DNA from: a phage
Reading direction: 5' to 3' (one strand)
Length of the DNA stretch: 64,000 nucleotides
Sequence record: PZ445429.1
Part shown: piece by piece, positions 1-64,000 of the stretch
Layout of the letters: every line of letters starts with the position of its first letter
Numbering within the stretch: the stretch's first letter is position 1
The notes under the pieces: generated by a model
What the model was told of the DNA's origin: nothing
The model's input: only the letters and a program-made list of their open reading frames with translations
Database searches by the model: none
Program-made: the position numbers and the translations under genes

Positions 1-122
1 TTAGAATTACGAGACCCCGCAATACTTCCTTTCGCAGCTCTACCTTTAGCTACTCTACGAGTAAAATCACCTGTATCTGGATTATACTCGAAAAGTTCTT
101 TGAGCTTATCTTGTGTTATCAT
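1..122 (-). CDS. HNH homing-endonuclease-like protein, N-terminal fragment (runs off window edge)
   Basis: Minus-strand ATG at 120-122 directly after the helicase stop; translation MITQDKLKELFEYNPDTGDFTRRVAKGRAAKGSIAG resembles N-termini of phage HNH/NUMOD-type endonucleases; truncated at position 1. Confidence 0.4.
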   Translation of the reverse strand, partial: MITQDKLKELFEYNPDTGDFTRRVAKGRAAKGSIAGSRNS

Positions 123-123
123 T

Positions 124-1470
124 TTATGCCTTAAATACTTCCTGGGCTAATCTAACTGCTTTCTCCGGAGTCATAGTAATAGTTTTCCACGCATTATTGC
201 GATACACGGCCATACGTCCAGAAGCCTGTCTTAAACCAGTACCTCCTTTCATAATTAAATCTACAACAATCGGATCTAGTTTTCCGTCAACAATACGTTG
301 AACGCGACCTGCTAGCTGTTCTATGAGAGATTCATTATTAATGAGACTTCCCATTATTAAACAAGACAGCTCGTTAAGAGAGATACCTTCTGAGAAGATA
401 CTCTGAGCTGCTGCAAGTACACATGGTCCGCCCTCCGCTACATCTTTCTGGATCCTTAATCGATCATCTAAAGGAGTTGCACCTATAATCTCATGGGTTG
501 TAACACCACGTTGTGCGAGAGCTTCTAGTATTGTTTGAATTAATTCTGTTCTATCACTTACAAAGAGAACCTTATGCCCCATAGACACATATAAATGAGC
601 TAGATTTATAATAGTTTCCCGATATTCAGGATGATTATATACATCGTTAGCCCGTAGTGCCCACGGTACGTTCTGGTTTCCTGATAACTCAACAGGCACG
701 GAGTACCTATGGATTGTGGGTGGAACAGTGTTATTAACAGGTGGGCTAAAGATCTTATATCCAAAGAAATCTTTGAACATAACTTGTAAGCCATCTTTAC
801 GTTTTAACGTGCCTGATAGACCGATCTTGTAGCGAGCACACGAGATCTCTAGGAAATTAGTGAAAGTTGTAGCCACACAGTGGTGAACTTCATCAACTAT
901 AACAGTACCGAACACCTTAGAAAGATTATTCGCATGTTTGTTCACTGTTTGTATATTACTGACCACGATTGGTGGATCAATATTATACTTCCCAGAACCT
1001 ATAATACCAGGCTCGAACCCAAACCATTTACGAACTTCTGCAGCCCACATTTCACGAATGGATGTGTTAGTGCAGATTACCAGAGTTTTCTGACCAAACT
1101 TATACGCAAGAGCTAGAGCTAAGATAGTTTTACCAAATCCAGGCTTACCATTGATAATACAAGTATCATCACACTCTTCATATATAGGAAGCTGATCTTC
1201 TTCACGTAGCTTGAACTGAGGTTCTGGTATTTCTACCGGAGCTAACGTGCGTTTATCAACTAATTCGTATTTTACTCCCTTAGCCTCTAGTAAATCCAGA
1301 CGCGTAACGGGAATCCACTTAATCTCTTTAGCAACAACACCACTATTCTTATACATAATAGGGTATTTACTAGTCATTGTCTCGATGTGATAAGTGGTTT
1401 GTTTACTACAGTAATCCCAGAGTTCATCATCGGGCTTGAAATAGGCTTTATTAGATATAACAACCTTCAT
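124..1470 (-). CDS. SF2 ATP-dependent DNA helicase
   Basis: 448 aa; Walker A GKPGFGKT, DEVHH box, helicase C-terminal motifs. Confidence 0.8.
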   Translation of the reverse strand: MKVVISNKAYFKPDDELWDYCSKQTTYHIETMTSKYPIMYKNSGVVAKEIKWIPVTRLDLLEAKGVKYELVDKRTLAPVEIPEPQFKLREEDQLPIYEECDDTCIINGKPGFGKTILALALAYKFGQKTLVICTNTSIREMWAAEVRKWFGFEPGIIGSGKYNIDPPIVVSNIQTVNKHANNLSKVFGTVIVDEVHHCVATTFTNFLEISCARYKIGLSGTLKRKDGLQVMFKDFFGYKIFSPPVNNTVPPTIHRYSVPVELSGNQNVPWALRANDVYNHPEYRETIINLAHLYVSMGHKVLFVSDRTELIQTILEALAQRGVTTHEIIGATPLDDRLRIQKDVAEGGPCVLAAAQSIFSEGISLNELSCLIMGSLINNESLIEQLAGRVQRIVDGKLDPIVVDLIMKGGTGLRQASGRMAVYRNNAWKTITMTPEKAVRLAQEVFKA

Positions 1471-1964
1471 AATTTTATTCTAAGTCTAGGAATTTCAGGC
1501 TCCTCTTGATGGACTTGGTAAATAACAGGGCTATTATTTACCAGAATATAGCTTATATAAGCTGGAACATAGGATAGTACGAATGGATATGGAACTTTGG
1601 CCACATAACATTGATACTTTCCATTATAAATTCTTGCAGAATGCAGAACTTTAGACGTGATAACATCATAGAACGTAGTTTTCTTCCAATTAATAAGATT
1701 TCCATCAGAATCTATGAACTGGCTACGCTTTGACCCAACTAATTGGGACAACATTGATATTCTACCACGAATAGGATAGAGCTTATAAGGTAATTCTTTC
1801 CGCTTCTCGAATAGGTCTAACCTACGTTGAGAGAATGTGCCAGGCAACTTCCTGTTATCTAGCACATATTTATTATATCTTGTTGTAATTACGGAATAAT
1901 CACCTTCCTGCTCAATTGATACAAACGCCCGTAAAGCATATACGGGCAATTTGAAATCAAGCAC
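1467..1964 (-). CDS. hypothetical protein
   Basis: 165-aa ORF overlapping neighbouring gene ends by 4 and 8 nt inside the replication operon. Confidence 0.5.
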   Translation of the reverse strand: MLDFKLPVYALRAFVSIEQEGDYSVITTRYNKYVLDNRKLPGTFSQRRLDLFEKRKELPYKLYPIRGRISMLSQLVGSKRSQFIDSDGNLINWKKTTFYDVITSKVLHSARIYNGKYQCYVAKVPYPFVLSYVPAYISYILVNNSPVIYQVHQEEPEIPRLRIKL

Positions 1965-4524
1965 CTAAAATCCTTTTCACATTATCCAGATCTTTACATA
2001 CAGCAATAAACTTATCATCCTTGTACTTGCTGTGGTCTGGGTGCTCTTTATCCATTGCAACTAACTTCTTATACTCGAAATCTGCATCGAGTAATACACC
2101 CTTAACATAACGAGTATATTCATCATCATCAATACAAGCGATTGATGGGTGCTGTTTCTTCATCTTACCACAAGAGTAGTCGCGAGAACCACCTTTCTCA
2201 GAATCAGAATCAATACCGATTGGGCAGCCAGGGATACTAATACCACGATCCTTCTGGATGTTACGAATCAGAATCTCGTTATACTGATCGATCAGATCTT
2301 CACGTACAATGGCAACCACGGAGTCGTGAACCAACATGACGATCTTCATCTCTTTTCCTAGACCCAGTGACAGGATTTCTTCATCAGCATCAATAGCACC
2401 TAACAACAGGCTATCAGAAGATGCAGACTGAATGATTGCGTTAAATCCAGAACGGATTTCTTCACCCTGAACACCACGATCTTCGGAATGGATGTTGTGC
2501 AGACGACGCTTACGACCAAAGTGACTATAGATGAATCCAAAGTTCTTGATCTGATCGTGGCACTTATCAATCCAACGCTTAAGCTGAGGGAACTGACCGA
2601 AGTAAGTTTCGATATAGTCCTTAGCATCTGCAACGGTACATTCAACAAACGGTTCGCCTGTCTTAGCAGCCTGTTCCAGAAGAGCTTCGTTAACAGAATG
2701 AGCTACTTTCGCTGGGCCAGAACCATACAGAATACCGAAGGTAATTGCCTTAGCAGCCTGACGCAGAGCTGGGAACAGCTTTTTAACATCACGTGGTTCA
2801 CAGGTCAGTTTAAATACCATGTGTGCGATGTTTGAGTGGAAGTCAGGGTATTTATCCGGCTCATTCTTCATGTTGATAAATACTTGTTGCATGTTTCTGT
2901 CACCAGACAGTACAGCAGCGTAATAAACTTCCGCAGTTGTTAAGTCCCATGCGATTACACGATATCCAGGGGGAGCTACTACACAACCCTTGATAATAGA
3001 TTCATCACGTGGTAACTGTTGCAGGTTTAGCTTACCAGAAGAACTCAGACGACCAGAAGTAGTCATGTGTTCGTGGAAACCGGTACGAATGCAACCATCT
3101 GCATCGATGCTCAGAAGAATCTTCTCAACATAAGTAGAGATCAGCTTAGTCAGCTTACGAATCTCTAGCAGAGTTTTAGCAATCGGGTGCTGAGTAGCCA
3201 GTTCATTCAGAGCTTCTGCATTTGTAGAATCTGCACCTGTATCCGTCAGTTTACCAGTTGGAGTCAAACCAACATAATCAAACAGAAGAACACGGAGTTG
3301 CTTAACAGAGTTCGGGTTAAACGCTTCGTTCTGATTCTTCTCCAGCTGAACGACTTCTGGATAAGTATACAGCTTCTCACGAGCCATATTTAATCGATGT
3401 GTCAACTGATACTGAGCTTCTTTCAAGCGATCAACGGAAATCGGTACACCACGATCTTCAACACGTTGCAGGAATACACAACCAGGCATCAGAACTTCGT
3501 AGTATAGACTGCAAAGCTTTTCGTTCTTCTCAATTTTTGGTAAGAAGAAGTTATGCAGACGCAGAGTAGCATCGGTATCTTTTGCAGCATATGGCCACAT
3601 AATATCAAAAGGAATCAGATCATAGCTGAAATCCTCTTTTTTGATCTTATGTGCCTTGCAATAATCATCCTTGAACTTATCCAGTTCAAAGTCATAATCG
3701 CCCATGTCAGTATACTTCATAGCCAGAGATTTCAAGCCGTGAGTACCACGACGTTCATCAAGAACATAGTGTTGCAACATGGTATCATGAAGTCTACGCT
3801 CTTTATGTGCTTTCTCGAAGGAAAGTCCTAGATGATAGGAGTAAAAGTGCATATCGAACTTCAAGTTATGAAAAACGATCTGATGATTCTTGCTATCCAG
3901 AATTTTCTGGAGATAATGTACAGCTACTTCGGTAATGCTGTCAGAGTCAATATAGACACCCTGATACTCTTGGTGAGACATAGAAACACCAAGAAGATAA
4001 CCATCACGAGCATACAGAGCTGAGGTTTCGGAGTCGAATGCGATAGGTCCGATAACCATATTATACACCATCTTGATGTATTCTTCAGCTTCATCTGGAT
4101 CAGTAATAGGACGATAATCACCAGCTTTTGCAATCTTCTCACGACCATTAATAATGTCATGAATACTTTCAACAGTTGCATCGAAAACTGGTTTCATTTC
4201 AGGTTTAAAGTGTAGCTGAGCTGGACTAATACTTGCAATCCAGTTGGCATAGCCTCCATGCTCTACACGTTTACCAGTATAATCACCGATACCTTTCTTA
4301 CCTGCGAAATACAGGAAAGGTTCAGCACCAACTAGTACAACAAAATCGTAATCGTTCGGATCGAACGGGTTATCTGGAGTTCCGATTGTAATATGCTTTT
4401 TCAGCAAACGGCCAGATAACTTCTCGTTACACATATGGAATACATCAACTTCCTCACCATAAAGCTGGAAGTGTTTATCATAACGAGTGTTATTTAGAGC
4501 TTTATCAACTACTGCAATTTTCAA
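1957..4524 (-). CDS. DNA polymerase, family A, with 3'-5' exonuclease domain
   Basis: 855 aa; exo motif DSETS, pol motif B KAITFGILYG, motif C LVHDS. Confidence 0.9.
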   Translation of the reverse strand: MKIAVVDKALNNTRYDKHFQLYGEEVDVFHMCNEKLSGRLLKKHITIGTPDNPFDPNDYDFVVLVGAEPFLYFAGKKGIGDYTGKRVEHGGYANWIASISPAQLHFKPEMKPVFDATVESIHDIINGREKIAKAGDYRPITDPDEAEEYIKMVYNMVIGPIAFDSETSALYARDGYLLGVSMSHQEYQGVYIDSDSITEVAVHYLQKILDSKNHQIVFHNLKFDMHFYSYHLGLSFEKAHKERRLHDTMLQHYVLDERRGTHGLKSLAMKYTDMGDYDFELDKFKDDYCKAHKIKKEDFSYDLIPFDIMWPYAAKDTDATLRLHNFFLPKIEKNEKLCSLYYEVLMPGCVFLQRVEDRGVPISVDRLKEAQYQLTHRLNMAREKLYTYPEVVQLEKNQNEAFNPNSVKQLRVLLFDYVGLTPTGKLTDTGADSTNAEALNELATQHPIAKTLLEIRKLTKLISTYVEKILLSIDADGCIRTGFHEHMTTSGRLSSSGKLNLQQLPRDESIIKGCVVAPPGYRVIAWDLTTAEVYYAAVLSGDRNMQQVFINMKNEPDKYPDFHSNIAHMVFKLTCEPRDVKKLFPALRQAAKAITFGILYGSGPAKVAHSVNEALLEQAAKTGEPFVECTVADAKDYIETYFGQFPQLKRWIDKCHDQIKNFGFIYSHFGRKRRLHNIHSEDRGVQGEEIRSGFNAIIQSASSDSLLLGAIDADEEILSLGLGKEMKIVMLVHDSVVAIVREDLIDQYNEILIRNIQKDRGISIPGCPIGIDSDSEKGGSRDYSCGKMKKQHPSIACIDDDEYTRYVKGVLLDADFEYKKLVAMDKEHPDHSKYKDDKFIAVCKDLDNVKRILGA

Positions 4525-4586
4525 ATTTAGTCTCCTTTTGGTAAGTAAGTATAACTTCAGTGTTTCTTCTCTAACTTACCAATATA

Positions 4587-5477
4587 TTATACCAAATCTT
4601 TGAGCGATTCGGCAACTAAAATTTCAATACGTTGAGCCAACATATCGATCTCTTCTTTATTTAAGTCACCTGGGTCTTTGCCTTCTGGAAGAAGGAAGTT
4701 ACCAACTACAGGTGTTAAACGTGTTTTTGTACGAATTAGCTTCGCTAGTGCTTGGGCAGCTTTATTACCAGAGGCATCATTATCTAGCAAGATAACAACT
4801 ACTCTTACTCCAGCAATAATGTAAGGACTAAACTTATCCGCAATGTTATCAGATGTAAACTGATGTGTACCAAAGCAGCAAGAAGCATAATCTACACCAT
4901 TGTCTTCTAGATTTAACATATCAAAGATACCTTCAACTAGAACAAGAACTGGTGTATTATATCGTACAGGGAAAATCGGTGGTGAAACTTGTTTTGGTTT
5001 TACTAAGTATTTAGGAGGGGCAGAACTGTTTATAGAACGTCCCAGGAATAGGATATTGCGTCCAACAGCATCTGTTATTGGGAATACAATTCTGCCTTCC
5101 CAGTCTGCTTGATGTTGGAAAGCAAAATATTTCTTCAAGGTCTTAGAACTGATACCTCGGAAATCACCTTCGAAAAGGTAAGCAGATTCAGGAATTGCAA
5201 GATTCGTAGATCCATTCCTAATCTCTGAAATCTTTTTACGTACTTGTGACAATCTTGGGGACTGTCTGTACTGAGTCTCATTAAAATAATGGTAAATGCT
5301 CGGTATTCCTCTACCGAAGCCACAGCTCAAGCAATGCATAATACCTGATTCAGGATCAATACGCAAGCTTGGGTGTTTATCATCATGATCTGGATTGAGA
5401 CAACAGATGAGGATGTCCCCACCTGTGTCTTTGTATTCAATGCCTTTCAGATCAAGTAGTTCTGTTATTCTACTCAT
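4587..5477 (-). CDS. DNA primase (DnaG-like zinc-binding plus Toprim)
   Basis: 296 aa; CCLNPDHDD...HCLSCG zinc motif, Toprim acidic motifs EGIFD and LLDNDASG. Confidence 0.8.
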   Translation of the reverse strand: MSRITELLDLKGIEYKDTGGDILICCLNPDHDDKHPSLRIDPESGIMHCLSCGFGRGIPSIYHYFNETQYRQSPRLSQVRKKISEIRNGSTNLAIPESAYLFEGDFRGISSKTLKKYFAFQHQADWEGRIVFPITDAVGRNILFLGRSINSSAPPKYLVKPKQVSPPIFPVRYNTPVLVLVEGIFDMLNLEDNGVDYASCCFGTHQFTSDNIADKFSPYIIAGVRVVVILLDNDASGNKAAQALAKLIRTKTRLTPVVGNFLLPEGKDPGDLNKEEIDMLAQRIEILVAESLKDLV

Positions 5478-6997
5478 ATATCGCTGGCCTGTTCACCTGT
5501 TGAATTTTCAGCTTTGTCTTTCTTAGCACGTTTAGGTTGAGCTGGTTTATCCTTTTCAATAGGAATAACGAACTCAGCTTCCATTTGCGCAATATCTTCC
5601 ATTGCTAGGTTGGTAGTGTTATCCATTCGCAGAGTTTCCCAGTTCATCTTAGGCATAAACTTCACACTATCAGAGGAACGAGTCTTAACGAAGTCAAACA
5701 TAATAGCACCTTGACCATTATCAGCTTTTGCAGCATTAAGATTAGCAGCCATATCTGCGGAATCAAGAATCCCTTTAGACATACGCGTTCTACCATCTTG
5801 GTCAATCTGGTAAGGAGCAACACCAGCCACGTTATGTTTCTGGCAGATAGATTTGAAAGACGAACTAACGACCATCTGTTCTTTCCAGTCATACATGTCA
5901 ATGGTCTTTGAATCTGGAAGTCTTGTTTGGTTAATATAGTCTAGAAGAGCTACAGTAACCTTATCACCATATTTAGCAACTAGTTTATTTAATTCTACGT
6001 CAACCGTCGTAATAGACAGTTCAGGATCGTAAACGATGATCATAGGAGTGTGAAGCTCATAGCCTTCAAGGAGTTTACTTTCCATATCATAGAAGTCACT
6101 CATTTTAGCCATAGTGTATTGCTTAACGAAGTTATCGAAAAGCTCTTCACCCCCATTAAACATCCTAGCCCTAGTTCTGGCTAATCTCAACAGAGCAGCA
6201 CCTTCAAGAGTGTTATTACGCATTGCTAATGCAGATACTCCAGCTAACATAGCCAGATTACGTCTAAACACTTCGTGCTCTTTCATCTCAATTGAGAAGT
6301 ATGGAGCAATGTCTCCATTCAAATATTGCTGAACCTGTATGTTTGAACAGATAATGGATTTACCAGTACCACGCCAACCACCAAGCAGTAACGTTTCTGT
6401 GCGAGCTAAACCAATTTGAGCGTCGAACTCATTACAAATACCAAGAGCGATCAAGTTCAGTTTGGTATCTTCTTCTCTCTGGAAAATACGCATTGTGTCT
6501 GCGTTGAATACCTTTCCAGTATTCGTTACTTTCTCTTCTAATTTTAAGTGAAGGGAGGCAACTCGGTTGAGAATTTCTCCCTGATCCAGCATTGTTAAAT
6601 CTTGAAGCACGTCTGTTTCTAGAAGTTTCAGGAATAGATCCTGTGTATATTCGGCTTCTAGGACTTCAAGCGCCTGTTCCATGCTCACTTCTGGAATTTG
6701 AGTGTTAGCTAAGACGACAAGAGCTTGAGAAAGGCGGGCGTTCCTATTGGCCTCAAGCATCAGTGCGTCAATGGACGGCATTGCGTTATATTTCTTATAA
6801 TAATTCTGGACGGCTTGGTAAATTGAGGAGAAAGCGTCATTAAAATGATCTTTATGCAGTTTTGAGAATGTTTCCAATGCTATTTGCTTCTGTTCAGAAG
6901 CGAGAAGCATCTTCAACACTACAGCTTGCACGTTAAACAAGGTCATTCTCCTTTGCACGCTTTCGTGCCTTCTAAATGCAAAAAGGGGAAGGAGCAT
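5474..6997 (-). CDS. replicative DNA helicase (DnaB-like)
   Basis: 507 aa; Walker A GGWRGTGKS; 4-nt overlap with primase gene. Confidence 0.75.
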   Translation of the reverse strand: MLLPLFAFRRHESVQRRMTLFNVQAVVLKMLLASEQKQIALETFSKLHKDHFNDAFSSIYQAVQNYYKKYNAMPSIDALMLEANRNARLSQALVVLANTQIPEVSMEQALEVLEAEYTQDLFLKLLETDVLQDLTMLDQGEILNRVASLHLKLEEKVTNTGKVFNADTMRIFQREEDTKLNLIALGICNEFDAQIGLARTETLLLGGWRGTGKSIICSNIQVQQYLNGDIAPYFSIEMKEHEVFRRNLAMLAGVSALAMRNNTLEGAALLRLARTRARMFNGGEELFDNFVKQYTMAKMSDFYDMESKLLEGYELHTPMIIVYDPELSITTVDVELNKLVAKYGDKVTVALLDYINQTRLPDSKTIDMYDWKEQMVVSSSFKSICQKHNVAGVAPYQIDQDGRTRMSKGILDSADMAANLNAAKADNGQGAIMFDFVKTRSSDSVKFMPKMNWETLRMDNTTNLAMEDIAQMEAEFVIPIEKDKPAQPKRAKKDKAENSTGEQASDI

Positions 6998-7010
6998 AGC
7001 CCCCTCCCCT
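6977..7010 (-). terminator. rho-independent terminator (minus strand)
   Basis: Minus strand GGGGAGG...CCTTCCC plus TTTTT after gene ending 7029. Confidence 0.6.
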
Positions 7011-7028
7011 TAGGTTTAATTTACCAGA

Positions 7029-7796
7029 TTATTCAGCAGCCGCAGCTTTTGCATCCAGTTTAGCACGCTTAGCAGCACCATCATAGTCCTTAGCAACCAG
7101 ACCACGACGAGACAGCATAGATTTAACACCGCGCTCAGACTTACCAGTTTTCTCAGCAACTTCTGCAACAGTCATAGAAGCCAGATCCAGACCTTCTAAC
7201 AGATCTTCACGAGTCTTAGCACTTGATGTTTCCTGTACCGGCATAGCAGCGATACGACCTTCACGAAGCAGGCTCAGAGCTTTACCACGGATCTGCTTAA
7301 TATTACGACCGAAGTGAGCAGCGATAGCTTCAATAGTAGCACCAGCAACAACCTGATTAACGAAATCAGTTTCTTCGTCAGGAGTGAAGGAACGAACAGC
7401 AGCAGCTTTTTCAGTTGGCTTAACAGAAGCGGTCATTTCCAGACTCAGGATCTTACCCTGTACCTGCTTAGCACCGAACTGACCACCAGCTACAGCAGCA
7501 GCGATTTCAGCGTAAGTATACTGACCAGCATGAGCGTTCAGGAAATCAACTAGTTCAGCTTCCTGCTCAGGAGTCCACGGGGATTTCTGTACTTCGTTAG
7601 CTTTCTGTACTTCGAAACCTTCTTTACGCAGCTTAGAGCCAACAGAGCGAGCGGTAACGTCTTTGCCAGTCTCGGTAGCCAGTTCAGCAGCGATAGCAGC
7701 TACTTGTTCTTGAGAGATTACAGCAACACCCAGAGCAGTGGCTTTTGCTTTCAGAGACTCGGTTACACCTTCTACGTTCCAGTTCAGTTTAGACAT
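7029..7796 (-). CDS. hypothetical Ala/Glu-rich protein with internal ~45-aa repeats (possible DNA-binding)
   Basis: 255-aa ORF, GC-richer codon usage; repeats TPEQEAELVDFL... and TPDEETDFVNQV...; minus-strand terminator downstream. Confidence 0.5.
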   Translation of the reverse strand: MSKLNWNVEGVTESLKAKATALGVAVISQEQVAAIAAELATETGKDVTARSVGSKLRKEGFEVQKANEVQKSPWTPEQEAELVDFLNAHAGQYTYAEIAAAVAGGQFGAKQVQGKILSLEMTASVKPTEKAAAVRSFTPDEETDFVNQVVAGATIEAIAAHFGRNIKQIRGKALSLLREGRIAAMPVQETSSAKTREDLLEGLDLASMTVAEVAEKTGKSERGVKSMLSRRGLVAKDYDGAAKRAKLDAKAAAAE

Positions 7797-8571
7797 TATT
7801 ATTTTTCTCCAATAGTTCTTTAATCGACAGGATTTCTATCCCATTCGTTTCGGCTTTCTTATAAGATGAGGAAGAACGTTTTGATTCATCCTCACAGATT
7901 AGGTATTTGACGTCTTTGGTAACGGACTTCTTGACCGTATATCCTAGACTTTCTAAATAGTTTGTTGCATCCGTTCGATTTGCAAAGTCTTGCAAAGATC
8001 CGGTAATACAGACCGTGATTCCATTTGGCTGGGCAACTAAATCATCTGTAATGATGATATCAGCTTTAGCACCTCGAATACCAGTTGAGAATTTCCACGG
8101 TAGTTCAATAACATCCTTGCCTTGTGGGGAATTTAGCCAGGTTTTGTAATTTTCTCCAGCCTTGCCGTCAGCCTTCACATCGTGGAAGCTAGTGCAATTT
8201 TGGGACAGTTTCTTTGCTGCAACCTCTCCAATAAGAGGAATTCCTAAAGAACCGAGAACTGAACCAAAGTCAATGTCTCCGCGAACCTTAGTATTTAACT
8301 CGCTAATCAACTTAGCGGCAACCTTGCTACCCACAGCTCCTACCAAATCTTCTTCGGTCAGGTAAAACAGTTCTGAGATCTTAGTCAGCTCCAGCTTCTC
8401 AATAGTTTTCGGGCCAAAGCCCTTTAACTTCATTTTTGTGCAGAAGTTCTCGATTAACTTACTTGATTGCGCTGGACAGTTGGACTTATTCCTACAGAAT
8501 AATTGCCCGTTGACAAGATCTAGCTTAGAACCACAAGAGGGACATTGTGTTGGAATTTCGATTTTCATCAA
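7789..8571 (-). CDS. NAD-dependent DNA ligase, C-terminal part (Zn finger, HhH, BRCT-like)
   Basis: 260 aa; CPSCGSKL...C..C zinc motif, HhH GFGPKTIEKL. Confidence 0.8.
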   Translation of the reverse strand: MMKIEIPTQCPSCGSKLDLVNGQLFCRNKSNCPAQSSKLIENFCTKMKLKGFGPKTIEKLELTKISELFYLTEEDLVGAVGSKVAAKLISELNTKVRGDIDFGSVLGSLGIPLIGEVAAKKLSQNCTSFHDVKADGKAGENYKTWLNSPQGKDVIELPWKFSTGIRGAKADIIITDDLVAQPNGITVCITGSLQDFANRTDATNYLESLGYTVKKSVTKDVKYLICEDESKRSSSSYKKAETNGIEILSIKELLEKNNNV

Positions 8572-8598
8572 ATTTCTTCCTTATCAATTTATATAAAT

Positions 8599-8627
8599 AT
8601 TATAGCAAGTATTTAAGCATTTAGCAA
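8599..8627 (-). promoter_or_regulatory. N25-type promoter in the gap between the two ligase ORFs
   Basis: Minus strand: TTGCTA, 17 bp, TATAAT then TATAAATTGATAAGGAAG before ATG of 7789-8571; a second TTGACA-17-TATACT lies further upstream. Confidence 0.6.
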
Positions 8628-8770
8628 CTACAATTTTAACTAACTTTGCTTACCCTCGCCATAACTTTCTATCCCTCAACTGAATGATAATAGTATATAC
8701 CTAAGCGGCGAAAATGTCAATAACCACTTTATAATTCCGACATGGTAAACGGGTAGCAAAGGGTTACGAA

Positions 8771-9745
8771 TTAGTCGTATACTCGCTCTACTATACAAGG
8801 GATTACACCACCAGCACGAATCACTCGAATCTGGCAACCGATCTCTAAATCGAGAGCGTTAATATAATCAACGTTATTAAGAGTTGCTTTAACGATTGTG
8901 GCATCATCAATAATCACCGGTTCGAAATAACCAACTGGAGTTACTTTACCAGAAGCCCCTACTTGCCATTCAACTTTAACAAGTGTGGTAATTTCGCCTT
9001 CTTCATCCTCTTTAATAGCAAATGCACCACGAGGAAATTTATTAGTCCAACCTTCACGGAAGAATTTGTTGTTATCATTAATACGAACAACTTTACCATC
9101 TGTCGGAATCCATTTAAAGAAGGAACGAACATTAATAACTGTCAAGAAGTTCTCATTCTCTAGCCAAAGCATATCTTTTAAATAGGCTTCTGTAATACCG
9201 ACTGTTTCCGCTGAACACTGGATACCATATGCAACGAAGATTAAACCACCTTCACCAATACGTTGCATGAAATCATCACTATCTTTTAGGTTAATAGCAC
9301 CAGAAGCATAGTTACGTTTGTTCTCTACTTCTTTAGTAATGAGAACTTCACCAGTGATTTGAGTTGGTACTTTTTGGGAAATAGTTTTGGGGATGTTCAG
9401 CATTTTAACATTATGCGTTACATCATTCCCTAGAATACCGTTACCACGAGTTAACGCTTGAACAAACTCACCATTAATATATAATAGAGAAATCGCACAA
9501 CCATCTAACTTATCAGTTTCAACCTGACCAAGTGGGTTGAATGGAGCTTTATCACCACGATCGTAATAGACTTTCTGCAAAGAATACATACGATACAAAT
9601 GAGGGATATCACCTTTCGGTCCGATTTCTTCCTCTAGTGGGAATCTTTTAATCAGACGATCATATTCTTCATCGGAAATAAGACTCATTCCCTGGTAGTA
9701 CGCTTCTTGACAACGTTTAATAAAGTCTTTTACATTATTCATCAT
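8771..9745 (-). CDS. NAD-dependent DNA ligase, N-terminal part (adenylation plus OB fold)
   Basis: 324 aa; adenylation motif TDKLDGCAISLLY (KxDG); OB-like C-terminus. Confidence 0.85.
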   Translation of the reverse strand: MMNNVKDFIKRCQEAYYQGMSLISDEEYDRLIKRFPLEEEIGPKGDIPHLYRMYSLQKVYYDRGDKAPFNPLGQVETDKLDGCAISLLYINGEFVQALTRGNGILGNDVTHNVKMLNIPKTISQKVPTQITGEVLITKEVENKRNYASGAINLKDSDDFMQRIGEGGLIFVAYGIQCSAETVGITEAYLKDMLWLENENFLTVINVRSFFKWIPTDGKVVRINDNNKFFREGWTNKFPRGAFAIKEDEEGEITTLVKVEWQVGASGKVTPVGYFEPVIIDDATIVKATLNNVDYINALDLEIGCQIRVIRAGGVIPCIVERVYD

Positions 9746-9953
9746 CTGCGATTTCCATTTTGAGTTCTTTACTATACTGTGCAGCCATACCAGCTAAATC
9801 AGCAGCTTCTTTCAACCACGCATCTTTGTACGCTTTCTGGTTTGGAGTGCCGATACTATCCTGGTAATTGATTCTTGCTATGGAGAGCAAATTAAGTTTT
9901 GCTTGAATCTTTGGAAGTGTTATTGTCATTGCCATAATTGATCCTCTCATCAA
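9735..9953 (-). CDS. hypothetical protein
   Basis: 72-aa ORF directly downstream of a minus-strand N25-type promoter. Confidence 0.4.
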   Translation of the reverse strand: MMRGSIMAMTITLPKIQAKLNLLSIARINYQDSIGTPNQKAYKDAWLKEAADLAGMAAQYSKELKMEIADDE

Positions 9954-9964
9954 TTTATATAAAT

Positions 9965-9993
9965 ATTATATATGAAAACTGAGTCGAAAGCAA
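9965..9993 (-). promoter_or_regulatory. N25-type promoter (minus strand)
   Basis: Minus strand: TTGCTT, 17 bp, TATAAT then TATAAATTGATGAGAGGATC before ATG at 9953. Confidence 0.65.
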
Positions 9994-10000
9994 GTACATT

Positions 10001-10035
10001 TATAAAGAAAAAGCCAAGAACTAGACATTCTTGGC
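10001..10035 (-). terminator. rho-independent terminator (minus strand)
   Basis: GCCAAGA...TCTTGGC hairpin with U-tract on minus strand after gene ending 10021. Confidence 0.6.
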
Positions 10036-10329
10036 TTTGAGTTCTTCAGCTCGTTTCTGTACTTCATGCAAGACCTCTGATTCACTGAGGATTTGCGTAA
10101 AAGCGTAGAATAGCTGTGATGTAGTTTCTAGGGTATAAGGAAAAGAGAAGCCGGATTTCGTTGGAAACCACTCTCCAGTAATATCTTGGAGCCAGTAACG
10201 AATTCCCATGTATAGATTCCCACGAAATTCAGATACGGTTAGTCTTACTTGTTCCCCCTCCTTCTCCCAAAGCATGATGGACTGGTCGTCAACGTGTCCT
10301 TCATAGTTTTGATTTACCTGATCGCTCAT
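10021..10329 (-). CDS. hypothetical protein
   Basis: 102-aa ORF followed by a minus-strand terminator hairpin. Confidence 0.5.
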   Translation of the reverse strand: MSDQVNQNYEGHVDDQSIMLWEKEGEQVRLTVSEFRGNLYMGIRYWLQDITGEWFPTKSGFSFPYTLETTSQLFYAFTQILSESEVLHEVQKRAEELKAKNV

Positions 10330-10379
10330 TTACATATCCCAAATACACAAAAAGCCCCATATAGGGGCTAATTGGTTTC

Positions 10380-10676
10380 TTATCGGCCTACTGGAGAAGC
10401 ACGATCTAACTCTGACTGGAGGCTCGTCACACGGCGAACTTTCGCAACAGGAATGAAACGGAAGCTATCATTAGTACGAGAGAAAACGAGGATTTCATCT
10501 TCTTTCGGCTTACGGATGCGCTCACGTTTAATACGCTCAGCCAGGTATTTATCCTGAGCTGGATCAAATTCCATCGTACCCTGAAGGTACGTGGTTCCTT
10601 TCTGACGAAGTTTTTCGTAATGAAGATAAAACTCACCAAATTTTTCGCATTGAGCAATAATTTCAGCTTTATTCAT
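10380..10676 (-). CDS. hypothetical protein
   Basis: 98-aa ORF. Confidence 0.5.
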   Translation of the reverse strand: MNKAEIIAQCEKFGEFYLHYEKLRQKGTTYLQGTMEFDPAQDKYLAERIKRERIRKPKEDEILVFSRTNDSFRFIPVAKVRRVTSLQSELDRASPVGR

Positions 10677-10712
10677 AACTGTATTCCTTGTGTTGGTGGA
10701 TTTATCTAAGAA

Positions 10713-11123
10713 TTACTTAGTGATAGCTCGGATAGCTTCTGCCAGATGAGCAGCTGCTTTACCGGTCAGCTTGTCGATGATTGCGTCGTCCAGGAAGTCC
10801 GGGGCTAAGCCAGCATCAGAGAATGCAGAGCGAAGATCGGAGTGAGCCTGAGCTTTGGAAGTACGAGAACCACCAGAAGCTTTTTCTCCAGTAGATGCGC
10901 TTGATTTAGAAGTAGAGCCAGCAGCTTTCTTGATATACAGACCTGCTTTGGTCAGCTTCATACGGAAACCGTTCGGAGTTACACCATTTTCCTGAGCAAT
11001 TTCGCTAACAATTTCCATGCTAACGCCCGGACGCTCATCTTCTGGGAATTGCTCCATACGAGCAACGTAGTCGGAAGACATTTTTTCGAACAGTTCATCA
11101 GTCCACTGAGTTGGAGTAGTCAT
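10713..11123 (-). CDS. hypothetical protein sharing a repeat module with the 7029-7796 product
   Basis: 136-aa ORF, GC-richer codons. Confidence 0.5.
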   Translation of the reverse strand: MTTPTQWTDELFEKMSSDYVARMEQFPEDERPGVSMEIVSEIAQENGVTPNGFRMKLTKAGLYIKKAAGSTSKSSASTGEKASGGSRTSKAQAHSDLRSAFSDAGLAPDFLDDAIIDKLTGKAAAHLAEAIRAITK

Positions 11124-11230
11124 ATTTTTCGATTTCCTTAATTAAGAATTAAACAGAATAGTTCTTTCAAACTATGAGAATATTATATCAAGAATTACAG
11201 GATTAAGCAACTGAAATTTTTCAGTAACTG

Positions 11231-11485
11231 CTACACATCTAGTTCAACGATCTCCCAATCGTCGGCCAGAGCTTCGTCTAGAGTTAGCTCAGTGGTTTTC
11301 CACGATGCATCGTCTAGCGTGAGTTTAGTACGCCCATCTTTAGACCACCACCAAGTAAATTCTATAATGTCGTTATTATCAACATCTACTTTGATGATAG
11401 TGGTAGAATAAGTATTATTTTCCCAGCTATCTCGCTGGAGATATTTTACGTCTCCAGCTTTTAACAGATCAGTTAGTTTACTCAC
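11231..11485 (-). CDS. hypothetical protein
   Basis: 84-aa ORF. Confidence 0.45.
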   Translation of the reverse strand: MSKLTDLLKAGDVKYLQRDSWENNTYSTTIIKVDVDNNDIIEFTWWWSKDGRTKLTLDDASWKTTELTLDEALADDWEIVELDV

Positions 11486-12182
11486 GGCGTTTTCCTTTCT
11501 CTTTATCGAGTTTCAGTGCAGCTTTAACAGCTTCATTAACCAACGTGATAACTTCTTCACGGCTCCATTTAAAGCCAAGAGCTTTAACATCAACTCCCAG
11601 CTTTTCCAGATGTTTAACAGAAGCTAATTCGTAGTGCATATAGTGAACGTTCTGTTGTTTACCTTCTGATAACAACCAAACACGATAGCAACCAACTGGG
11701 TTAGTCATTGCTTTCTTGATTTCACCAATACACTGATAGCCAGGAACCCAAACAAGTTCACCAACTTCAAATTCCTCTGCCATTGCATCATCAGGAATCA
11801 ATGGAGGATTCAATGGATCAACAATATCATTTAAACGAAGCAGAGCACCGTAACGTTCTAGAACAGATTTAATCATCGCTACAGAACGATAATTACGATC
11901 AGCGATTTCTTCAAAAGAATCACCAGAAAGATACTGTTCAATTACGTTTGCAAGCTCAACACCTTCAATCAGTGTTCCGCGCTTCTTCTTTTTCATTTCC
12001 GCAACTTGAACCTGACGATCTCTCCATTCCTCGATCATTCGTTCCATAGTTGGGTTAGAAGAAACGCCGAGCATTTCACATGCTGCTTTCTTAGTACCAC
12101 CATTCTCTAGATGTTCAATAACCTTTTTAAAGGTTTCATCAGGGATTTCATGGATAAGTTTCTTTCTACGAGAACCAGCCAT
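11478..12182 (-). CDS. putative HTH DNA-binding protein
   Basis: 234 aa; HTH-like segment GGTKKAACEMLGVSSNPTMERMIEEW. Confidence 0.5.
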   Translation of the reverse strand: MAGSRRKKLIHEIPDETFKKVIEHLENGGTKKAACEMLGVSSNPTMERMIEEWRDRQVQVAEMKKKKRGTLIEGVELANVIEQYLSGDSFEEIADRNYRSVAMIKSVLERYGALLRLNDIVDPLNPPLIPDDAMAEEFEVGELVWVPGYQCIGEIKKAMTNPVGCYRVWLLSEGKQQNVHYMHYELASVKHLEKLGVDVKALGFKWSREEVITLVNEAVKAALKLDKEKGKRRE

Positions 12183-12250
12183 ATTTAAACTCCTCTCTCA
12201 AATTTATGAATCTATTATACAGAAAAATTTTTCTGAAAGCAAATAAATTT

Positions 12251-12484
12251 TTACGATTCTTTGAGCAAAGAAGCAAGTTCAGCATAGACTTTATCTAACT
12301 CAAAGCCAATGCGAAGAGACACACGAGTCTTCCGTTGTTTAAGTAACCATATGGAGACGTTAGGGATGCCAGCGAGACGAGGTGGTACAACCCTACATAG
12401 TTTCTCCGCAGTATCGTAAACAGAAGTTTTACGTTCTTTTACGGGAAACTTCCTTGTTTCCCACTTTTTATTCTTCGCTGTCAT
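12251..12484 (-). CDS. small hypothetical protein
   Basis: Internal ATG (MTAKNKK...) of track ORF 12251-12535; overlaps the end of the upstream large gene. Confidence 0.3.
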   Translation of the reverse strand: MTAKNKKWETRKFPVKERKTSVYDTAEKLCRVVPPRLAGIPNVSIWLLKQRKTRVSLRIGFELDKVYAELASLLKES

Positions 12485-15380
12485 TTCTAGCCCCCAATTC
12501 AGCAAGAGCTTCCTCATGCATCTGACGTTCTTCATCTGTCATAAACTTAACTGGAATCGGCATACATTCGATCTTACAGTAAGTTCTGTACCAGTCCACA
12601 ATCTTTTCCGTATCCAGATCTTTACCGATACCCATCATGCCAAGATACATACGAGCATATTTTGGGTTAGCGCTCTGACCTGTCTTAAGGAAGAAATCCT
12701 TCTTCTTATTCTTAAGAGCTTCGATAAACGGTTTGATTGTTACGTTTGAACACTTTTTAATATCTTCCCAGAACATGTCGTGCATCTTATGGAAGAATGC
12801 AGCTCTATCGTTTGGTTTATCCTTAATATACTGTTCAACGTGTTCCACTATTACATCTTTAATAGAATCCAGATGATAATAGCGAACCAGAAGTAACTTG
12901 GCTTCATAGGCATCTGCATGACGTGGTGCGCAATATTCAGGAGTTGAGTGCAAAATAGCTTTGATTCGCTCTTCTATATACTCTTTGCCTGCACCTTCGA
13001 TAGTTCCCCAGCTTTCGCTGAAAATATCGATAGTTGCACCCTGATCAAGCAGATAATAACGCAAAGTACTAGTATAGTTTCTAGATTCCAGCTCACGACG
13101 ACGTGCGTACAGTTGTTGGGCTAACTCAATCCAACCTTCGTCAATATTATATTGCTCGGAACCCGCAGAAAATCCACTCGTAGATTTATCAATAAAATAA
13201 TAAATGTTCTGAGCACCACGGTCGCGCCTGATTGCTTGGAAACGCATGTTTGGCGCTTGGTTTGAGGTTCTAGTGATTACGAATACGTTATCAAAATAGT
13301 TAAAGTCAACACCACTAGTTACAGATGGACTACATAACAAACAATCAATCTGTTGATCAATTAGCTCATTAGTTGTATAATCCAGAATACGTCGGATATC
13401 TATATCAGACGTAGAGTTTGAGTGAATTTCTTTAACCAACGCACCAGTATTACGACGTAACGCCATTCCCTTTTCATTCAGTTCATCTGGTCCACAGTCA
13501 GATACTAGGATTGACTTCTCACCCATCTCTAGAGATGTTTGAAGTGCAACCCAAATACTGGATTCGTCAGGGAATTCATAAGCGTGAGCTTTCGCCAGCA
13601 TTTTACGGTGATGATTATAGAATGCAACTGGTTTATCAAAATCAATCAAAGAACCATAGGCTTCAATCGTTTCTGCACTGATATCACCATCAGATAAGAT
13701 AACAGTTTTAGCAGTAATAAGGATATCACGAAGAACCTGAATACATTCACGACGGTTTTTAACAACCGGAGCGAATAACAGATCATTCATTACTGCGTCA
13801 CATTCATCAATAAAGATCGTATCAATCTGACCCACAAAGCTCTTGAACTTATGGATAGAGTGAATAGTTGAAGACATACGATCAATAGCACCACGTTTGA
13901 AGTTCAGCATATCAACTGACTTATCATACTGGCCAGCACCGAATTTCTTCGCGTTAGAAGATACAAGTGCCCTAGTATTTGTGATTGCAATAAAGTTTCC
14001 TGGAAGAACACCTGCATCTAGCCACTTAGTTACTGCTGTAGTTTTACCCGTACCAAGACTTGCCTTAACAAATGTTAAATGTCCTTTTGGGGGTACAATG
14101 TTAATTTTCAGGTACGGAACTTCTGGTGGAGAATCTGTGTCTAGACGTTTTAATGGTACACCTTTTAAGTTTGGTGGAATCTCACGTTTGGAGTTATTTA
14201 CAAAGGCTTTGAGAGCCTGCTTACGACCATTATTAAAGTAATCTTGAATATTACGACTATTATCTTTAGTCGCAATATACTCAGATAAAGCTGGTTTAAT
14301 CTCACGTTCTAACCACGTAAAGTCAACACCATCTTCTAACGCTCTGTGATAAAGTTTTGGGATAATACGCAGGTACACTCCATCCTCAGCTTCTTCTAGT
14401 TCGCTGATGGTTTCTTCCACTTTATCAGATGCAGCCTTCTTGCCTTTAATTTGATCAAGTAAGGAGTAGAACTCTTCTTTAAACTCACCTCTAGTTGTTT
14501 CAAAGTCAACTAGGTTATTAGGTAGATTCACCTTCGAACCCTTAACATATACAAGACGTGGTTTATTCTCCGCTTTAAACGGATCGACTATATCATCATC
14601 AAATAAGGGATCTGCGAAATAGTGAAGCTGAACAGAAGAATAATAAGCTAAGTCAGCAATATCAAAACCATACTTTTGCTTACTACTGTCATTGATAGAT
14701 GTAAATAAGAACTTTAACTGTCCCTGCGTTACCTTGACATTAGATTCTAGCATTAAGTGCATTCGGATACCTGGTTTTAATCCAGCCGAAGACGATGCAT
14801 GGGCAATAAACCCTGCATCAAGAGGAAACATATCCTCACTAATACTATTCAACATCTTAATAATATGACGTGCCATGCCAACAAGATTAAACTTGTCATA
14901 GCCACCAGTATCTACAATACCATCCACGTCCATAGCAATAATATGACTAGGATTGGATACATTAAAGTTTCCTCTGGTACGACGCACATTATCTTTTGGA
15001 GCTAAACATTTACCACGAATAGCTACAATATGCGGGTCTTTGGTAAGACGACGCATGATAGGTAACATTTCAGCAAGGTTTTGCGGGTCAAGTTCTTCAA
15101 GTACATCAAATTTGAAGGGCATGGAAGCTGGTTTACCTTCTGGATGCTCTTTAGAGAATCGCTTTGCAAAGGTGTAATCTTCCACTTTGATCTCTTTCCA
15201 GATGCCAGTGGCTTTATCTCTGGAAAATCCTGCGTGACCTTGTAGGATTGAGAACACAACAATACTCCTATGTTGGTTATTCGGATATCTTTCTTTAGGA
15301 CTATTCAAAAGAATAGAACAACTATTACTACCATTTACACAAACATTAATCATCATCAAGCAGTATGAATAAGTTATCAT
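12468..15380 (-). CDS. large P-loop NTPase, probable replication initiator/origin-binding helicase-like protein
   Basis: ~970-aa ORF; Walker A LGTGKTT, Walker B IFIDECD; true start may be the downstream GTG near 15257 preceded by AGGAG. Confidence 0.7.
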   Translation of the reverse strand: MITYSYCLMMINVCVNGSNSCSILLNSPKERYPNNQHRSIVVFSILQGHAGFSRDKATGIWKEIKVEDYTFAKRFSKEHPEGKPASMPFKFDVLEELDPQNLAEMLPIMRRLTKDPHIVAIRGKCLAPKDNVRRTRGNFNVSNPSHIIAMDVDGIVDTGGYDKFNLVGMARHIIKMLNSISEDMFPLDAGFIAHASSSAGLKPGIRMHLMLESNVKVTQGQLKFLFTSINDSSKQKYGFDIADLAYYSSVQLHYFADPLFDDDIVDPFKAENKPRLVYVKGSKVNLPNNLVDFETTRGEFKEEFYSLLDQIKGKKAASDKVEETISELEEAEDGVYLRIIPKLYHRALEDGVDFTWLEREIKPALSEYIATKDNSRNIQDYFNNGRKQALKAFVNNSKREIPPNLKGVPLKRLDTDSPPEVPYLKINIVPPKGHLTFVKASLGTGKTTAVTKWLDAGVLPGNFIAITNTRALVSSNAKKFGAGQYDKSVDMLNFKRGAIDRMSSTIHSIHKFKSFVGQIDTIFIDECDAVMNDLLFAPVVKNRRECIQVLRDILITAKTVILSDGDISAETIEAYGSLIDFDKPVAFYNHHRKMLAKAHAYEFPDESSIWVALQTSLEMGEKSILVSDCGPDELNEKGMALRRNTGALVKEIHSNSTSDIDIRRILDYTTNELIDQQIDCLLCSPSVTSGVDFNYFDNVFVITRTSNQAPNMRFQAIRRDRGAQNIYYFIDKSTSGFSAGSEQYNIDEGWIELAQQLYARRRELESRNYTSTLRYYLLDQGATIDIFSESWGTIEGAGKEYIEERIKAILHSTPEYCAPRHADAYEAKLLLVRYYHLDSIKDVIVEHVEQYIKDKPNDRAAFFHKMHDMFWEDIKKCSNVTIKPFIEALKNKKKDFFLKTGQSANPKYARMYLGMMGIGKDLDTEKIVDWYRTYCKIECMPIPVKFMTDEERQMHEEALAELGARNDSEE

Positions 15381-15753
15381 ACCTCAGTGCTGCGCTCTCT
15401 TAACTCTTATCCAGATCAGAACCTAGGTCATTGGCCGCTAAGCCGATTCTGATTGCCCTCACTATCCTATTGGTAGGTGGCTACTGGACGTGTCACCATT
15501 CGCTGCTCTTTTCGTTCGCACCCCCATATAAAACTCTGCCTATATAACGAGCTAAATATGCACGGTTTGGATTTACCTTTCCGAATTCAGGGTACGCAGA
15601 TCACTTAATTGATAATTAACTAATGCAGTATAAACACTAGTAATAGTTAAAACAACCCTTAATGGGGCAGCCTAACTGTTCCGTATTGCGGATTGTAAAC
15701 AAGAAAAATTAGCAAAATCAATTTTTACTAATGTCTCTCAATTCAATATAAAT

Positions 15754-15782
15754 ATTATATCAAGATTTTGAGCATCCTGCAA
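15754..15782 (-). promoter_or_regulatory. promoter-like element upstream of the ~970-aa gene
   Basis: Minus strand: TTGCAG, 17 bp, TATAAT; ~370-nt untranslated region before the ATG at 15380. Confidence 0.45.
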
Positions 15783-15820
15783 GTAAAATTTTTCCGAAGG
15801 TGCTATCAGTGTCTTTGAGC

Positions 15821-15850
15821 ACAGAGAAAACCGAGCCAAAATGACTCGGT
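15821..15850 (-). terminator. terminator-like hairpin (minus strand)
   Basis: ACCGAG...CTCGGT hairpin followed on minus strand by TTTTCTCTG. Confidence 0.5.
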
Positions 15851-15873
15851 AATCAGGATTGGACTAATGAAAA

Positions 15874-16269
15874 TCAATCATCATTTAGGCCTGGAACATA
15901 GATCCCAATGCGATTTAATTTACCTTTAGCTTCTTCGAGAATATCTTCGGTGTACTCCCAAATATCATCTTCTACTTGCAAAAGATAAGGGGATTCACCA
16001 GTTTCGGGGTCACGTGTAATGGCTAAGCCACGTGGATGGAATATAGAGAAGTTGAGGGCAACAATCAAGCCCATACTGGACAATTCATTCCAGTCAGCTT
16101 CCCAACCATCATCTTCATCTTCGTCCACAAAGACACCTACACTAGGGTCTGTTACAGAAGTAAACGGAAATGTTACACTAACCTTGTCAACCCCCAACCA
16201 ACGTGCAAGGAGCCCTTCAGCACGCTCTACCAAACTAGGATCTATCTGACGCCAAAATACTTGTTCCAT
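15874..16269 (-). CDS. hypothetical protein, tandem paralog A
   Basis: 131 aa; shares W.EL..MGL..ALN...F.P...GE.P...V...W.Y..E...KL.R.G.Y.PGL pattern with the next ORF. Confidence 0.5.
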   Translation of the reverse strand: MEQVFWRQIDPSLVERAEGLLARWLGVDKVSVTFPFTSVTDPSVGVFVDEDEDDGWEADWNELSSMGLIVALNFSIFHPRGLAITRDPETGESPYLLQVEDDIWEYTEDILEEAKGKLNRIGIYVPGLNDD

Positions 16270-16278
16270 TCTGCCTCC

Positions 16279-16707
16279 TTAAGCAGTTAAACCTGGGATC
16301 ATATACCCTAAACGACGAAGTTTCTGAATCCCCTCATTTACTTCTTCGGGCGAATATGACCAGCCCTCACGTTCATTTACCTGGAAAGCAGGAGCTTCAC
16401 CAGTGCGATAGTTTACAATAAGACGGTGATTTGCAGGCATAAACAGCTTATGGTTCAAGGCAAAAACCAGACCCATTTCATCGAGTTCTTTCCAGTCTAC
16501 AATTTCTTCTACTCCCTCACCTAAATCCACGCTAACTCCAATACATGGAGCTTCCTCTAGTGGGCCTTTAAAGGATAGGAAGATATCGTTATTCTCACAC
16601 CAAATCTTAAGCAGATTGATGGTTTCATTATACATACCATTAGGGAGAGAACGCCAGAAGTTGAGGAGCATAGGGTTTACCTCTTTCATGAAAAGATTAT
16701 CGAACAT
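16279..16707 (-). CDS. hypothetical protein, tandem paralog B
   Basis: 142 aa; paralog of 15874-16269. Confidence 0.5.
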   Translation of the reverse strand: MFDNLFMKEVNPMLLNFWRSLPNGMYNETINLLKIWCENNDIFLSFKGPLEEAPCIGVSVDLGEGVEEIVDWKELDEMGLVFALNHKLFMPANHRLIVNYRTGEAPAFQVNEREGWSYSPEEVNEGIQKLRRLGYMIPGLTA

Positions 16708-16709
16708 AT

Positions 16710-17249
16710 TTACACCTTAAGTTTCTGAAGAGCCTTACACATTTCAAGATCTGGACTAAACTCCAGCATATAGCTGATAGCATTTAAATCTTGAAGGTTT
16801 ATTCCAGTCCTGCCATTTACAATAACAGTAGGGAATTGGTACATCATAGCACCAGCATCATCTAGGACACACCAATGCTTGAGCTTATATTTTTCGACGA
16901 AACGTAAAACAGAATTACCCCGAGATAAACCACCTCCAGTAAAATCTGTTGTACCAAGGAAACGATCGATCAAACCGAGTCCGGTCATAATCTGAACGTT
17001 CTCCATTTCATTTCGTACAGAAAACCATGAAGAGACCCCAACAATCATTATTGGGGAGGGTTTAAGAAAGTTCTGAAAAGCCTGGAGTAATGGCTTATAA
17101 ACCCAATCACTGCCAAAGAACAGCTTTTCACTGTCTGGAGCATGATGGTGAGAGATGCTCGAATTGAGCACCCCATCAATATCCAGGAAAATCACAGGAG
17201 TATTACTTATTTCCACTAGTAGCATCCCACGTCCAGACTTTAACTTCAT
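16710..17249 (-). CDS. HAD-superfamily phosphatase-like protein
   Basis: 179 aa; HAD motif I VIFLDIDGVLN; start codon uncertain. Confidence 0.5.
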   Translation of the reverse strand: MKLKSGRGMLLVEISNTPVIFLDIDGVLNSSISHHHAPDSEKLFFGSDWVYKPLLQAFQNFLKPSPIMIVGVSSWFSVRNEMENVQIMTGLGLIDRFLGTTDFTGGGLSRGNSVLRFVEKYKLKHWCVLDDAGAMMYQFPTVIVNGRTGINLQDLNAISYMLEFSPDLEMCKALQKLKV

Positions 17250-17391
17250 CAGTAAAAGGAACCGGAACCTTCAATTCACCTTTACCCCACATAACAGATA
17301 GGAACAGAGAATAAATGGTAATCATACCGATTAGGTTGACAAACCATACTAGACCTTTCCAGATACCCTTAAAAATCTTCTTCACCATATT
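17203..17391 (-). CDS. small membrane protein
   Basis: Internal ATG preceded by AGGGAG; hydrophobic segment LIGMITIYSLFLSVMWG. Confidence 0.45.
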   Translation of the reverse strand, partial: NMVKKIFKGIWKGLVWFVNLIGMITIYSLFLSVMWGKGELKVPVPFTDEVKVWTWDATSGNK

Positions 17392-17551
17392 CTCCCTCCT
17401 TAATAAGGAACTCTTTCCATTCTGCTGTATCCTCATAGATAACGCAGAAATCATCACTCTTCCATGAGAAGTCATCGGTAGCAAATTCGAAACGGTAGCA
17501 CCAACTACCGTCCGGCCATACTAAAAGATCACACATGCTCTTGCGGTGCAT
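17369..17551 (-). CDS. hypothetical small protein
   Basis: 60-aa ORF overlapping both neighbours; weak. Confidence 0.3.
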   Translation of the reverse strand: MHRKSMCDLLVWPDGSWCYRFEFATDDFSWKSDDFCVIYEDTAEWKEFLIKEGEYGEEDF

Positions 17552-18380
17552 AAATAGTTCCTTCCATAAAGGCTTCTACTTGACCAATGAAATGCTTGTT
17601 ACCAAAAACTTCGGCAGCTCCAGCACGCCATACAGTAACACCACGTTTCTCATACTCAAGCTGTTCATCATAACGAACTTGAGGATTAACAACCATCATC
17701 TTAGTTCCACGACATACAGCAGGAAATAATTCCCAGTTGAAGTTGATAACTTGGTTGCTACAACCCACCACAATAACCATGTCATTGCTAGTAAGAGTAT
17801 CAAACAGGTTGATTTGACCCATGTACCACGGAGCCGTCTCACCAAAGAATGTTACGTTTGGTTTTACCCATTCGTAATCCTCAGGGGCAATCGCAGTATA
17901 CCCAACATCTTCGATGATTTGGTTGCGACCCTGACGATAGATCACCTCTTTCAAGTACCCGTGAGCGTGAATGATTTCATCACGAGGGATACCAGCACGT
18001 TCCAGAAGGTCATCAACGTTAGTAGTGAAGTTCTTCACGCTATCCGCACCATAACGCTGGAACCATTCTGCAATTCGCAGATGGGCAATGTTAGGCTCAA
18101 CAGTCTGTAATTCCTGACGACGCATGTTGTAGAACTCATGAGTCTTGAGATATAGATCGTTACCATCTTCATCAATGCCAGGGAAACGAGCACTGAAGTA
18201 GTTAGGATCATCTTCACCACAGAAGCGACGGAAGCCAGCTTCAAAGTTAGGCAAGCTACATACTTCCTCTAGATCGTACTCATCCCACAAGGATTTCCCA
18301 CTAGCAGTATCAGTACGGAATGCACGGATACCACTATCAACACTTAAACCAGCACCACTAACAACGATTAGTCTACGCAT
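17529..18380 (-). CDS. Sir2-family NAD-dependent protein (no canonical zinc ribbon seen)
   Basis: 283 aa; GAGLSVDSGIRAFR, TTNVDDLLERAG, HAHG, FFGE, VVGCS motifs; no CxxC...CxxC module. Confidence 0.75.
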   Translation of the reverse strand: MRRLIVVSGAGLSVDSGIRAFRTDTASGKSLWDEYDLEEVCSLPNFEAGFRRFCGEDDPNYFSARFPGIDEDGNDLYLKTHEFYNMRRQELQTVEPNIAHLRIAEWFQRYGADSVKNFTTNVDDLLERAGIPRDEIIHAHGYLKEVIYRQGRNQIIEDVGYTAIAPEDYEWVKPNVTFFGETAPWYMGQINLFDTLTSNDMVIVVGCSNQVINFNWELFPAVCRGTKMMVVNPQVRYDEQLEYEKRGVTVWRAGAAEVFGNKHFIGQVEAFMEGTIYAPQEHV

Positions 18381-18574
18381 TATACGATTCCTTGCTTGAA
18401 TCCTTCGATGATATTTTGGAGCAGAATTGCTTCTTCTGGGCGAACCTTCTCTTGCTTAATAAGCATATCCAAACCAGCAATACAGGTAGCTACTCCAGCA
18501 TTATACCCAGCATTCCACTGCTCCATGAGCATATTTTCTAAATTACTTTTTAGATTCTGATTCAAGAAGTCCAT
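18380..18574 (-). CDS. hypothetical small protein
   Basis: Internal ATG (MDFLNQ...) preceded by GGAGG. Confidence 0.4.
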   Translation of the reverse strand: MDFLNQNLKSNLENMLMEQWNAGYNAGVATCIAGLDMLIKQEKVRPEEAILLQNIIEGFKQGIV

Positions 18575-18746
18575 AAAGTTTTTCCTCCAATTCCATAATA
18601 CGATTTTCGTAAGAAGCACGCAGCTTCTCGATGGACAAAGCACGAACTGTAACTTCATCTGAATTGATCGCTAGCTGAGCTAGATCTTCTGTTTCCATAC
18701 GTCCGTTGTAAATTAAGCGATATTTGAGATGTTTTACGTTTTTCAT
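18543..18746 (-). CDS. hypothetical small protein
   Basis: 67-aa ORF, coiled-coil-like. Confidence 0.35.
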   Translation of the reverse strand: MKNVKHLKYRLIYNGRMETEDLAQLAINSDEVTVRALSIEKLRASYENRIMELEEKLYGLLESESKK

Positions 18747-18755
18747 TCTTGTTCC

Positions 18756-19037
18756 TTAGTTCTGTACTGTAAACTCATTCTTATCACAGTGAGCATAATA
18801 ATACCCATACATACGATAAATTTTCACAGCCTTAGTAGACCCCTTCGATTCTTCATAATCGATCCAGAGCCACTTGTCTTTACCTACATAATGTACCCGA
18901 AACTTCTTAACTTTCTTATCATTCCATGTTGCAACAACACGACGATAATCAAATCCGCCCAACCAATCTAGAGCCTTACGTTCTTCACTAGGCTCTCCAA
19001 GATGGGAAACATCTACTTTAGGAAGCAATTCGCTCAT
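18756..19037 (-). CDS. hypothetical protein
   Basis: 93-aa ORF. Confidence 0.5.
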   Translation of the reverse strand: MSELLPKVDVSHLGEPSEERKALDWLGGFDYRRVVATWNDKKVKKFRVHYVGKDKWLWIDYEESKGSTKAVKIYRMYGYYYAHCDKNEFTVQN

Positions 19038-19135
19038 AGCTTTCTCCTCTCAAATTTATAAATCAATTATACATAAGTTTTAGCTAGAAAGCAAATAAAA
19101 TAAAAGCCAGGTCGACTAGCAACCTGGCTGATTCA

Positions 19136-21010
19136 TTATTTAGCGCGAATGTCCTGATGTTTCACTCGACCCATAACCTCATGTTGTTTACCTGGGTTAA
19201 ACGGACGAGCACCTGGATTTCCAAGATAGCCACAAACTCGACGAGTTACCTCAAGAGTCTCAGGATCATGGTTGCCACAAATAGGGCATTTGAAACCATC
19301 CTCAGAAGCTATAGTTTCACCCAAGAACCCACATTCCCCACAAGAGTCTACTGGAGTATTAATACCGAAGTAATGAACTTTACTTGCAGCATAGTTAATA
19401 ACCCATTCCAGTGCATCAGGGAATCGTTTCATATCCGGTAATTCCACATAGGAAATGCACCCACCAGAAGCAATAGGAGTAAAGTTAGACTCATAATCAA
19501 ACTTCACATTTGGAGCAACCTTACGTTCTACATCAAGGTGATGGGAATTAGTGTAATATCCTTTAGCCAGAATATCTTCATGCTCTGGGAAATACTCACG
19601 GTCTAGGCGACAGAAGCGATCACATAGAGATTCAGATGGTGTAGCATACAGACTATACCCTAATTGAGTCTCTTCCTTCTTCTGATCAGCACGATCACGC
19701 ATGTATTGTAGCACACGTTGAACGAACTTGATACAAGACTCAGACATTGTATCTACATCTTTACCAAACATGAGTTGCAACATTTCGTGGCAGCCAATAT
19801 ATCCTAGGGATACAGAAGCACGCTTGTAGAAATGATCAAATACATATTCATCTGGCCCCAGACGTAATCCAAAGGCTCCTGACATATAGAGGATGGGCGC
19901 AGCTTTAGCTTGAATGTATTTTAAGCGATCAACTCTCCACTCCAATGCTTTTAACGCGGTATCCACACGCAGCTCAAGCAGATCGAAGAATAGATCAATA
20001 TTTCCTTCCGCTTCGATAGCGATTCGAGGAAGGTTTACGGAAACAACGCCTAAGTTGTTACGACCAGAAGTTTCACCATCTTCCGCAGCAGCCAGGAATG
20101 AACGACAGCCCATAGAGACTTTGTAGCCCCCCGTAACTTCTACAACCTTATCATAACTGATGTAGTCAGGATACATACGTTCAGCAGTACATTTCATAGC
20201 TAACTTCTTGATATCATAGTTAACATCACCAGGTTTCATGTTTACGCCCTCACGCAAAACAAATACCAGTTTAGGGAAGATAGCTGTACGTTTATTGATA
20301 CCCAAACCATCCATACGTACTTCTAGTATTGCTTTCTGTACAAGACGTGCTTCCCAAGAAGTTCCTAGACCAAAACCAAAGGTAATAAACGGACTTTGAC
20401 CATTAGAGTTGAACATCGTATTGATTTCATACTCCAGGCCCTGACAGGCATCGTAAACTTCTTTCTCAGTCATTTCCGTAGCCATTACAGATGCTTTAGC
20501 TTCATCCTTAGTCCAGCGCTTTGCAAACGCATGATTCTTATCATAAGACTTACGAACATAAGGAGCCAATACTTCATCTAATCGGTCCACAGAAGTACCC
20601 CCATATTGATGTGAACTAACCTGAGTGATAATCTGAGCTGTGATAGCAGCCGCAGTAGTAATAGAGTTTGGTGTACTGATTTCAGCATTACCAACCTTCA
20701 TACCATTCTTCAACATATCTTCCAAAGCAACCAGGCAACAGTTAGTCATACCTAACGCAGCGTAATCAGCATCATGGAAGTGAATATCACCAATCATGTG
20801 AGCATTTCGAATCTGGATTGGCATTTCTTCCAGAATCAGATATTTACTCAATTCCCCTGCAAGCATATCCCTTTGTGTAGGGAAACGTTCTGAGGGCTTA
20901 TTGGCATTATTAAACAGCAGCTCTTCATCTGCTGAACCTTCGATAATTTCTTTGCAGTTTCGAATCAAGGACTGCATTCCTTTATACTTTAGTTCTTCAT
21001 TGCGATTCAT
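19136..21010 (-). CDS. nrdD: anaerobic ribonucleoside-triphosphate reductase (class III)
   Basis: 624 aa; C-terminal zinc ribbon CGECGF...CPICG followed by glycyl-radical motif RRVCGYLG. Confidence 0.9.
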   Translation of the reverse strand: MNRNEELKYKGMQSLIRNCKEIIEGSADEELLFNNANKPSERFPTQRDMLAGELSKYLILEEMPIQIRNAHMIGDIHFHDADYAALGMTNCCLVALEDMLKNGMKVGNAEISTPNSITTAAAITAQIITQVSSHQYGGTSVDRLDEVLAPYVRKSYDKNHAFAKRWTKDEAKASVMATEMTEKEVYDACQGLEYEINTMFNSNGQSPFITFGFGLGTSWEARLVQKAILEVRMDGLGINKRTAIFPKLVFVLREGVNMKPGDVNYDIKKLAMKCTAERMYPDYISYDKVVEVTGGYKVSMGCRSFLAAAEDGETSGRNNLGVVSVNLPRIAIEAEGNIDLFFDLLELRVDTALKALEWRVDRLKYIQAKAAPILYMSGAFGLRLGPDEYVFDHFYKRASVSLGYIGCHEMLQLMFGKDVDTMSESCIKFVQRVLQYMRDRADQKKEETQLGYSLYATPSESLCDRFCRLDREYFPEHEDILAKGYYTNSHHLDVERKVAPNVKFDYESNFTPIASGGCISYVELPDMKRFPDALEWVINYAASKVHYFGINTPVDSCGECGFLGETIASEDGFKCPICGNHDPETLEVTRRVCGYLGNPGARPFNPGKQHEVMGRVKHQDIRAK

Positions 21011-21039
21011 TATACCCTCCTTCTCTAACTAAGACTACT

Positions 21040-21069
21040 ATTATAACTCATTCGAAGGCGGATGTCAAC
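21040..21069 (-). promoter_or_regulatory. consensus sigma70 promoter for nrdD
   Basis: Minus strand: TTGACA, 18 bp, TATAAT. Confidence 0.6.
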
Positions 21070-21260
21070 AATATTTTACTATAAAGTTCTGTAACATGAT
21101 CTGAGTCAAAAAATTTTATTTGCCAACCTCTACTAAAAATAGTATAATCACGCATCCGTGTACGCGATATAAAATGATTATCTAGTACCATACATCTCCC
21201 AATAAAAGCAAGCAAATTTTTTATTTAAATGCAATATCATAGGCTTATTTAAAATTGTAG

Positions 21261-21289
21261 TTGCTTTCTCCCGTATATATTGGTATAAT
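21261..21289 (+). promoter_or_regulatory. sigma70-like promoter upstream of phoH
   Basis: -35 TTGCTT, 17 bp, -10 TATAAT. Confidence 0.6.
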
Positions 21290-21362
21290 ATATTTGTAAG
21301 TTGATAAACAAGATCTTTTTGTTGATCCTCTGTTAGCGAAGTACACTATAGGAGTGTTATTT

Positions 21363-22115
21363 ATGGGAAAAGCACGTCAAAAAAGAGAGAACCGCAATGG
21401 TTCAAGAAAGCGTGGCAACAAGTATGAGAGTAACGTAATTCAAGCAGATTTCTCTGGTGATTACGCCAATCCAGTTGCTAAATCCCTAGTTGGTAAAAAC
21501 CGTGAGCAAAAATCATATATCAATATGATCAAGAACAACACAGTGACTGTGGGTATTGGTGAACCAGGTACTGGTAAAACCTTTATTCCGTCCGTTCTTG
21601 CAGCTCAGGAACTCGTAGACATTCACTCAGATATTGAGCAAGTGATCCTCGTGCGTCCGAACGAACCTCTAGGTAAATCTCTTGGTATGCTCCCAGGTGA
21701 TCTGGCAGAAAAGCTAGAGCCTTGGTTGGAACCAATAGCCGATGGCATGAAATGGGCAATCGGTGATCACGCCTACAAAGGATATGTCGAACGTCAGAAA
21801 ATTAAATTCCTGGCTATCGAACATGCCCGTGGCCGAACTTTCAACAACTCCTATGTAATTGTCGATGAAGCTCAGAATATCTCCGTTGAAGCAATGATCT
21901 GTCTTTTGACCCGTGTAGGACAAGATTGTCGTTTAATTATCTGTGGAGATATAGCTCAGAAAGACATCAAGGGTGATTCAGGTCTAGCACTTCTTATGGA
22001 AGTCTATGAGAAGTACGAAAACTCTCCTTTCTCTATGATCGAACTGATCGACAACGTTCGCTCACCAGAGTCTAAAGCATTCTACGATATCTTTAAGGAT
22101 ATGGGGAAGGTGTAA
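21363..22115 (+). CDS. phoH: PhoH-like ATPase
   Basis: Walker A GEPGTGKT, Walker B VIVDEAQN; ATG 21363 preceded by AGGAG (track start is an upstream GTG). Confidence 0.85.
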   Translation: MGKARQKRENRNGSRKRGNKYESNVIQADFSGDYANPVAKSLVGKNREQKSYINMIKNNTVTVGIGEPGTGKTFIPSVLAAQELVDIHSDIEQVILVRPNEPLGKSLGMLPGDLAEKLEPWLEPIADGMKWAIGDHAYKGYVERQKIKFLAIEHARGRTFNNSYVIVDEAQNISVEAMICLLTRVGQDCRLIICGDIAQKDIKGDSGLALLMEVYEKYENSPFSMIELIDNVRSPESKAFYDIFKDMGKV

Positions 22116-22116
22116 T

Positions 22117-22359
22117 ATGGGAAACGTCGTACATCTGCACCGCAAAACTAAGATCCACCGTACTTCATTGAGTGCTGCTAATATGATTACACGTAAGGAA
22201 GGGGAAGAAAGTCCTAAGACTACCCTAGCGTGGAAAATTGTAGCCTCTAATCCAAATCGGCCTTTCAACTATAATGAACTGAGTACTTCTATAGACATTC
22301 TTATGGCTAAGGAAATACGACAGAAACTAACTGATATGACCGATAAACTTAAATGGTAA
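22117..22359 (+). CDS. hypothetical protein
   Basis: 80-aa ORF; terminator hairpin downstream. Confidence 0.4.
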   Translation: MGNVVHLHRKTKIHRTSLSAANMITRKEGEESPKTTLAWKIVASNPNRPFNYNELSTSIDILMAKEIRQKLTDMTDKLKW

Positions 22360-22366
22360 GACAGAC

Positions 22367-22399
22367 GAGCCTGGGTATGAAAATATCCGGGCTCTTTTT
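22367..22399 (+). terminator. rho-independent terminator
   Basis: Hairpin GAGCCT...GGGCTC followed by TTTTT. Confidence 0.6.
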
Positions 22400-22482
22400 A
22401 TCTGTAAAATTGTACTTGCTAAATGACTGAGAATAAAGTAAACTATTTCCTAAATCCTGATAACTACAAAAAGGAAAGCCAA

Positions 22483-24813
22483 ATGAGCCATCGCATCGAA
22501 AAAGTAATTAAACGTGACGGTACTGTTCAGGACTTTGCTCCTGAAAAACTCAATGATTGGGCTGCATGGGCATGTAAAGATACTGACGTAAGTTGGTCTG
22601 CCGTAGTTATGGCTGCCCTGAAAAATCTACCCAAAGGTGTTGTAGATTCCGATACACTCCAAGATGTGTTAATTAAAGCTGCTGAAGGTCTTATCAAAGA
22701 CAATCCAGCATATGATACTGTAGCAAAGGAATTACGTCTTGCGCAGATGCGTAAACGCCTCTATGATTCCTTCGAACCACCTTCTCTACGTTTCTTCCAC
22801 GATCATATGGTTCGTGTCGGCGCTTGGGAAGACATGAGTGCATGGATTAGCGATGATCAGTTTGACGCTCTGAACCAAGTTATTGATCATGATCGCGATC
22901 GTTTATTCACCAGTGGTGGACTGAAACAGTTCTTCGACAAGTATTCCCGTCGTAATATTGCAACTGGTGAAATTTATGAAACCCCGCAGTTTGCCTACAT
23001 GGGTATGGCAATGGCGATGCTATCTCAACCTAACTGGACAATTCTCGATGCAATCGACCTCTACAACGCAATGTCACTCCATAAAATCAACGTGCCGACT
23101 CCACCTCTCGTGGGTCTTAGGAGCAGCGACCGCGGTTTTGCTTCTTGTTGTCTTGTTGATAGTACTGATACCCTCGATTCAATCGACACAGCCGAGCACA
23201 TCGTCTTCAAAATGGTCGCAGCCAGAGCGGGAATCGGGTATCATCTTGAAAGCCGATCAATTGCTGATCCGGTGCGAAATGGGGCATTCCCGCATTCCGG
23301 AAAACTGCCATATTATCGACACATTGACCGATCAGTAAAAGCTAACACTCAGCAAACCCGTGGTGGTTCTGCTACTGTGTCTTACCCATACTTCGATCCT
23401 GAAATCATTCAGTTGATGCAGGTTAAGCAGCAACGTGCTACAGACGAGAATAAAATCGATAAGATGGATTACTCTCTGAGCTTTAACAACCTTCTGTTAA
23501 AACGTTACCTGAAAAATGAAGATATTACGCTAATGTCCTACTTCTACGCACCAGAAGTTCATGAAGCGTTTTATGGCGAAGATGAGGCTAAGTTTGAAGA
23601 AATCTACGTGGCAGCGGAGAAACGTGTGGCATCTCTTACAAAGATCGACCACGAAGGAAAAACAATTCCAGCAGCTCCTAGAATCTCTGCAAAAGAAATC
23701 CTAGATACTTGGTTACGTATCCGTATGGAAACAGGGCGTATGTATGCTCATCACATTGGTGAATCTAACCGTCATGGTAACTTCCTTGACCCGATTCGTA
23801 TGACCAACCTTTGTGTTGAAATTACTCAGCCAACCCGTCCATTCCATCACATTACGGAGCTGTATAAGACCCAAGATCAGTTAGACGATATGCGTCCAGA
23901 AGATATTGGTGAAGTATCTCTGTGTAACTTAGGTGGTGTTGTACTAGGTCGTATGGAATCTCTGGCTGAATGGGAGAAAACTTGCTACATTCTTCTGAAA
24001 TTCGTTGATACAATCATCGAGATTCAGGATTACCCATTCCCAACTATGGAGTACACGGCTAAGAAACGTCGTAACGTTGGTATTGGTCTGATGAACGCAG
24101 CAGGTGCAATGGCAGCAGAAGGTTTGGCTTACGAAGGTGTTGAAGCCCGTAACTGGATTCACCGTGAAGCTGAAAAGCTGTCCTACTTCCTACATAAAGC
24201 CTCTGTACGTCTGGCTAAAGAACAAGGTGCATGTGACTGGTTTAATCGTACTAAGCCTTCGCAAGGAACTCTGGTAATCGACACGTACAAGAAAACTGTT
24301 GATGAACTGGTAACTGTAGGTCTAGAAATGGATTGGGAATCTCTGCGTGCAGATATTCTGAAATATGGTATGCGCAACTCTGTTCTGACTGCTCAGATGC
24401 CAGGTGAAAGTTCCTCTGTACTGCTAGGTGTTACTAACTCTATCGAACCGCCCCGTAAGATCGTATCTATCAAGGGTAGTGCAGTGAATAAAGTAATTGC
24501 AATTGCTCCAGGTGCAACTGATTGGGATACATTAATGAGCTATAAACTGGCTTATGATGTAGATCGTATCGAGTGGATCAAATGGGTAGCAACCATGCAG
24601 AAATTCTTCAGCCAGTCTATCAGTACGAATATGTACTATGACTACACCAAGTTCGAGAATGAAATCATTCCCGGCCCAGTAGTAGTTCGTGACTTTATGA
24701 CTGCTGTTAAGTACGGTTGGAAAACTTGGTACTACGCTAACTTCAACACTGAAAATGGTGGTGGAGCTGGTGAAGAAGCAGCAGGTTGTGCATCAGGTGG
24801 TTGTAACCTATAA
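22483..24813 (+). CDS. nrdA: ribonucleoside-diphosphate reductase large subunit (class Ia) with ATP-cone
   Basis: ~776 aa from ATG 22483 (RBS AAGGAAAG); ATP-cone VIKRDGT; terminator downstream. Confidence 0.9.
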   Translation: MSHRIEKVIKRDGTVQDFAPEKLNDWAAWACKDTDVSWSAVVMAALKNLPKGVVDSDTLQDVLIKAAEGLIKDNPAYDTVAKELRLAQMRKRLYDSFEPPSLRFFHDHMVRVGAWEDMSAWISDDQFDALNQVIDHDRDRLFTSGGLKQFFDKYSRRNIATGEIYETPQFAYMGMAMAMLSQPNWTILDAIDLYNAMSLHKINVPTPPLVGLRSSDRGFASCCLVDSTDTLDSIDTAEHIVFKMVAARAGIGYHLESRSIADPVRNGAFPHSGKLPYYRHIDRSVKANTQQTRGGSATVSYPYFDPEIIQLMQVKQQRATDENKIDKMDYSLSFNNLLLKRYLKNEDITLMSYFYAPEVHEAFYGEDEAKFEEIYVAAEKRVASLTKIDHEGKTIPAAPRISAKEILDTWLRIRMETGRMYAHHIGESNRHGNFLDPIRMTNLCVEITQPTRPFHHITELYKTQDQLDDMRPEDIGEVSLCNLGGVVLGRMESLAEWEKTCYILLKFVDTIIEIQDYPFPTMEYTAKKRRNVGIGLMNAAGAMAAEGLAYEGVEARNWIHREAEKLSYFLHKASVRLAKEQGACDWFNRTKPSQGTLVIDTYKKTVDELVTVGLEMDWESLRADILKYGMRNSVLTAQMPGESSSVLLGVTNSIEPPRKIVSIKGSAVNKVIAIAPGATDWDTLMSYKLAYDVDRIEWIKWVATMQKFFSQSISTNMYYDYTKFENEIIPGPVVVRDFMTAVKYGWKTWYYANFNTENGGGAGEEAAGCASGGCNL

Positions 24814-24822
24814 TAAAAACAA

Positions 24823-24850
24823 GGAGATCTTCGGGTCTCCTTTTTTCTTT
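24823..24850 (+). terminator. rho-independent terminator after nrdA
   Basis: GGAGATC-TTCG-GGTCTCC plus TTTTTTCTTT. Confidence 0.75.
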
Positions 24851-24860
24851 GAAATTTTAC

Positions 24861-24889
24861 TTGCTAATCGCTACCAGATTTGCTATAAT
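24861..24889 (+). promoter_or_regulatory. promoter upstream of HNH gene
   Basis: TTGCTA, 17 bp, TATAAT. Confidence 0.6.
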
Positions 24890-24913
24890 ATCTCTATATT
24901 AAGGAGATATACT

Positions 24914-25432
24914 GTGAAACCTCAACTAACAAAAGAATTTCTAGAGAAATATCTAGAACTCAGAGAAGATACTCTCTATTGGAAGCCAAGAGAGACTAAT
25001 AAAGGTGGATTTAATACTAGATTTGCTGGAAAACCTGTAGGAGCCGTCAATGGAAATGGCTACCTATGCTTCCGACTTAACGTGGAAGGTTATAGATGGG
25101 AATTAAGAAATCATGTAGTAATCTTCTGTCTCTATTATGGATATTACCCAACTAAGACAGTAGACCATAAAGATACAAATAAACTTAATAACCATCCTTT
25201 AAATCTACGAGAATCAACCGATGCTGGTAATGCCCAAAATAGGGGAGCCGGTAAAAACAATACCCATGGACATAAAAACCTAGAGCCTCTTAGTTCAGGA
25301 AACTGGAGGGTTAGGATAACACACAACGGTACTGTTTACAGATCTTCCGCAATGCCTCTAGAAAAAGCTCTAGAACATAGAGATATTAAACTTAAAGAAT
25401 TTCATGGCGAATACGCTAATAATGGAGAATAA
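24914..25432 (+). CDS. HNH homing endonuclease (free-standing, between nrdA and nrdB)
   Basis: GTG start after RBS TAAGGAGAT; HNH core DHKDTNKLNNHPLNLRESTDAGNAQN; own promoter at 24861-24889; paralog of 34849-35331. Confidence 0.7.
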   Translation: MKPQLTKEFLEKYLELREDTLYWKPRETNKGGFNTRFAGKPVGAVNGNGYLCFRLNVEGYRWELRNHVVIFCLYYGYYPTKTVDHKDTNKLNNHPLNLRESTDAGNAQNRGAGKNNTHGHKNLEPLSSGNWRVRITHNGTVYRSSAMPLEKALEHRDIKLKEFHGEYANNGE

Positions 25433-25435
25433 TTA

Positions 25436-26581
25436 ATGACAACCTTACTAAATCTGAACTGGAATCCTGATTCTGAAGAGCTATTTCTCGGAGATGCCCT
25501 GGGAGTAGCAGACTATGTTCGTGTTGCTCATCCAGAGCTAGAACGACTCGCACTATTACAGAGGAGCCAGTTTTGGACTGAAACTGAAATCAGTCTAGAA
25601 AGTGACAAAAAGCAATGGCCTAATCTTCCAAGAGAAATACAAGAAATCACTCTGCTGAACTTAGCTTGGCAGGTTCAAACAGATTCTTTCATTAGCCGTG
25701 CTCCTGAAGCAGCTATTATGCCGCTTGTAAGCCGTCCTGAATTGGAGGGTATGCTCAAGCAGTGGAGCTACTTCGAAGATCTGCACAGCCGTGCGTATAG
25801 TAATATTATTCGTAACGTTCTGACTGATCCAGCAGAATTTATTGATTCTGTAACTAAAAACCAAGAAGCATTTGCACGTATCGCAGATTCTGTTGAACTG
25901 TTTGATGAATTGTATCTGTTAGGTCAGTATTTCCTTGCAGTACGTGATCATCGTGGTGATAATACTTATCCAGAAACTGAGTTCCCTGAAGTTAAACGTG
26001 AAACTCAGGCTAAGCTGTTAGATGCTTACTTTGCAATCTACGGTCTGGAAGCAATGCAGTTCTACGCATCCTTTGCATGTACCTTTGCTCTAGCAGAGAA
26101 CGATATTCTGCAAGGTATTGCTAAGAACCTGCAATTAATCGCTAAAGATGAAGCTCTACATACTCAAATGTCTAAAGCTATCATCCAGATTATGTTTCAG
26201 CAATTTGATAAAGATCTGGTAGATGAAGCATTAGCTAAAGCACCAACACAACTCCTAAAAACTCTGAAAACTGAGATTGAATGGGGTCATTTTATCTTTA
26301 AAGGCCGTAGTCTGATTGGTTTGAACGCAGAACTGCTTGAAGAATACCTTTACTTTGTAGGACGTAACGCATTTATGCACATTGGTGTAGAATGGCCAAG
26401 CCACTTACCTGTAATTACTAAGAACCCTATTCCGTGGATCATGAACTGGTTGGATACTACATCTTTACAACCTGCTCCGCAAGAGATTCAGATTGGCGCA
26501 GCATATCGTGTAGGTCAAGTCACAGAAACATCTATGGATACTCTGAAAGATCTTGGCAACGAATTTGAGGGTATGTTCTAA
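25436..26581 (+). CDS. nrdB: ribonucleoside-diphosphate reductase small subunit
   Basis: 381 aa; ferritin-like di-iron subunit pattern. Confidence 0.9.
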   Translation: MTTLLNLNWNPDSEELFLGDALGVADYVRVAHPELERLALLQRSQFWTETEISLESDKKQWPNLPREIQEITLLNLAWQVQTDSFISRAPEAAIMPLVSRPELEGMLKQWSYFEDLHSRAYSNIIRNVLTDPAEFIDSVTKNQEAFARIADSVELFDELYLLGQYFLAVRDHRGDNTYPETEFPEVKRETQAKLLDAYFAIYGLEAMQFYASFACTFALAENDILQGIAKNLQLIAKDEALHTQMSKAIIQIMFQQFDKDLVDEALAKAPTQLLKTLKTEIEWGHFIFKGRSLIGLNAELLEEYLYFVGRNAFMHIGVEWPSHLPVITKNPIPWIMNWLDTTSLQPAPQEIQIGAAYRVGQVTETSMDTLKDLGNEFEGMF

Positions 26582-27111
26582 TGATAGCAGCAATCTATGC
26601 AACTGGGCCGAATGGGGAGTTCGGCCTCAATGGTAAACTCCCTTGGGGTTCTTTCAAAGAAGAACTAGATATCTTCTATGCTACTTTGGATTCTCTAGCA
26701 CCTGACAATATTATTGTAGGAGCAGGAACTTGGTTAGCATTCCCTGAGACTCTGCAAAAAAGAATACTAGGAGATTCTGACCTATTTATTTATGCAAATA
26801 GACCACTACCTAACTCTGTAGGATCAGCCACACGCATAAGTAATATTGGATATAGTCTGCCTGATTTCCTCAAGGAAGAAGTAACTGTAGTATTAGGAGG
26901 AGCAACTCTGCTTCTTGAAATGTACGTCAATAATCATCTAGATATGGCGTATGTATCTACTATTACTTCAGCCACACCATTATCTGCTGATGTACATCTG
27001 CATCATCATATTACTTTAACTAATTCAATGGCAACTAGAATGGACTATGTGGCAGGACAGAATGCAGATAAAACGCTTTCATTCTTACAAGAATTGGTGA
27101 TATTTAAATGA
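26581..27111 (+). CDS. dihydrofolate reductase
   Basis: 176 aa; N-terminus [22 protein letters not shown]; start overlaps nrdB stop. Confidence 0.8.
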
Positions 27112-27962
27112 AGCAATATATTGAAACTGGAAAACGTATTCTTGAAGAGGGTGTATGGGTAACGAATCCTAGAACAGGGGTTCGTTGCCTAACCATTATT
27201 GATGCAGACTTTACCTTTAACGTAGGAGCAGGAGAACTGCCGCTAGTAACTACTCGTAAAGCATTTGCTAAACAAGCAATAATGGAAATGATCGGATATC
27301 TCCGTGGGTACGACTCAGCAGCACAATTCCGCGCTATTGGTGTTAATACATGGAATGCTAATGCAAATGAAAATATTGCCTGGCTAGGTAATCCATTCCG
27401 TAAAGGCGAGGATGATATGGGACGAGTCTATGGTGTTCAAGGACGTCATTGGACTAATTCTGATGGTATGGTATTTGATCAGTTAGCCAAAGTCTATCAT
27501 AATTTGAAAAGAGGGATTGACGATCGTGGAGAAATTTTAACTTTTTGGAACCCTGGGGAATTTCGTAAAGGATGCCTACGTCCGTGTATGCATACCCATC
27601 AATTCTCTATTTTAGGTGATACACTATACCTAAACTCTTTCCAGAGGTCTAATGATTTCTTGCTGGGCCAAGTATTTAATATGGTGCAATGCTATGCACT
27701 TCTAGCTATTATGGCACAGATTACAGGTCTTAAGCCAGGTATTGCTCGTCAAAAGATTATTAATCTTCATATCTATGAAGATCAGTATAATGTTCTGATG
27801 GAGCACAAGCAATTCGATCGTGAACCTTTTGCACCTCCTACTTTAGAAATCAATCCAAATATTAGAACTTTGGATGATGTATTAACGTGGGTAAGTAAGG
27901 ATGATTTTACTGTTCGTGGCTATGAACACCATCCTGCTATTGCATATCCATTTACGGTGTAA
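27108..27962 (+). CDS. thyA: thymidylate synthase
   Basis: 284 aa; TYMS-like motifs [23 protein letters not shown] and CMHTHQF. Confidence 0.9.
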
Positions 27963-27965
27963 CAT

Positions 27966-28319
27966 ATGTTAATTATACTATTATTTGTCATATTCTTTCT
28001 AAAACATTTTATGGCCGATTATCCACTCCAAACACCATATATGCTAAGAAAGACGCATAAAATAGGGTGGAAACTTCCATTATTAACCCATTCGCTAGTA
28101 CATGCTGGATTAACATTTGCAATTCTAATCCTATTCACATCACCAGGAATGTCTATAGCTTTAGCTATTATGGAATTAATTCTACACTTTATTATAGATT
28201 ATTGGAAAGCACAACGCTGTAAATACGCTATAAGCGATGCTAAGTTTTGGATAGCTTTAGGATTTGATCAGTTACTGCATTATCTGACATACGCCCTAAT
28301 AATCTTGATTATAATCTAA
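27966..28319 (+). CDS. small integral membrane protein
   Basis: 117 aa, multiple hydrophobic segments; terminator hairpin follows. Confidence 0.5.
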   Translation: MLIILLFVIFFLKHFMADYPLQTPYMLRKTHKIGWKLPLLTHSLVHAGLTFAILILFTSPGMSIALAIMELILHFIIDYWKAQRCKYAISDAKFWIALGFDQLLHYLTYALIILIII

Positions 28320-28324
28320 TTCAA

Positions 28325-28350
28325 ATAGCCCTTCGGGGCTATTATATTTA
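28325..28350 (+). terminator. terminator hairpin
   Basis: ATAGCCC-TTCG-GGGCTAT plus TATATTT. Confidence 0.6.
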
Positions 28351-28358
28351 AATTTCAT

Positions 28359-28387
28359 TTGCTTACTGAGTGAAATTCAAATATAAT
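28359..28387 (+). promoter_or_regulatory. N25-type early promoter
   Basis: TTGCTT, 17 bp, TATAAT. Confidence 0.65.
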
Positions 28388-28417
28388 ATACTTCTAATTT
28401 GACAGAAGGATTTAATA

Positions 28418-28996
28418 ATGACAGCCATAGTAGCATTTAAATATAAAGATAAAGTATACTTAGCTGGTGATCGTATGGGTTCTAATGGCTATACGAAACT
28501 GCTGGTTAAAAATCCGAAAGTATTCAAAATCTCTGATGATTTGTACTTCGGATACACTAGTTCCTTCTACATGGGACAATTACTAGAGCATAGCTTTACT
28601 GTACCACCACGTTTAGCAGATATTTCTGATGATAAATATTTATATACGGAAATAGTACCTAAATTACGTGATATGTTTAACCAGAAAGATTTTGGCGAAA
28701 AGAAAAATGAAAAATATGCTGAACCTAATCTGGGACAATTTATTATGCTCTACAAAGGAAGAATCTTTATTTTCCAATCTAATGCTTCTATTCTAGAAGT
28801 TGAATATGCCGGTGTAGGCTGTGGAGGAGAAGATGTACTTTCCAGTATTCGTACAGGTTTAGCTATTGCGGATTGTCGAGCCACAGATTTAGATGTAGAT
28901 GATATATTTGAAATCATTGATCTGGCTTTTACGCATTGTGCAGATTATATGTGTGGTGTATCTTCTCAACATGATGTTTTAGTAATTGGAGAATAA
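28418..28996 (+). CDS. HslV/proteasome-beta-like Ntn-hydrolase
   Basis: 192 aa; Thr right after Met (MTAIVAFKYKDKVYLAGDR), GVGCGGEDV glycine motif. Confidence 0.5.
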   Translation: MTAIVAFKYKDKVYLAGDRMGSNGYTKLLVKNPKVFKISDDLYFGYTSSFYMGQLLEHSFTVPPRLADISDDKYLYTEIVPKLRDMFNQKDFGEKKNEKYAEPNLGQFIMLYKGRIFIFQSNASILEVEYAGVGCGGEDVLSSIRTGLAIADCRATDLDVDDIFEIIDLAFTHCADYMCGVSSQHDVLVIGE

Positions 28997-28998
28997 AT

Positions 28999-29268
28999 AT
29001 GTCTATTCTTTTATCTGCTTTAGAAGCAAAACAAAATACTATTGCTAGCATTAAAAAGGAAGTAATTGACCTAGAATCACTTATTGCCGTAGAGATTGAC
29101 AAAGCTATTAAAGATAAAGAATTTAATTGTCACATCCAGGGATTAACTGAATACTCAGAAAACGCTAGAAATAGCGTCATGCAAAAACTTAGCAAACTAG
29201 GTTATGTTGTAGAAGCTAAGTATGAACAGCGTGAAGGTTTTTGGCTTGAAATTGATTGGAGCAAATAA
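28999..29268 (+). CDS. hypothetical protein
   Basis: 89-aa ORF; stop overlaps RNase H start (TAATG). Confidence 0.45.
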   Translation: MSILLSALEAKQNTIASIKKEVIDLESLIAVEIDKAIKDKEFNCHIQGLTEYSENARNSVMQKLSKLGYVVEAKYEQREGFWLEIDWSK

Positions 29269-29744
29269 TGTCGGTTTTCCACATATATACAGATGGTGCA
29301 TGTAAAGGCAATCCTGGTTTAGGTGCGTGGGGATTCGTTGTCTATAATGATAATGATGATCGTATTGGCTCTAAATCTGGCTTCAGCCCTAAAACTACTA
29401 ATAACGAAATGGAACTTACTGCAATTGTAGAAGTTCTTCGTTGGTCTACTAAGAAAGATAATCGTCCAGTAATTATCTACACTGATTCTGCTTACTGCAA
29501 AAATGGTATGGAAAGCTGGATGTGGTCTTGGCAGAAGAAAGGCTGGAAGAAGGGAGATGGTGAAACTCCTCTTAATCTAGAACTCTGGCAAGAAGCATTT
29601 AAACTAACTCAACAGTATATTAACTTCCATGATACCAATCCAACCTTTGTTAAGGTTAAAGGTCACTCAGGTATTCGTGGTAATGAAGAAGTTGATGCTC
29701 TATGCAATACTGTAATTACTGAGCAAGAACTTGCTGAGATGTAA
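29268..29744 (+). CDS. rnhA: ribonuclease H
   Basis: FHIYTDGACKGNPG, MELTAIVEVL, IYTDSAY, VKGHSG motifs; ATG 29268 with GGAG upstream. Confidence 0.85.
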   Translation: MSVFHIYTDGACKGNPGLGAWGFVVYNDNDDRIGSKSGFSPKTTNNEMELTAIVEVLRWSTKKDNRPVIIYTDSAYCKNGMESWMWSWQKKGWKKGDGETPLNLELWQEAFKLTQQYINFHDTNPTFVKVKGHSGIRGNEEVDALCNTVITEQELAEM

Positions 29745-29764
29745 TAAATAATTTAAAAATTCAC

Positions 29765-29793
29765 TTGCTTAAAGCCCTCGAATTTAGTATAAT
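29765..29793 (+). promoter_or_regulatory. N25-type early promoter
   Basis: TTGCTT, 17 bp, TATAAT. Confidence 0.65.
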
Positions 29794-29820
29794 ATTCGTA
29801 TTGAAAGTGAGGAGGGCTTT

Positions 29821-30099
29821 ATGCGAATTTACAACTCAAATTCATTAGGATTTAAACCTTTGAGAAAACGCGCACAATCTCCGCGTCAGATCAGAAAGGC
29901 AAATATTGGTGAGCCAGAAACTAGGCTTCCACCACCTCCGGAGCAGCGTCTAGTTTATCTAGATGAAGAATTAGCCGAAAGGGAACGCAAAGCTCAAGAA
30001 GAAATTGAGCGCAAGAAACTGTGTACTGCTCCTGCATATAACAAGGGTGGTTATCAGTACGTTTCCAGTGAGGAACAAGCTAAGATGATCGGCAGATAA
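29821..30099 (+). CDS. hypothetical basic protein
   Basis: 92-aa ORF directly after an N25-type promoter. Confidence 0.5.
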   Translation: MRIYNSNSLGFKPLRKRAQSPRQIRKANIGEPETRLPPPPEQRLVYLDEELAERERKAQEEIERKKLCTAPAYNKGGYQYVSSEEQAKMIGR

Positions 30100-30115
30100 T
30101 TTTTAAAAAATTCAT

Positions 30116-30144
30116 TTGCTAAACGCTTCAAAATTTCGTATAAT
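30116..30144 (+). promoter_or_regulatory. N25-type early promoter
   Basis: AAAAATTCATTTGCTAAA...TATAAT then CATAAATTGATCA. Confidence 0.7.
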
Positions 30145-30182
30145 ATATCTCATAAATTGATCAACAAAAAGGAAAACAAATA

Positions 30183-30698
30183 ATGGCTAAGCAGAAAAAC
30201 GCAAAAACTCAGGCAGCTCCGGCAGTTAAAACTTTCGCTCAGACCGAAGCCAATCGTAAGGCTCGTCTGGAACGTCATCTGCGTAAGCATCCTACTGATG
30301 CTCAGGCTCAGACTGCCCTGAAGTCTGCGGCTCCGGTTCGCCAGAAGCCGAAGGCCAAGAACTCTACTCGCGCAACTGCTAAGCAGGTTGTGTTCATCAA
30401 GGGTGAAGGTCATAAGTCTGTACCGGTAACTCTGAGCTTTAACGGCGGTGCTGAGATGTTCGCCCGCAACGGTATGGCTCTGAAAGACTACGAAAAAGCA
30501 GTCAATCAGAAGCGTAAGCCAATGGCTGACGTAATGCGTGAATCCCGTGGACAGTTTGGCTCCGTTAAACCGAATATTTTCGGTGTAGAGTATAGCCGTG
30601 ACAACGTTCGCGCTCTGTGCTACGGTATCGGTATTAAGTTTACTGGTGCTTCTGATCGTAAATCCGCTAAACCTACTCGTAAGCGTAAAGCGAAGTAA
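30183..30698 (+). CDS. hypothetical highly basic Lys/Ala-rich protein
   Basis: 171 aa; strong promoter and RBS AAAGGAAAAC; E. coli-like codon usage; hairpin downstream. Confidence 0.6.
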   Translation: MAKQKNAKTQAAPAVKTFAQTEANRKARLERHLRKHPTDAQAQTALKSAAPVRQKPKAKNSTRATAKQVVFIKGEGHKSVPVTLSFNGGAEMFARNGMALKDYEKAVNQKRKPMADVMRESRGQFGSVKPNIFGVEYSRDNVRALCYGIGIKFTGASDRKSAKPTRKRKAK

Positions 30699-30705
30699 TG
30701 ATTGA

Positions 30706-30721
30706 TGGGGCGAAAGCCCCA
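30706..30721 (+). other. GC hairpin with GAAA loop (no U-tract)
   Basis: TGGGGC-GAAA-GCCCCA directly after the 30183-30698 stop. Confidence 0.4.
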
Positions 30722-30759
30722 TATACTAACTCTTTCTCTGACTAATTAAGGATATTTTT

Positions 30760-30975
30760 ATGTTCTCTAAGAAACCACGTTCCGTTACTGAAATCGTTGC
30801 TTCCTTTACCACTATTACTGATGAACTTCAAGCTCGTATTGAAGCTGACCAGAAAACTGCTGCTGATATTCAGAAACAGCAGGAAGAACTCGCTCTGAAA
30901 CTGGCTGAAACCAATAAGAGTGAAAAATCTGCTCAAACTATTAAGGAAAATATCCTTAAACTGCTGGGCAAGTAA
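30760..30975 (+). CDS. hypothetical coiled-coil protein
   Basis: 71-aa ORF flanked by two GC hairpins with GAAA loops. Confidence 0.5.
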   Translation: MFSKKPRSVTEIVASFTTITDELQARIEADQKTAADIQKQQEELALKLAETNKSEKSAQTIKENILKLLGK

Positions 30976-30983
30976 TTTAAATC

Positions 30984-31008
30984 AGGGGGCGAAAGCCCCT
31001 CTTATTTG
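30984..31008 (+). terminator. hairpin terminator/attenuator
   Basis: GGGGGC-GAAA-GCCCCT then CTTATTTGG. Confidence 0.5.
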
Positions 31009-31016
31009 GAGAAACT

Positions 31017-31229
31017 ATGCGTAACTTCGTTGCAAAGAATGATTTTAACCGTGCTAGCACTCACAAGTCTGCTAGAGACTACACTCGTCTTTCTAAACAT
31101 GAGCTTCTAGAAGAAATCATGGAAGAAAACTGGGATGTTAGTGAAAATGGAACAGACCTGTTTGAAGAAGAGGAACTTCCTCTGAAAGACCCCAAACAGT
31201 GGGAGTCTATTAAAGAGACAGCTCTTTAA
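31017..31229 (+). CDS. hypothetical acidic protein
   Basis: 70-aa ORF. Confidence 0.5.
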   Translation: MRNFVAKNDFNRASTHKSARDYTRLSKHELLEEIMEENWDVSENGTDLFEEEELPLKDPKQWESIKETAL

Positions 31230-31259
31230 TAGTTTTCTACAACAATAAAGGACATAATT

Positions 31260-31961
31260 ATGAAATTCAAGCCCTTTGGTATGCTGGACATTGAATCTCT
31301 AGGTACTCCAGGAAATTGCGGTACTACTCATATTGCAATGCCTTCTTTCGCTTTTGTAGCGATGCACGGAATTGATAAAGATCCTGATCTGGTATTCGTT
31401 ACTCTAGACGTTCAAGATCAGCTTAATGCGGGTGCTAAGGTAACTGCCTCTACTATTGCATTCTGGATGGATCAAGCTAAAAACAGTCCATCTGCGCTCC
31501 ATATTATGGAGGCTCTAAATGGTCGTAATCCTAAACTGATTGCCTTCCGTGATGGTAAGCATCACTGCACTAATGACGTAGGCTCTAATTATGCTGCCTT
31601 CTCTATGGCTCAGAACATTATGGAATTGTCTCTAGGAGATAATGCTCTGTATTACGGCAATGGCCCAGAGTTTGATATGACAATCTACTCTGCAAATACG
31701 TTCCATGCCGGAACCCATGAAGAAATAGTTCCGTGGAAATTCTGGAACTTAGGTAACGTTCGATCTTTCCGTAATCAGTGGATGCAAGCTGGTTATAGCT
31801 ATAAAGATCTAGAAGCCGAAGGTGCTAGCTGGGCAAAAGCTAAAATGGAAAAGATGGACACCATTCGTTATGGAATCTATCCTGTGAAGCATGATCCAGC
31901 ATTCGATGCTTTAGTTGAAAGTTATTGTGTAGCCGTCATGATCGAAAAAATCAAAATTTGA
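31260..31961 (+). CDS. DEDD-type 3'-5' exonuclease-like protein
   Basis: 233 aa; Exo I-like LDIESLG, Exo III-like YPVKHDPAFDALVESY. Confidence 0.45.
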   Translation: MKFKPFGMLDIESLGTPGNCGTTHIAMPSFAFVAMHGIDKDPDLVFVTLDVQDQLNAGAKVTASTIAFWMDQAKNSPSALHIMEALNGRNPKLIAFRDGKHHCTNDVGSNYAAFSMAQNIMELSLGDNALYYGNGPEFDMTIYSANTFHAGTHEEIVPWKFWNLGNVRSFRNQWMQAGYSYKDLEAEGASWAKAKMEKMDTIRYGIYPVKHDPAFDALVESYCVAVMIEKIKI

Positions 31962-31962
31962 T

Positions 31963-31991
31963 TTGCTTTCAGCTCCAAAATTCTGTATAAT
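31963..31991 (+). promoter_or_regulatory. N25-type early promoter
   Basis: TTGCTT, 17 bp, TATAAT then TTCATAAATTTGAGAG. Confidence 0.7.
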
Positions 31992-32031
31992 ATATTCATA
32001 AATTTGAGAGAACAACAAAAGGAAAACAATT

Positions 32032-32214
32032 ATGCCAGTATCTAAAAACGTCCGTAAAAATGGTAAAGTAGCAAAACGTAACCTGGGTCTGCGTCGTATG
32101 GCTGAACGTCAGTCCGGCATCCAGAAAATCTTTAACGTACTGAATCGCGCCAATCCGAATATTGATAACAGTTCTGATACTGTTCTGCGCACTCTGCTCG
32201 CAATCGGTCTGTAA
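32032..32214 (+). CDS. hypothetical small basic protein
   Basis: 60-aa ORF, promoter plus RBS AAAGGAAAAC. Confidence 0.5.
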   Translation: MPVSKNVRKNGKVAKRNLGLRRMAERQSGIQKIFNVLNRANPNIDNSSDTVLRTLLAIGL

Positions 32215-32268
32215 TAGACCGTTTTTAAAACAAATTCAAATCTCAAACTTCATATAAGGAAGCAAATA

Positions 32269-32907
32269 ATGACTACTCGTATCTCTAAAACTCGTGCTCT
32301 GGCAACTATCAAGTCTCTGGAAGCTAAAATCCGTAAAGCTACTGAACAACAGCTTTTGATTGCTGTTGGTGAAGGTAAAGACAAGAATCAAGTTGTCGTT
32401 GGTGCTGCAATCGAAGTAGATGCTCTGTCTACTCGTATTAAAACTGATTTCCAGTCTCTGCTGGATATGATGACCCAGCGTGATCATCTGAAAGCAGCGC
32501 TGATCAAGAGCAATGCTGAAACTGTTGTAGAGATCGGTTCCCGCTCTATGACTGTTGCGGAAGCAATCGAAGCTAAGCGTTCTATGGAACTCAAAGCTCA
32601 GTTGCTGGCTAACATGCGTAAGCAGTTCCATGCTGCTACTGTTAAGTTTAACACTCAAAAGGCTCAGTTTGATGCCAAGTATGAGCGTTTGCAGGATACC
32701 ATGGCTACCCGTGACAAGAAGACTTCCGAGGATGAAGTTAAGATGCAGCTTAACCTGCTGGAACTCAAGAACACTCCGTTCCTGATCGATCCGCTGGAGC
32801 TGGAAAAGCTGATCAAGCAACACGACGAAGAGTACCAGGACTTTGCAACCAACGTTGACTTTGTTCTGTCTGAGTCCAACGCCTCTACTTTTATCGAAGT
32901 AGAGTAA
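32269..32907 (+). CDS. hypothetical protein
   Basis: 212-aa ORF, E. coli-like codon usage, RBS AAGGAAG. Confidence 0.6.
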   Translation: MTTRISKTRALATIKSLEAKIRKATEQQLLIAVGEGKDKNQVVVGAAIEVDALSTRIKTDFQSLLDMMTQRDHLKAALIKSNAETVVEIGSRSMTVAEAIEAKRSMELKAQLLANMRKQFHAATVKFNTQKAQFDAKYERLQDTMATRDKKTSEDEVKMQLNLLELKNTPFLIDPLELEKLIKQHDEEYQDFATNVDFVLSESNASTFIEVE

Positions 32908-33291
32908 TAATTTAAAAGACTAGTAAATCGGTAGACGAAAGCCCAAGCATCTTACCTCGCAGCAGCGGTTGAAATACGAGGTTAAATAAGACCGCTGACC
33001 ATACTATAAAGTATAATCTATTGGAGATTATGTTTATTACATCAGACATTTAATCTGACACGTAAAAACAAAAGGTCGTTGGTAGTACCAACACAACTTC
33101 AAAGATCAACGCTCAAGTATGAAAGCTGAAAAGTTAAAAGCACTCAAACTTCTAACCTTCTAAAGCTAAAAGATGCAAAGTATTCGTTGATGATTCAAAC
33201 CCTAGATCAAAGGTACATGGCTCATAAGATATGGCCTGTGGCGCCTCTAGGCTGTTTATCGGTTTACTAGTCTCTCAATTTAAAAATGTAT

Positions 33292-33320
33292 TTGCTAATT
33301 AGTTTAGTTTTCTGTATAAT
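33292..33320 (+). promoter_or_regulatory. N25-type early promoter
   Basis: TTGCTA, 17 bp, TATAAT then AAATTGATGAGA. Confidence 0.7.
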
Positions 33321-33350
33321 ATATTTTTAAATTGATGAGACGAGGCTATT

Positions 33351-33668
33351 ATGATTTTTCATATTCTGATTGATGATGTGCGTAACCTTCATGGAATGGA
33401 CATTATCATTCGAACCCCCGAAGCCGCTGTTGAGTTTCTGAATAAAACCGATACCACCGGACATTTCATTTATATGGATAACGATCTGGCTGTAGATGGT
33501 ATGGAAGGTTATCAAATTCTTCGATTACTCCTAGAATTTGGTCAGAGACCCAAGAAAGTGGTACTAGTAACCTCGAACCCAGTAGCTAAAGAGACCATGC
33601 GTAATGATCTCTTAGACGAAGGGTATCAAGAAAGCCCTAATCGTATTGAGTACGATTGGCCGGAGTAA
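33351..33668 (+). CDS. stand-alone CheY-like receiver-domain protein
   Basis: 105 aa; HILIDDV, FIYMDNDLAVDGMEGYQILRLL, VVLVTS mirror receiver-domain motifs. Confidence 0.45.
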   Translation: MIFHILIDDVRNLHGMDIIIRTPEAAVEFLNKTDTTGHFIYMDNDLAVDGMEGYQILRLLLEFGQRPKKVVLVTSNPVAKETMRNDLLDEGYQESPNRIEYDWPE

Positions 33669-33673
33669 ATAAA

Positions 33674-34123
33674 ATGAAGGCAGCTTTGCTTTTAATAGCT
33701 GCCCTAACCTATAGCTTCAATAGTCATGCGACCTACGACTCAAAGCAGATTGATTGCATTGCAAAAAATATCTACTTCGAAGCACGAGGTGAGGGCACTA
33801 AAGGAATGATCGCAGTTGCACAGGTTACTAAAAACCGTGTTAACTCTGGTACTTTTCCTGATTCTTACTGTAAAGTAGTATATCAGTCTAACCAGTTCTC
33901 TTGGGTGGCCAAGAGACCAAAAGTTGATAAAACCGATGAGGCTTGGCAAGTTGCTAAGAATTTAGCTAGAGTGATATACTACGTTGATTTACCACAAGAT
34001 CCAACACATGGAGCGTTATACTTCCATAGTGGTAAAGATAAACCGTACTGGACAAAGAAGTTTAAGAAAACAACGAAGATTCAAGGCCATACGTTCTACA
34101 AGCCTGTGGTTAAGAAAACTTAA
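33674..34123 (+). CDS. SleB-like cell-wall hydrolase with signal peptide
   Basis: ATG 33674; signal peptide MKAALLLIAALTYSFNSHA; hydrolase-like core. Confidence 0.65.
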   Translation: MKAALLLIAALTYSFNSHATYDSKQIDCIAKNIYFEARGEGTKGMIAVAQVTKNRVNSGTFPDSYCKVVYQSNQFSWVAKRPKVDKTDEAWQVAKNLARVIYYVDLPQDPTHGALYFHSGKDKPYWTKKFKKTTKIQGHTFYKPVVKKT

Positions 34124-34131
34124 AAATTCGA

Positions 34132-34160
34132 TTGCTTAAAGCCTTAAATTTCTGTATAAT
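34132..34160 (+). promoter_or_regulatory. N25-type early promoter
   Basis: TTGCTT, 17 bp, TATAAT then CATAAATTAATGAGAGG. Confidence 0.7.
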
Positions 34161-34191
34161 ACTTTCATAAATTAATGAGAGGAAGCGAAAT

Positions 34192-34362
34192 ATGAAATCA
34201 GTTGTAATTATTGGTGTTAATACTCGTGGTATCCGTACTACGAAAACAGTTAAAACTACTAACGTTGCTGAAATTACTACAAACCCTAAGAAGTTTGATT
34301 TCGCCAAAGTCTCAGCAGTTATGACAGAACAATCTTTTAACCAAGCACTGGGAATTAAATAA
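34192..34362 (+). CDS. small hypothetical protein (56 aa)
   Basis: Below track cutoff; N25-type promoter upstream, RBS GAGAGGAAG; stop overlaps next ATG. Confidence 0.4.
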   Translation: MKSVVIIGVNTRGIRTTKTVKTTNVAEITTNPKKFDFAKVSAVMTEQSFNQALGIK

Positions 34363-34805
34363 TGGAAGAGAATATTCTAGATGTTTTGCGTAGGGCTTTG
34401 CAGGAATCTAAGGTTGATGGTTCTGATAAAGAAGTAGCTAAAAGCTACCAGACCATAATCGGAGATCTTCAGCGTGTTGATAAAGACTTCATTACTTCTG
34501 AACAGTTTGTATCTTATCTAAAAGCTCAACTGAAAAGCATTAATCAGACGAAAGCTAAACTTCACGGTCAAGACCTCGATAATTATAGCTTGCAGTCTGC
34601 TCAGTATGAATATATACTGAACAAATGGTTACAGCAGTATTTGCCTCCTCAGCTATCTGATTCTGAGATTCGCAAATACTTTGCAGAATTAGTTAAGTTG
34701 AACCCTGGGATTACAAAAGGTATGCTGATGAAAGCGATTAAGGAAGAGTTTCCTGGTCGTTACGACGGTGGCATTGCTGCTCAGGTTGCTGGCGAATTTA
34801 ATTAA
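34362..34805 (+). CDS. GatB/YqeY-domain protein
   Basis: 147 aa with YqeY-like composition. Confidence 0.6.
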   Translation: MEENILDVLRRALQESKVDGSDKEVAKSYQTIIGDLQRVDKDFITSEQFVSYLKAQLKSINQTKAKLHGQDLDNYSLQSAQYEYILNKWLQQYLPPQLSDSEIRKYFAELVKLNPGITKGMLMKAIKEEFPGRYDGGIAAQVAGEFN

Positions 34806-34813
34806 AAATTGAT

Positions 34814-34842
34814 TTGCTAAACGCCTCAAAATTCTGTATAAT
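34814..34842 (+). promoter_or_regulatory. N25-type promoter abutting the HNH start codon
   Basis: TTGCTA, 17 bp, TATAAT; ATG 6 nt downstream. Confidence 0.6.
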
Positions 34843-34848
34843 AGATTC

Positions 34849-35331
34849 ATGAAAAGGAAAGAATACCCTACTAAAGAAATACTTGAAAAATATTTTGTAG
34901 CTGATCCTGATAATGGGATACTATATAGGAAAACAAAGAAAGGTTTGAAAGAGTGTTGTGCCAATAATAAGAAATCACATCCAGATGTGGGATTTCAGGG
35001 CGACACCTATCAACTGCATGTCTTATTATTTATTATGTACTATGGATATAGGCCTGAAGAAGTAGATCATAAGGATACTAATCCTAGAAATAATAGGAAA
35101 AATAATCTAAGGGACGCCTCTAGATCGCAAAATAATGCGAATAGAAACCAACAATGCAATAATACTTCTGGGTACAAAGGAGTAAGTTGGGAAGGCTCTT
35201 CCTGGAGATACCAAGTAAGACATGAAGGAAAAAATTACAGTAAAAGAGGGTTTAAAACTGCGGAAGAGGCTTTCGAGGCCTCTAAGATATTAAGAGAATC
35301 CTTACATAAAGAATTTACTAACTTTGGTTAG
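34849..35331 (+). CDS. HNH homing endonuclease
   Basis: 160 aa; HNH core VDHKDTNPRNNRKNNLRDASRSQNNANR; paralog of 24914-25432; ATG 6 nt after promoter -10. Confidence 0.7.
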   Translation: MKRKEYPTKEILEKYFVADPDNGILYRKTKKGLKECCANNKKSHPDVGFQGDTYQLHVLLFIMYYGYRPEEVDHKDTNPRNNRKNNLRDASRSQNNANRNQQCNNTSGYKGVSWEGSSWRYQVRHEGKNYSKRGFKTAEEAFEASKILRESLHKEFTNFG

Positions 35332-35959
35332 TAATAGTGGGGTGCCGAAACCACTTATGTAACAACACTGCCGTCCTAGTATAATAGGTATTATTAGGGC
35401 TTCACCGCCTGAAGATGTGGGTTCGAGTCCCACGGTCGGAAAGAGTTGGATAACTGGTGCTTCTAATGGCGAAGCAATCGCAGGCAGTTGCGCACTGCCA
35501 AAACCACGCGGTAGTTGGTTCCAGGCTAACCAACCACTCTTGAAAAGTATATACTATGGTTTTGCTTGTTCAAGAAGCTTCGCATCGAAAATCGGAGGTG
35601 CGATTTTATCCGACCGCGTGGAGGACGTCTCTCCGTTAAGTGACGAAAAGTGGGACGATTCAGGTAGAGCTGGATATGGAACACCTATACATATGCGGAG
35701 TGCGCACAAAGCATATTGCGGTGGTACTAAACGAAATTAGGAGTCATGACCTGCACAAGTTTAGTATGTCATAACCGATGTACATTCAGTACAAAAACCA
35801 CTGAAGCTAAGATAGATAGTCACCTTGACTTAAACTGGAAGATATTGTCTGACGGAAGGGCTGCAGAGCTTAATCTGAGGGGGCTGACCCTACCTACCGT
35901 CGGGTATCTTTAAGAGCTTTTATAAGAGTTCTTAAAAATACCTAACAAAAGGAATCAAT
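35332..35959 (+). ncRNA. ORF-poor GC-rich structured region downstream of an HNH gene
   Basis: ~630 nt; perfect T-arm-like hairpin GTGGG-TTCGAGT-CCCAC at 35417-35433 without matching acceptor; only a doubtful GTG-start ORF. Confidence 0.3.
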
Positions 35960-36469
35960 ATGAATCTAGGAACAACTTGTATCTTTGATCATCAAGAAAT
36001 GTGTTGCCCTCGTATTCTGCATATAGCACACTTCTCCGAACGATTGACGCTTGATCAAGCTCGTGAGAAAATGAGTGAGATTACAGGATACAATCTTCGA
36101 GAAGGTGAATACTTTAGCGTAGCTTTGGATTATATCGACAATACTCGTCTTTATCACTTAGTTCAGCTTGGTGAAGAAACTGAGGAAGTAAAAATGGCGA
36201 AAGATACATTACGTCGTTATCGCCCTCAGATTCTAGAGCGTACACTTCGTGGAGAGCCTAGTGATTACTTCTATATGCGTTGCTATGACGCAGATGCTAC
36301 TCAATATGTTAATCTAAATCGCTTCTATCATGATGTGAATGATTTTCTGGACAAGAAATATGATGAATTAATCATAGCATCCAAAGCACAACGTGCCGCT
36401 AGAAATGCTGAAAAGGCTGCTAAAGAAGCTGTAGAAAGCCAAACTAAATTGAACGAAATCATTAAGTAA
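35960..36469 (+). CDS. hypothetical protein
   Basis: 169-aa ORF with RBS AAAAGGAATC. Confidence 0.5.
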   Translation: MNLGTTCIFDHQEMCCPRILHIAHFSERLTLDQAREKMSEITGYNLREGEYFSVALDYIDNTRLYHLVQLGEETEEVKMAKDTLRRYRPQILERTLRGEPSDYFYMRCYDADATQYVNLNRFYHDVNDFLDKKYDELIIASKAQRAARNAEKAAKEAVESQTKLNEIIK

Positions 36470-36477
36470 TCAACTTT

Positions 36478-36552
36478 CGGGGTGTAGTCTAAAGGAGAGG
36501 CAGGAGTCTTCTAAATTCCTTTATGCAGGTTCGAATCCTGTCACCTCGGCCA
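36478..36552 (+). tRNA. tRNA-Arg (anticodon TCT)
   Basis: Hand-folded cloverleaf: acceptor CGGGGTG/CACCTCG, T-loop TTCGAAT, anticodon loop CTTCTAA, CCA encoded. Confidence 0.7.
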
Positions 36553-36585
36553 ATTTTATTAACTGTAATTAAACAAAGGAAATAT

Positions 36586-37530
36586 ATGTTTACTAAAAAC
36601 ACTAAAGAACTGACTTCTGAGCAAAAAGTAATTCGCACTATCAAACGTTGGGGTGTTGGTGCTGTATTTGGTCTTGGCGCTATTATTCTGGCTCTCAATT
36701 CCTACACAGTTGTTCAGGATGGTACTGTTAAGACTCAAACCTTCCTGGGTAAAGTTAGCCCGAACCCTGTACTGCCCGGCTTCCATATTGTTAACCCATT
36801 TGCTTCTTTTGATACTTTTAGTACGAAAGATATTTCTATGAAACTGGATAAACTTCAGGTTCCTAGCCAGGATAAGTTTAAGTCTACTGTTGACATTACC
36901 GTTATGTTGCAGTTTGATGGTGCTAAAGCTCCTATGAACCGTGTTAACGCAGGTACTCAGGATCAGGCTCTGAACAAGTACGTTGAAGAGAAGATGCTAT
37001 CTACGATTCGTGAGTTTGGTAAGTCTGTACCAAAAGCACAAGATCTGTTCGACGCTAAGATTCAGGCTCAACTGCAAACTGCTATTCAGCAAGAAGTAGA
37101 AGAGTATGCGCGTCCTTATGGTTACACCGTTAAGCAAGTATTCCTTCAGGATATTACTCTGCCACCGGTAATCATGGAACAGGTACAGAACACCAAAGTT
37201 CGTGAAGAACAAGTTAACGCTGCAAAAGCTGAACTGGCTCGTGTTGAACAAGAAGCACAGCAGAAAGTTAAGCAAGCTGAGGCAGATCGTTCCGCTCGTG
37301 AAAACATGGCAGTAGCTAACGAACGTGACGCAGATGCTAAACTGTACGCAGCTAAGAAAGAAGCTGAAGCTAACGCCGCTCTGCAACGTACCATTACTCC
37401 TGAAATGATTCGTTGGAAGCAGCTGGAAGTTGAAATGCTTCGTGCTGAAAAATACCAAGGTGGTGTACCGCAGACTGTTGTTGGTACTGGCTATGATGGT
37501 CAAATGATCATGGATATGCGTAACAAGTAA
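36586..37530 (+). CDS. SPFH/band-7 domain membrane protein
   Basis: ATG 36586; N-terminal TM WGVGAVFGLGAIILAL, SPFH core, Ala/Glu/Gln-rich coiled-coil tail; two terminator hairpins follow. Confidence 0.75.
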   Translation: MFTKNTKELTSEQKVIRTIKRWGVGAVFGLGAIILALNSYTVVQDGTVKTQTFLGKVSPNPVLPGFHIVNPFASFDTFSTKDISMKLDKLQVPSQDKFKSTVDITVMLQFDGAKAPMNRVNAGTQDQALNKYVEEKMLSTIREFGKSVPKAQDLFDAKIQAQLQTAIQQEVEEYARPYGYTVKQVFLQDITLPPVIMEQVQNTKVREEQVNAAKAELARVEQEAQQKVKQAEADRSARENMAVANERDADAKLYAAKKEAEANAALQRTITPEMIRWKQLEVEMLRAEKYQGGVPQTVVGTGYDGQMIMDMRNK

Positions 37531-37555
37531 TAGTTACACGTAATCTTCGAACCAA

Positions 37556-37590
37556 GCCCGCGTTTCCTCCGAGAGCGCGGGCTTTTCTGT
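37556..37590 (+). terminator. rho-independent terminator after SPFH gene
   Basis: GCCCGCG...CGCGGGC plus TTTTCTGT. Confidence 0.75.
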
Positions 37591-37600
37591 ATTTAAGACA

Positions 37601-37640
37601 AAAGAAAAGCCCCTTACCTTTCGGCAGGGGCTTTGTTTTT
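37601..37640. terminator. bidirectional terminator at a convergent gene junction
   Basis: AGCCCCT...AGGGGCT hairpin with T-runs on both strands. Confidence 0.65.
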
Positions 37641-37847
37641 GGTTTAGAACCATATACTCTTGTTACAGCAACCACCCATACGGGAGACCAATCTTGACTG
37701 AAAATCTACTCTAGGGGGCAGGATAAGAGTAGGCTTAAAGGCAAACGGATTGAACACCGGTATTTGCGTAAACATTGCTGGAGAGCAACAACGTGCTACA
37801 GGCATTGGGCAGCATGACGTAGGTTTTCTACAACACATATAAACTCC

Positions 37848-38267
37848 TTAGGATTTCTCCCCATTTTGCGCTTTTGCAACTTGACTTTGACAGAAACTGT
37901 TAAACTTACCCATAAGTGATACAAGTTGCTTTCCATCCTCTGTTTTAGCGAAGTCTTCGAAAAGGGCTAGAACAGCCTGTCCTTCCGCAGATACCTGCGG
38001 TTGTTGGGTTTGTTGAGTCATCTGCTGCTGTGGTTGCATTTGCTGAGGCATCATCTGCTGAGGCATCATTTGTTGCATTTGCATTTGCGGCTGCATTTGC
38101 ATCTGGTTGATGTTTCCCTGCGGGTTTTGCAGGGAATTTTGCATTTGCTGTGCTTCTGCCAATCTCTGTTGCAACTGTTGTAAGTAGGGGTTATCAAGCC
38201 CCGGAACGGGCTGCTGGGAGCCCATACTTTGATTAAATCCGTTGTTCACAAAACCATATTTACTCAT
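37848..38267 (-). CDS. Gln/Met-rich low-complexity protein
   Basis: 139 aa, QMQMQPQMQMQQMMPQQ repeats; opposite strand to flanking genes; terminator downstream. Confidence 0.5.
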   Translation of the reverse strand: MSKYGFVNNGFNQSMGSQQPVPGLDNPYLQQLQQRLAEAQQMQNSLQNPQGNINQMQMQPQMQMQQMMPQQMMPQQMQPQQQMTQQTQQPQVSAEGQAVLALFEDFAKTEDGKQLVSLMGKFNSFCQSQVAKAQNGEKS

Positions 38268-38289
38268 GATGGGCTCCTCCCCTTAATTA

Positions 38290-39285
38290 TTAAGCCGGCA
38301 GTTTAGCCTGCAGACCAGCCAGAGTCTGAGTGATAGCACCAAGACTTACAGCGATTTGGTTGATTACCTGACCGTTAGCACCACTACCCTGAGCGATAGC
38401 TTCACGCAGACGGCATTCGTTCAGTTCGTCCTGAATACGCGCAGTAGTTACACCAGCGATTGCAGACTGAAGTTCACAGCAGCATTCAGCGATCTGACGT
38501 TCCAGAGCGTTCTGGTTAGCACAAGCCTGAGCAGCTACAGCAGCGAACTGGTTGTTAGTCTGGATAGACTGAGCAAACATGATCTGAGCGGTATCGAACT
38601 TGTCTTGAGCACGTGCGATCTGGTTAGCAGCGAAAGCTTGATCCATCTGGCGAGAAAGATCGAACTGACCCTGAATAACGTTACGAGTTTCCTGACAGAT
38701 CTGGTTGGACAGGTTAGCACCAGTACCGTAGATCGTAGTCAGAAGCTGTTGAGTACTAGCAGCTTGAGCAGCTCCTACACCATTTACTGCACTCAGAACA
38801 GCACCAGTACCCTGATTAGCTTCAGTACGAGTAGTGTTGATTGCAGCTAGAATACTTGCAGTATCCTGGTTAGAAAGGATCGCGTCCACAGCAGTTCCCT
38901 CAGCGGCAACACCAGCACCGCGGCCAAAACCACCGAAACCACCGAATCCACCTGTTAATAGAGCACCGATTAAGATAGCTCCGAATAGACCCATACCTTC
39001 ACCACCGAAAGCACCGTTAGCAACTGCTGGGTAACCACCCATTAGGCCAGGGAAGCCACTAGTGAATACGTTTACTGGTTCTTGCATTTTATGTTTTCCA
39101 TGTTTATGACAATGTTCATCATCGTCATCTTCTTCATCATCTTCATCGTGTTCACGATGTTCTTTTTCGTAGGCTTTGACCTTCTCCCACTTTTTCTTGT
39201 CTGATTCTTCGTGACGACGCAGTTCTGCTGCTACGCCAGCGACCGTATCAGGACTCTTAGCTACTTCTTCTGTCATTTTTGACAC
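38290..39285 (-). CDS. glycine-zipper membrane protein with acidic/His-rich N-terminus and Gln/Ala-rich tail
   Basis: 331 aa; EHDEDDEEDDDDEHCHKHGKHK, GAILIGALLTGGFGGFGGFG, Q/A-rich C-terminus. Confidence 0.55.
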   Translation of the reverse strand: MSKMTEEVAKSPDTVAGVAAELRRHEESDKKKWEKVKAYEKEHREHDEDDEEDDDDEHCHKHGKHKMQEPVNVFTSGFPGLMGGYPAVANGAFGGEGMGLFGAILIGALLTGGFGGFGGFGRGAGVAAEGTAVDAILSNQDTASILAAINTTRTEANQGTGAVLSAVNGVGAAQAASTQQLLTTIYGTGANLSNQICQETRNVIQGQFDLSRQMDQAFAANQIARAQDKFDTAQIMFAQSIQTNNQFAAVAAQACANQNALERQIAECCCELQSAIAGVTTARIQDELNECRLREAIAQGSGANGQVINQIAVSLGAITQTLAGLQAKLPA

Positions 39286-39482
39286 CTCCTAGTATATAGA
39301 AAATGTGTGTCTCTTTGATCACTCATCCATAACATATACTTTACACTACCCCAGCGAAAATGTCAAGGGGTCTTTAAAAATTGCCCCCGGATTTTTAGTG
39401 GGGTAACAATTTCTGGACCTCACCACTCACCTGCTACCCTTAAGTGCCCTGCGATTTTCCACTAAAAAGTTTAAAAATTCGA

Positions 39483-39511
39483 TTGCTTGAATGCTAAATT
39501 CTCTATATAAT
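39483..39511 (+). promoter_or_regulatory. N25-type early promoter (nadR-like operon)
   Basis: TTGCTT, 17 bp, TATAAT then TATAAATTTGAGAGAGG. Confidence 0.7.
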
Positions 39512-39541
39512 ATATTTATAAATTTGAGAGAGGAATCAAAT

Positions 39542-40597
39542 ATGATTAAGACTGGTCTAGTAATTGGTAAGTTCGCACCATTAACGCGTGGTCATATTAA
39601 CCTAATAAACACAGCAGCAACTATGTGTGAACGAGTTATTGTTGTAGTTAGTCATGATAATCGTTGGCTGGATAAGCAGAACACACGTGATCAGGAAGTA
39701 TTACAGTTAAAGAATCGACTTCGTTGGTTAGAACAAACTTACGCGGATATTGAGCACATTTCGGTAGAGTACATTATTGAAGATGATATTCCTGAATATC
39801 CGAATGGTTGGCCGGAATATGCTAGAATCCTTAATGAAAATTACGGACATTTGCCTGAGATCACCATTTTCTCTAGCGAACTAGACTATGATGCAGAATA
39901 TAAGAAATATCTGCCGAAGTTTGGTCATTATATTGTAGATTCTGATCGGACTCGTGTTCCAATCTCAGCTACAATGATTCGTAATGATCTTATGAAGTAT
40001 TGGGAGTTTCTTCCTAGCGTAGTTCGTAAAGATTACGTGCGTAAGGTTGTAATCATTGGGACTGAAAGCTCGGGAAAGACTACTTTAACAAAATACCTTG
40101 CGAAGCTATACAACACTTCGTGGGTAGAAGAATATGGCCGAACGTATTGTGAAGTTGATCTAGTTGGTAACGAAAATCTACTTACCAGTGAAGATTATAG
40201 TAAAATTGCGTTCAGACACAAAGAGCTAGAGTTTGAAGCAGAACGTACTGCAAATAAGATCATGTTTGTGGATACAAATGCTTTTATTACTGAGTTCTAC
40301 CACAGACTTTATGAACATCGTAAGAATCCTGTGGTTACAGCAATTGCAAAAGAAGAACATTACGATTTAGTAATTGTTCTAGCGCCTACTGTTAAGTGGG
40401 TAGATGATGGTTTACGTATTAACTCCGATCGTTCAATTACTTCTGAACTGTTCGAGCAGATGAAGAAAGAATTTCCAAATCAGTTCCCTGAAGGGCGTAC
40501 TGTTTACATCGACTCCCCGGACTACAAAGTTCGTATGGACGAAGCAGTAAACGCAGTAGACTGGCTGATTCATCACTTTAACGTTGGAGAGTTTTAA
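39542..40597 (+). CDS. nadR: NadR-like bifunctional NMN adenylyltransferase / ribosylnicotinamide kinase (no HTH domain)
   Basis: ATG 39542; GKFAPLTRGH motif, C-terminal Walker A GTESSGKTT. Confidence 0.8.
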   Translation: MIKTGLVIGKFAPLTRGHINLINTAATMCERVIVVVSHDNRWLDKQNTRDQEVLQLKNRLRWLEQTYADIEHISVEYIIEDDIPEYPNGWPEYARILNENYGHLPEITIFSSELDYDAEYKKYLPKFGHYIVDSDRTRVPISATMIRNDLMKYWEFLPSVVRKDYVRKVVIIGTESSGKTTLTKYLAKLYNTSWVEEYGRTYCEVDLVGNENLLTSEDYSKIAFRHKELEFEAERTANKIMFVDTNAFITEFYHRLYEHRKNPVVTAIAKEEHYDLVIVLAPTVKWVDDGLRINSDRSITSELFEQMKKEFPNQFPEGRTVYIDSPDYKVRMDEAVNAVDWLIHHFNVGEF

Positions 40598-40598
40598 T

Positions 40599-41276
40599 AT
40601 GACTAACTATCTTGTAAATGACTTTAAAAACTGGAAACCTTTGGAATATCTGTGGCTGTTTATAGCAGTCGCCTTTATTAGTTTAGCAAACTATAATGGT
40701 ACAGCTCTAGATTGGGCTACTGCAATAACCAATGTGGTTTGTGTTATTCTGGTTGCAAAAGGACGTGTTTCCAACTATATTTGGGGCTTAGTGGGTGTTC
40801 TTACATACGGTATTACAGCTTTAAACGCAGATCTTTATGGTAATGCTGCACTAAACCTGCTATACTACGTTCCTATGCAGTTTTATGGAATGTACTTATG
40901 GCATAAAAATAAGCCAAGTAATCTGCCAGATGTTCCAACTAAGGTTCTGAATAAAGCCCAAGCTCTGCTGACTCTAGGGATTCTAGCAGTAGCTACTTTA
41001 GGTTACGGCAGCTTCCTTGCTACTACCGCTGATCCATTCCCAATGCTTGACGCATTTACTGCGGTTGGTAGTGTGATTGCTATGTGGCTTATGGTCAAAC
41101 AATATGCTGAACAATGGCTGATTTGGATTGTTATTAACATTGGTACTGTGTACATTTGGCTTGTAACTGCTCAATCTACAGGTGCATCTTACGCAATCCT
41201 AGCAATGTGGCTAGTATTCTTAGGCAACTCTATTCTTGGAGCTTATAAAGGATACTTTGTACGCGTTAACAAATAA
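40599..41276 (+). CDS. pnuC: PnuC-like nicotinamide riboside transporter
   Basis: ATG 40599; polytopic membrane protein with SNYIWGL motif; adjacent to nadR-like gene. Confidence 0.7.
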   Translation: MTNYLVNDFKNWKPLEYLWLFIAVAFISLANYNGTALDWATAITNVVCVILVAKGRVSNYIWGLVGVLTYGITALNADLYGNAALNLLYYVPMQFYGMYLWHKNKPSNLPDVPTKVLNKAQALLTLGILAVATLGYGSFLATTADPFPMLDAFTAVGSVIAMWLMVKQYAEQWLIWIVINIGTVYIWLVTAQSTGASYAILAMWLVFLGNSILGAYKGYFVRVNK

Positions 41277-41283
41277 AGTAGTT

Positions 41284-41310
41284 ATAGCCCTCTAAGCGAG
41301 GGCTATTATA
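41284..41310 (+). terminator. terminator-like hairpin after pnuC
   Basis: AGCCCTC-TAAGC-GAGGGCT then ATTATA; weak U-tract. Confidence 0.45.
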
Positions 41311-41323
41311 CAGAAATTTTCAC

Positions 41324-41352
41324 TTGCTTAATATAGAAAATTTCTGTATAAT
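41324..41352 (+). promoter_or_regulatory. N25-type early promoter
   Basis: TTGCTT, 17 bp, TATAAT then ATAAATTCGAGAGAGAGAGG. Confidence 0.7.
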
Positions 41353-41386
41353 ATATTTATAAATTCGAGAGAGAGAGGAATCAAAC

Positions 41387-41683
41387 ATGAAACGCATTGT
41401 ACTTGCATTGACTCTAGTATCTACTTCTGTATTTGCTGCTCCGCAACAGGAACTTTGTCAAGTTCAGGTTTGTAATAAGTTAGAACGATTTACTTTGGAT
41501 ATTTGGTCACACATTAAAGATAATATGGGTGAACAGTGTTTTGATATTGTTCTGCCAAAAGAGCAGGCTGTTCCTGGTGCTGTTCTTAGCTCAGAGTCAC
41601 GTTGGTGGCAGGGTTCTTCTATCAACCCAACTAAGAAGTCAGTGACACGTATCAAACAGGTATATCAGTGCAATGTTCAGTAA
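41387..41683 (+). CDS. secreted small protein
   Basis: 98 aa, signal peptide MKRIVLALTLVSTSVFA. Confidence 0.5.
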   Translation: MKRIVLALTLVSTSVFAAPQQELCQVQVCNKLERFTLDIWSHIKDNMGEQCFDIVLPKEQAVPGAVLSSESRWWQGSSINPTKKSVTRIKQVYQCNVQ

Positions 41684-41691
41684 AATTTCAC

Positions 41692-41720
41692 TTGCTTAAT
41701 GCCGAAATTTTCTGTATAAT
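41692..41720 (+). promoter_or_regulatory. N25-type promoter driving tRNA-Ser/tRNA-CAT
   Basis: TTGCTT, 17 bp, TATAAT; tRNA begins ~15 nt downstream. Confidence 0.7.
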
Positions 41721-41734
41721 ATATTCATAAATTT

Positions 41735-41828
41735 GGAAGATTAACCCTAAAGGTAAGGGAGCTGTTTGCTAAACAGCCAGTAACTGTGGATACACGGTGT
41801 GCCAGTTCGAATCTGGCATCTTCCTCCA
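41735..41828 (+). tRNA. tRNA-Ser (GCT), type II
   Basis: Acceptor GGAAGAT/ATCTTCC, T-arm GCCAG-TTCGAAT-CTGGC, loop TTGCTAA, long variable arm, CCA. Confidence 0.75.
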
Positions 41829-41833
41829 AATTT

Positions 41834-41911
41834 GGTTCTCAAGCTCATTTGGTATGAGCCGTCGCCTCATAAGCGAAAGGTAGGTAGGTTCGAATCCTCC
41901 GGGAGCCACCA
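41834..41911 (+). tRNA. tRNA with CAT anticodon (Met or Ile2)
   Basis: Acceptor GGTTCTC/GGGAGCC, D-stem GCTC/GAGC, loop CTCATAA, CCA. Confidence 0.65.
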
Positions 41912-41928
41912 ATTAATTAGGAGACTAT

Positions 41929-42114
41929 ATGTCTAGATTCTACGAAATGAAGAAAGCATTAGAAGAATGTCGGTGTAAGGACTGTCATGGTGGTGGTAGG
42001 CAGGATGATGCAGAACCTGGGGATATTTTCTGTAGAGAATGGGAATGTCCTACATGTAAAGGTACTGGTATCAACCCTGAATATGCAATTTGTCTAGACA
42101 TTGAGCGAGGCTAA
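41929..42114 (+). CDS. small zinc-ribbon protein
   Basis: 61 aa; CRCKDCHGG...CPTCKG. Confidence 0.45.
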   Translation: MSRFYEMKKALEECRCKDCHGGGRQDDAEPGDIFCREWECPTCKGTGINPEYAICLDIERG

Positions 42115-42454
42115 GATGGATATTTTTACTACTCCGGCAATAAACCTTTTAGGTGTTGGCTTGTTCCAAGCTACGGTGTATCGTACTGATGATTCTACTG
42201 ATGTGGTAACGTTCATCGTACCTGAGTTCTTCCTAGAAAAGTTCTTTGAAGAGTTTGAGCAGTTCCGTGAAGAACACAATGCTCATTCCGATATGGAAGA
42301 TCTAGCAGCTATGTTCCCTGTGGTTTACGGCTATATCTTTGAAGGTAATGGCCTAGATCTTAATAAATCTGAACTCGTTGAACTTAACTGGGGCATCAAT
42401 TTTGAAGTTGGCTCTCCATTTCCTCGATATTTCCAGGGTTTAGAGATTCGATAA
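42101..42454 (+). CDS. hypothetical protein
   Basis: 117-aa ORF; stop 8 nt before a tRNA. Confidence 0.5.
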   Translation: MSEAKMDIFTTPAINLLGVGLFQATVYRTDDSTDVVTFIVPEFFLEKFFEEFEQFREEHNAHSDMEDLAAMFPVVYGYIFEGNGLDLNKSELVELNWGINFEVGSPFPRYFQGLEIR

Positions 42455-42462
42455 GATTACAT

Positions 42463-42539
42463 GGGGGTGTAATCGAATTGGCATAGGTACTGGACTTAAA
42501 ATTCAGGTTTTGTGGGTTCGAATCCCACCACCCCTACCA
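42463..42539 (+). tRNA. tRNA with TAA anticodon (Leu-type) but class-I short variable arm
   Basis: Acceptor GGGGGTG/CACCCCT, T-arm GTGGG-TTCGAAT-CCCAC, loop CTTAAAA, 5-nt variable region, A73, CCA. Confidence 0.6.
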
Positions 42540-42690
42540 AATTAAGGAAATAAAATGAAAGCTAGTAAGAAAGCACTACGTAAATTTATGTACTGTCGTT
42601 TTCATAGCATCAAGACTTCAACTAATGGTACGACTTATGATCGCTATGATCCTAAGTTTGGCTTACATTCTAAATAACTGGAGAAAACAA

Positions 42691-42897
42691 ATGGCTAATC
42701 CTGAAATTACGGCACAGCGCTTTATGCTAAAAGGTATTATTGCTGAAGCAGGCGTGACACAAGAAGTGGAAGATTTCCATAAGCAGTTCCTAAATATTCT
42801 CACTCAAGCCAAAGAGCTAGGAGAGAAAGAACATGGCGCGGCTATTATGGCAATCACATTGGTTGGGCTTGATCTGGCAGAAGAATCAGGAGTTTAA
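42691..42897 (+). CDS. hypothetical small protein
   Basis: ATG 42691 preceded by GGAGAAAAC. Confidence 0.45.
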   Translation: MANPEITAQRFMLKGIIAEAGVTQEVEDFHKQFLNILTQAKELGEKEHGAAIMAITLVGLDLAEESGV

Positions 42898-42927
42898 CTC
42901 CTCCAAGCAGAAATTTTAAAAATGTAC

Positions 42928-42957
42928 TTGCCTTTTGCTTTAAATTTCTGGTATAAT
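42928..42957 (+). promoter_or_regulatory. N25-type early promoter
   Basis: TTGCCT, 18 bp, TATAAT then TATAAATTGATGAAGGAG. Confidence 0.6.
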
Positions 42958-42987
42958 AGTTATATAAATTGATGAAGGAGTTAACGA

Positions 42988-43263
42988 ATGCAAAATCGTG
43001 TTATAGCAACTGGTATTGAAAGTGCAATCTGTAAATCCTGGGAAGGCTGGGAAGGTGAGATTGAATGGCTTTATTTCTACGATGTAGAACTTCTGCCGGA
43101 AGTTAAAGCTAAATGTGTTGAAGCTGGCATGGCTCCAGATGCAAAAGCTGATATTGATATTTCAATGTCTGAACTTAAAGGTCGTGTAATTACTGTTAGT
43201 GATGAGGGCGAAGAAGTTTTCGAACTTCCATTCTCCTTAACTGTCACTCCTAAGTTCGATTAA
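42988..43263 (+). CDS. hypothetical protein
   Basis: 91-aa ORF, promoter plus RBS GAAGGAG. Confidence 0.5.
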   Translation: MQNRVIATGIESAICKSWEGWEGEIEWLYFYDVELLPEVKAKCVEAGMAPDAKADIDISMSELKGRVITVSDEGEEVFELPFSLTVTPKFD

Positions 43264-43299
43264 CTAATACAGCACTTAGCAAGTTCTTTAAAATTTGAC

Positions 43300-43328
43300 T
43301 TGCTCAGTGCCTTAAAACTTGATATAAT
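43300..43328 (+). promoter_or_regulatory. promoter driving tRNA-Tyr/Glu/Trp/Phe cluster
   Basis: TTGCTC, 17 bp, TATAAT; ~120-nt leader before first tRNA. Confidence 0.6.
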
Positions 43329-43453
43329 AGTTATCTAATTTGGAAAACATATCTGAATGAGAAGTAACTAAGCGAGTTGCTTTTAGGGGTAAAGTCAGGA
43401 TTTCCTGAAATATTCCACTTTGAGTTTAACCGACTTACTTTTCATTCAAATAT

Positions 43454-43534
43454 GGGGGATTGGCTCAGTGGCGACGGCGCCTGGCTGTAGACCGGGTATA
43501 TCACGCGGAGGTTCGAGTCCTCCATCCCCCACCA
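43454..43534 (+). tRNA. tRNA-Tyr (GTA)
   Basis: Acceptor GGGGGAT/ATCCCCC, T-arm GGAGG-TTCGAGT-CCTCC, loop CTGTAGA, 10-nt variable arm, CCA. Confidence 0.7.
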
Positions 43535-43542
43535 AAATTAAT

Positions 43543-43617
43543 GCACCTATCGTCTAATGGTTAGGACATCAGGATTTCAATCTGAGAATCGGAGTTCAAT
43601 TCTCCGTGGGTGTGCCA
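43543..43617 (+). tRNA. tRNA-Glu (TTC)
   Basis: Acceptor GCACCTA/TGGGTGT, D-stem GTCT/GGAC, loop ATTTCAA, T-loop TTCAATT, CCA. Confidence 0.7.
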
Positions 43618-43626
43618 ATTAATAAT

Positions 43627-43697
43627 TGGGGTACGCATAGGTTGCTAGTGGGCCTCCAAAACCCATGAAAAGGTTTCGAATACCTTTACCCCTGCCA
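43627..43697 (+). tRNA. tRNA-Trp-like (CCA), irregular D-arm
   Basis: T-arm AAGGT-TTCGAAT-ACCTT, 3' TACCCCT-G-CCA, loop CTCCAAA; short, U1-U72 mismatch; may be degenerate. Confidence 0.45.
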
Positions 43698-43703
43698 ATA
43701 TTT

Positions 43704-43778
43704 GCACCTTTAGCTGAGATGGATTAGCGCTTGCCTGAAGAGCTTGAGAGGTTGGATCGTTACCAACGGGGTGCACCA
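43704..43778 (+). tRNA. tRNA-Phe-like (GAA)
   Basis: Acceptor GCACCTT/GGGGTGC, D-stem GCTG/TAGC, loop CTGAAGA; two U-U mismatches in anticodon stem, non-canonical T-loop ATCGTTA. Confidence 0.5.
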
Positions 43779-43795
43779 ATTTGAAGGAGATGCTG

Positions 43796-44068
43796 ATGCA
43801 TCCTGAAAACTTCTTTATTTACTGTGCGGATAAGTCATTAAAACGCAGAATTAATAAAGTCTATCATTATCGTGCCAGTCAACAGCCTTATGTTTATGCT
43901 TTTGACGGAGATCACATCCCACTAGAACAATTGGCATGTGATTACATGGTATTGAAGAACTTTGACGAGACAAAGATCTCAAGCGTTCATAATCGACAGA
44001 ACCCGTTAACGTGGAAATATAAGAAGAAAAAGAAAGGCATCATATTTCTGAAAAATGTAGTTGCTTAA
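43796..44068 (+). CDS. hypothetical protein
   Basis: ATG 43796 six nt after AGGAG. Confidence 0.45.
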   Translation: MHPENFFIYCADKSLKRRINKVYHYRASQQPYVYAFDGDHIPLEQLACDYMVLKNFDETKISSVHNRQNPLTWKYKKKKKGIIFLKNVVA

Positions 44069-44089
44069 CCACTTAAAGTTCTGTATAAT
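44061..44089 (+). promoter_or_regulatory. N25-type early promoter
   Basis: TTGCTT (inside preceding ORF 3' end), 17 bp, TATAAT. Confidence 0.6.
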
Positions 44090-44118
44090 TATTACATAAG
44101 TTGAACTGGAGAAGCAAC

Positions 44119-44343
44119 ATGACAGAACAAGAATTGAAAGAACGTAAGCTGGTAATGCTTCGCTTACTAAACATTTTCTCTGGTATGGATGGTGGTATTG
44201 ACTTCATTCAACTACGCACTTTTGTAGAAGAAGCAGAAGGCGAGGCTATCACTAGGATTCTTAAACATATGGGTTTGTTACTAGATGCTGCTAATGTGGC
44301 TACTCAATATAAACTCAAAGATTTACCAGAGCGTGTTAAATGA
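44119..44343 (+). CDS. hypothetical protein
   Basis: ATG 44119 after RBS GGAGAAG. Confidence 0.5.
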   Translation: MTEQELKERKLVMLRLLNIFSGMDGGIDFIQLRTFVEEAEGEAITRILKHMGLLLDAANVATQYKLKDLPERVK

Positions 44344-44531
44344 AAATGTTAGTTAAATTTAAGTGTTGTGGTTCTGAACATATTTTCACTCGTTATAGAG
44401 AGTTTAAGATGTGTGAGTGTGGTAAGTCAGGCTATGATGCTGGAGATGGCTTTTATGCTAGATCTTTAGGACATTCTAAAGATCTAGAGTTTACTAATCT
44501 CGAAAAGCAAGATAAATCGACCGTTGGCTGA
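44340..44531 (+). CDS. small Cys-rich zinc-ribbon-like protein
   Basis: 63 aa, KCCGSEH...CECG; 3' end overlaps tRNA start by 14 nt. Confidence 0.45.
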   Translation: MKMLVKFKCCGSEHIFTRYREFKMCECGKSGYDAGDGFYARSLGHSKDLEFTNLEKQDKSTVG

Positions 44532-44593
44532 ATGGCTTAGGCGGAGGCCTGCAAAACCTCCTTATGTGAGTTCGAATCTCATGCGGTCGTCCA
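44518..44593 (+). tRNA. tRNA-Cys (GCA)
   Basis: Acceptor CGACCGT/GCGGTCG, T-loop TTCGAAT, loop CTGCAAA, CCA. Confidence 0.65.
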
Positions 44594-44599
44594 AATTTA

Positions 44600-44685
44600 G
44601 GGCCGTTGGCTGAATGGTTTAAGCGCCGGACTGTTAATCCGTATCCGCAAGGATAAAGTAGGTTCGACTCCTACACGGCCCGCCA
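44600..44685 (+). tRNA. tRNA-Asn-type (GTT) with unusually long variable region
   Basis: Acceptor GGGCCGT/ACGGCCC, anticodon arm CCGGA-CTGTTAA-TCCGT, 15-nt variable region with GCAA-loop hairpin, G73, CCA. Confidence 0.6.
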
Positions 44686-44712
44686 ATTTCATTAACAACT
44701 GAGGAAATAGAT

Positions 44713-44898
44713 ATGACAACTCGTGCAATTGCTCGACTAGAAGCTGATCGTGATAATCTGATTAATAATATTAAGGTTCGTGGTAATATTATTAAGGCTC
44801 TGAAAGCTGAACTTCTTGAAGAACTTCAAGGTCAAGTAGAGCGTCGTGAAGCTCTAAAAGAGGTTGAGGAAGCTATCGAAAAACTCAAGGCTGAATAA
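44713..44898 (+). CDS. hypothetical coiled-coil protein
   Basis: 61-aa ORF with RBS GAGGAAATAG. Confidence 0.45.
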   Translation: MTTRAIARLEADRDNLINNIKVRGNIIKALKAELLEELQGQVERREALKEVEEAIEKLKAE

Positions 44899-44901
44899 AT
44901 T

Positions 44902-45483
44902 ATGCACGGAATATCCTTACCCATTCCAGGGTTTGAGGAGTACTTAGTAAGTTTGGATGGGTTAGTATTTAGTATCAAATCAAACAAAATACTAACCCCA
45001 ATAACCAGTAATTACGGATACTTATCTATACGTCTCCATAAAAATGGTCAACAGAGAAATACCGGTGTACATAGGATTTTAGCATGTGCATTTAAGAAAT
45101 TACCAAGTCTAGACTCTGAACTAGAAGTTGACCATATTAACACAGACATTACTTATTGGGGTCTTAATAACTTACAAGTGCTCACAAAAGAGCAGCATCT
45201 AGAAAAGACTTTAAAAGACAAAGGATTTAGTAAACTAAACCATGATAATTGTTGTAAGGATTGTGGTAAAGCTATTTCTTTAAAAGCTGAAAAATGTCAG
45301 GAGTGCTCTTCACATAAACCAAAAGATATCTCTATAACTAAAGAAATAATCGAGGTTACAGTAAGAGAGCTAGGCTGGTCAGGTGCAGGGAGAAAGTTAA
45401 GTTATTCAGATAATGGGTTGCGTAAAAGATACACTTCTTTAGGAGGCAATCCTAAAGAACTTAAAAAGTTAAAGGTACTATAG
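44902..45483 (+). CDS. HNH homing endonuclease inside the tRNA cluster
   Basis: 193 aa; HNH core EVDHINTD...NNLQVLTKEQH plus zinc ribbon CCKDCG...CQEC; stop overlaps tRNA start. Confidence 0.7.
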   Translation: MHGISLPIPGFEEYLVSLDGLVFSIKSNKILTPITSNYGYLSIRLHKNGQQRNTGVHRILACAFKKLPSLDSELEVDHINTDITYWGLNNLQVLTKEQHLEKTLKDKGFSKLNHDNCCKDCGKAISLKAEKCQECSSHKPKDISITKEIIEVTVRELGWSGAGRKLSYSDNGLRKRYTSLGGNPKELKKLKVL

Positions 45484-45548
45484 TCTAACGGTTAGGATAC
45501 TCCCCTGTCACGGGAGAGGTAGGGTTTCGATTACCCTTAGTACCGCCA
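45474..45548 (+). tRNA. tRNA-Asp (GTC)
   Basis: Acceptor GGTACTA/TAGTACC, anticodon arm CTCCC-CTGTCAC-GGGAG, T-arm AGGGT-TTCGATT-ACCCT, CCA. Confidence 0.8.
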
Positions 45549-45554
45549 AATTAT

Positions 45555-45631
45555 ACATCCATAGCTCAATTGGTTAGAGCTACCGCCTCTTAAGCGGTAG
45601 GTTCTAGGTTCAAGTCCTAGTGGGTGTACCA
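45555..45631 (+). tRNA. tRNA-Lys (CTT)
   Basis: Acceptor ACATCCA/TGGGTGT, D-stem GCTC/GAGC, anticodon arm ACCGC-CTCTTAA-GCGGT, CCA. Confidence 0.8.
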
Positions 45632-45844
45632 AACATCAGAGCAGCGTGATGTACTGCAAAGACCCAAAGTCCGGGGTGGACTTCTTGATTCAAAGGAGCA
45701 GGCATTAATTATCATTCTAGCGTGGTGGAGAGGGGACACCAGCTTGCCGAGGGTAGAAGCTCGTTCGATTCGAGTGAAAGAATGGTTCTCGTAAATCCGC
45801 ACAAGTGATAGTAGGTTCAAGTCCTACCTAGATTGACTCATTAT
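45632..45844 (+). ncRNA. ORF-free tRNA-like region (candidate stable RNA or degenerate tRNA genes)
   Basis: 213 nt between two tRNAs; two T-arm-like hairpins (GCTCG-TTCGATT-CGAGT near 45757; GTAGG-TTCAAGT-CCTAC at 45811-45827) without a matching 5' acceptor strand. Confidence 0.3.
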
Positions 45845-45915
45845 GCGTTCGTAGTTAAAAGGTATAATTTTTGGTTGCCAACCAGAAGTTGAGGGTTCGA
45901 TTCCCTCCGACCGCA
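45845..45915 (+). tRNA. tRNA-Gly (GCC), no encoded CCA
   Basis: Acceptor GCGTTCG/CGACCGC (one mismatch), loop TTGCCAA, T-arm GAGGG-TTCGATT-CCCTC; 3' end ...A-CAA. Confidence 0.55.
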
Positions 45916-46173
45916 CAAAATCTTTGTAGGTCGCGTCACTTATAGTGGGACTACAGGGTAAACAAGGCGATGAGTTTCCGGCCGGTTCTAGTCGCTGAAA
46001 ATCCTCCCGACCAGGTAGGTGTAGGTAAACGAAAGTTTACTTATTGAGTAGGTTCCGATAGATCGGCGGGTCTATTCTGGCGTTTAAGAGAAGTCTCGCA
46101 AACTTCTTTGTCAGCCGTGGGGCTTGAACCCTCCAGGTGGCCTACGCAATAAGTAAATTTATTAAAAATTCAT
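45916..46173 (+). ncRNA. ORF-free structured region (candidate small RNA)
   Basis: ~255 nt, GC-richer than surroundings, hairpins such as GTAAAC-GAAA-GTTTAC; no ORF of 60 aa or more. Confidence 0.25.
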
Positions 46174-46202
46174 TTGCTATTTTGCTTAATTCTCTGTATA
46201 AT
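46174..46202 (+). promoter_or_regulatory. N25-type early promoter
   Basis: AAAAATTCATTTGCTAT...TATAAT. Confidence 0.7.
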
Positions 46203-46234
46203 ATATCTTATAAAGTGTTGAGAAGGAAAGCAAA

Positions 46235-46432
46235 ATGAAAAAAGTTATGTTACTATCTGTATTCTTACTCACTGGTTGCTTTAAATTTGATTCAACCATT
46301 AACAAGGAGTATGAATTTGCAAAAAATTTCTGTGGTGGAGAGAGTAAAATACAAAACTTCAGTATACACTCTACAATTCCTAGTACCATTTACTGCATAG
46401 ATGGACGGAATATTAATATTCCACCACAATAA
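46235..46432 (+). CDS. small lipoprotein
   Basis: 65 aa; lipobox LLTGC. Confidence 0.55.
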   Translation: MKKVMLLSVFLLTGCFKFDSTINKEYEFAKNFCGGESKIQNFSIHSTIPSTIYCIDGRNINIPPQ

Positions 46433-46441
46433 AAGAATATT

Positions 46442-46518
46442 CTCCGATTAGCTCAATTGGCTAGAGTACACCGTTTGGGGCGGTGGGGTTGAAGGTTCGA
46501 GTCCTTCATTGGAGACCA
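46442..46518 (+). tRNA. tRNA-Pro (TGG)
   Basis: Acceptor CTCCGAT/ATTGGAG, anticodon arm CACCG-TTTGGGG-CGGTG, T-arm GAAGG-TTCGAGT-CCTTC, CCA. Confidence 0.8.
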
Positions 46519-46524
46519 AACAAT

Positions 46525-46602
46525 TGCGGGTTAGATCTTTGGTAGAGATCGCTAGTCTCATAAGCTAGAAAGAGGTAGGTTCGATTCCTACACCCGCTTC
46601 CA
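46525..46602 (+). tRNA. tRNA with CAT anticodon (Met or Ile2), U1-U72 mismatch
   Basis: Acceptor TGCGGGT/ACCCGCT, D-stem GATC/GATC, anticodon arm CTAGT-CTCATAA-GCTAG, CCA. Confidence 0.65.
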
Positions 46603-46623
46603 ATTTAATAGAAGGATTTCGAA

Positions 46624-46788
46624 ATGAAATTATTTCGTTTAAAAGTAAGTGATCTACGTTCTAGCAAAGATCGTAAGAAGTATCCACTAGCCCATTACGG
46701 TAAAGATGAAAACGAAGTGATGGCGGAATTTGGTATTAATCATCCTTACTTAAAAGTCTACTCTATTAAAGAAGTCTATGCTAATTAA
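46624..46788 (+). CDS. small hypothetical protein (54 aa)
   Basis: Below track cutoff; RBS AAGGA; overlaps next gene start. Confidence 0.35.
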   Translation: MKLFRLKVSDLRSSKDRKKYPLAHYGKDENEVMAEFGINHPYLKVYSIKEVYAN

Positions 46789-47251
46789 TAAAGTTTTAGC
46801 TGCCTTAAACCTTCCTGATAACTTCATTATAGATGATAAGCTCATAAGAGCTTATATGAGCAAATATAACGAAATTTCGGGTAAAGAAGGTAAGTTAAAA
46901 ACTTCAGAGTTTAGATTCTGTTATCGAATGGCAGCCTTAAATCTCTTAAAGTATAAAAGGGAGCATAAAATACCTATAACGGAAGGTTTTGTATATGTAA
47001 TTGGTAATCCAGCATGGCCAGGCATGTATAAAATAGGTATGACTATAGATGTGAATGAGAGGTTAGCAAGTTATCAAACTTATTCACCTAATAGAGACTA
47101 CAAGCTATACCATTTCAGATTTTCGTCGGATAAAAGACGTACAGAGAAAGAATTACATAATCTTCTTAAAGATTATAGAGTATCTGGAGAATGGTTTGAA
47201 GTACCTGTACTAGATGCTTTTAAATTATTAGTAGAAAAATTGGATTGCTAG
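46778..47251 (+). CDS. T5orf172/GIY-YIG-like domain protein (putative endonuclease)
   Basis: 157 aa; GFVYVIGNPAWPGMYKIGMTIDVNERL; stop overlaps tRNA. Confidence 0.65.
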   Translation: MLINKVLAALNLPDNFIIDDKLIRAYMSKYNEISGKEGKLKTSEFRFCYRMAALNLLKYKREHKIPITEGFVYVIGNPAWPGMYKIGMTIDVNERLASYQTYSPNRDYKLYHFRFSSDKRRTEKELHNLLKDYRVSGEWFEVPVLDAFKLLVEKLDC

Positions 47252-47319
47252 CTCAACTGGATAAGAGTAGCGGACCTTTAATCCGTCAGTTCTGGGTTCG
47301 AATCCCAGGCAATCCACCA
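47242..47319 (+). tRNA. tRNA-Lys (TTT)
   Basis: Acceptor GGATTGC/GCAATCC, loop CCTTTAA, T-arm CTGGG-TTCGAAT-CCCAG, CCA; 5' end overlaps upstream stop codon. Confidence 0.7.
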
Positions 47320-47323
47320 AATT

Positions 47324-47397
47324 GCTCGGTTAGTTTAATGGGAGAACCCCGTCTTTACACGGCGGTTGCGATAGTTCGATTCTATCACCGAGTACCA
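47324..47397 (+). tRNA. tRNA-Val (TAC)
   Basis: Acceptor GCTCGGT/ACCGAGT, anticodon arm CCGTC-TTTACAC-GGCGG, CCA. Confidence 0.8.
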
Positions 47398-47422
47398 ATT
47401 AACTCAAAATAAGGAATTGCAA

Positions 47423-47776
47423 ATGCAATTATCAAGCAAGGTTCAAGGCTATTTCGGGCATGTAACAATGGAGTTCGCTATCTCTAAAGGTTGGGACTTC
47501 GAACAAGATCTAGCTGAGTTCTACAAAGATATTGATCTGAACGTACCATACATGGGACTCTCCACTGGTCAAGAGATCACAGAAGGCGATGTGTTCAAGG
47601 CAAGTCAAGGTGAGGTAACACCTAGTTTTGCCAAGTTCTGGTTAGGTATCACACTGAAAGAAGATGCACCAGAGGATGGTGTGGTTATGCAGAGTATGCA
47701 CTCTGGAAGCTCTGATTACCTTTTCGTTAGTGACGTTAAGGAAATACAAGAAATCGCTAAAAATGTACTTGCTTGA
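47423..47776 (+). CDS. hypothetical protein
   Basis: ATG 47423 six nt after AAGGAA. Confidence 0.5.
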   Translation: MQLSSKVQGYFGHVTMEFAISKGWDFEQDLAEFYKDIDLNVPYMGLSTGQEITEGDVFKASQGEVTPSFAKFWLGITLKEDAPEDGVVMQSMHSGSSDYLFVSDVKEIQEIAKNVLA

Positions 47777-47797
47777 TGCTTAATTTCTTGTTATAAT
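47769..47797 (+). promoter_or_regulatory. N25-type promoter driving a noncoding leader and tRNA-Ala cluster
   Basis: TTGCTT, 17 bp, TATAAT then TATAAATTGATGAGGAG. Confidence 0.7.
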
Positions 47798-48037
47798 ATT
47801 TATATAAATTGATGAGGAGAAATCCTCATCAAAGTTCACTAAGGTATTAGCTCGACCCAGGACTGGCTGCCAAAAAGCACGATCCCTACGACTCGGGAGA
47901 AGTTCTAGATTAGTCCACTAGATTCAGCGGCAACTGAATAGTGTATCGGGTTTGTGAAGAGCGGTTATCCTCTACTGGCTAATGTCTGAGGGTAATACGC
48001 ACACCGAGCTAATAGCCTTAGTAAACTTAAAGATTTT
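47798..48037 (+). ncRNA. promoter-driven 240-nt leader upstream of tRNA-Ala (candidate small RNA or processed spacer)
   Basis: N25-type promoter at 47769-47797, then hairpin TGATGAGGA-GAAAT-CCTCATCA and 220 nt without an ORF. Confidence 0.3.
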
Positions 48038-48111
48038 GGGGATATAGTTTAATGGTAGAACATCTGCTTTGCACGCAGAAGACGAGGGTTCAACTCCCTC
48101 TTTCTCCACCA
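48038..48111 (+). tRNA. tRNA-Ala (TGC)
   Basis: Acceptor GGGGATA with G3-U70, anticodon arm TCTGC-TTTGCAC-GCAGA, CCA. Confidence 0.75.
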
Positions 48112-48117
48112 AAATTC

Positions 48118-48193
48118 GGGGTCATAGGTTATTTGGTTAAACTTACTGCCTTGCAAGCAGTGGAACTCAGTTCAATTCTGAGTGACTCCACCA
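48118..48193 (+). tRNA. tRNA-Ala-like (TGC), second copy with different body
   Basis: Acceptor GGGGTCA/TGACTCC with G3-U70, anticodon arm ACTGC-CTTGCAA-GCAGT, CCA. Confidence 0.6.
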
Positions 48194-48200
48194 AACAAAT

Positions 48201-48281
48201 GGGGATGTGGCGAAATTGGCAGACGCGCTAGATTTAGGTTCTAGTCTTCGGGTGTGGGTTCGAGTCCCTCCATCCCTACCA
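48201..48281 (+). tRNA. tRNA-Leu (TAG), type II
   Basis: Acceptor GGGGATG/CATCCCT, D-arm TGGCGAAATTGGCAGACGCG, anticodon arm CTAGA-TTTAGGT-TCTAG, extended variable arm, CCA. Confidence 0.75.
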
Positions 48282-48455
48282 AACATTGGATTAACTCATG
48301 ATGAAAACTCCTATAACTGATATCTGGTTAGCTGTTAATACATTAACTAAAGAGTATGTGTTTATAGAGTATGGTCAGAGGTATGACCAAAAGATGTATA
48401 ATCTCATACTTCCAGTATCCGCTAATGAAGTTTATGATTTAATCCTGAGATCTAC

Positions 48456-48547
48456 GGAAGAGCAAATCGATAGGTGACGAAAACCGCTTGGAAAGTGGCT
48501 GACTTGTTAAAGCAGGCTTGAGAGTTCGAATCTCTCTTCTTCCGCCA
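48456..48547 (+). tRNA. tRNA-Ser (GGA), type II
   Basis: Acceptor GGAAGAG/TTCTTCC, loop TTGGAAA, ~20-nt variable arm, T-arm GAGAG-TTCGAAT-CTCTC, CCA. Confidence 0.6.
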
Positions 48548-48554
48548 AACAACT

Positions 48555-48644
48555 GGAAGGTAGGACATAGTGGTATGTAACAGGTCTTGAAAACCTGCCC
48601 GCTGTAGCGATATGGTGATGGTTCGACTCCATTACCTTCCTCCA
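48555..48644 (+). tRNA. tRNA-Ser (TGA), type II
   Basis: Acceptor GGAAGGT/ACCTTCC, anticodon arm CAGGT-CTTGAAA-ACCTG, long variable arm with CGC/GCG stem, CCA. Confidence 0.75.
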
Positions 48645-48660
48645 ACTAATAAGGAAAAAT

Positions 48661-48996
48661 ATGAGTAGTTATACTAAAATGTATATTGCAGTACTAGATG
48701 AAGCACCCGATTATATGGTACCAACTCTAGTTGCTCACTCTGTTTTAAACGCTCATATTAAGTTTCAGGATGACCCTAGGTATGGGGATTGGCTTGATAA
48801 TTCTTTTAAGAAAGTAATTCTTAGGGTTAATAAAAAAGAATTTAAAAAGATCATATCTACCCTAGAGTGTTACGTAGGTTTTGAGCGCACTATCTGTAAT
48901 GCAGAACCTAGCTGTTTAGTAGTTATGCCTATGAGTTCTGTTGATATGCCAAATGTTTTAAAATTTGCTAGACTTTGGAAACCTAAAGATGTTTAG
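48661..48996 (+). CDS. hypothetical protein
   Basis: 111-aa ORF with RBS AAGGAAAAAT. Confidence 0.5.
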   Translation: MSSYTKMYIAVLDEAPDYMVPTLVAHSVLNAHIKFQDDPRYGDWLDNSFKKVILRVNKKEFKKIISTLECYVGFERTICNAEPSCLVVMPMSSVDMPNVLKFARLWKPKDV

Positions 48997-49384
48997 CAAC
49001 TAGTATTCTTGAAGTATGCCGGAATCGGTAGACGGGGCTTCCTAAAGGGCGTAAGGGGAACATCCACTCCTCATAAGATACCCGAAAACGAGGCTGAGAT
49101 AAATGGTCTATCTCATGAAGGTTCAAGTCCTTCTGCTTCTTGATATTCAATGGCTCAAAGTGTAACGGTGCTATTTGATGTTCTTAGTAAGACTTTCCCG
49201 ACATGCGTTCGGGAGTAAGCTGCTAAGGCTAGAGTAGAAGAGTTTCGGAGAGCCGCCACAATTGAGTATTACTAGAGAGCATTCGCAAGAAAGAATCAGG
49301 AGAAAGACCTGTGCGCAGAATGACTAACTTTGGTACCTTAGACGGCCAAATGGAGGACTGATCATCCCCTAATAGTATTCAATT
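48997..49384 (+). ncRNA. ORF-free tRNA-like region
   Basis: ~390 nt; tRNA D-arm-like GAATCGGTAGACG at 49022-49034 and T-arm GAAGG-TTCAAGT-CCTTC at 49117-49133 but no canonical cloverleaf. Confidence 0.3.
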
Positions 49385-49461
49385 GTGGCTATATCATAAT
49401 TGGTTAATGATCCTGATTGTGAATCAGGCCTATGTGGATTCGAATTCCACTAGCCACCCCA
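49385..49461 (+). tRNA. tRNA-His (GTG)
   Basis: Acceptor GTGGCTA/TAGCCAC, anticodon arm CCTGA-TTGTGAA-TCAGG, C73, CCA. Confidence 0.8.
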
Positions 49462-49467
49462 AATATT

Positions 49468-49542
49468 GCGTCCTTATTTCAACGGAAAGAATGTAAAGCT
49501 ACGAACTTTACGATCGGGGTTCGATTCCCTGAGGATGCACCA
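49468..49542 (+). tRNA. tRNA-Arg (ACG)
   Basis: Acceptor GCGTCCT/AGGATGC, anticodon arm TAAAG-CTACGAA-CTTTA, CCA. Confidence 0.75.
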
Positions 49543-49566
49543 ATTAACTTAAACAGGAAATAAAAT

Positions 49567-49767
49567 ATGGCTGATTTCTGCAAAGAATGCTCTATTGATA
49601 TGTGGGGAAGAGATACTGGTGATCTTTCTGGTCTGATTACAGAAGCCGAAGTTAAAGAAGGCTATGGTGCCGTTGTAATCTGTGAAGGTTGTGGCATTAT
49701 CCGTGTTGATCATAATGGTAAACGTCTAGAAGAGCCTGATCCAATCGCCACGGTTTCTGTAGAATAA
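49567..49767 (+). CDS. small Cys-rich protein
   Basis: 66 aa; CKEC...CEGCG. Confidence 0.45.
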   Translation: MADFCKECSIDMWGRDTGDLSGLITEAEVKEGYGAVVICEGCGIIRVDHNGKRLEEPDPIATVSVE

Positions 49768-49775
49768 AAAATTAT

Positions 49776-49851
49776 TGGAGTGTAGCTCAACTGGCAGAGC
49801 GACGGTTTCTGACACCGTAGGTTTCTAGTTCGATCCTAGACATTCCAGCCA
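49776..49851 (+). tRNA. tRNA-Gln (CTG)
   Basis: Acceptor TGGAGTG/CATTCCA (U1-A72), anticodon arm ACGGT-TTCTGAC-ACCGT, G73, CCA. Confidence 0.75.
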
Positions 49852-49857
49852 AACAAT

Positions 49858-49935
49858 TGGGGATTAGCTTAGCTTGGCCTAAAGCTTCGGCCTTTGAAGT
49901 CGAGATCATTGGTTCAAATCCAATATCCCCTGCCA
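49858..49935 (+). tRNA. tRNA-Gln (TTG)
   Basis: Acceptor TGGGGAT/ATCCCCT (U1-U72), anticodon arm TCGGC-CTTTGAA-GTCGA, G73, CCA. Confidence 0.7.
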
Positions 49936-49943
49936 AACAATAA

Positions 49944-50019
49944 GCGGTTAAGCACACGGGTTGTGCCGCAGGCCTTCCAAGCCCCGCTGAGTAGGGTTCG
50001 ATTCCCTCTAGCCGCTCCA
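49944..50019 (+). tRNA. tRNA-Gly-like (TCC), weak anticodon stem
   Basis: Acceptor GCGGTTA/TAGCCGC, loop CTTCCAA, T-loop TTCGATT, U73, CCA; only 3 bp in anticodon stem. Confidence 0.5.
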
Positions 50020-50036
50020 ACTTTAAGGAAACATTT

Positions 50037-50258
50037 ATGCACGTTTTTGAGTTTCGTGATAAAAGTAACAATAAACGAGTTATTGTTATTGGAGAAACAT
50101 ACCTAGCATACGAACAAACTGACGGCTCTGTTATCTTGAATGATGAGAAAGCAAATTTTAGCTTTTATCCAGAAGAACCTTATGAAGAGTTTCGTACTAA
50201 GTTTCTTTTACCAGACTGGCTAGCAGTAGCCGAGCAACTAGAATCCGAAGATGGCTGA
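50037..50258 (+). CDS. hypothetical protein
   Basis: 73-aa ORF with RBS AAGGAAAC. Confidence 0.45.
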   Translation: MHVFEFRDKSNNKRVIVIGETYLAYEQTDGSVILNDEKANFSFYPEEPYEEFRTKFLLPDWLAVAEQLESEDG

Positions 50259-50415
50259 TAACCTGAAACTAAAGGTTGACAAACAAAAGAAACGTGTAGA
50301 GATTGAGCTTGGTGACGAACGCCTAGCACTATCCTTCGAGTTTCTTCAGCAGTTGGCGATGACAGTAATGTCTGATAAGTCTCCTGTATTTGAAAAAGAA
50401 ATCCCGTTGAAATGA
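50251..50415 (+). CDS. small hypothetical protein (54 aa)
   Basis: Below track cutoff; overlaps previous stop; weak. Confidence 0.3.
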   Translation: MADNLKLKVDKQKKRVEIELGDERLALSFEFLQQLAMTVMSDKSPVFEKEIPLK

Positions 50416-50425
50416 CGGGTTTATT

Positions 50426-50500
50426 GCTCCTAAAGCATTGCTGGCGATGCAGTTGCCTTGTAAGCATCTGAACTGGGTTCGACTCCTGGTGGGAGCACCA
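50426..50500 (+). tRNA. tRNA-Thr (TGT)
   Basis: Acceptor GCTCCTA/TGGGAGC, D-stem GCAT/ATGC, loop CTTGTAA, CCA. Confidence 0.7.
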
Positions 50501-50515
50501 AATTTAAAAATTCAT

Positions 50516-50544
50516 TTGCCTTCTCTCTTATTTCTTGTTATAAT
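50516..50544 (+). promoter_or_regulatory. N25-type early promoter
   Basis: TTGCCT, 17 bp, TATAAT then TATAAATTAATGAGAGGG. Confidence 0.7.
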
Positions 50545-50574
50545 ATTTATATAAATTAATGAGAGGGAAACCAA

Positions 50575-50868
50575 ATGAAACGTTATCTTTCTGTCGTATT
50601 CCAAACGGGTGGTCAACGCTATACTTACGAATTTCCTGAGTCTTGGAAAATTAAAGAAGGTGATCAAGTTGTTGTATTAACACCTCGTGAAGGCTTCAAA
50701 GTAGTAACGGTTAAACAAGTCTTTCCAAAAGATCACGAACCATCTAAGTCTATTCAGTACAAGATGATTCACGGTCTGGTACGAAAAGTACCTAGAACAG
50801 AAGTCGAAGTAGATAAAACTGGGGAAGCTAAATACCAGTATACTTCTTACTTGGATGAAATGATGTAA
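50575..50868 (+). CDS. hypothetical protein
   Basis: 97-aa ORF, promoter plus RBS GAGAGGGAAACC. Confidence 0.5.
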   Translation: MKRYLSVVFQTGGQRYTYEFPESWKIKEGDQVVVLTPREGFKVVTVKQVFPKDHEPSKSIQYKMIHGLVRKVPRTEVEVDKTGEAKYQYTSYLDEMM

Positions 50869-50869
50869 T

Positions 50870-50945
50870 GCTCTGATAGTTCAACAGGTTAGAACAGGCG
50901 ACCGATAATCGTCAAATCTTGGTTCGATCCCAAGTCGGAGTACCA
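50870..50945 (+). tRNA. tRNA-Ile (GAT)
   Basis: Acceptor GCTCTGA/TCGGAGT, anticodon arm GGCGA-CCGATAA-TCGTC, T-arm CTTGG-TTCGATC-CCAAG, CCA. Confidence 0.7.
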
Positions 50946-50951
50946 AATTAT

Positions 50952-51027
50952 AGTTAGTTGGCAGAGTGGTTATGCACCTCCTTCATACGGAGCGACTACA
51001 GTGGTTCAACTCCACTACTAACTACCA
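50952..51027 (+). tRNA. tRNA with CAT anticodon (third copy)
   Basis: Acceptor AGTTAGT/ACTAACT, loop TTCATAC, T-arm AGTGG-TTCAACT-CCACT, CCA. Confidence 0.55.
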
Positions 51028-51210
51028 AAGATAAGATCAGGCCTTTGTGCCAGATCTCTGTGTTTATTAAACTGAATGGGACTATCAATCCACAAGCCGG
51101 ACTACGAGCGATTATCGGGTATTCACTTAATAAACAGCCTGCCTCCCAGTTTTTATCTTGCTTCTGGGTTAACAAAAAGCTGAGCCAAATTCTAACATCA
51201 GGGAGATCTA

Positions 51211-51579
51211 ATGAAAGCATATCAAAGTCTTAAGTCTGGCGTAATTAACCTTGTTCATGATAACCAGATCATTCAGCTATATTCTAAAGATGGTGAACTT
51301 AAACAAAAGGTTCTAGTTGAAGATCTAGAGGATATCACACCTCATTTTGACCCTGAGGCCTTCCGCATTGTAGATGTAGAAGTGGTTCCTCAAGTCGAGG
51401 GTGGTCAGCACCTAAATGTCAATGTGTTAAGCCGTGATCAGCTTTTGGATGCACAGAAACATCCTGAAAAATATCCTCAGTTGACCATCCGTGTCTCTGG
51501 CTATGCTGTTCGATTTAACGCATTGACGCGTGAACAACAGAACGACGTTATTAGTCGTACATTTACTCAGGCGATATAA
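51211..51579 (+). CDS. GrcA/YfiD-like autonomous glycyl-radical cofactor protein
   Basis: 122 aa; C-terminus [12 protein letters not shown]...[37 protein letters not shown] matches the glycyl-radical spare-part domain (RVSGY). Confidence 0.75.
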
Positions 51580-51660
51580 TGGGGTTTGGATACGATTTCT
51601 CCCAGCTACGCAAGGTAGTCGAGCAAACTCCATTTATCTCCCAAGTTTTAGGAGAAATGT

Positions 51661-51960
51661 GTGGATCGAGCATTAAGACGCCATCACCGGCAACGTGTGA
51701 AAAACAATCGCAAGAAGTATTGGACAGTCTTCCCACACGAAGAAAGTCCTAAGCGGTTAGGCATTATCACTACCACTCCTTGCATCTGTTCTTGTTGGAT
51801 GTGTGGGAATCCTCGCAAATACTATAAGAATAGTAAAGCAGGCATGAAAATCTCGGAGATTAAAAAGATGGATGCAATGATTATGGGCATCACCTTTACA
51901 GGTGGTATCTCTGATGAATTCGACGGTTTTGTAAATCAGGATATTGTCGAAATTATCTAA
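51661..51960 (+). CDS. hypothetical Cys-containing protein
   Basis: GTG start after AGGAGAAATG; terminator downstream. Confidence 0.4.
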   Translation: MDRALRRHHRQRVKNNRKKYWTVFPHEESPKRLGIITTTPCICSCWMCGNPRKYYKNSKAGMKISEIKKMDAMIMGITFTGGISDEFDGFVNQDIVEII

Positions 51961-51971
51961 TTAATAATAAA

Positions 51972-52006
51972 CCCCAGCTATTGAATAAGTAGTCTGGGGT
52001 TTTCTT
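51972..52006 (+). terminator. rho-independent terminator
   Basis: CCCCAG...CTGGGG plus TTTTCTT. Confidence 0.7.
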
Positions 52007-52024
52007 GTATATAGGATTTTCGAA

Positions 52025-52210
52025 ATGAAAATTTTTAAAGTGAACTATAGCGGCCTGTGGTTAGGTGGTACAGCTATTGTTGTTGCGGAAACTGCAGAAG
52101 AAGCAATCGAACTGGCTAGAAATCATAGAAGTTCTATAGAATTCGAGAATGTGACAGTAGAAGAACTCCCTAGCAGTGGGGTAGTATACAACGACAACGG
52201 AGATTACTAA
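52025..52210 (+). CDS. hypothetical small protein
   Basis: 61-aa ORF. Confidence 0.4.
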   Translation: MKIFKVNYSGLWLGGTAIVVAETAEEAIELARNHRSSIEFENVTVEELPSSGVVYNDNGDY

Positions 52211-52268
52211 TGTTATATTTTGAAGTTCGTCCACATTAAGTTAATTTAAAAGACTTAATGGAGGTAAT

Positions 52269-52664
52269 ATGAGCCGTACATATCGTAAACAATCTGGTGA
52301 TCGTCACTGGCGTGATGCACATCGTTCTACTTATAATTTTCATAGCACTAATATCCGTATTCCGTATATCTACACGGATAGGGATGGTAAGCAGTGGAAA
52401 TATTATCAAGTTCGATCCAATGAAGCATGGGCTAAAACTTGGGATGAAATTGAGAAGGAGATTCAGGAAAATATCATTCGTAACGAGAAGAAAGATGGGC
52501 ACTGGTGGGATTCTATTAGTAGAAGTGTTAAGTGGCATTCTAACAAAATGGTTCGTCAGGGAAACCGTCGTGAACTTCACCGTGTGATGAAAGATCCAGA
52601 AAATTACGACTATAATCGTGATCATGACCTGCGTAAGCGTGGGTTATGGTGGGTTTATGACTAA
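52269..52664 (+). CDS. hypothetical basic Trp-rich protein
   Basis: 131-aa ORF with RBS ATGGAGGTAAT. Confidence 0.5.
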   Translation: MSRTYRKQSGDRHWRDAHRSTYNFHSTNIRIPYIYTDRDGKQWKYYQVRSNEAWAKTWDEIEKEIQENIIRNEKKDGHWWDSISRSVKWHSNKMVRQGNRRELHRVMKDPENYDYNRDHDLRKRGLWWVYD

Positions 52665-52681
52665 TTTCATAAATAATTCAT

Positions 52682-52710
52682 TTGCTAAAACCCTCTCCTT
52701 TTGATATAAT
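52682..52710 (+). promoter_or_regulatory. N25-type early promoter
   Basis: TTGCTA, 17 bp, TATAAT then TATAAATTGATGAGAGGG. Confidence 0.7.
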
Positions 52711-52740
52711 ATTTATATAAATTGATGAGAGGGCTTTGAA

Positions 52741-53013
52741 ATGAAAGAAGCAGAAATTAATGAAATGGCTAGAATATTCATCGTTTCCTATATGCAAGGC
52801 AGTTGCAATAGTTTATTCGAGTCTGCTATAGTATTTCAGGAAATGTTAGCCGAGAAAGGCGTACATATGGAAGATACTGAAATTGAAGATCTTCTAATGG
52901 AAACTTGTAGTAGTGCTGAAGTCTTCCAGTGTGGTAACTGTAATTGGTGGTGTCCAGAGCATGATCGTTCTGAAGAAGGTTCCTACTGTTCCGATTGTGA
53001 AGGAGAAGAATAA
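52741..53013 (+). CDS. small zinc-binding-like protein
   Basis: 90 aa; CGNCNWWCPEHD...CSDCEG. Confidence 0.45.
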   Translation: MKEAEINEMARIFIVSYMQGSCNSLFESAIVFQEMLAEKGVHMEDTEIEDLLMETCSSAEVFQCGNCNWWCPEHDRSEEGSYCSDCEGEE

Positions 53014-53312
53014 TGAATAAGTTTATTATTGCTCTAGTAATTTCAGCAGTTAGTTTCGGTTCTCTGGCATCTACCAAAGTTTCTATGAAAAATGGTAATG
53101 TTAAAGTTCAGCAGAATGGCATTACCACCGAATATGGTAAAGTACGTGATGTAAAAGAACGTAATGGCAAAGTAGAAATATATACTAATAAAAACTTCTC
53201 TACTCCGGCTGTTACTATTAGTAAACGTGGTGAAATCACTACTCAACGTACTAATAGTTCTGATTCTTTTACTTGCCGTTATGACTGCGGCTTTGAAGGT
53301 GAAGATGAGTAA
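53013..53312 (+). CDS. secreted small protein
   Basis: 99 aa; signal peptide MNKFIIALVISAVSFGSLAS. Confidence 0.5.
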   Translation: MNKFIIALVISAVSFGSLASTKVSMKNGNVKVQQNGITTEYGKVRDVKERNGKVEIYTNKNFSTPAVTISKRGEITTQRTNSSDSFTCRYDCGFEGEDE

Positions 53313-53724
53313 TTTAGACCCTAGAATTAAACATGCAGTTGAAGAAATCCAAGATCAAATCGATGAGGATTTCACTGTTTGGTCAAGATTTGGTAATGGT
53401 GAAGGTTGTCAGCTTTATAGCATGAAAATGGGTATCTCGATTGAACTTAGTATCAATCCCGAGGGTAACGTAGAAGCCCAACCCATGTTCAGTGTTCCAG
53501 GCTTCTCTGGATTTGTTATGGGCATGAAACTATGTCTACCAAATAAACATCTTTACCGTGTTATCTGTCAGCTAGAAACAATTAAACATTTCTTGCCAGA
53601 AGATAACATTAATGACTACTATCATGAAGTTGTAGCAGCTTACATGATGAAAGAACGCAAACGTCGGAGAGCAGAACGTGAAAGAGCTAAATCTCAACAG
53701 TCTAGTACAGATTCCAGCAACTGA
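53305..53724 (+). CDS. hypothetical protein
   Basis: ATG 53305 overlapping previous stop (ATGAGTAA). Confidence 0.45.
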   Translation: MSNLDPRIKHAVEEIQDQIDEDFTVWSRFGNGEGCQLYSMKMGISIELSINPEGNVEAQPMFSVPGFSGFVMGMKLCLPNKHLYRVICQLETIKHFLPEDNINDYYHEVVAAYMMKERKRRRAERERAKSQQSSTDSSN

Positions 53725-53970
53725 TGCTGTACTAGACTTCCTCAAGCAGGAACATATTAAGTTCTGGACTAACTATGCAGAACAGTACGAAGAAACTTCT
53801 AGTGCAATAACATTCGCGGATAAACGAATAGCTGAGTATACAGATCCTAGAGTTAAAAATGGTATGATTACCTTACCACTTTGGGATGTAATGGAAAAGT
53901 TTGGTAAAGATTTGTGCCCAGGTTGTATACCATTGTTTGTTACTATTCTAATTGACGAAAAGGATCTTAA

Positions 53971-54255
53971 ATGATTATCTCTCCATTTGCTTTGTGGTTT
54001 GTTATTGGTGCAGTTGTCGCGATTTACAGTCTGATTGATGATCTGTATATCTCTAAAAATAAAGATGTTATTCTTTATGTTATAAACAAATATCGTCCGC
54101 CAGAATTAGCAGAATTTGACGATGAAAAGATGTTCAAATTCATTATGTCAGGTATGCTTATTATGGACACCTTATTCGGGCCAGTAGCTACTTATTTCTT
54201 CTTCCGTAAAACTCGTAAGATGAAAAAGTTCCGTGCTGAAATGCAGAGCAAGTAA
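53971..54255 (+). CDS. small membrane protein
   Basis: 94 aa, two hydrophobic segments. Confidence 0.45.
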   Translation: MIISPFALWFVIGAVVAIYSLIDDLYISKNKDVILYVINKYRPPELAEFDDEKMFKFIMSGMLIMDTLFGPVATYFFFRKTRKMKKFRAEMQSK

Positions 54256-54371
54256 AGAACTCGCGTAGGACCGAGTTGCGTCACCTGCAACTGTTACGGA
54301 TAAGGGAGTCGTGCCCCTTAGTGCGGTAAGTGGTGAGTTGGTCGCTGACCTCAACTTTAACTGGAGATATC

Positions 54372-54719
54372 ATGAGCTTTATTTTATTCATTGTAGCAGC
54401 ATGGTTTATTATTGGTTTAGGCTATGCTATTGCAGTTATTCGTCATCTGGATGAATATTCTGCTGAATGGTTTATTAAGTACCTACGTTTAGACGATCAA
54501 GAACACGAGTTCGACAGTGCTGAGGAAAGACAGGCTGTCCAGTCAATGACTCCCAAAGAATGCTTGCTTTACATGCGTGTAATTGGTTTCTTTGGACTGT
54601 TGGTAGCGGGGCCGCTAGGTCTTACTATTGCTCCCTACAAAGAAGTTGTTGACGACATTAAACTATGGAGAACCGCTGGATCGCTACGTCGTGCTAGAGA
54701 ATTAAGTAAACAAGAGTGA
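54372..54719 (+). CDS. small membrane protein
   Basis: ATG 54372 after GGAGAT; terminator downstream. Confidence 0.45.
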   Translation: MSFILFIVAAWFIIGLGYAIAVIRHLDEYSAEWFIKYLRLDDQEHEFDSAEERQAVQSMTPKECLLYMRVIGFFGLLVAGPLGLTIAPYKEVVDDIKLWRTAGSLRRARELSKQE

Positions 54720-54755
54720 TGATAATCACCTCCTAGCAAGAATAATAATGACAAA

Positions 54756-54789
54756 GCCCAGCCTGCAATTTTGCGACTGGGCTATTTTT
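54756..54789 (+). terminator. rho-independent terminator
   Basis: GCCCAG...CTGGGC plus ATTTTT. Confidence 0.7.
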
Positions 54790-54804
54790 GTAATAAAATT
54801 TCAG

Positions 54805-54833
54805 TTGCTCAGATGCCACAAGTATTGTATAAT
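54805..54833 (+). promoter_or_regulatory. sigma70-like promoter
   Basis: TTGCTC, 17 bp, TATAAT. Confidence 0.6.
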
Positions 54834-54864
54834 ATGTTTATAGATTGAGGCAAAAGGATAATTT

Positions 54865-55563
54865 ATGAGAATCATTTCAAAGTTCAATGATGTATACGAT
54901 TTGCAGAATAGTTTATTTGATCCAGATCGTGTCTGGGAGCGTAAAACTGAAGAGCTGCTGGTAAAAGTAACTGACGATGTAGAAAAGAATATCGTTCATA
55001 ATCGTCAGGTGTTTCGTGAGGGTTCCTTATCCTTCCGTGGTGATTTCGAATACTCAGTAAATCCGCTATTTATTGCAGGTGAAGTTTACTGGTTACATGA
55101 GCTGTCCTGCTGGCATCCGGCATTCAGTTTCAAAACGTTCAACATCGATGCTGTATTTGATAAAATGGAAGAAATGGGATTACATGCCCGTTCTTACTTA
55201 CTAGATAAGAATCGTGGTGATGTTCGTGAAACCATGCGAGATATGTTGGTTGAAGCAAAACCTAAAGCAGAACGTATCTTATCTGAACTGCGCGTACCAA
55301 TTGCGTATGTGAAAGGTATTAAGAAGAACGATAACGATGATGTTCGTAACTTCGTAATTCAGACAAACATTCGTTTCCACCAGTCAGATATTCCGTGGCA
55401 GGAAATTGAAAGTAACTTATACCGTTTACACCAAGTTCTCGAACAGTATATCTTCGGTGTATTAGGAACTGGTGAGCCTGATATGATTACCGTATCAGAT
55501 AAAGACAGGTTAGCAGCACATGGATTTGATACAAAAACTTCTTTCAGGAATATGGCAAGGTAA
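54865..55563 (+). CDS. hypothetical protein
   Basis: 232-aa ORF after promoter and RBS AAAAGGATAAT. Confidence 0.5.
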   Translation: MRIISKFNDVYDLQNSLFDPDRVWERKTEELLVKVTDDVEKNIVHNRQVFREGSLSFRGDFEYSVNPLFIAGEVYWLHELSCWHPAFSFKTFNIDAVFDKMEEMGLHARSYLLDKNRGDVRETMRDMLVEAKPKAERILSELRVPIAYVKGIKKNDNDDVRNFVIQTNIRFHQSDIPWQEIESNLYRLHQVLEQYIFGVLGTGEPDMITVSDKDRLAAHGFDTKTSFRNMAR

Positions 55564-55969
55564 GTGGTATATCCTGGGAGCTGGTCTTGCGATAGGTATC
55601 GGATTCGGTGCTTATCATTTAGTAAATAAGGTTGAAACTTTAGCGGGAGATCTTGCAGTTGCGACTAAAAAGATCTCCACTCTAGAGACTTCTCTTAATA
55701 AAGTGAAAACTGAGAGTGAACTTCGTGAGACTCGAATGAATCAGTATTTCACAATGAATAATGTTTCGCAAGCAGATCTAGACAAAAAGATTAAGCAGTT
55801 AGATAAAGCTCTTAGTCGTCAAGATGTTATCGCTGCAAAGCCTGGATTGGTAACATTAATTGCTAAAAAGCAGAATAAAGAGTTCGAGGAAAGATTAGCA
55901 TGTTTAACTGGAAACTTGGAGTACTGCTCGCAGCCGCAATCACAATCACAGGCTGTGCAGAAGAAATAA
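55520..55969 (+). CDS. inner-membrane spanin-like protein (TM plus coiled coil)
   Basis: 149 aa; N-terminal TM WYILGAGLAIGIGFGAY; 3' end overlaps next lipoprotein ORF. Confidence 0.4.
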   Translation: MDLIQKLLSGIWQGKWYILGAGLAIGIGFGAYHLVNKVETLAGDLAVATKKISTLETSLNKVKTESELRETRMNQYFTMNNVSQADLDKKIKQLDKALSRQDVIAAKPGLVTLIAKKQNKEFEERLACLTGNLEYCSQPQSQSQAVQKK

Positions 55970-56253
55970 AACCAGAGCCATCTCATGAGTTAAAGCAAGC
56001 TCATGTTGACTGGCCTAAAGGACTTCAGCCGTGTAGCTTTGATTTCAAATTCGAAAAGAAATTAGCTACAAATGGTGAAGATGGCGTAGTAGTTGTTGTA
56101 CCTTACAAAGATTGGAATGCAAAAGCAAAATGCGAGGAAGCAGTTTACTCTTACATTTCACGACTGACCGGTATGGTTTGCTTCTATCGTCAAGATTTAC
56201 AAGAAAAACGTTGCTTAGTTTACTATCCACCCATTACAAATAGGAAAGATTAA
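55900..56253 (+). CDS. outer-membrane spanin-like lipoprotein
   Basis: 117 aa; lipobox LLAAAITITGC; start embedded in preceding ORF. Confidence 0.45.
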   Translation: MFNWKLGVLLAAAITITGCAEEIKPEPSHELKQAHVDWPKGLQPCSFDFKFEKKLATNGEDGVVVVVPYKDWNAKAKCEEAVYSYISRLTGMVCFYRQDLQEKRCLVYYPPITNRKD

Positions 56254-57005
56254 TGTCAGTATTAGTCGGTTTACATGGTGAGGCTGGTGCGGGAAAAGAT
56301 ACCGTTGCAGAATTAATGATTGACTGGTGTAATGACACGTTCCCAACGTGTTTATCCCGTCGTTACAGTTTTGCTAAACCCGTTTACGAACTTGCATCCG
56401 TAATCCTCGGGGTAACTCCAGAGTTTCTGGGAGAGCGCAGGGGAAAAGAGATTGACCAATGGTTTACGGTCACACAATCTCAATTGGAGCGAGCTAGAGA
56501 CGTATGGTTTAAGTATGGTATCGATAAGTTTGAGGACTTCTCGTACGTTTGGCCGATTTTTGAAGGAAAATACCTTGATCCTCAGCAGTTAATTGGGCAA
56601 GCTGATGATGCGCTGTATAGCGTGTTTATCTCCCCAAGAAAAATGCTACAGCTTGTAGGTACTGAGTTAGGAAGGCAGCTGGTGCATGAACGCATTTGGC
56701 TCATAATTCTGGAGCAATCCATCGATAAAGACGACCCAGACGTCGCAATCGTTACCGATGTGCGTTTCCCCAATGAGGGAGAGCTAATCATGGAAACCAA
56801 TACTCTAGATATGGATTCCATGCTTATTAAGGTTGAATCTGGTATTACTAATAAGTATCGCATCGAGACAGATCATCCGTCTGAAAGCGGTATTCCTGAA
56901 AAATACATTTCTCATAAATTTGAGAATACCTTCAACGGACTTGATGCACTTCGTACCGATGTGTACCACTTCTGTGACTTAGAGCTAGAACCACTAGTTG
57001 GATAA
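56253..57005 (+). CDS. deoxynucleoside monophosphate kinase-like P-loop protein
   Basis: 250 aa; P-loop GLHGEAGAGKDT. Confidence 0.55.
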   Translation: MSVLVGLHGEAGAGKDTVAELMIDWCNDTFPTCLSRRYSFAKPVYELASVILGVTPEFLGERRGKEIDQWFTVTQSQLERARDVWFKYGIDKFEDFSYVWPIFEGKYLDPQQLIGQADDALYSVFISPRKMLQLVGTELGRQLVHERIWLIILEQSIDKDDPDVAIVTDVRFPNEGELIMETNTLDMDSMLIKVESGITNKYRIETDHPSESGIPEKYISHKFENTFNGLDALRTDVYHFCDLELEPLVG

Positions 57006-57017
57006 TTAAGGATCACT

Positions 57018-57617
57018 ATGACTAATAAGAAAGAAGAAAAGACTAACCTGTTTCACACTGTTCGCCAATCTAACGAATATACCTTTTTCTTTGATGAAGA
57101 ATTAGGCTCACCGGATGAGTATCGTGACCTATCCATGATACTGATGCAGGCTGGTGAAGATGATGAAATTAATCTGATGATTAATGGGCCTGGTGGTTAC
57201 GTTGATACTGCTGCACAACTATCTAACTTAATCGCTAACTGTCGTGGAACGGTTATTGGACACCTGCTCGGTCCTAGTGCTTCTGCTTACTGCACAATCT
57301 TCCTGTCTTGCCACGGTTGGGTTGTACATCCACATGCTACGCTTATGGGGCATACGTTCTCTGGCGGATTCTGTGAGAAAGGTCAAGAAATCAAGAAAGC
57401 CTATGAATCTTACAACCAGTTTGTAGAAGATATGATGCTAGATGTTTACTTCCCGTTCTTCTCTATTGACGAGATCGAGGACATGGTAAAAGAGAATAAG
57501 AATATCTACCTCAACAGCAAAGAAATCAATAAGCGTATTGAAATTTTGGCGAATTATCGCAAAGAGCAATATAGTAAAGCTCAAGCTCCGCATCCAGAAG
57601 AACATGGAGAAGTGTAA
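57018..57617 (+). CDS. ClpP-like serine protease
   Basis: 199 aa; INGPGGYV, GPSASAYC, VVHPH align with ClpP motifs; terminator downstream. Confidence 0.5.
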   Translation: MTNKKEEKTNLFHTVRQSNEYTFFFDEELGSPDEYRDLSMILMQAGEDDEINLMINGPGGYVDTAAQLSNLIANCRGTVIGHLLGPSASAYCTIFLSCHGWVVHPHATLMGHTFSGGFCEKGQEIKKAYESYNQFVEDMMLDVYFPFFSIDEIEDMVKENKNIYLNSKEINKRIEILANYRKEQYSKAQAPHPEEHGEV

Positions 57618-57627
57618 GTAGTTTTAA

Positions 57628-57658
57628 GCCAGAGTTTAACGACTCTGGCTTTTCTTTT
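57628..57658 (+). terminator. rho-independent terminator after ClpP-like gene
   Basis: GCCAGAG...CTCTGGC plus TTTTCTTTT. Confidence 0.75.
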
Positions 57659-57720
57659 GCCTAAAATTCTTCTTGACAACGACAAAAAATTGTGCTCCAG
57701 AAGTGATCTTTAAAAACACA

Positions 57721-57749
57721 TTGTAATTTTCCTCTAGAATTAGTATAAT
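57721..57749 (+). promoter_or_regulatory. sigma70-like promoter upstream of holin/endolysin pair
   Basis: TTGTAA, 17 bp, TATAAT; TTGACA also at 57673. Confidence 0.5.
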
Positions 57750-57773
57750 GGTAATGGTTAGAGGAGGTTACAA

Positions 57774-58430
57774 GTGGAAAAGTTTCTACAACTATTAACG
57801 GTACTGCTCCAAGAAGCGAAAGATCCAGCTTCGCTACTAAAACGTCTGCTAACTATCTTAGTTGCTGTCATTATTTTCTTGTTTGTAAGTAACACTAGCG
57901 AGGTGATGTCATTTTTAAAGACTTTCTCCACGTCTGCGGTTTTACAGGATGTTCAAACCCAAAGGATAGATAACTTTCCTAATGTAGCACGAGAAAAGAG
58001 CATGGTTCTTTTCTCTCAGACGGGTGCGGATGCTGTTTTTGTAGTCAAGTATAAACCCGATGCTATAAACGATTATTCGAACATTATTGCATGGGAAAGC
58101 AATGCGCAATTGGATAGGGCTGACTTGGCCGATAAAGCAGTAAACAAGACGTCTGAACTTTATAGACGTCACCTGGAAGGCTTTAACTATGCTTCGGATT
58201 TAAGTGTAAAAGTAAATAAATATATGGGGTCAAATATACCCGCGTTTAAGAACGTTACTTTTAATTACGTCTACACTTGTCCGTATTTCAACCTAAATAA
58301 TATCTATGCTGGATACATAGGTATTGCCTGGAAGGATAAACCCGTAGATACAGCTGACTCGGAACAATTTAATGAGTACTTAACAAAGCTTTGCTCACCG
58401 CAGCAAAGATCATTAGGTAGATCTATATGA
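57774..58430 (+). CDS. putative holin / membrane lysis protein
   Basis: GTG start after GAGGAGG; TM LLTILVAVIIFLFV; immediately upstream of endolysin. Confidence 0.4.
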   Translation: MEKFLQLLTVLLQEAKDPASLLKRLLTILVAVIIFLFVSNTSEVMSFLKTFSTSAVLQDVQTQRIDNFPNVAREKSMVLFSQTGADAVFVVKYKPDAINDYSNIIAWESNAQLDRADLADKAVNKTSELYRRHLEGFNYASDLSVKVNKYMGSNIPAFKNVTFNYVYTCPYFNLNNIYAGYIGIAWKDKPVDTADSEQFNEYLTKLCSPQQRSLGRSI

Positions 58431-58840
58431 GTTTTAAATTTGGTAAAAATAGCGAAAAACAATTAGCAACTGTTAAGCCCGAGCTACAGAAGGTAGCTCG
58501 TAGGGCTTTAGAATTATCTCCATATGATTTCACAATCGTACAGGGTATTCGTACAGTAGCACAAAGTGCCCAAAACATTGCTAATGGTACTTCATTTTTG
58601 AAAGACCCTAGCAAGAGTAAGCATGTAACTGGAGACGCTATCGATTTTGCACCATATATTAATGGAAAGATTGATTGGAAAGATCTGGAAGCATTTTGGG
58701 CTGTTAAGAAGGCTTTTGAACAAGCCGGTAAGGAACTTGGTGTCAAACTTCGTTTTGGTGCCGACTGGAATAGTTCTGGTGATTATCATGATGAGATCGA
58801 TCGTGGTACTTACGACGGTGGTCACGTAGAATTAGTCTGA
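58427..58840 (+). CDS. endolysin, L-alanyl-D-glutamate peptidase-like
   Basis: 137 aa; recognised by resemblance to the T5 endolysin; sits in a holin-endolysin pair; terminator downstream. Confidence 0.65.
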   Translation: MSFKFGKNSEKQLATVKPELQKVARRALELSPYDFTIVQGIRTVAQSAQNIANGTSFLKDPSKSKHVTGDAIDFAPYINGKIDWKDLEAFWAVKKAFEQAGKELGVKLRFGADWNSSGDYHDEIDRGTYDGGHVELV

Positions 58841-58851
58841 TAATAAATCAA

Positions 58852-58873
58852 GGCGGGGTAATTCCCGCCTTTT
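58852..58873 (+). terminator. rho-independent terminator after endolysin
   Basis: GGCGGG-GTAATT-CCCGCC plus TTTT. Confidence 0.7.
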
Positions 58874-58915
58874 AAAGCAAAGGGGGCTTTAAAAACTTAA
58901 TGATAGGAGAAAGCC

Positions 58916-59332
58916 ATGTTTGCAGAACTATTCACCATGATATTACTAGGAATATGGAAAATAAGCCTAGTAATTTTCATCTTAATGATAATTCTCACTG
59001 TTGTCACACTAGTTACCCAAAATGATACATTAAAGAAAGTCGTTCATGGGCTAGAGTATATAATTATGGGCACATTCGGCGTTTGCAAATGCAACTGCCA
59101 GAGGAATACGAAATATTGTTGGCTTTGGATGGAGTTAGAGAACTGCATCACAGTAGCCCTGGCTGTCTCATTCGGTATGATTCTTATGGCCCTAACTCTA
59201 GCATTGATACCACTAATGTTAGCTGGGGGAGTCACGGCTTATTTCACCCTTTTCTCCCCTATACTTATGTATTCAATATATCCAATAACTATGTACTTAG
59301 TTAGGAAGAGATTCCCACATCAAGCACACTAA
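58916..59332 (+). CDS. integral membrane protein
   Basis: 138 aa, 3-4 hydrophobic helices. Confidence 0.45.
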   Translation: MFAELFTMILLGIWKISLVIFILMIILTVVTLVTQNDTLKKVVHGLEYIIMGTFGVCKCNCQRNTKYCWLWMELENCITVALAVSFGMILMALTLALIPLMLAGGVTAYFTLFSPILMYSIYPITMYLVRKRFPHQAH

Positions 59333-59345
59333 TATAAAAAAGTAG

Positions 59346-59374
59346 TTGACTTTCCGCTGAAATTTTTATATAAT
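59346..59374 (+). promoter_or_regulatory. N25-type early promoter
   Basis: TTGACT, 17 bp, TATAAT then TATAAATTGAATCAGAGGAG. Confidence 0.7.
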
Positions 59375-59407
59375 ATTTGTATAAATTGAATCAGAGGAGT
59401 TTCACAA

Positions 59408-59818
59408 ATGTCAGATCGTTACTATACTCAGATGGCTAACCATTACAATATGGCTCCGTATGAATTGAACATCGCATTACGTGACCTCGATTCACCAGAG
59501 CGTGCAAAACTTGAGAAAAAGGCGGGAATTCGTATGTCTAGCAAGGGCAAGAAACTTACTCGTATTGACTTAAATACCATGCTAATGGAAGAGCTTGGCG
59601 TGAATATTGAAGGTCAGAAGTTGCCTCTCAATGTTCTTGAAACGATGCTGGATAAAGTCAAAAAGAAAACCTATAAGAAAGTACAAGTACCGGAAGGCAG
59701 GCTAAAAGCCCCTTATCAGGCTGCTGTATCTGAGTGCTTAGGTGCTACCTTAGATCTTAGCACTGCAACTGTTAAAGTGATGAAGGCATTTTTGGAGGCC
59801 ATTAATAAACATGAGTAA
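59408..59818 (+). CDS. hypothetical protein
   Basis: 136-aa ORF after promoter and RBS AGAGGAG. Confidence 0.5.
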   Translation: MSDRYYTQMANHYNMAPYELNIALRDLDSPERAKLEKKAGIRMSSKGKKLTRIDLNTMLMEELGVNIEGQKLPLNVLETMLDKVKKKTYKKVQVPEGRLKAPYQAAVSECLGATLDLSTATVKVMKAFLEAINKHE

Positions 59819-60101
59819 ATTAGTATATCTATTAAAGGGATCTACCTGCAATCCGTGCAAAATGTTCGAGCCTGTATTCGATAAAGTAGTACAGGACTAC
59901 AGTCTAGAAGTTCATAAAGAGACTGATAACACAGAACTTATGCAGAAATTTGGCGTTCGTCAGGTTCCTGTAGTAGTTCTAGCAGATCGTCTCCCTAATG
60001 GTCGTGTGGAAGCCAACCACATTCTGATTGGTCGTCAGCTTCGTAAAGAAACTATGCACGATGCAATCAAAAACTTCCTGGAAGATAATCCAGAAGATTA
60101 A
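59811..60101 (+). CDS. thioredoxin/glutaredoxin-like protein
   Basis: 96 aa; CNPC active-site-like motif in thioredoxin context. Confidence 0.55.
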   Translation: MSKLVYLLKGSTCNPCKMFEPVFDKVVQDYSLEVHKETDNTELMQKFGVRQVPVVVLADRLPNGRVEANHILIGRQLRKETMHDAIKNFLEDNPED

Positions 60102-60108
60102 TAAATCC

Positions 60109-60138
60109 AACCCAGATCTTAGCTGATCTGGGTTTTTA
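60109..60138 (+). terminator. rho-independent terminator
   Basis: AACCCAGATC...GATCTGGGTT plus TTTTT. Confidence 0.75.
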
Positions 60139-60142
60139 TTAC

Positions 60143-60171
60143 TTGCTTTCTGCTAAAAATTTTGATATAAT
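60143..60171 (+). promoter_or_regulatory. N25-type early promoter
   Basis: TTGCTT, 17 bp, TATAAT then TATAAATTGATGAGAGGAG. Confidence 0.7.
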
Positions 60172-60202
60172 ATATGTATAAATTGATGAGAGGAGTATCA
60201 CA

Positions 60203-60583
60203 TTGAATTACGCATATCTTATAATACATAACAACGTGGTCTGTGGTACTCGAGCTGTAGAGATGGGAATCACAGAAGAAAAGTATAACTCTTTGTCTAA
60301 ATCGGAGCAAGAATACTATGTTGAACAGGCTGCTTGGGAATATGCTGAGGCTTATCCCGAAGAACGTGAAGGCCGTGTTACTATTGTTGTTACTTTGGGA
60401 CTGGTGGGCTGTGATACCGAAGTTGATACAGATCTAGAAACACTTGAAGAATGGGAAGAATTGGATATTGCAGAACAAAATGCTATCATCCGTCAATCTT
60501 TCTGGGAAGCAGTAGACTGTCACGTTGTCTTTGAGCCAAATGATACAGAAGCTGAAAAACACACTAATTGGATGACTCGATAA
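60203..60583 (+). CDS. hypothetical acidic protein
   Basis: TTG start after GAGAGGAG. Confidence 0.45.
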   Translation: MNYAYLIIHNNVVCGTRAVEMGITEEKYNSLSKSEQEYYVEQAAWEYAEAYPEEREGRVTIVVTLGLVGCDTEVDTDLETLEEWEELDIAEQNAIIRQSFWEAVDCHVVFEPNDTEAEKHTNWMTR

Positions 60584-61446
60584 TGAAAAAAGAATTTAAC
60601 CTGCACGAAATGTTAGTAGTACCAGACGATGTTAACCTGTTCTTCGTAGGAGATATTCACGGCTGTAATGATATGCTGGAAGGTGCTCTTAAACTAGCAG
60701 GATATAAAGAAAAGCGTGACTATGTTGTCTGTGTTGGCGACTTAATTGACCGTGGCCCGCAGAACTTACAGGTTCTAGCCAAATTCTTATATAACCCACG
60801 CTTCCGCAGCGTTCGTGGCAACCATGATCAGTTTATGATTGCTGGTGACTACGCCAACTGGATGTATAATGGTGGAATGTGGGCAATGAATGATCTAGAT
60901 ACCGATACAATTAAAGGTATCGCAGAAGATATGGCAGTTAAAATGCCAGTATTCATGACTGTACTCCATCGTGGCAAGAAATATGGTGTTGTTCATGGTG
61001 GAATACCATTCCGATATAAAGATGCGGGATTAGATGTACATACACCTAATTGGGACGATATTATTGATCATATCGCTGCAAGTGAAAATGATCCTAATGA
61101 TCATCCTAGTTATTACATTGAGCCATATCTATGGGATCGTGATGTAATTCAGGAAATTGGTTTTCATCTGTCTAAGCAAGGTGCAGAGCACCCCTATTTC
61201 CAGCGTTATGCAGGATTTAAAGATGAACTGACTGTGGAAGTGCCAGAAGTTGAAAGTGTAGATTTCGTATTCCATGGTCACACTGGTGTTCCTTACCCAA
61301 TTCTGTACAAGAACCGTGTTTATCTCGATACTGGCGGTGTTTTCAACGGGCAGTTGACGGTTGCGCAACTTAATGATGAAGCCGGTAAAATCATGACATT
61401 TACCACAGATAAAAATGATAGCTGTGGTATACAGAGGATTCTATAA
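60568..61446 (+). CDS. Ser/Thr protein phosphatase (calcineurin-like metallophosphoesterase)
   Basis: 292 aa; GDIHGC, GDLIDRGP, RGNHD, HGH motifs. Confidence 0.7.
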   Translation: MDDSIMKKEFNLHEMLVVPDDVNLFFVGDIHGCNDMLEGALKLAGYKEKRDYVVCVGDLIDRGPQNLQVLAKFLYNPRFRSVRGNHDQFMIAGDYANWMYNGGMWAMNDLDTDTIKGIAEDMAVKMPVFMTVLHRGKKYGVVHGGIPFRYKDAGLDVHTPNWDDIIDHIAASENDPNDHPSYYIEPYLWDRDVIQEIGFHLSKQGAEHPYFQRYAGFKDELTVEVPEVESVDFVFHGHTGVPYPILYKNRVYLDTGGVFNGQLTVAQLNDEAGKIMTFTTDKNDSCGIQRIL

Positions 61447-61814
61447 TGGAACGTGAAGAACGTTATGTAGTTATAAAGCTATCTGATATTGAGAAAGCCA
61501 TAGAATTAGGGCATATCACTCAAAGTAACTTTACTACTTTGGAGCATATCTTGTCCAAACTATGGTATAGTCGAGCACAACGTGGTAAAGAGGATCTTAA
61601 AACAGTCGTAGTAGAGCATGATTGGCCAGAGTACGAAGAAGTCTGGAAGATGCTAGAGAATCGTGTTGAATTTGAACAAGCACGACAGGAAGAGATTGAC
61701 AAAGGCTACCAAGAAGCGAAAGAGCACCATGAGGTTTATGATGAAATATTCAAACTTCGTGGTATTAGTAGTTATTATCAGGGTTGGAATAAATATGCGG
61801 AGGAAGTTCTGTAA
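61446..61814 (+). CDS. hypothetical protein
   Basis: 122-aa ORF. Confidence 0.45.
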   Translation: MEREERYVVIKLSDIEKAIELGHITQSNFTTLEHILSKLWYSRAQRGKEDLKTVVVEHDWPEYEEVWKMLENRVEFEQARQEEIDKGYQEAKEHHEVYDEIFKLRGISSYYQGWNKYAEEVL

Positions 61815-62020
61815 TGAAGAGATTACTACTATTATCAGTACTAATACTAGCTGGATGTGATTCCTACGACGATAATGTGAGATTTACTGCAGAAGATACA
61901 AAACACTTATGTGATGTAGCTGGAGGTGAGCTAGATTATTCCAGTATTCAAATTGGACTCACAAAAGGTATATTCTACGATAGTTATACTATTACATCCA
62001 CATGTGTAAGGAATAAATAA
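61814..62020 (+). CDS. small lipoprotein
   Basis: 68 aa; lipobox ILAGC; signal peptide resembles the 46235 lipoprotein. Confidence 0.5.
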   Translation: MKRLLLLSVLILAGCDSYDDNVRFTAEDTKHLCDVAGGELDYSSIQIGLTKGIFYDSYTITSTCVRNK

Positions 62021-62610
62021 TGAAAGTTAAATTCTGGAGTGAACTCCACTTAGACCACCCAGGGATTCTTCGTTTTCGCCCCTGGTTTAAGAACATGAAA
62101 GAGCACGATGAGTATATCCTAGATACTTTGTCCAAGCACATTGGCAAGCGTACAAAACTTGTGCTGCTAGGAGATAGTGCCGTGGGGCGAGAAGGGTTGG
62201 CCAAGTTGAAGTCGGTTATCCACAACGTGCCTAACCAACTAATTATGGGAAACCACGATGCTGAGCGTCAGGGTCTGCATATTAAAGATCTTGTAGACGT
62301 TTATGATGATATTCAGGCTCTAGGTAAGCAAACAGGTGGTGGCAAGAAGTTTTGGCTGTCACATTGTCCATTGCACGAAGCAGAACTTCGTGGTAGGCTA
62401 AACATTCACGGACATGTGCACACTAATTCTGTGCGTGACCCACGTTATATCAACGTCTCTTTTGAGATGAGCAAGACTCCTATTCCTCTAGAGGATATTG
62501 TGTCTGGCAAATTCACAAGCTATGATAAAGTGGTTAACTGCACTACTGGTGAAGTACTCCAAATCGATGAAGATGTGGCAGCGGTATTGAGGGGAGATAT
62601 CAATGTTTGA
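62020..62610 (+). CDS. calcineurin-like metallophosphoesterase (second copy)
   Basis: 196 aa; HLDH, LGDSA, GNHD, HGHVH motifs. Confidence 0.6.
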   Translation: MKVKFWSELHLDHPGILRFRPWFKNMKEHDEYILDTLSKHIGKRTKLVLLGDSAVGREGLAKLKSVIHNVPNQLIMGNHDAERQGLHIKDLVDVYDDIQALGKQTGGGKKFWLSHCPLHEAELRGRLNIHGHVHTNSVRDPRYINVSFEMSKTPIPLEDIVSGKFTSYDKVVNCTTGEVLQIDEDVAAVLRGDINV

Positions 62611-62712
62611 TTTTGATGGCATGGCTCGTGAGATATTTATAGCAATAGGGATAGTAGTTCTTATCTCTTTCTTTATAGGCCTAGGCTTAGGCCTTTTATT
62701 TTAAAACTTCAT

Positions 62713-62741
62713 TTGCTAAAACTCTTAGTTTTCTGTATAAT
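62713..62741 (+). promoter_or_regulatory. N25-type early promoter
   Basis: TTGCTA, 17 bp, TATAAT then TATAAATTGATGAGAAGG. Confidence 0.7.
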
Positions 62742-62771
62742 TACTTTATAAATTGATGAGAAGGAATCAAA

Positions 62772-63203
62772 ATGCAAAAGATTGATAAAGCACTTTTAAT
62801 CGCAACAGCAGATAAGTTTGAGCAAGTTAAATCTACTTTTAAGGCAGTCTTTCAGTCCTATGTTCAAGACAAATCGAACCCGATTTCTGAGCGTTTGATG
62901 ATGTGGGAATGTTTTGCTTGCAATGCTCTGCTAATTTCCGATTATAAGGGAGAAGTATCTGAGGAATTGCATGAGATCTTTATTAATGAGGATACTCCAC
63001 GCTATCAGTTAGTGAACTTCCAAGATCTAGCTGAGCAAGTTATTCCTGATGATCTTTGGGACAAGTATTACGGTGATCCTGAAGAAGATGGTATGGAACC
63101 TGAGAAGTGCATCGAACTGATCTGTAAGGATCATACTGAAATTGCTGAGAAATTTGAGTTAGTATTTGCTTCTGAGTTCTCAGGTTTCGTTAACGATTGG
63201 TAA
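62772..63203 (+). CDS. hypothetical acidic protein
   Basis: 143-aa ORF after promoter and RBS GAAGGAATC. Confidence 0.5.
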   Translation: MQKIDKALLIATADKFEQVKSTFKAVFQSYVQDKSNPISERLMMWECFACNALLISDYKGEVSEELHEIFINEDTPRYQLVNFQDLAEQVIPDDLWDKYYGDPEEDGMEPEKCIELICKDHTEIAEKFELVFASEFSGFVNDW

Positions 63204-63220
63204 GTAAATAAAAAATTCAG

Positions 63221-63249
63221 TTGCTTTTAGCTTTAAAATTCTGTATAAT
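63221..63249 (+). promoter_or_regulatory. N25-type early promoter
   Basis: TTGCTT, 17 bp, TATAAT then CATAAATTAATGAGAGAGG. Confidence 0.7.
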
Positions 63250-63281
63250 AAGTTCATAAATTAATGAGAGAGGAAATTCTA

Positions 63282-63533
63282 ATGGAAAACATGACTAAAA
63301 CTGAAATGGCTAACGTTCTGGCAATTCTCCTCGATATGCAGGGTTTTGAAGGTCAGCTCATGAAGATGTCTATTCCGGCAATGAAAAAGATGTATGATTC
63401 TCTGAACAAGAATGCTATGGCATTCAACCTTGCGAAACAAGAAGCACGTTTTGCGAAAGAGCATCAGGCAACTGCCGAACGTCGTGCAGCATCTTTTGAG
63501 CGTGAAGTTAAGCAACTGAAAGGTAAGAAATAA
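63282..63533 (+). CDS. hypothetical coiled-coil protein
   Basis: ATG 63282 after GAGAGGAA. Confidence 0.45.
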   Translation: MENMTKTEMANVLAILLDMQGFEGQLMKMSIPAMKKMYDSLNKNAMAFNLAKQEARFAKEHQATAERRAASFEREVKQLKGKK

Positions 63534-63931
63534 TGACTAATGGAAAATTCTTACTTGTACTAGGGCTGAATGCCCTAGTCTCCCTAGCTATCACACTCGG
63601 TGTTAGTGACCTCATGCTTAATCAGCATGAGAAGAAAGAAGCTCTTGAACAAGTGTACATTAGCCCGGAAATCAAAGAACAAGCAAAACGTAATAAAATG
63701 CTCGCAGAAGCAAACCTTGTGCTTAATCAAGCAGAGTTTGATATAGCTCTCTCAAAATATTCCGGTGCTGAAGTAAAAGATGCACACGTTATGAAAGACT
63801 TGGAAGAAATAAAGCATCAAATTGAAGAGGCCAAAAGATTTTGTAAATCAATTGACCAATCTTTAGAAAAAATCACGTTTTATAGAACTATAAGCCCATA
63901 TATTGAATGTGGCAACGGAGTATTTAAATGA
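63533..63931 (+). CDS. hypothetical membrane-anchored protein
   Basis: 132 aa; N-terminal hydrophobic segment. Confidence 0.45.
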   Translation: MTNGKFLLVLGLNALVSLAITLGVSDLMLNQHEKKEALEQVYISPEIKEQAKRNKMLAEANLVLNQAEFDIALSKYSGAEVKDAHVMKDLEEIKHQIEEAKRFCKSIDQSLEKITFYRTISPYIECGNGVFK

Positions 63932-64000
63932 TTACAGAAATTTTAATTGGATTGCTGGTTCTCACGACTTTAGCAGCAATTGGCGGAATCATTGGCATTA
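63928..64000 (+). CDS. membrane protein, 5' fragment (runs off window)
   Basis: ATG 63928; MITEILIGLLVLTTLAAIGGIIGI...; truncated. Confidence 0.35.
   Translation, partial: MITEILIGLLVLTTLAAIGGIIGI

What the first reader, a model, noticed from the sequence alone, without database searches (positions are those of the whole stretch)
7789..9745. NAD-dependent DNA ligase split into two ORFs by a 199-bp promoter-bearing spacer
The adenylation/OB part (8771-9745) and the Zn-finger/HhH part (7789-8571) are separate reading frames on the minus strand. The spacer (8572-8770) carries an N25-type promoter and a second sigma70-like promoter, so the C-terminal half can be expressed independently. This is either a two-subunit ligase or the scar of an inserted element.
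Basis: partly seen in the sequence, partly recalled or inferred. Interest (0 to 1): 0.45.

Follow-up and report, generated by a model that had tools for sequence, protein, structure and literature searches.

The report
Phage T5-type two-subunit DNA ligase
This is the well-known two-gene (ligA/ligB) NAD-dependent DNA ligase of T5-like phages, with the classical T5 early promoters P-K28b and P-K28a between the two genes; it is real and functional-looking, but it is already annotated in hundreds of genomes and a homologous two-chain enzyme is in the Protein Data Bank.

Summary
On the minus strand, ligA (8771-9745; Ia + adenylation + OB) and ligB (7789-8568/8571; Zn finger + HhH + BRCT) are separate, differently framed ORFs. 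They are split by a ~200-bp spacer with stops in all frames and two strong sigma70 promoters. The window is a T5-like phage (Demerecviridae, Epseptimavirus; 99.2% to EscoHU1). [quoted passage not shown] The T5 record names the spacer promoters P-K28b and P-K28a. PDB entries 9hu3/9i5i hold both chains of the Providencia-phage homologue. The break falls in the OB-to-Zn-finger linker of E. coli LigA (about residues 397-400). Nothing is inserted there, catalytic residues and Zn cysteines are kept, and both genes show codon-position patterns typical of purifying selection. The 153-bp promoter block is 100% identical to T5. A tandem promoter pair sits directly upstream of ligB across the family, including a Vibrio phage where 1-3 extra genes separate the halves. 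No intron, intein or homing-endonuclease remnant was found. Verdict: a genuine, ancestral two-subunit ligase that is already known. Low interest.

The parts
8771..9745 (-). [quoted passage not shown]
   Evidence: ORF. Pfam PF01653 and PF03120. PDB 9hu3_A matches at E 8.8e-107 over residues 4-324. The product is 100% identical to the EscoHU1 'subunit A'. E. coli LigA residues Y22, Y35, D36, K115, D117, G118, E173, R200, D285, G286 and K314 are invariant in the alignment.
8572..8770 (-). Intergenic spacer between ligA and ligB (199 bp to the TTG, 202 bp to the ATG at 8568); non-coding, carries two promoters
   Evidence: Stops in all three frames and GC 32%. It is 97.5% identical to T5 overall, and 100% over the 153 bp from the first -35 hexamer to the ligB start. 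No Rfam family scores near its threshold.
8692..8720 (-). Upstream promoter, equivalent of T5 P-K28b: -35 TTGACA (8720-8715), 17-nt spacer, -10 TATACT (8697-8692); predicted transcription start near 8685
   Evidence: Scan (11/12). The T5 record annotates 'promoter P-K 28b' at the homologous position (L002 2503-2577 corresponds to window 8740-8666). The hexamers are conserved in Klebsiella, Eos, Providencia and Pectobacterium phages and in Vibrio phage phi 3.
8576..8639 (-). Downstream promoter, equivalent of T5 P-K28a. It comprises an A-tract (8639-8628), -35 TTGCTA (8627-8622), extended -10 TGcTATAAT (8607-8599), an ATATT-type discriminator with the conserved initial transcribed region, and the Shine-Dalgarno AAGGAAG (8582-8576).
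   Evidence: The T5 record annotates 'promoter P-K 28a' (L002 2596-2670 corresponds to window 8647-8573). About 13 paralogous copies elsewhere in the window share the same architecture. The ATATT discriminator is described as typical of T5 early promoters in PMC7472727.
7789..8568 (-). [quoted passage not shown]
   Evidence: Pfam BRCT and weak HhH. PDB 9hu3_B matches at E 1.1e-79, and E. coli LigA 2owo residues 402-529 and 585-666 align. C408, C411 and C432 are invariant and the fourth Cys is offset by one column.
9965..9993 (-). T5-early-type promoter upstream of the ligA transcription unit (-35 TTGCTT 9993-9988; -10 TATAAT 9970-9965). A terminator-like hairpin at 10038-10010 precedes it.
   Evidence: The T5 record has a 'putative promoter' directly upstream of ligA.
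9735..9953 (-). Small ORF (72 aa from the TTG, 66 aa from the ATG at 9935) between that promoter and ligA. Its end overlaps the ligA start. It is part of the same transcription unit and of unknown function.
   Evidence: Annotated as a hypothetical protein in EscoHU1. Absent at this position in T5. No Pfam match.
7029..7796 (-). D5 gene (putative transcription factor / DNA-binding protein). Its start overlaps the ligB stop by 8 nt. It is the next gene of the unit headed by ligB, and the replicative helicase gene (5474-6997) follows.

Best explanation
The region encodes the orthologue of the phage T5 ligA/ligB pair, an NAD+-dependent DNA ligase made of two polypeptides. Subunit A (Ia, adenylation and OB domains) carries the chemistry: self-adenylylation on the KxDG lysine using NAD+, AMP transfer to the 5' phosphate at a nick, and sealing. 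Subunit B (Zn finger, HhH, BRCT) supplies the DNA-binding half that, in single-chain LigA, closes the clamp around nicked duplex DNA. The chain is cut in the OB-to-Zn-finger linker, so the two proteins must dock non-covalently to rebuild the LigA architecture. That docking is inferred from the co-crystallised homologue. The ~200-bp gap is not a scar. It is a conserved regulatory block holding two tandem host-sigma70 early promoters (T5 P-K28b and P-K28a). These start a transcription unit running ligB, D5, helicase, primase. ligA is the last gene of the preceding unit, which has its own early promoter near 9993-9965. No terminator separates the two units, so ligB probably also receives read-through transcripts. 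Shown here: the ORFs, domains, break position, conservation, promoter sequences and their homology to annotated T5 promoters, and the existence of a solved two-chain homologue. Inferred: heterodimer formation and ligase activity of this particular pair, promoter use in vivo, and the relative expression of the two subunits.
For: Identity: 99.2% nucleotide identity to Escherichia phage EscoHU1, with 428 phage records covering at least 80% of the region. The annotated synteny D2, D3, ligase subunit A, ligase subunit B, D5, helicase, primase matches. The T5 record AY692264 annotates ligA (AAU05253), ligB (AAU05254) and promoters P-K28b and P-K28a in the gap, and PMC3632103 lists the same two subunits. 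Solved homologue: 9hu3/9i5i chain A (E 8.8e-107) and chain B 'DNA ligase subunit B' (E 1.1e-79). The chain B sequence is 100% identical to Providencia phage PSTCR5. Break position: subunit A ends opposite E. coli LigA residue ~396 and subunit B starts opposite ~401. Catalytic and Zn-binding residues are conserved. Selection: against T5, phiR2-01 and IME260, third codon positions are far more diverged than first and second (for example 72.6% against 94-97% in ligA versus T5), whereas the 153-bp promoter block is 100%, 97% and 78% identical. Promoters: 11/12 and 10/12+TG matches, against about 0.04 expected per 199 bp per strand. About 13 paralogous early-promoter copies occur in the window. The tandem pair is retained directly upstream of ligB in Priunavirus, Hongcheonvirus and Vibrio phage phi 3. 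Role of the LigA domains: review PMC7470946.
Against: Nothing found here contradicts it. The limits are these. No biochemical paper on a T5-type two-subunit ligase was found in the searchable library, so activity and stoichiometry rest on the PDB deposit and on homology. I could not read the PDB entries themselves, so I do not know whether they contain DNA or how the chains contact each other. In vivo use of the two promoters in this particular phage is inferred from sequence identity to T5 features named in GenBank. The original promoter paper (Gentz and Bujard 1985) is not held. The HhH Pfam match is below the gathering threshold, and that domain is shorter than in E. coli LigA.
Confidence: 0.93

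Rival explanations
1. A decaying gene: a once single-chain LigA was broken by insertion of a mobile element or moron, and the two ORFs are non-functional remnants (the 'scar' reading).
For: The junction is a place where extra DNA accumulates in relatives. Salmonella phage smaug has a 64-aa ORF there. Vibrio phages phi 3, Noelle and 70E37-3 have 1-3 ORFs there. A historical insertion of a promoter-bearing cassette into a single-chain ancestor cannot be excluded as the origin of the split.
Against: Both ORFs are full length, keep the catalytic and Zn residues and show a purifying-selection pattern. The arrangement is kept in about 930 phage records spanning several subfamilies. A homologous pair was expressed and crystallised. 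Rfam finds no intron in the spacer. None of the intervening ORFs in relatives hits an HNH, GIY-YIG or LAGLIDADG endonuclease, a transposase or an intein family in Pfam.
Confidence: 0.03
2. A sequencing or assembly frameshift artefact: the real gene is one continuous LigA ORF.
Against: The halves are separated by ~200 bp with multiple stops in every frame, not by a single indel. The same structure is present in hundreds of independently sequenced genomes. The spacer has no counterpart in E. coli LigA: the alignment leaves only about 4 linker residues unaccounted for.
Confidence: 0.005
3. One protein restored after expression, by a split intein (protein trans-splicing) or by RNA splicing of an intron in the spacer.
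For: Split genes in phages are sometimes intron- or intein-interrupted, and T5-like genomes carry homing endonucleases elsewhere (general knowledge).
Against: Subunit A ends and subunit B begins flush with the LigA alignment, so there is no room for intein halves. No intron family hit was found. The spacer is filled by two promoter footprints. The PDB entries list two separate chains of 339 and 248 residues.
Confidence: 0.005
4. Subunit B also acts on its own. Being driven by two very strong promoters, it is made in excess of subunit A. It then serves a ligase-independent role such as nick binding or protection, or replisome or clamp recruitment through its BRCT domain.
For: The tandem promoters stay attached to ligB even where ligA lies up to 1.4 kb away. 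ligB heads the unit containing D5, helicase and primase. T5 virion DNA carries site-specific nicks that remain unsealed (general knowledge; nicked genome noted in PMC4319617).
Against: No direct evidence. The promoters may simply serve the downstream replication genes. ligA and ligB homologues are found in similar numbers of records, which fits obligate partnership.
Confidence: 0.1

Closest known systems
Bacteriophage T5 ligA/ligB (T5p114/T5p115; AAU05253/AAU05254) with promoters P-K28b and P-K28a
   Same: Same gene order, same break, same 199-bp spacer. The 153-bp promoter block is 100% identical; ligA is 88% and ligB 94% identical at nucleotide level.
   Different: The window is an Epseptimavirus-type genome (closest to EscoHU1). 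It has an extra 66-72-aa ORF between the upstream promoter and ligA that T5 lacks at that spot.
Two-chain NAD-dependent DNA ligase in PDB 9hu3/9i5i (chain B identical to Providencia phage PSTCR5, Priunavirus, Demerecviridae)
   Same: Same two-subunit architecture and lengths (339 and 248 residues, possibly with tags). Both chains align end to end with the window proteins. The same ~190-bp gap with tandem promoters is present.
   Different: T5-like subunit B sequences are only ~54% identical to the PDB chain B. The sequence between the two promoters is not conserved.
Single-chain bacterial LigA (E. coli LigA, PDB 2owo)
   Same: Same domain set in the same order (Ia, NTase, OB, Zn, HhH, BRCT). 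Same catalytic lysine motif KxDG, motifs III to V and a Cys4 Zn finger.
   Different: Here the chain is cut in the OB-Zn linker into two genes. The NTase and HhH domains are shorter: 583 residues in total against 671. Identity is only about 25-35%.
Vibrio Demerecviridae (phi 3, Noelle, 70E37-3) ligase subunits
   Same: Same split and the same flanking replication genes; in phi 3 the same tandem promoters lie immediately upstream of ligB.
   Different: One to three extra ORFs (73-190 aa, one annotated as DprA-like) lie between the subunits, so the gap is 443-1374 bp.

Membership tests
NAD+-dependent DNA ligase (LigA) family | Domain Ia with the NMN-binding residues (E. coli Y22, D32, Y35, D36) | tested here: met
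   Y22, Y35 and D36 are invariant, and D32 is D in the window protein, in the alignment with E. coli LigA.
NAD+-dependent DNA ligase (LigA) family | Nucleotidyltransferase domain with the KxDG adenylation lysine and motifs III, IV and V | tested here: met
   PF01653 at E 1.4e-23. K115, D117, G118, E173, R200, D285, G286 and K314 are invariant. E. coli K290 is R in the phage proteins.
NAD+-dependent DNA ligase (LigA) family | LigA-type OB-fold domain | tested here: met
   PF03120 at E 9.5e-22. Residues 214-319 align to OB domains of several solved LigAs.
NAD+-dependent DNA ligase (LigA) family | Cys4 zinc finger after the OB domain | tested here: met
   CPSC...C...C lies at the N-terminus of subunit B. 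C408, C411 and C432 are invariant, and the fourth Cys is shifted by one alignment column.
NAD+-dependent DNA ligase (LigA) family | Helix-hairpin-helix DNA-binding domain | tested here: inconclusive
   It aligns to E. coli LigA 433-529 (whole-sequence E 8.4e-12). However, Pfam HHH_2 scores 21.6 bits, below the 27-bit cut-off, and the domain is shorter than in E. coli.
NAD+-dependent DNA ligase (LigA) family | C-terminal BRCT domain | tested here: met
   PF00533 at E 1.1e-8, 35.6 bits against a cut-off of 21.3.
NAD+-dependent DNA ligase (LigA) family | All domains on one polypeptide | tested here: not met
   Two ORFs in different frames are separated by ~200 bp with stops in all frames. This is the known peculiarity of the Demerecviridae enzyme.
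NAD+-dependent DNA ligase (LigA) family | NAD+-dependent nick-sealing activity | not testable with these tools
   Needs an enzyme assay. It is inferred only from conserved residues and from the solved homologue.
Demerecviridae (T5-type) two-subunit ligase LigA/LigB | Adjacent same-strand genes, with the break between the OB and Zn-finger domains | tested here: met
   Subunit A ends opposite E. coli residue ~396 and subunit B starts opposite ~401.
Demerecviridae (T5-type) two-subunit ligase LigA/LigB | Orthology and synteny with T5 ligA/ligB | tested here: met
   88% and 94% nucleotide identity to T5, with the same neighbours: D3, PC4-like gene, D5, helicase, primase.
Demerecviridae (T5-type) two-subunit ligase LigA/LigB | Both subunits similar to the two chains of the solved enzyme (9hu3) | tested here: met
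   E 8.8e-107 and 1.1e-79, near full length.
Demerecviridae (T5-type) two-subunit ligase LigA/LigB | Physical association of the two subunits | not testable with these tools
   Both chains occur in the same two PDB entries, but I could not inspect the coordinates. The single-sequence AlphaFold model of subunit B was unusable (pLDDT 34).
T5 early sigma70 promoters (P-N25 / P-K28 class) | Upstream A-tract, -35 TTGCT(T/A), 17-nt spacer, TG-extended TATAAT, ATATT discriminator, conserved initial transcribed region with an SD | tested here: met
   The promoter at 8639-8576 shows all of these elements and aligns with about 13 copies in the window. It is identical to the T5 feature P-K28a. The discriminator motif is described in PMC7472727. 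The upstream promoter (P-K28b) has consensus hexamers but a CTATT discriminator.
T5 early sigma70 promoters (P-N25 / P-K28 class) | Demonstrated transcription initiation | not testable with these tools
   This relies on the GenBank feature names in AY692264. The primary paper is not held.
Intron-, intein- or homing-endonuclease-interrupted gene | Intron RNA, intein blocks or an endonuclease ORF at the junction | tested here: not met
   No Rfam hit near its threshold. No extra residues at the junction. The intervening ORFs of relatives have no endonuclease, transposase or intein Pfam match.

The most novel reading that the evidence does not exclude
The split is adaptive because it uncouples the dosage and timing of the DNA-binding module (LigB) from the catalytic module (LigA). 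LigB would be made from two of the strongest known sigma70 promoters. It would then have a second, ligase-independent job, for example occupying the site-specific nicks of T5 DNA or tethering replication proteins through its BRCT domain. A family-wide conserved tandem promoter stays glued to ligB even when other genes separate it from ligA, which fits this idea but does not show it.
Probability: 0.1. Interest if true: 0.5.

Novelty: already known. Interest (0 to 1): 0.1.

Why it matters
As a finding it adds nothing new. The split ligase has been annotated since the T5 genome records (AY692264, AY587007). The spacer promoters carry classical T5 names, and a homologous heterodimer is in the PDB. 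Its general interest is as a natural example of a multidomain DNA-clamping enzyme that works as two non-covalently associated chains. The open questions are why the split is kept across a whole phage family and what the subunit stoichiometry is in infected cells.

Tried and rejected
(1) Literature searches for the paper behind PDB 9hu3/9i5i, or for any biochemical study of a T5-type two-subunit ligase, found only genome annotations and reviews. The review PMC7470946 does not mention the split.

(2) Searching for 'K28a/K28b' returned only unrelated papers. Gentz and Bujard 1985 (PMC214212) is not held. The supplement of PMC7472727 holds no promoter table.

(3) Rfam at a permissive E-value on 8450-8900 gave only four chance-level hits, all well below their gathering scores.

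(4) An RNA fold of the leader from the upstream promoter (8686-8560) gave z = -3.7. The paired sequence is not conserved in Priunavirus or Hongcheonvirus, so I do not claim a structure.

(5) The 8-codon mini-ORF at 8662-8636 is not conserved as an ORF in IME260 or Eos, so I rejected it as a gene.

(6) A single-sequence AlphaFold2 model of subunit B had mean pLDDT 34. I therefore ran no fold search. I ran no further search on a feature that is already annotated.

(7) The Photobacterium plasmid 'BRCT domain-containing protein' that matches ligB end to end turned out to be a 637-aa single-chain protein.

(8) Serratia jumbo phage 2050HW has its ligase annotated as three CDSs. The fragmentation is at the N-terminus, so it is not the same split.

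(9) One search failed because locus files were not yet available to the script. I redid the computation through an alignment.
Full report
**What is there**

On the minus strand, one search lists an ORF at 8771-9745 (324 aa, ATG) and an ORF at 7789-8571 (260 aa, TTG, with an ATG one codon downstream at 8568). Their starts are 1174 nt apart, so they are in different frames. The 199 bp between them (8572-8770) contain several stop codons in every minus-strand frame and are AT-rich: 32% GC, against 37-41% in the two genes.

Pfam assigns the NAD-dependent ligase adenylation domain (E 1.4e-23) and the LigA OB domain (E 9.5e-22) to the first product. It assigns a BRCT domain (E 1.1e-8) and a weak HhH match to the second.

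The one refinement concerns the ligB start, which is most likely the ATG at 8568. The TTG is not conserved in the Klebsiella, Eos and Providencia relatives, whereas the ATG is. EscoHU1 annotates the ATG, and the solved homologue starts MKI.

**Where the window comes from and what is already annotated**

The 2.35 kb around the finding are 99.2% identical to Escherichia phage EscoHU1 (Demerecviridae, Epseptimavirus). They match 455 phage records, 428 of them over at least 80% of the query.

[quoted passage not shown] They sit between D2/D3 and D5, the replicative helicase and the primase.

The T5 record AY692264 annotates ligA (T5p114, AAU05253) and ligB (T5p115, AAU05254). In the gap between them it annotates two regulatory features, 'promoter P-K 28b' and 'promoter P-K 28a'.

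PMC3632103 lists the same two subunits in its map of the T5 replication region. [quoted passage not shown]

**A solved homologue**

A sequence search of the PDB gives entries 9hu3 and 9i5i as the best hit for both products. Chain A, 'DNA ligase (NAD(+))', has 339 residues and matches at E 8.8e-107 over residues 4-324. Chain B, 'DNA ligase subunit B', has 248 residues and matches at E 1.1e-79.

I reconstructed the chain B sequence from the printed alignment. It is 100% identical to the ligB gene of Providencia phage PSTCR5 (Priunavirus, Demerecviridae). A two-chain ligase of this family has thus been produced and its structure deposited. I could not find the associated paper in the held library.

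**Where the break is**

I aligned the products with E. coli LigA (fetched).

- Subunit A runs from the N-terminus to about residue 396, the end of the OB domain.
- Subunit B starts opposite about residue 401, four residues before the first Zn-finger cysteine, C408.
- Only the few residues of the OB-Zn linker are unaccounted for, and nothing is inserted.

The following E. coli LigA residues are invariant in the alignment of E. coli, window, T5, Providencia and Vibrio sequences:

- Y22, Y35 and D36 (domain Ia)
- K115, D117 and G118 (the KxDG adenylation motif)
- E173, R200, D285, G286 and K314
- C408, C411 and C432

The fourth Zn-finger cysteine is present one alignment column away. The NTase and HhH domains are shorter than in E. 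coli.

The review PMC7470946 summarises the domain roles in single-chain LigA. The Zn finger positions the HhH domain relative to the OB fold. The NTase and HhH domains make the clamp-closing contacts. The BRCT domain enhances binding. In the split enzyme the OB-Zn connection must therefore be non-covalent. That step is an inference.

**Both halves are live genes**

I compared the window with T5, Yersinia phage phiR2-01 and Klebsiella phage IME260.

| Comparison | ligA nt identity | ligB nt identity |
|---|---|---|
| T5 | 88% | 94% |
| phiR2-01 | 80% | 88% |
| IME260 | 68% | 66% |

Third codon positions are much more diverged than first and second positions. For ligA against T5 the per-position identities are 94.2, 97.5 and 72.6%. 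For ligA against IME260 they are 78.2, 82.8 and 41.8%. This is the pattern of purifying selection on proteins, not of decaying fragments.

tblastn finds ligB homologues in 930 phage records, almost all Demerecviridae from Salmonella, Escherichia, Klebsiella, Vibrio, Proteus, Providencia, Serratia, Aeromonas and other hosts. The next hits outside that group are single-chain ligases at 27% identity or less. ligA homologues at 50% identity or more are found in a comparable set of records.

**The spacer is a regulatory block, not a scar**

The scan finds TTGACA-17-TATACT (8720-8692, 11/12) and TTGCTA-17-TATAAT with a TG extension (8627-8599, 10/12). Both lie on the coding strand. A first-order Markov simulation of the window gives about 0.04 sites of this quality per 199 bp per strand.

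The T5 features P-K28b and P-K28a map onto window 8740-8666 and 8647-8573 and contain these hexamers.

Conservation of the 153 bp from the first -35 hexamer to the ligB start, compared with the window:

| Relative | Promoter block identity | Flanking coding DNA |
|---|---|---|
| T5 | 100% | 88-94% |
| phiR2-01 | 97% | 80-88% |
| IME260 | 78% | 66-68% |

The downstream promoter belongs to a repeated family. About 13 other sites in the window share the pattern A-tract, TTGCT(T/A), 17 nt, TG-n-TATAAT, then ATTTATATAAATTGATGAGAGG and a start codon. PMC7472727 describes an ATATT discriminator as common to all known T5 early promoters, and it is present here. The specific name in T5 is P-K28a.

**The arrangement is ancestral in the family**

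The gap between the two genes varies as follows:

| Phage group | Gap | Content |
|---|---|---|
| Markadamsvirinae, Sugarlandvirus, Priunavirus, Hongcheonvirus, phage Eos | 189-202 bp | No ORF |
| Salmonella phage smaug | 358 bp | One 64-aa ORF |
| Vibrio phage 70E37-3 | 443 bp | Two small ORFs |
| Vibrio phage phi 3 | 922 bp | A 73-aa ORF and a DprA-like gene |
| Vibrio phage Noelle | 1374 bp | Three ORFs |

In the three distant relatives scanned, a TTGACA-type promoter lies directly upstream of ligB, followed 86-96 bp later by a TTGC-type promoter with a TG-extended -10:

- Providencia: 2347 and 2443, with ligB at 2501.
- Pectobacterium: 2356 and 2442, with ligB at 2501.
- Vibrio phi 3: 3606 and 3702, with ligB at 3759.

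The promoter pair therefore travels with ligB. None of the intervening ORFs matches a homing endonuclease, transposase or intein family in Pfam. Rfam finds nothing credible in the spacer. A historical insertion as the origin of the split cannot be excluded, but there is no remnant of one.

**Transcription context in the window**

A terminator-like hairpin at 10038-10010 is followed by an early-type promoter (-35 at 9993-9988, -10 at 9970-9965). Next come a small ORF (9735-9953) and ligA, whose start overlaps the small ORF's end. No terminator-like site lies between ligA and ligB. The ligB stop overlaps the D5 start by 8 nt, and the helicase gene follows.

My reading is that ligA closes one early unit and ligB opens the next (ligB, D5, helicase, primase). 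ligB would be transcribed from read-through plus two strong promoters of its own. This is inference from sequence.

**Verdict**

The finding is real, and the 'two-subunit ligase with an independently transcribed second half' reading is supported. However, every element of it is already in public annotation: T5 ligA/ligB, P-K28a/b, and the PDB entry 9hu3. Novelty is 'already known' and interest is low.

The only open point is why the split is maintained and whether LigB is made in excess or has a second role. I rate that reading at about 0.1 probability.

Noticed in passing
window, promoter-orientation spans: 47727-47837(+), 42889-42999(+), 21220-21330(+), 15822-15712(-), 52641-52751(+), 10034-9924(-), 50475-50585(+), 11251-11141(-), 60102-60212(+), 24820-24930(+), 33251-33361(+), 59305-59415(+), 22375-22485(+): About 13 further copies of the T5 early-promoter architecture occur in the window. 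The pattern is an A-tract, TTGCT(T/A), 17 nt, TG-n-TATAAT, then ATTTATATAAATTGATGAGAGG and a start codon. They were found as weak paralogous matches to the ligB-proximal promoter. The copy at 11251-11141 lies, by gene order (upstream of the D3 homologue), where T5 annotates P-N26.
   Followed up: partly
window 9735-9953 (-): A 66-72-aa ORF lies between the ligA-upstream promoter and ligA, and its end overlaps the ligA start. It is annotated as a hypothetical protein in EscoHU1. It is absent at this spot in T5, where the promoter abuts ligA. It has no Pfam match.
   Followed up: partly
window 10010-10038 (-) and 10353-10369 (both strands): There are two terminator-like hairpins. One lies immediately upstream of the ligA-unit promoter. 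The other is a palindromic hairpin that scores on both strands and lies between the 102-aa ORF 10021-10329 (the counterpart, by size and position, of T5's PC4-like T5p113) and the preceding gene.
   Followed up: no
window 8636-8662 (-): An 8-codon mini-ORF (MARVSKVS) follows an SD-like GAGGGA downstream of the P-K28b-type promoter. It is identical in T5 but not conserved as an ORF in Klebsiella phage IME260 or phage Eos. It is probably not a gene.
   Followed up: partly
window 8560-8686 (-): The predicted leader RNA from the upstream promoter folds at -26.1 kcal/mol (z = -3.7 against shuffles). It pairs GUUAUGGCGAG with the CUUGCUAUAAU of the downstream promoter's -10 region. The sequence between the promoters is not conserved in Priunavirus or Hongcheonvirus, so the significance is doubtful.
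   Followed up: partly
L003 3098-3670, L004 3755-4315, L009 783-1346: A DprA-like gene sits between ligA and ligB in Vibrio phage phi 3, and probably in Noelle (its 186-aa ORF gives only a weak DNA_processg_A hit). In Pectobacterium phage DU_PP_V it sits immediately upstream of ligA. The gene has therefore moved around the ligase locus within the family.
   Followed up: no
L013 2106-4090 (Serratia jumbo phage 2050HW): Its NAD-dependent ligase is annotated as three consecutive CDSs of 65, 59 and 535 aa. The fragmentation is at the N-terminus, so it is a different break from the T5-type split. It may be frameshifts or an annotation artefact.
   Followed up: no
L007 1268-1462 (Salmonella phage smaug): An extra 64-aa ORF is inserted between the end of ligA and the promoter block in an otherwise ~95% identical Epseptimavirus. 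This shows the ligA-proximal end of the spacer tolerates insertions. The ORF has no Pfam match.
   Followed up: partly

What the first reader, a model, noticed from the sequence alone, without database searches (positions are those of the whole stretch)
17529..18380. Sir2-family protein without a zinc ribbon, in a genome that also carries an NAD salvage pair
The 283-aa ORF has core sirtuin motifs (GAGLSVDSGIRAFR, TTNVDDL, HG, FFGE, VVGCS) but no CxxC...CxxC zinc module. The same window encodes a NadR-like NMNAT/RNK and PnuC (39542-41276) and an NAD-dependent ligase. Inference: the phage manipulates or defends host NAD pools, for example against NAD-depleting defence systems.
Basis: partly seen in the sequence, partly recalled or inferred. 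Interest (0 to 1): 0.65.

Follow-up and report, generated by a model that had tools for sequence, protein, structure and literature searches.

The report
Zinc-free sirtuin of T5-like phages
This T5-like phage gene encodes an NAD-using sirtuin that has lost its zinc-binding cysteines; the gene family and the NAD-salvage pair elsewhere in the window are already described, and the sirtuin's neighbours point to RNA-end repair rather than NAD-pool control, although its substrate has never been tested.

Summary
A 283-aa Sir2-family ORF lies at 17529-18380 on the minus strand. It keeps every NAD-pocket and catalytic residue (GAGxS, N121, D123, H140) and has no cysteine where the zinc ribbon should be.

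The window is an Epseptimavirus, 99% identical to Salmonella phage bux. More than 900 phage genomes already annotate this gene as "Sir2-like".

The NadR/PnuC pair is real. It is 350/351 and 221/225 identical to Bas30_86/87, shown experimentally in 2026 to be "NARP3", an NAD-rebuilding counter-defence. The sirtuin is not part of it:
- It lies 22 kb away in a different operon.
- T5 has the sirtuin but no NadR or PnuC.
- At least 531 of 964 sirtuin-bearing phage records lack any NadR-like gene.

The sirtuin sits in a tight early operon with a "Swiss-army-knife" HAD phosphatase. In rV5-like phages its homologue is flanked by an RNA ligase, a cREC domain, a kinase and a phosphoesterase. In a jumbo phage it is followed by a Nudix-cREC fusion. 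Iyer et al. (2022) described this pattern and predicted a KptA/Tpt1-like RNA 2'-phosphate removal.

By sequence and fold the protein most resembles CobB/SIRT5 deacylases, not defence NADases. No biochemical test was found in the searched library. The feature is already known; interest is modest.

The parts
17529..18380 (-). Zinc-less sirtuin (283 aa). GAGxS at 9-13; Y84/R87 (equivalent to CobB Y92/R95); T119-T120-N121-V122-D123; catalytic H140; FFGE 178-181; degenerate ribbon 141-177.
16710..17249 (-). HAD-superfamily phosphatase of the 'Swiss-army-knife RNA repair' type (PF18143), with nucleophile motif D23-I-D25-G-V. Same operon as the sirtuin. The start used in the phage bux annotation is 17225.
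17369..17551 (-). 60-aa acidic ORF between the sirtuin and the HAD (phrog_5116, function unknown). Overlaps the sirtuin stop by 23 nt.
17203..17388 (-). 61-aa basic ORF between the sirtuin and the HAD (phrog_11166, function unknown).
18380..19037 (-). Three small upstream ORFs of the same operon: 18756-19037, 18543-18746 and 18380-18574 (PHROGs 7953, 5236, 5827, all of unknown function).
15874..16707 (-). Two paralogous DUF7415 proteins (16279-16707 and 15874-16269, 32% identical to each other) that close the operon.
19105..19129 (-). Terminator-like hairpin (10-bp stem) after nrdD. Marks the upstream boundary of the sirtuin operon. T5 has a terminator plus early promoter T5P31 at the equivalent place.
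15830..15850 (-). Terminator-like hairpin (9-bp stem) that ends the nine-gene operon.
39491..40597 (+). NadR-like NMNAT plus ribosylnicotinamide kinase without the HTH domain (NARP3 enzyme). The annotated start at 39542 gives 351 aa, 350/351 identical to Bas30_86. Not part of the sirtuin module; it is an NAD supplier.
40584..41276 (+). PnuC-type nicotinamide riboside transporter (NARP3 transporter), 221/225 identical to Bas30_87.
7789..9745 (-). Split NAD-dependent DNA ligase: A subunit 8771-9745, B subunit 7789-8571. This is the other NAD consumer of the phage.
35369..51027 (+). Array of 28 tRNA genes, in which the NARP3 pair is embedded. These are possible beneficiaries of an RNA-repair function.

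Best explanation
The gene encodes a catalytically competent, early-expressed phage sirtuin derived from class III (CobB/SIRT5-type) enzymes. It binds NAD+ and cleaves off nicotinamide, but it belongs to a phage-specific clade that has lost the zinc ligands. In T5-like phages it works together with the co-operonic HAD phosphatase. The most likely job is healing of damaged RNA, probably tRNA cut by host nucleases. Proposed chemistry: a 2'-phosphate on the RNA attacks C1'' of NAD+ in place of the acyl oxygen of a normal sirtuin substrate. The His140-activated 2''-OH then attacks the phosphorus, releasing RNA with a free 2'-OH plus ADP-ribose 1'',2''-cyclic phosphate. This is the same two-step logic as Tpt1/KptA. 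The HAD (or cREC, Nudix, phosphoesterase in other phages) would either trim the RNA end or detoxify the ADP-ribose phosphate by-product. Shown here computationally: the fold, the intact NAD and catalytic residues, the loss of zinc ligands, the operon structure, the recurrent RNA-repair neighbours, and independence from NARP3. Inferred: the RNA substrate, the chemistry, and the partner roles.
For: Three phage lineages place this sirtuin clade next to different RNA-end-processing genes. (a) T5-like phages: HAD_SAK_2 is in the same operon. The two genes overlap by 20 nt in phage L6jm. The order is inverted in Erwinia phage KEY but the linkage is kept. Both were lost in a single in-frame deletion in DT57C. 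27 of 60 viral loci have the HAD within 0.5 kb downstream. (b) rV5-like phages: a T4-Rnl1-type RNA ligase - cREC - sirtuin operon, with a divergent P-loop kinase and calcineurin-like phosphoesterase beside tRNA genes. 11 of 60 loci show this fully and 2 partially. (c) Jumbo phage XbC2: the sirtuin is followed by a Nudt16-like Nudix-cREC fusion. cREC and HAD are phosphate or cyclic-phosphate enzymes that a deacylase would not need. No Macro domain is adjacent. Catalytic N121, D123 and H140 and the anion-binding pair Y84/R87 are invariant across 30 diverse members. The operon is annotated as early in T5. The phage carries 28 tRNA genes. The same prediction was made independently by Iyer et al. 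2022 (PMC9503650).
Against: No biochemical test was found in the searched library. The role of HAD_SAK_2 is itself only a prediction. The protein is acidic (pI 4.8; clade median 5.05; median net charge -12) with only eight conserved basic positions, mostly in the NAD pocket. It is more acidic than the RNA ligase and kinase partners (pI 6.5-6.7) and than the window's median ORF (6.1). That is unlike an enzyme that grips RNA on its own. The closest sequence and structure relatives are all protein deacylases, and the acyl-lysine tunnel residues F179 and V211 are kept. T5-like phages have no RNA ligase or kinase next to the sirtuin, so a complete repair pathway is not evident there. 20 of 60 loci, including the phAPEC8/KP13-26-like group, show no RNA-repair neighbour with my seed proteins.
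Confidence: 0.4

Rival explanations
1. It is a genuine protein lysine deacylase of the CobB/SIRT5 type, probably preferring acidic acyl groups (succinyl, malonyl). It would remodel host or phage proteins early in infection. Zinc is replaced by packing of the shortened ribbon.
For: The best sequence and fold matches are CobB (phmmer 1.4e-16; profile 2e-24; Foldseek TM 0.83), Sir2Af1, SIRT5 and Hst2. Y84/R87 align with CobB Y92/R95: PDB entry 6rxs, the Y92A mutant, shows Ala opposite Y84. This pair is invariant in the clade. By established knowledge it recognises the succinyl/malonyl carboxylate in SIRT5 (Y102/R105). F179 of the FGE loop, V211 and catalytic H140 are conserved. All NCBIfam hits are deacylase models.
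Against: Scores are far below every deacylase equivalog cut-off (88 bits against 243; 72 against 320). The near-universal V-x-P substrate-loop proline is replaced (V211-I212-N213), and that loop is the least confident part of the core in the model (pLDDT 65). The Gln of TQNxD is Thr throughout the clade. The zinc ligands, needed in canonical deacylases by established knowledge, are gone. The gene neighbours (HAD, cREC, RNA ligase, kinase) make no sense for a deacylase. Host CobB restricts phages T4 and lambda-vir (PMC4271551), so a phage-borne general CobB mimic is counter-intuitive.
Confidence: 0.3
2. One reading: the sirtuin is part of an NAD-pool strategy together with NadR/PnuC. It would act as an NADase, a decoy, or a regulator that manipulates or defends NAD levels against NAD-depleting defences.
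For: The same genome carries NARP3 and an NAD-dependent ligase. Other sirtuin-bearing lineages also carry NAD salvage genes: XbC2 has NadM/NadV-like genes 4-6 kb upstream, and VH7D/KVP40 and some Klebsiella myoviruses have NadR-like genes. Zinc-less SIR2 domains in defence systems are NADases (background knowledge; PMC9503650).
Against: The sirtuin is 22 kb from NARP3, on the other strand, in another operon. T5 has the sirtuin but no NadR/PnuC. At least 531 of 964 sirtuin-bearing records lack a NadR-like gene. 0 of 60 loci have NadR/PnuC within 6 kb. There are no PADLOC hits and no defence SIR2 among the top 50 fold matches. The NARP3 study needed only the two genes. An NAD-destroying enzyme would work against a phage that depends on NAD for its own ligase.
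Confidence: 0.07
3. It is a macromolecular mono-ADP-ribosyltransferase (like SirTM sirtuins, or functionally like T4 Alt/ModA/ModB), or an enzyme acting on a small phosphorylated ADP-ribose or nucleotide signal. It would modify a host protein, nucleic acid or messenger rather than repair RNA.
For: The NAD pocket and nicotinamide-cleavage residues are intact. The gene is early-expressed and is an accessory gene that is lost without lethality. Alleles differ sharply between otherwise near-identical genomes: 52% for the sirtuin against 91-97% for its flanks, as is common for host-interaction genes. The Nudix, HAD and cREC partners could equally process small ADP-ribose phosphates. The acidic surface is compatible with a protein or small-molecule substrate.
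Against: There is no adjacent Macro or other reversal enzyme. The catalytic His is retained, whereas (from memory, not tested) dedicated ADP-ribosylating SirTM sirtuins replace it. The RNA ligase and polynucleotide kinase in the rV5-type operon are RNA-specific.
Confidence: 0.15

Closest known systems
Phage 'RNA-repair' sirtuin clade of Iyer, Burroughs, Anantharaman & Aravind 2022 (PMC9503650, section 3.7.3), neighbourhood type 3 (Escherichia phage SP15: sirtuin + Swiss-army-knife HAD)
   Same: Same clade and same neighbourhood. It is phage-borne, sits next to HAD_SAK_2 and has no Macro partner. Homologues in rV5-like and jumbo phages have the RNA ligase/cREC/kinase and Nudix-cREC contexts the paper lists. 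I verified all of this independently.
   Different: Nothing substantive. The paper does not mention the loss of the zinc ligands, and its functional claim is a prediction without experiments.
E. coli CobB (PDB 1S5P, 6RXJ) and human SIRT5: class III protein lysine deacylases
   Same: Best sequence and fold match (28% identity, TM 0.83). Shared features: GAGxS, GIRxFR, N/D, catalytic His, FGE loop, and the Y-x-x-R pair.
   Different: No Cys4 zinc site: the first knuckle is substituted and the second deleted. TQN is TTN. The V-x-P proline is lost. There is a variable 27-aa insert at residues 50-76. Scores fall far below the equivalog cut-offs. The gene context is phage RNA repair.
Sir2/CobB of KVP40-like Vibrio phages (phiSt2, phiGrn1; Skliros et al. 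2016, PMC5107563)
   Same: Distant members of the same viral sirtuin group (VH7D is 32% identical). That paper already noted the absent zinc site, proposed salt bridges as a substitute, and listed the T5 and SPC35 homologues.
   Different: It proposed deacetylation of acetyl-CoA synthetase, from modelling and transcript data only. Those phages have a different neighbourhood.
Tpt1/KptA RNA 2'-phosphotransferase
   Same: Only the proposed chemistry: NAD+-dependent ADP-ribosyl transfer to an oxygen nucleophile, followed by attack of the ribose 2''-OH. RNA-repair gene context is also shared.
   Different: Unrelated fold and no sequence similarity (Pfam finds only SIR2). Tpt1 enzymes are basic RNA binders (from memory; not tested), whereas this protein is acidic.
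Defence-associated SIR2 NADases (ThsA, DSR1/2, Sir2-HerA, SIR2-APAZ/pAgo)
   Same: SIR2 Rossmann core without a Cys4 zinc ribbon; conserved Asn and His.
   Different: No PADLOC model matches. There is no sensor or partner domain. None appears among the top 50 fold matches. It is encoded by the phage rather than the host.
NARP3 (Bas30_86/87; Yan et al. 2026, PMC13464706)
   Same: Present in this window almost residue-for-residue. It confirms the anti-NAD-depletion function of the NadR/PnuC pair.
   Different: It is a two-gene system that does not include the sirtuin. The paper does not discuss the phage's own sirtuin or ligase.

Membership tests
Sirtuin / SIR2 superfamily (PF02146) | Profile score above the curated threshold | tested here: met
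   78.9 bits against a gathering score of 24, E=6e-22; PHROG 2162 E=1.8e-107.
Sirtuin / SIR2 superfamily (PF02146) | Rossmann NAD-binding motifs (GAGxS, GIxxFR) and the catalytic Asn/Asp/His | tested here: met
   G9-A10-G11-x-S13, F21-R22, N121, D123 and H140 are all invariant in 30 diverse members.
Sirtuin / SIR2 superfamily (PF02146) | Two-domain sirtuin fold | tested here: met
   AlphaFold2 pLDDT 87.7, pTM 0.86. Foldseek to CobB gives E=7e-16 and target-normalised TM 0.83.
Canonical (class I-IV/U) protein deacylase sirtuins | Cys4 zinc ribbon (CxxC...CxxC) in the small domain | tested here: not met
   No Cys between residues 141 and 177, in this protein or in the 30-member alignment apart from a single stray Cys in one member. 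First knuckle substituted, second deleted.
Class III CobB/SIRT5-type deacylase | Score at or above the NCBIfam equivalog or subfamily cut-off | tested here: not met
   NF001753: 88.3 bits against 243. NF040867 (CobB): 72.2 against 320.
Class III CobB/SIRT5-type deacylase | Y-x-x-R pair that binds acidic acyl groups | tested here: met
   Y84/R87 are invariant. Y84 aligns with CobB Y92, shown by the Y92A entry 6rxs.
Class III CobB/SIRT5-type deacylase | Substrate beta-staple loops (FGE and GxS...V-x-P) | tested here: inconclusive
   FFGE is conserved. V-x-P is V211-I212-N213, so the proline is lost, and this loop has pLDDT 65.
Class III CobB/SIRT5-type deacylase | NAD-dependent removal of acyl groups from lysine | not testable with these tools
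   Needs enzyme assays.
Defence-associated SIR2 NADases | Match to defence SIR2 profiles, or an associated sensor/partner (SLOG, HerA, pAgo, DSR tail sensor) | tested here: not met
   0 PADLOC hits at E<=1. The protein is single-domain, and its neighbours are small ORFs, a HAD and DUF7415 proteins.
Phage RNA-repair-associated sirtuin clade (Iyer et al. 2022) | Phage-encoded, with a conserved neighbourhood containing an RNA-end-processing enzyme (here the SAK-type HAD) and no adjacent Macro domain | tested here: met
   HAD_SAK_2 E=7.8e-18 in the same operon. The linkage is conserved in L6jm, KEY and T5 and in 27 of 60 viral loci. No Macro hit.
Phage RNA-repair-associated sirtuin clade (Iyer et al. 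2022) | Removal of RNA 2'-phosphate using NAD+ | not testable with these tools
   This is a prediction only. No experiment was found in the library.
Tpt1/KptA family | Homology to the KptA fold (PF01885) | tested here: not met
   Pfam reports only SIR2. Any similarity is mechanistic analogy, not membership.
NARP3 (the NadR/PnuC pair, not the sirtuin) | Adjacent HTH-less NadR (NMNAT + RNK) and PnuC genes, near-identical to Bas30_86/87 | tested here: met
   CTP_transf_like + AAA_28 domains. The NadR model matches from profile position 54 of 411, so the HTH is absent. PF04973 matches PnuC. Identity is 350/351 and 221/225.
NARP3 | The sirtuin is a component of the system | tested here: not met
   It lies in a different operon 22 kb away. 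T5 lacks NadR/PnuC but has the sirtuin. The published system is two genes.

The most novel reading that the evidence does not exclude
The phage zinc-less sirtuin clade is the first sirtuin whose physiological substrate is a nucleic-acid phosphate rather than an acyl-lysine. It would be a convergent, Rossmann-fold analogue of Tpt1/KptA that removes RNA 2'-phosphates (or otherwise heals nuclease-cut tRNA ends) with NAD+. It would work with HAD, cREC or Nudix partners and give phages a portable counter to RNA-cleaving immunity. The class III Tyr/Arg 'acidic acyl' pair would be repurposed to bind phosphate.
Probability: 0.3. Interest if true: 0.8.

Novelty: already known. Interest (0 to 1): 0.3.

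Why it matters
If the RNA-repair reading is right, sirtuin chemistry extends from proteins to nucleic acids. Nearly a thousand sequenced phages, including the T5-like and rV5-like phages widely used in therapy cocktails, would then carry an unrecognised NAD-dependent counter-measure against tRNA/RNA-cleaving defences. If it is instead a zinc-free deacylase, it is a natural minimal sirtuin and a tool phages use to rewrite host acylation. In both cases the enzyme adds an NAD demand that helps explain why these phages also invest in NAD supply (NARP3) and an NAD-dependent ligase. As a scan result the item itself is not new: the gene, its clade, its neighbourhood and the salvage pair have all been published.

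Tried and rejected
- PADLOC scan for defence-type SIR2: no hits. The NADase-effector idea was downgraded.
- Domain fusions among ten longer relatives from the deep search: only SIR2, plus one WG repeat. Nothing informative.
- PDB sequence search with the HAD partner: only spurious tag matches.
- BLAST of the small T5-type operon ORFs against cREC, Nudix, kinase and MazG-like partners of other lineages: no similarity. The only cross-hit was EmilHeitz cREC against the XbC2 Nudix C-terminus.
- Cluster look-up of distant relatives for source names: all unnamed metagenome proteins.
- Literature searches for any biochemical work on phage sirtuins, for zinc-free deacylase sirtuins (Sir2La preprint, bacterial sirtuin reviews), and for CobB Y92/R95 text: nothing usable. 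The Y92 equivalence was taken from the 6rxs alignment instead.
- DT57C's annotation calls T5's copy 'defective'. In the T5 ATCC record the gene is an intact 272-aa ORF; the defective state applies to DT57C-type deletions.
- An apparent stop codon in PhoH was a 3-nt coordinate offset, not a pseudogene.
- The charge/pI test gives only moderate evidence against direct RNA binding, because several partner enzymes are also acidic.
Full report
**What is there.** The window is a T5-like phage of the genus Epseptimavirus. The 852-bp gene is 99.2% identical to Salmonella phage bux and E. coli phage Shin27, and 233 phage records match it by megablast. The ORF runs 17529-18380 on the minus strand and encodes 283 aa. 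It has a Shine-Dalgarno-like AAGGA upstream, and its start overlaps the preceding ORF's stop by 1 nt. It is a clear sirtuin: Pfam SIR2 E=6e-22 and PHROG 2162 E=1.8e-107. The four cysteines (41, 54, 207, 223) lie outside the ribbon segment, and there is no CxxC.

**Anatomy.** I aligned 30 homologues of 56-86% identity. The following residues are invariant:
- the NAD pocket: G9-A10-G11-x-S13, S16-G17, F21-R22;
- the nicotinamide-ribose residues N121 and D123;
- the catalytic H140-G141;
- F178-F179-x-E181;
- G206-x-S208 and N232;
- the pair Y84/R87.

The PDB entry 6rxs is the CobB Y92A mutant, and it shows Ala opposite Y84. So Y84/R87 correspond to CobB Y92/R95. By established knowledge these match SIRT5 Y102/R105, which bind the carboxylate of succinyl- or malonyl-lysine.

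Three features depart from canonical deacylases:
- the Gln of TQNxD is Thr (TTNVD);
- the V-x-P substrate loop is V211-I212-N213;
- a variable ~27-residue insert sits at positions 50-76 and is absent in many members.

**The zinc module.** AlphaFold2 gives a confident model (pLDDT 87.7, pTM 0.86). It predicts a three-stranded sheet exactly where the ribbon should be (strands 141-150, 153-158, 172-176; pLDDT 92-95). Low confidence is confined to the cofactor-binding loop (residues 21-30) and the 211-220 loop.

A search of 1.84 billion representative proteins found 1,632 relatives at E<=0.001. Among the best 150, "TTN" goes with zero Cys in the ribbon segment (27 against 4). "TQN" goes with three or more Cys (65 against 7). 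Fisher p = 2e-14, not corrected for phylogeny.

Aligning the segment shows one shared framework: HxHG...CxxC...[IV]GY...CxxC...KPNVVFFGE. In the zinc-less group the first knuckle is replaced by variable residues and the second is deleted. A zinc-bearing relative sits in a cellular context. Distant zinc-less ones sit in phage replication or early regions. The zinc loss therefore characterises a phage clade, not this gene alone.

**What it resembles.** The best matches by sequence and by fold are all true protein deacylases:
- E. coli CobB: phmmer 1.4e-16, profile 2e-24, Foldseek TM 0.83, 28% identity;
- Sir2Af1, SIRT5, Hst2 and SIRT2.

No defence NADase appears in the top 50 fold matches, and no PADLOC model matches at all. 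Yet the protein scores far below every NCBIfam deacylase cut-off: 88 bits against 243, and 72 against 320. It is derived from class III sirtuins but is not an orthologue of them.

**The NAD-salvage pair.**
- The ORF at 39491/39542-40597 has cytidylyltransferase-like and AAA_28 kinase domains. It matches the NadR model from profile position 54 of 411, so the HTH domain is missing.
- The ORF at 40584/40599-41276 is a PnuC transporter.
- They are 350/351 and 221/225 identical to Bas30_86 and Bas30_87 of phage TrudiRoth.
- A 2026 study named this pair NARP3. It showed that the pair imports nicotinamide riboside, converts it to NAD+, and reverses Sir2-HerA-mediated NAD depletion (PMC13464706).

The paper does not mention the phage's own sirtuin or ligase, and it did not test NARP3 in the native phage.

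**Is the sirtuin tied to NARP3?** No.
- It lies 22 kb away on the other strand.
- It is in a nine-gene operon with intergenic gaps of -32 to +9 nt, bounded by terminator-like hairpins at 19129-19105 and 15850-15830.
- In T5 the equivalent unit is annotated with early promoter T5P31 and a terminator.
- T5 has the sirtuin (52% identical), the HAD (91%) and LigA (95%), but no NadR or PnuC anywhere in its 121,752 bp.
- Across 50,697 phage records the sirtuin occurs in 964, while a close NARP3-type NadR (>=90% identity) occurs in about 205. Counting by genus name, at least 531 sirtuin-bearing records have no NadR-like gene of any kind.
- None of 60 viral-contig loci has NadR or PnuC within 6 kb of the sirtuin.

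**What it is tied to.**
- Window: three ORFs downstream in the same operon is a HAD phosphatase of the "Swiss-army-knife RNA repair" type (PF18143, E=8e-18), with an intact D-x-D-x-V nucleophile motif.
- Tequintavirus L6jm: the two genes overlap by 20 nt.
- Erwinia phage KEY: the order is reversed but the linkage is kept.
- DT57C: a single in-frame deletion fuses the sirtuin's C-terminal part to the HAD C-terminus, destroying both. The module is therefore dispensable on laboratory hosts.
- Viral contigs: 27 of 60 loci have the HAD within 0.5 kb.
- rV5-like phage EmilHeitz: the 47%-identical sirtuin lies in an operon of T4-Rnl1-type RNA ligase - cREC ("cyclic-phosphate processing receiver") - sirtuin. 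A P-loop kinase and a calcineurin-like phosphoesterase are divergently transcribed, next to tRNA genes. 11 of 60 loci show this arrangement and 2 more show it partially.
- Jumbo phage XbC2: the sirtuin is followed by a Nudt16-like Nudix-cREC fusion.

Iyer et al. 2022 described exactly this pattern. They proposed that these sirtuins remove RNA 2'-phosphates in the manner of KptA (PMC9503650).

**Mechanism and its weight.** I favour the RNA-end-repair reading at about 0.4, because three lineages independently pair the sirtuin with phosphate or cyclic-phosphate enzymes that a deacylase would not need. The chemistry is also plausible. In both Tpt1 and sirtuins a substrate oxygen attacks C1'' of NAD+, and the ribose 2''-OH then attacks the substrate (established mechanisms).

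The evidence against is real:
- The clade is acidic (median pI 5.05, median net charge -12), with only eight conserved basic positions.
- The acyl-lysine tunnel residues are retained.
- T5-like phages lack an adjacent ligase or kinase.
- 20 of 60 loci show no such neighbour.

The deacylase rival therefore stays at about 0.3. It is weakened by the lost proline and Gln, the missing zinc, the sub-threshold scores, and the report that host CobB restricts phages (PMC4271551). A macromolecular or small-molecule ADP-ribosyl-transfer role gets about 0.15, and the NADase/NAD-pool role about 0.07.

**Novelty.**
- The gene is annotated as Sir2-like in hundreds of GenBank records.
- Absence of the zinc site was reported for KVP40-type phage sirtuins in 2016, in a paper that also lists the T5 homologue (PMC5107563).
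- The clade and its neighbourhoods were published in 2022, and NARP3 in 2026.

The small additions from this analysis are: the description of how the ribbon degenerated, its association with TQN->TTN, the operon boundaries, the co-deletion in DT57C, the quantified independence from NARP3, and the charge argument. The substrate remains untested, and that is where the remaining interest lies.

Noticed in passing
window 16710-17249 (-); L010 3004-3516; L009 3342-3614: The HAD phosphatase gene is annotated 'Sir2 (NAD-dependent deacetylase)' in many RefSeq T5-like genomes. PHROG 18062 (92 positions, labelled Sir2) actually matches the HAD C-terminal half, residues 88-179. The label probably spread from DT57C-type chimeric remnants that fuse a sirtuin fragment to the HAD C-terminus.
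   Followed up: partly
window 17529-18380 compared with T5 (L014/L077): The sirtuin is only 52% identical between this phage and T5, while flanking NrdD (97%), HAD (91%) and DUF7415 (68%) are much closer. This allele is nearer to those of ~148-kb myoviruses (59-61%), and T5's allele is nearer to the rV5-like EmilHeitz (56%). This suggests cassette-like exchange of sirtuin alleles between phage families.
   Followed up: partly
window ~37673-39428, ORF 38290-39285 (-): A ~1.76-kb insertion relative to phage bux lies directly upstream of the NARP3 pair. It carries a 331-aa ORF (phrog_8119, E=2.5e-196, function unknown) with a His/Asp/Glu-rich acidic stretch, a Gly-rich hydrophobic segment and a Gln/Ala/Asn-rich C-terminal half.
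   Followed up: partly
window 35369-35442 (+): ARAGORN calls a tRNA with anticodon UCA ('tRNA-SeC'), which phage bux annotates as 'tRNA-OTHER'. It could be an opal-suppressor-like tRNA. It is the first gene in the 28-tRNA array.
   Followed up: no
window 35369-51027 (+): The NARP3 genes (39491-41276) are embedded inside the tRNA array rather than among the nucleotide-metabolism genes. The same is true in TrudiRoth (L075).
   Followed up: no
window 15874-16707 (-): Two tandem paralogous, acidic DUF7415 proteins (32% identical to each other) end the sirtuin operon. They are retained even in T5-like loci that lack the HAD (L019, L020, L028). Their function is unknown.
   Followed up: partly
L012 185-3393 and 5962-7670 (Xanthomonas phage XbC2): In this jumbo phage the sirtuin-Nudix/cREC pair lies only 4-6 kb downstream of a NadM-like NMNAT/ADPR-pyrophosphatase and a nicotinate/nicotinamide phosphoribosyltransferase (NARP2-like). 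Here the sirtuin is physically close to NAD salvage, unlike in T5-like phages.
   Followed up: no
window 21354-22115 (+): A PhoH-like ATPase is divergently transcribed two genes from the sirtuin operon. A PhoH-family gene also lies two genes downstream of the sirtuin in XbC2 (L012 8041-9492). Possibly coincidence.
   Followed up: no

What the first reader, a model, noticed from the sequence alone, without database searches (positions are those of the whole stretch)
28418..28996. HslV/proteasome-like Ntn-hydrolase and a ClpP-like protease in the same early region
ORF 28418-28996 begins MTAIVAFKYKDKVYLAGDR (Thr directly after Met, GD motif, later GVGCGG), matching the HslV/proteasome beta fold. 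ORF 57018-57617 carries ClpP-like GPGG / SAS / H motifs. Neither has an adjacent ATPase partner, suggesting they dock onto host unfoldases (HslU, ClpX/ClpA) to redirect host proteolysis.
Basis: partly seen in the sequence, partly recalled or inferred. Interest (0 to 1): 0.5.

Follow-up and report, generated by a model that had tools for sequence, protein, structure and literature searches.

The report
Two orphan protease genes in T5-like phage
A T5-like Salmonella phage carries a proteasome-like and a ClpP-like protease gene, both real and probably active, but both are already annotated, are not a pair, and show no sign of being built to plug into the host's unfolding motors.

The parts
28418..28996 (+). 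Proteasome-family (group I, HslV/BPH-like) N-terminal-threonine peptidase, 192 aa, no propeptide. Catalytic Thr2 (Thr1 after Met removal), Asp18, Lys34; G-C-G (134-136) in place of the G-S-G motif; pore loop at residues 90-107.
   Evidence: Annotated 'peptidase HslV family' in RefSeq.
57018..57617 (+). ClpP-fold serine peptidase, 199 aa, ortholog of T5.042. Oxyanion Gly (INGPGG), Ser89, His112, and Asn162 at the position of ClpP Asp171. N-terminal residues 1-14 modelled below pLDDT 50; no secondary structure before residue 20.
   Evidence: Annotated 'ATP-dependent protease' in RefSeq.
27966..28319 (+). DUF3307 membrane protein, 117 aa. First gene of the three-gene insert between thymidylate synthase and RNase H that T5 lacks.
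28999..29268 (+). 89-aa ORF of unknown function (PHROG 13270). It starts 3 nt after the proteasome-like stop codon. Third gene of the insert; not found next to the proteasome-like gene in more distant phages.
56253..57005 (+). Deoxynucleoside monophosphate kinase, immediately upstream of the ClpP-like gene and apparently in the same transcription unit.
57626..57651 (+). Terminator-like hairpin (11-bp stem plus T run) directly after the ClpP-like stop codon. It separates the gene from the holin/endolysin unit. T5 has a terminator annotated at the same place.
57721..57749 (+). Promoter-like site (TTGTAA-17-TATAAT) upstream of the holin gene. It marks the start of the next unit.

Best explanation
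These are two unlinked accessory early genes of a T5-like phage. Each encodes a small peptidase that most likely works without a dedicated unfoldase and without a canonical host one.

(1) ORF 28418-28996 is a proteasome-family threonine peptidase from the compact 'group I' set of proteasome homologs that phages spread among bacteria. It most resembles the AAH cluster of Fuchs et al. 2021. It is not an HslV ortholog. It has no propeptide, so removal of Met1 by host methionine aminopeptidase would expose the Thr1 nucleophile (inferred). The Thr1/Asp17/Lys33 triad is complete (shown). By analogy with HslV and BPH it probably forms a ring or double ring whose long pore loop restricts entry to peptides or unfolded chains (inferred).

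(2) ORF 57018-57617 belongs to a phage-specific ClpP-fold clade, the T5.042 family. Members sit in early, nucleotide-metabolism gene modules in at least seven phage groups. It keeps the oxyanion Gly, Ser and His (shown). It has lost ClpP's N-terminal region and the hydrophobic Clp-ATPase docking pocket (shown by alignment), so it probably acts as an ATP-independent Ser-His peptidase (inferred).

Both are dispensable extras rather than core functions. T5 lacks gene 1, and knockdown of T5.042 has no fitness cost. The likely role is degradation or processing of unstructured host or phage polypeptides during takeover; the substrates are unknown.
For: Identity and fold.

Proteasome-like active site: Thr2, Asp18, Lys34, Gly45 and Gly134 are present in 159 of 159 family members. 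Position 135 is Cys in 103 and Ser in 45. The family is large, with 6704 representatives at E<=1e-3, nearly all starting at Met-Thr.

ClpP-like active site: Ser89 and His112 are present in 17 of 17 close relatives and in all 13 phage sequences from seven phage groups.

No ATPase partner: none in the window or the Sepoy genome. There is no conserved neighbour in 23 bacterial loci and no partner in distant phage loci. The same conclusion was published for these families (PMC8665760, Discussion).

Pore loop: 18 residues here, family median 15, against 8 in E. coli HslV. BPH, which also has a long loop, has no known unfoldase (PMC5777263).

ClpP docking pocket and N-terminus are not conserved.

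Accessory status: T5 lacks the proteasome-like gene. T5.042 is 'Not Fit' in CRISPRi-ART (PMC11879866, supplementary file 16).

The ClpP-like gene is not the head protease: Sepoy has a separate head maturation protease beside its capsid gene. ClpP-like relatives lie next to dnk, PhoH, frd or dCMP deaminase genes.
Against: No biochemical data exist for either protein. Oligomeric state, activity and substrates are all inferred.

In E. coli HslV the peptidase is nearly inactive without HslU, so a stand-alone family member might still need an activator.

Alternative alignments of helix H1 place HslV's HslU-pocket residues Phe54 and Phe57 opposite different phage residues. One alignment keeps a Phe at Phe54. 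Loss of the HslU pocket is therefore not demonstrated.

Asn162 in place of the triad Asp may mean the T5/Epseptimavirus ClpP-like protein is weakly active or inactive.

Detection of the BF23 ortholog in purified virions (PMC10644984) hints at a structural or injected role that this explanation does not predict.
Confidence: 0.55

Rival explanations
1. One reading: the two phage peptidases replace host HslV and ClpP on host HslU and ClpX/ClpA rings, redirecting host ATP-dependent proteolysis.
For: There is no phage ATPase partner. The hosts of most phages carrying the proteasome-like gene are Salmonella, E. coli, Vibrio and Aeromonas, taxa that encode HslU and ClpX (general knowledge). HslV-type peptidases are normally weak without an activator (PMC6429459, introduction). 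One alignment keeps a Phe at HslV Phe54.
Against: ClpP-like protein: the pocket residues are polar or variable, and ClpP's N-terminal region and first helix are absent.

Proteasome-like protein: there is no HslV-specific model hit. It is only 13-19% identical to, and equidistant from, BPH, HslV and 20S beta. It has a long pore loop instead of HslV's short linker. Family members occur in Actinobacteria, where the 2021 survey records no HslV (PMC8665760, Table 1).

T5 carries only one of the two genes.
Confidence: 0.12
2. The ClpP-like protein is a morphogenetic or virion-associated protease. It would process a virion or ejected protein, for example the tape-measure protein, or be carried into the cell at low copy number.
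For: Its best NCBIfam match is the ClpP-related head maturation protease model (40.7 bits, E 2.3e-10), against 15-21 bits for the cellular ClpP models. Several head-protease PHROGs also match. The BF23 ortholog (ORF45) was detected in purified virions with 3 peptides, at an intensity similar to the tail terminator and tail completion proteins (PMC10644984, Table 1).
Against: The score is far below that model's cutoff of 120. The phage has a separate head maturation protease in the capsid module. The gene follows dnk in an early unit ending at its own terminator. Its relatives in seven phage groups sit in DNA or nucleotide metabolism modules, not structural ones. Knockdown in T5 has no fitness effect. 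Dihydrofolate reductase was also found in the BF23 virion preparation, so low-level carry-over is possible.
Confidence: 0.15
3. One or both proteins are non-catalytic: decoys or poison subunits that co-assemble with, or titrate, host ClpP or HslV, or scaffolds.
For: Asn162 replaces the catalytic Asp in the T5/Epseptimavirus lineage, and 7 of 17 close relatives have Asn. Cys replaces the proteasomal Ser129-equivalent residue in 65% of the proteasome-like family.
Against: The nucleophiles and their direct partners are strictly conserved at down to about 25-30% identity: Thr1, Asp17 and Lys33 in 159 of 159, and Gly, Ser and His in all 13 phage sequences. Such strict conservation is more typical of active enzymes. 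Sequence identity to host ClpP and HslV is too low for BLAST to detect, which makes mixed rings unlikely.
Confidence: 0.08

Closest known systems
AAH / group I proteasome homologs of bacteria and phages (Fuchs, Alva, Lupas 2021, PMC8665760)
   Same: Compact subunit of about 180-190 aa with helices H1-H4 and no C-terminal H5. No propeptide. Thr1/Asp17/Lys33 triad. Found in tailed phages and, often beside phage-type genes, in Proteobacteria, Firmicutes, Actinobacteria and others. No co-occurring AAA+ partner.
   Different: Assignment to AAH rather than the smaller CPH cluster was not checked against the authors' reference sequences. The T5-like branch carries Cys at the Ser129-equivalent position and a Lys/Glu-rich 18-residue pore loop.
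HslV (ClpQ), the peptidase of HslUV
   Different: Only about 19% identity, and no hit to HslV-specific models. The pore loop is about 10 residues longer, and no counterpart of the Arg86/Arg89/Lys90 cluster was identified. There is no hslU gene alongside. Cys replaces Ser124. Conservation of the HslU tail pocket is unresolved.
BPH (betaproteobacterial proteasome homolog; PDB 5OVS, PMC5777263)
   Different: The BPH loop is strongly acidic, whereas this one has mixed Lys/Glu charge. Only 13% identity. BPH is chromosomal in Betaproteobacteria, not phage-borne.
ClpP (MEROPS S14)
   Different: 15-22% identity. Asp171 is replaced by Asn. The N-terminal region and helix A are missing. Hydrophobic pocket residues are replaced by Asn, His or Thr. 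Scores are far below the NCBIfam ClpP cutoffs. The gene is not next to a clpX-like gene.
ClpP-related phage head maturation proteases (NCBIfam NF045542; PHROG 1684 and 94)
   Same: Closest curated sequence models. Both are phage-encoded stand-alone ClpP-fold proteases that work without Clp ATPases.
   Different: The score is below the cutoff (40.7 against 120). The gene lies in an early nucleotide-metabolism unit, and the phage has a separate head protease next to its capsid gene.

Membership tests
Proteasome/Ntn-hydrolase T1 family (Pfam PF00227) | Sequence match above Pfam's gathering score, and the alpha-beta-beta-alpha proteasome fold | tested here: met
Proteasome/Ntn-hydrolase T1 family (Pfam PF00227) | N-terminal Thr nucleophile with Asp17 and Lys33 | tested here: met
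   Thr2, Asp18 and Lys34 (Met numbering) are invariant in 18 of 18 and 159 of 159 relatives. They align to the same residues of HslV and 20S beta.
HslV (ClpQ) orthologs | Match to an HslV-specific curated model | tested here: not met
   The NCBIfam scan at E<=1 returns only weak hits to 20S_bact_beta (14.7 bits) and arc_protsome_B (12.6 bits), and no HslV model. E. coli HslV does not detect the ORF by tblastn.
HslV (ClpQ) orthologs | Encoded with, or co-occurring with, the AAA+ partner HslU | tested here: not met
   There is no HslU homolog in the window or the Sepoy genome. None is found beside 23 bacterial relatives or in distant phage loci. Relatives occur in Actinobacteria, where the 2021 survey records no HslV (PMC8665760, Table 1).
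HslV (ClpQ) orthologs | Short H2-S7 pore linker carrying the basic cluster Arg86/Arg89/Lys90 (PMC5777263) | tested here: not met
   The loop is 18 residues here (KDFGEKKNEKYAEPNLGQ) and the family median is 15, against 8 aligned residues in E. coli HslV. The Gly-to-Gly anchor distance is 88 against 74.
HslV (ClpQ) orthologs | Pocket for the HslU C-terminal tail (Phe54, Phe57, Gln114 in E. coli HslV; PMC6429459) | tested here: inconclusive
   Alternative alignments of helix H1 differ by 1-3 residues. The MAFFT alignment gives Phe54->Phe50 (kept) and Phe57->Gly53, while alignments made by eye place Phe54 and Phe57 opposite Tyr, Gln or Glu. No structural superposition output was available.
AAH cluster of Fuchs et al. 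2021 | Compact group I subunit without H5, found in phages plus Alphaproteobacteria, Actinobacteria and other phyla | tested here: met
   The model has H1-H4 and ends in a strand, with no H5. Relatives occur in Devosia, Leisingera, Actinoallomurus, Amycolatopsis, Paenibacillus and others and in diverse large phages.
AAH cluster of Fuchs et al. 2021 | Clusters with the authors' reference sequence WP_035979212 | not tested
   The reference sequence could not be retrieved with these tools. The accessions recovered for the bacterial relatives were different ones.
[quoted passage not shown] | About 140 residues and lacking helix H2 (PMC8665760) | tested here: not met
   The protein is 192 aa, and H2 is modelled at residues 71-89 with high confidence.
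ClpP (MEROPS S14; TIGR00493) | ClpP/crotonase-like fold and a match above Pfam's CLP_protease threshold | tested here: met
ClpP (MEROPS S14; TIGR00493) | Ser97-His122-Asp171 catalytic triad | tested here: not met
   Ser89 and His112 are present and invariant. The Asp171 position is Asn162 here and in T5.042. Among 17 close relatives it is Asp in 10 and Asn in 7.
ClpP (MEROPS S14; TIGR00493) | N-terminal gating region (residues 1-19) and the hydrophobic pocket that binds Clp-ATPase IGF/LGF loops (residue list in bioRxiv 10.1101/2023.03.01.530711) | tested here: not met
   The N-terminus is non-homologous, variable in length, and modelled at low confidence (residues 1-14 below pLDDT 50). Tyr60->Asn, Phe82->Asn, Ile90->His and Leu114->His. 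The pocket positions are variable across 13 phage relatives.
ClpP (MEROPS S14; TIGR00493) | Score above the curated equivalog cutoff | tested here: not met
   TIGR00493 scores 15.1 bits against a cutoff of 308.6. PRK00277 scores 19.6 against 249.
ClpP-related head maturation protease (NF045542) | Score above the cutoff, and a position in the head-morphogenesis module | tested here: not met
   40.7 bits against a cutoff of 120. The gene follows dnk in an early unit. A separate head maturation protease lies next to the major head protein gene.

The most novel reading that the evidence does not exclude
The most novel reading not excluded: large virulent phages carry a toolkit of unfoldase-independent, self-compartmentalising peptidases. 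These would be expressed alongside nucleotide-metabolism genes and would selectively destroy host proteins, for example immune effectors or stress regulators, or recycle host polypeptides. Alternatively, the proteasome-like ring does capture host HslU through a non-canonical interface. A further speculative variant comes from the ClpP-like gene lying directly after PhoH in two unrelated phage genera: the enigmatic PhoH-like ATPase might be its working partner.
Probability: 0.1. Interest if true: 0.65.

Novelty: already known. Interest (0 to 1): 0.25.

Why it matters
No function is known for any phage-encoded proteasome homolog or for the T5.042-type ClpP-like proteins, although both families are widespread. 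The proteasome-like family has 6704 cluster representatives, and the ClpP-like protein matches 1315 phage records. If a substrate were found, such as a host defence protein, it would add a new class of phage counter-measure, and it would give the first function for the stand-alone proteasome relatives catalogued in 2021. As it stands, this finding restates existing annotation and adds a mechanistic guess that the sequence evidence mostly argues against.

Tried and rejected
1. Conserved partner genes around the proteasome-like gene. All-against-all BLAST of neighbours in 23 bacterial loci, plus inspection of five phage contexts, found nothing conserved. The flanking DUF3307 and 89-aa ORFs are specific to Epseptimavirus.

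2. Residue-level test of the HslU tail pocket (Phe54, Phe57, Gln114). Abandoned as inconclusive because alternative alignments of helix H1 disagree (against alignments by eye).

3. Direct assignment to the published AAH cluster through accession numbers. The reference accession was not recovered.

4. C-terminal extensions of longer family members, scanned against Pfam for clues. No domains were found.

5. Literature searches for functional data on phage HslV-like or T5 ClpP-like proteins. They yielded only annotation-level mentions, the BF23 virion proteomics and the CRISPRi-ART 'Not Fit' call. There is no T5 fitness entry for the proteasome-like gene because T5 lacks it.

6. The idea that the ClpP-like ORF is the phage's prohead protease. 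Rejected on gene context.

7. The idea that the two genes form a functional pair. Rejected because T5 carries only one and they sit in separate transcription units 28 kb apart.

Full report
**What the window is.** The 1.5 kb around the finding is 100% identical to Salmonella phage Sepoy (NC_048760; Demerecviridae, Markadamsvirinae, Epseptimavirus). Over its full length the window is an 83-99% identical mosaic relative of Sepoy. It covers the early arm of a T5-like genome: replication genes, nrdAB, frd, thy, rnh, a large tRNA cluster, NAD salvage genes, dnk and the lysis genes.

**Observation.** Both ORFs are present exactly as described.

- ORF 28418-28996 (192 aa) matches Pfam Proteasome over the whole profile: 38.5 bits against a cutoff of 22.4. 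It also matches PHROG 1040, 'peptidase HslV family'.
- ORF 57018-57617 (199 aa) matches Pfam CLP_protease: 30.8 bits against 20.2. It also matches PHROG 1827, 'ATP-dependent protease'.
- The AlphaFold2 models are confident, with pLDDT 89.7 and 82.4.

**Both genes are already annotated.** RefSeq calls them 'peptidase HslV family' (YP_009845310) and 'ATP-dependent protease / serine protease' (YP_009845244). The identical proteins were deposited with phage EPS7 (ACB97546, ACB97488). T5 has carried the ClpP-like annotation as T5.042.

**Proteasome-like protein: active site.**
- Thr2, Gly17-Asp18, Lys34, Gly45 and Gly134 are invariant in 18 close and moderately distant homologs and in 159 family members from an exhaustive HMM search.
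- The proteasomal Ser129/HslV Ser124 position is Cys in 103 of the 159 and Ser in 45.
- Nearly every relative starts Met-Thr with no propeptide. Met excision would therefore expose the nucleophile; this step is inferred.

**Proteasome-like protein: family.**
- The family is very large: 6704 representatives at E<=1e-3 and 836 at E<=1e-30.
- In the phage collection it is patchy, matching only 196 records. These are Epseptimavirus, an Enterobacter T5-like phage, Aeromonas and Vibrio phages of about 110-140 kb, Asteriusvirus and other jumbo phages, and Geobacillus virus E3.
- Bacterial copies occur in Alphaproteobacteria, Actinobacteria, Firmicutes, Planctomycetes and others. Some have phage-type neighbours, and no neighbour is conserved across loci.
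- This is the picture published by Fuchs, Alva and Lupas in 2021 (PMC8665760). They describe group I proteasome homologs (BPH, AAH, CPH, PPH) spread by phages, with 'no co-occurring AAA+ interactors'.
- Size and helix content exclude PPH, which is about 140 aa and lacks H2. AAH is the best fit. I could not compare directly with the authors' reference sequence.

**Is it an HslV that would use host HslU?** Several results argue against this.
- No HslV-specific NCBIfam model is hit.
- The protein is equidistant from BPH, HslV and 20S beta, at 13-19% identity.
- The loop after helix H2 is 18 residues here and has a family median of 15. E. coli HslV has 8 aligned residues there.
- The literature treats the short HslV linker as a correlate of HslU gating. 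It treats the long BPH loop as a correlate of independence from an unfoldase (PMC5777263; PMC8665760, section 3.3).
- Relatives live in Actinobacteria, a phylum without an HslV entry in the survey's Table 1.
- A residue-level test of the HslU tail pocket (Phe54, Phe57, Gln114; PMC6429459) was inconclusive because the alignment of H1 is ambiguous.
- HslU docking is therefore unsupported and disfavoured, but it is not excluded.

**Genomic setting of the proteasome-like gene.**
- In T5, thy (T5.092) and rnh (T5.091) are neighbours separated by 133 bp.
- The window has a 1.3-kb insert of three genes at that spot: a DUF3307 membrane protein, the proteasome-like gene and an 89-aa ORF.
- An Enterobacter T5-like phage has thy, a 63-aa ORF, the proteasome-like gene and rnh instead. 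Only the peptidase gene is common to both inserts.
- No terminator, and no promoter above the chance level, separates the gene from the surrounding nrd-frd-thy-rnh early genes.

**ClpP-like protein: sequence features.**
- Ser89 and His112 are invariant in 17 close relatives.
- Together with the oxyanion Gly, they are also invariant in all 13 phage sequences compared, which span Tequintavirus, Epseptimavirus, Vibrio T5-like phages, Otagovirus, Barbavirus, Pakpunavirus, an Acinetobacter phage and a Straboviridae Vibrio phage.
- The ClpP Asp171 position is Asn162 here and in T5.042. It is Asp in 10 of the 17 close relatives.
- The features that let ClpP work with ClpX or ClpA are missing. There is no counterpart of the N-terminal region and helix A; residues 1-14 are modelled below pLDDT 50 and the segment is variable across relatives.
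- Pocket positions mapped against the published ADEP/IGF site list (bioRxiv 10.1101/2023.03.01.530711) are Asn52, Met54, Asn74, His82, Leu84, His104 and Ala178. They are not conserved across the family.

**ClpP-like protein: context and published data.**
- Curated models place it nearer to ClpP-related phage head maturation proteases (40.7 bits) than to cellular ClpP (15-21 bits). Both scores are far below their cutoffs.
- It is not the head protease. Sepoy has a separate one beside the major head protein gene.
- The gene follows dnk and ends at a strong terminator-like hairpin at 57626-57651. A promoter-like site for the holin gene follows. T5 has the same layout.
- Relatives in other phage groups also sit among DNA and nucleotide metabolism genes. 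Some lie directly after PhoH or frd.
- Two published data points exist. The BF23 ortholog was detected at low level in purified virions and its function was called unknown (PMC10644984). T5.042 is 'Not Fit' in a genome-wide knockdown screen (PMC11879866 supplement).

**ATPase partner.** Walker-A ORFs in the window are helicases, PhoH and a NadR-like protein. tblastn with E. coli HslU and ClpX against the window and the whole Sepoy genome gives only a P-loop match in the NadR-like gene.

**Conclusion.** The two genes are independent accessory early genes, and T5 has only one of them. The best-supported reading is that both are stand-alone peptidases that do not use canonical host unfoldase docking. 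That is fairly firm for the ClpP-like protein and tentative for the proteasome-like one. Substrates and biological role remain unknown. An ATP-independent role in clearing or processing unstructured host or phage polypeptides during takeover is my best guess and is marked as inference. Interest is low to moderate: the underlying open question, what phage proteasome homologs do, is real, but the finding does not advance it.

Noticed in passing
window 27966-29268: The DUF3307 membrane protein, the proteasome-like gene and an 89-aa ORF form a 1.3-kb insert between thymidylate synthase and RNase H. In phage T5 those two genes are adjacent, 133 bp apart. An Enterobacter T5-like phage (L032) has a different small ORF plus the peptidase gene at the same spot.
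   Followed up: yes
L033:3001-3552 and L033:3570-4454 (Aeromonas phage 2L372D): Two adjacent proteasome-like genes. The first is an ortholog of the window's gene. The second is a 294-aa protein starting V-TTIAYK...SDGR, with a G-S-G-S motif and a C-terminal extension of roughly 130 aa (Pfam Proteasome E 2e-5). This could be a two-subunit phage proteasome-like particle.
   Followed up: partly
L035:2065-2673 and L035:3001-3594 (Escherichia jumbo phage BAU.Micro_ELP-22, Asteriusvirus): A ClpP/NfeD-like 'protease' with a hydrophobic N-terminus (weak Pfam CLP_protease hit, E 0.004) lies two genes upstream of that phage's proteasome-like gene. This is a second case of both protease types in one large phage.
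   Followed up: partly
L036:4214-5579 (Pseudomonas phage phiPsa374); L037:4198-5720 (Rheinheimera phage Barba23A); L039 (Acinetobacter phage Ab7): The ClpP-like gene lies directly downstream of a PhoH-like ATPase gene in two unrelated phage genera, with an 8-nt overlap in phiPsa374, and about 2 kb downstream of one in a third phage. This may only reflect shared membership of the nucleotide-metabolism module, but it is the one recurrent ATPase neighbour seen.
   Followed up: partly
window 57626-57651 and 57721-57749: An 11-bp-stem terminator-like hairpin sits immediately after the ClpP-like stop codon. A TTGTAA-17-TATAAT promoter-like site follows, ahead of the holin gene. The lysis genes are therefore a separate unit from dnk and the ClpP-like gene, as annotated in T5.
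   Followed up: yes
window 57018-57617, residue 162: The catalytic Asp of the ClpP triad is Asn in the T5/Epseptimavirus lineage, but Asp in more distant T5-like relatives and several other phage groups. Ser and His stay invariant.
   Followed up: yes
window 28418-28996, residue 135: The residue equivalent to proteasome Ser129/HslV Ser124 is Cys in 103 of 159 family members and Ser in 45. The significance for catalysis is unknown.
   Followed up: partly
proteins P0051, P0056, P0061, P0067, P0081, P0094, P0116: Some family representatives are 300-390 aa long. They carry C-terminal extensions of 100-200 aa with no Pfam match. These resemble the 'with C-terminal extension' variants described in 2021.
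   Followed up: partly
window about 22117-22359 and 32527-33165 (Sepoy gp129 and gp145 equivalents; L001:14733-14975 and 24628-25266): RefSeq names an 80-aa ORF next to PhoH 'tail length tape measure protein' and a 212-aa early-region ORF 'tail fiber protein'. Given their size and position these are probably annotation-transfer errors.
   Followed up: no
window about 17176-18895 and 39207-40941 (L001:9277-10996 and 31308-33042): The early arm carries two Sir2-like genes and a NadR-like/PnuC NAD-salvage pair. This cluster of NAD-related genes could be relevant to NAD-depleting host defences.
   Followed up: no
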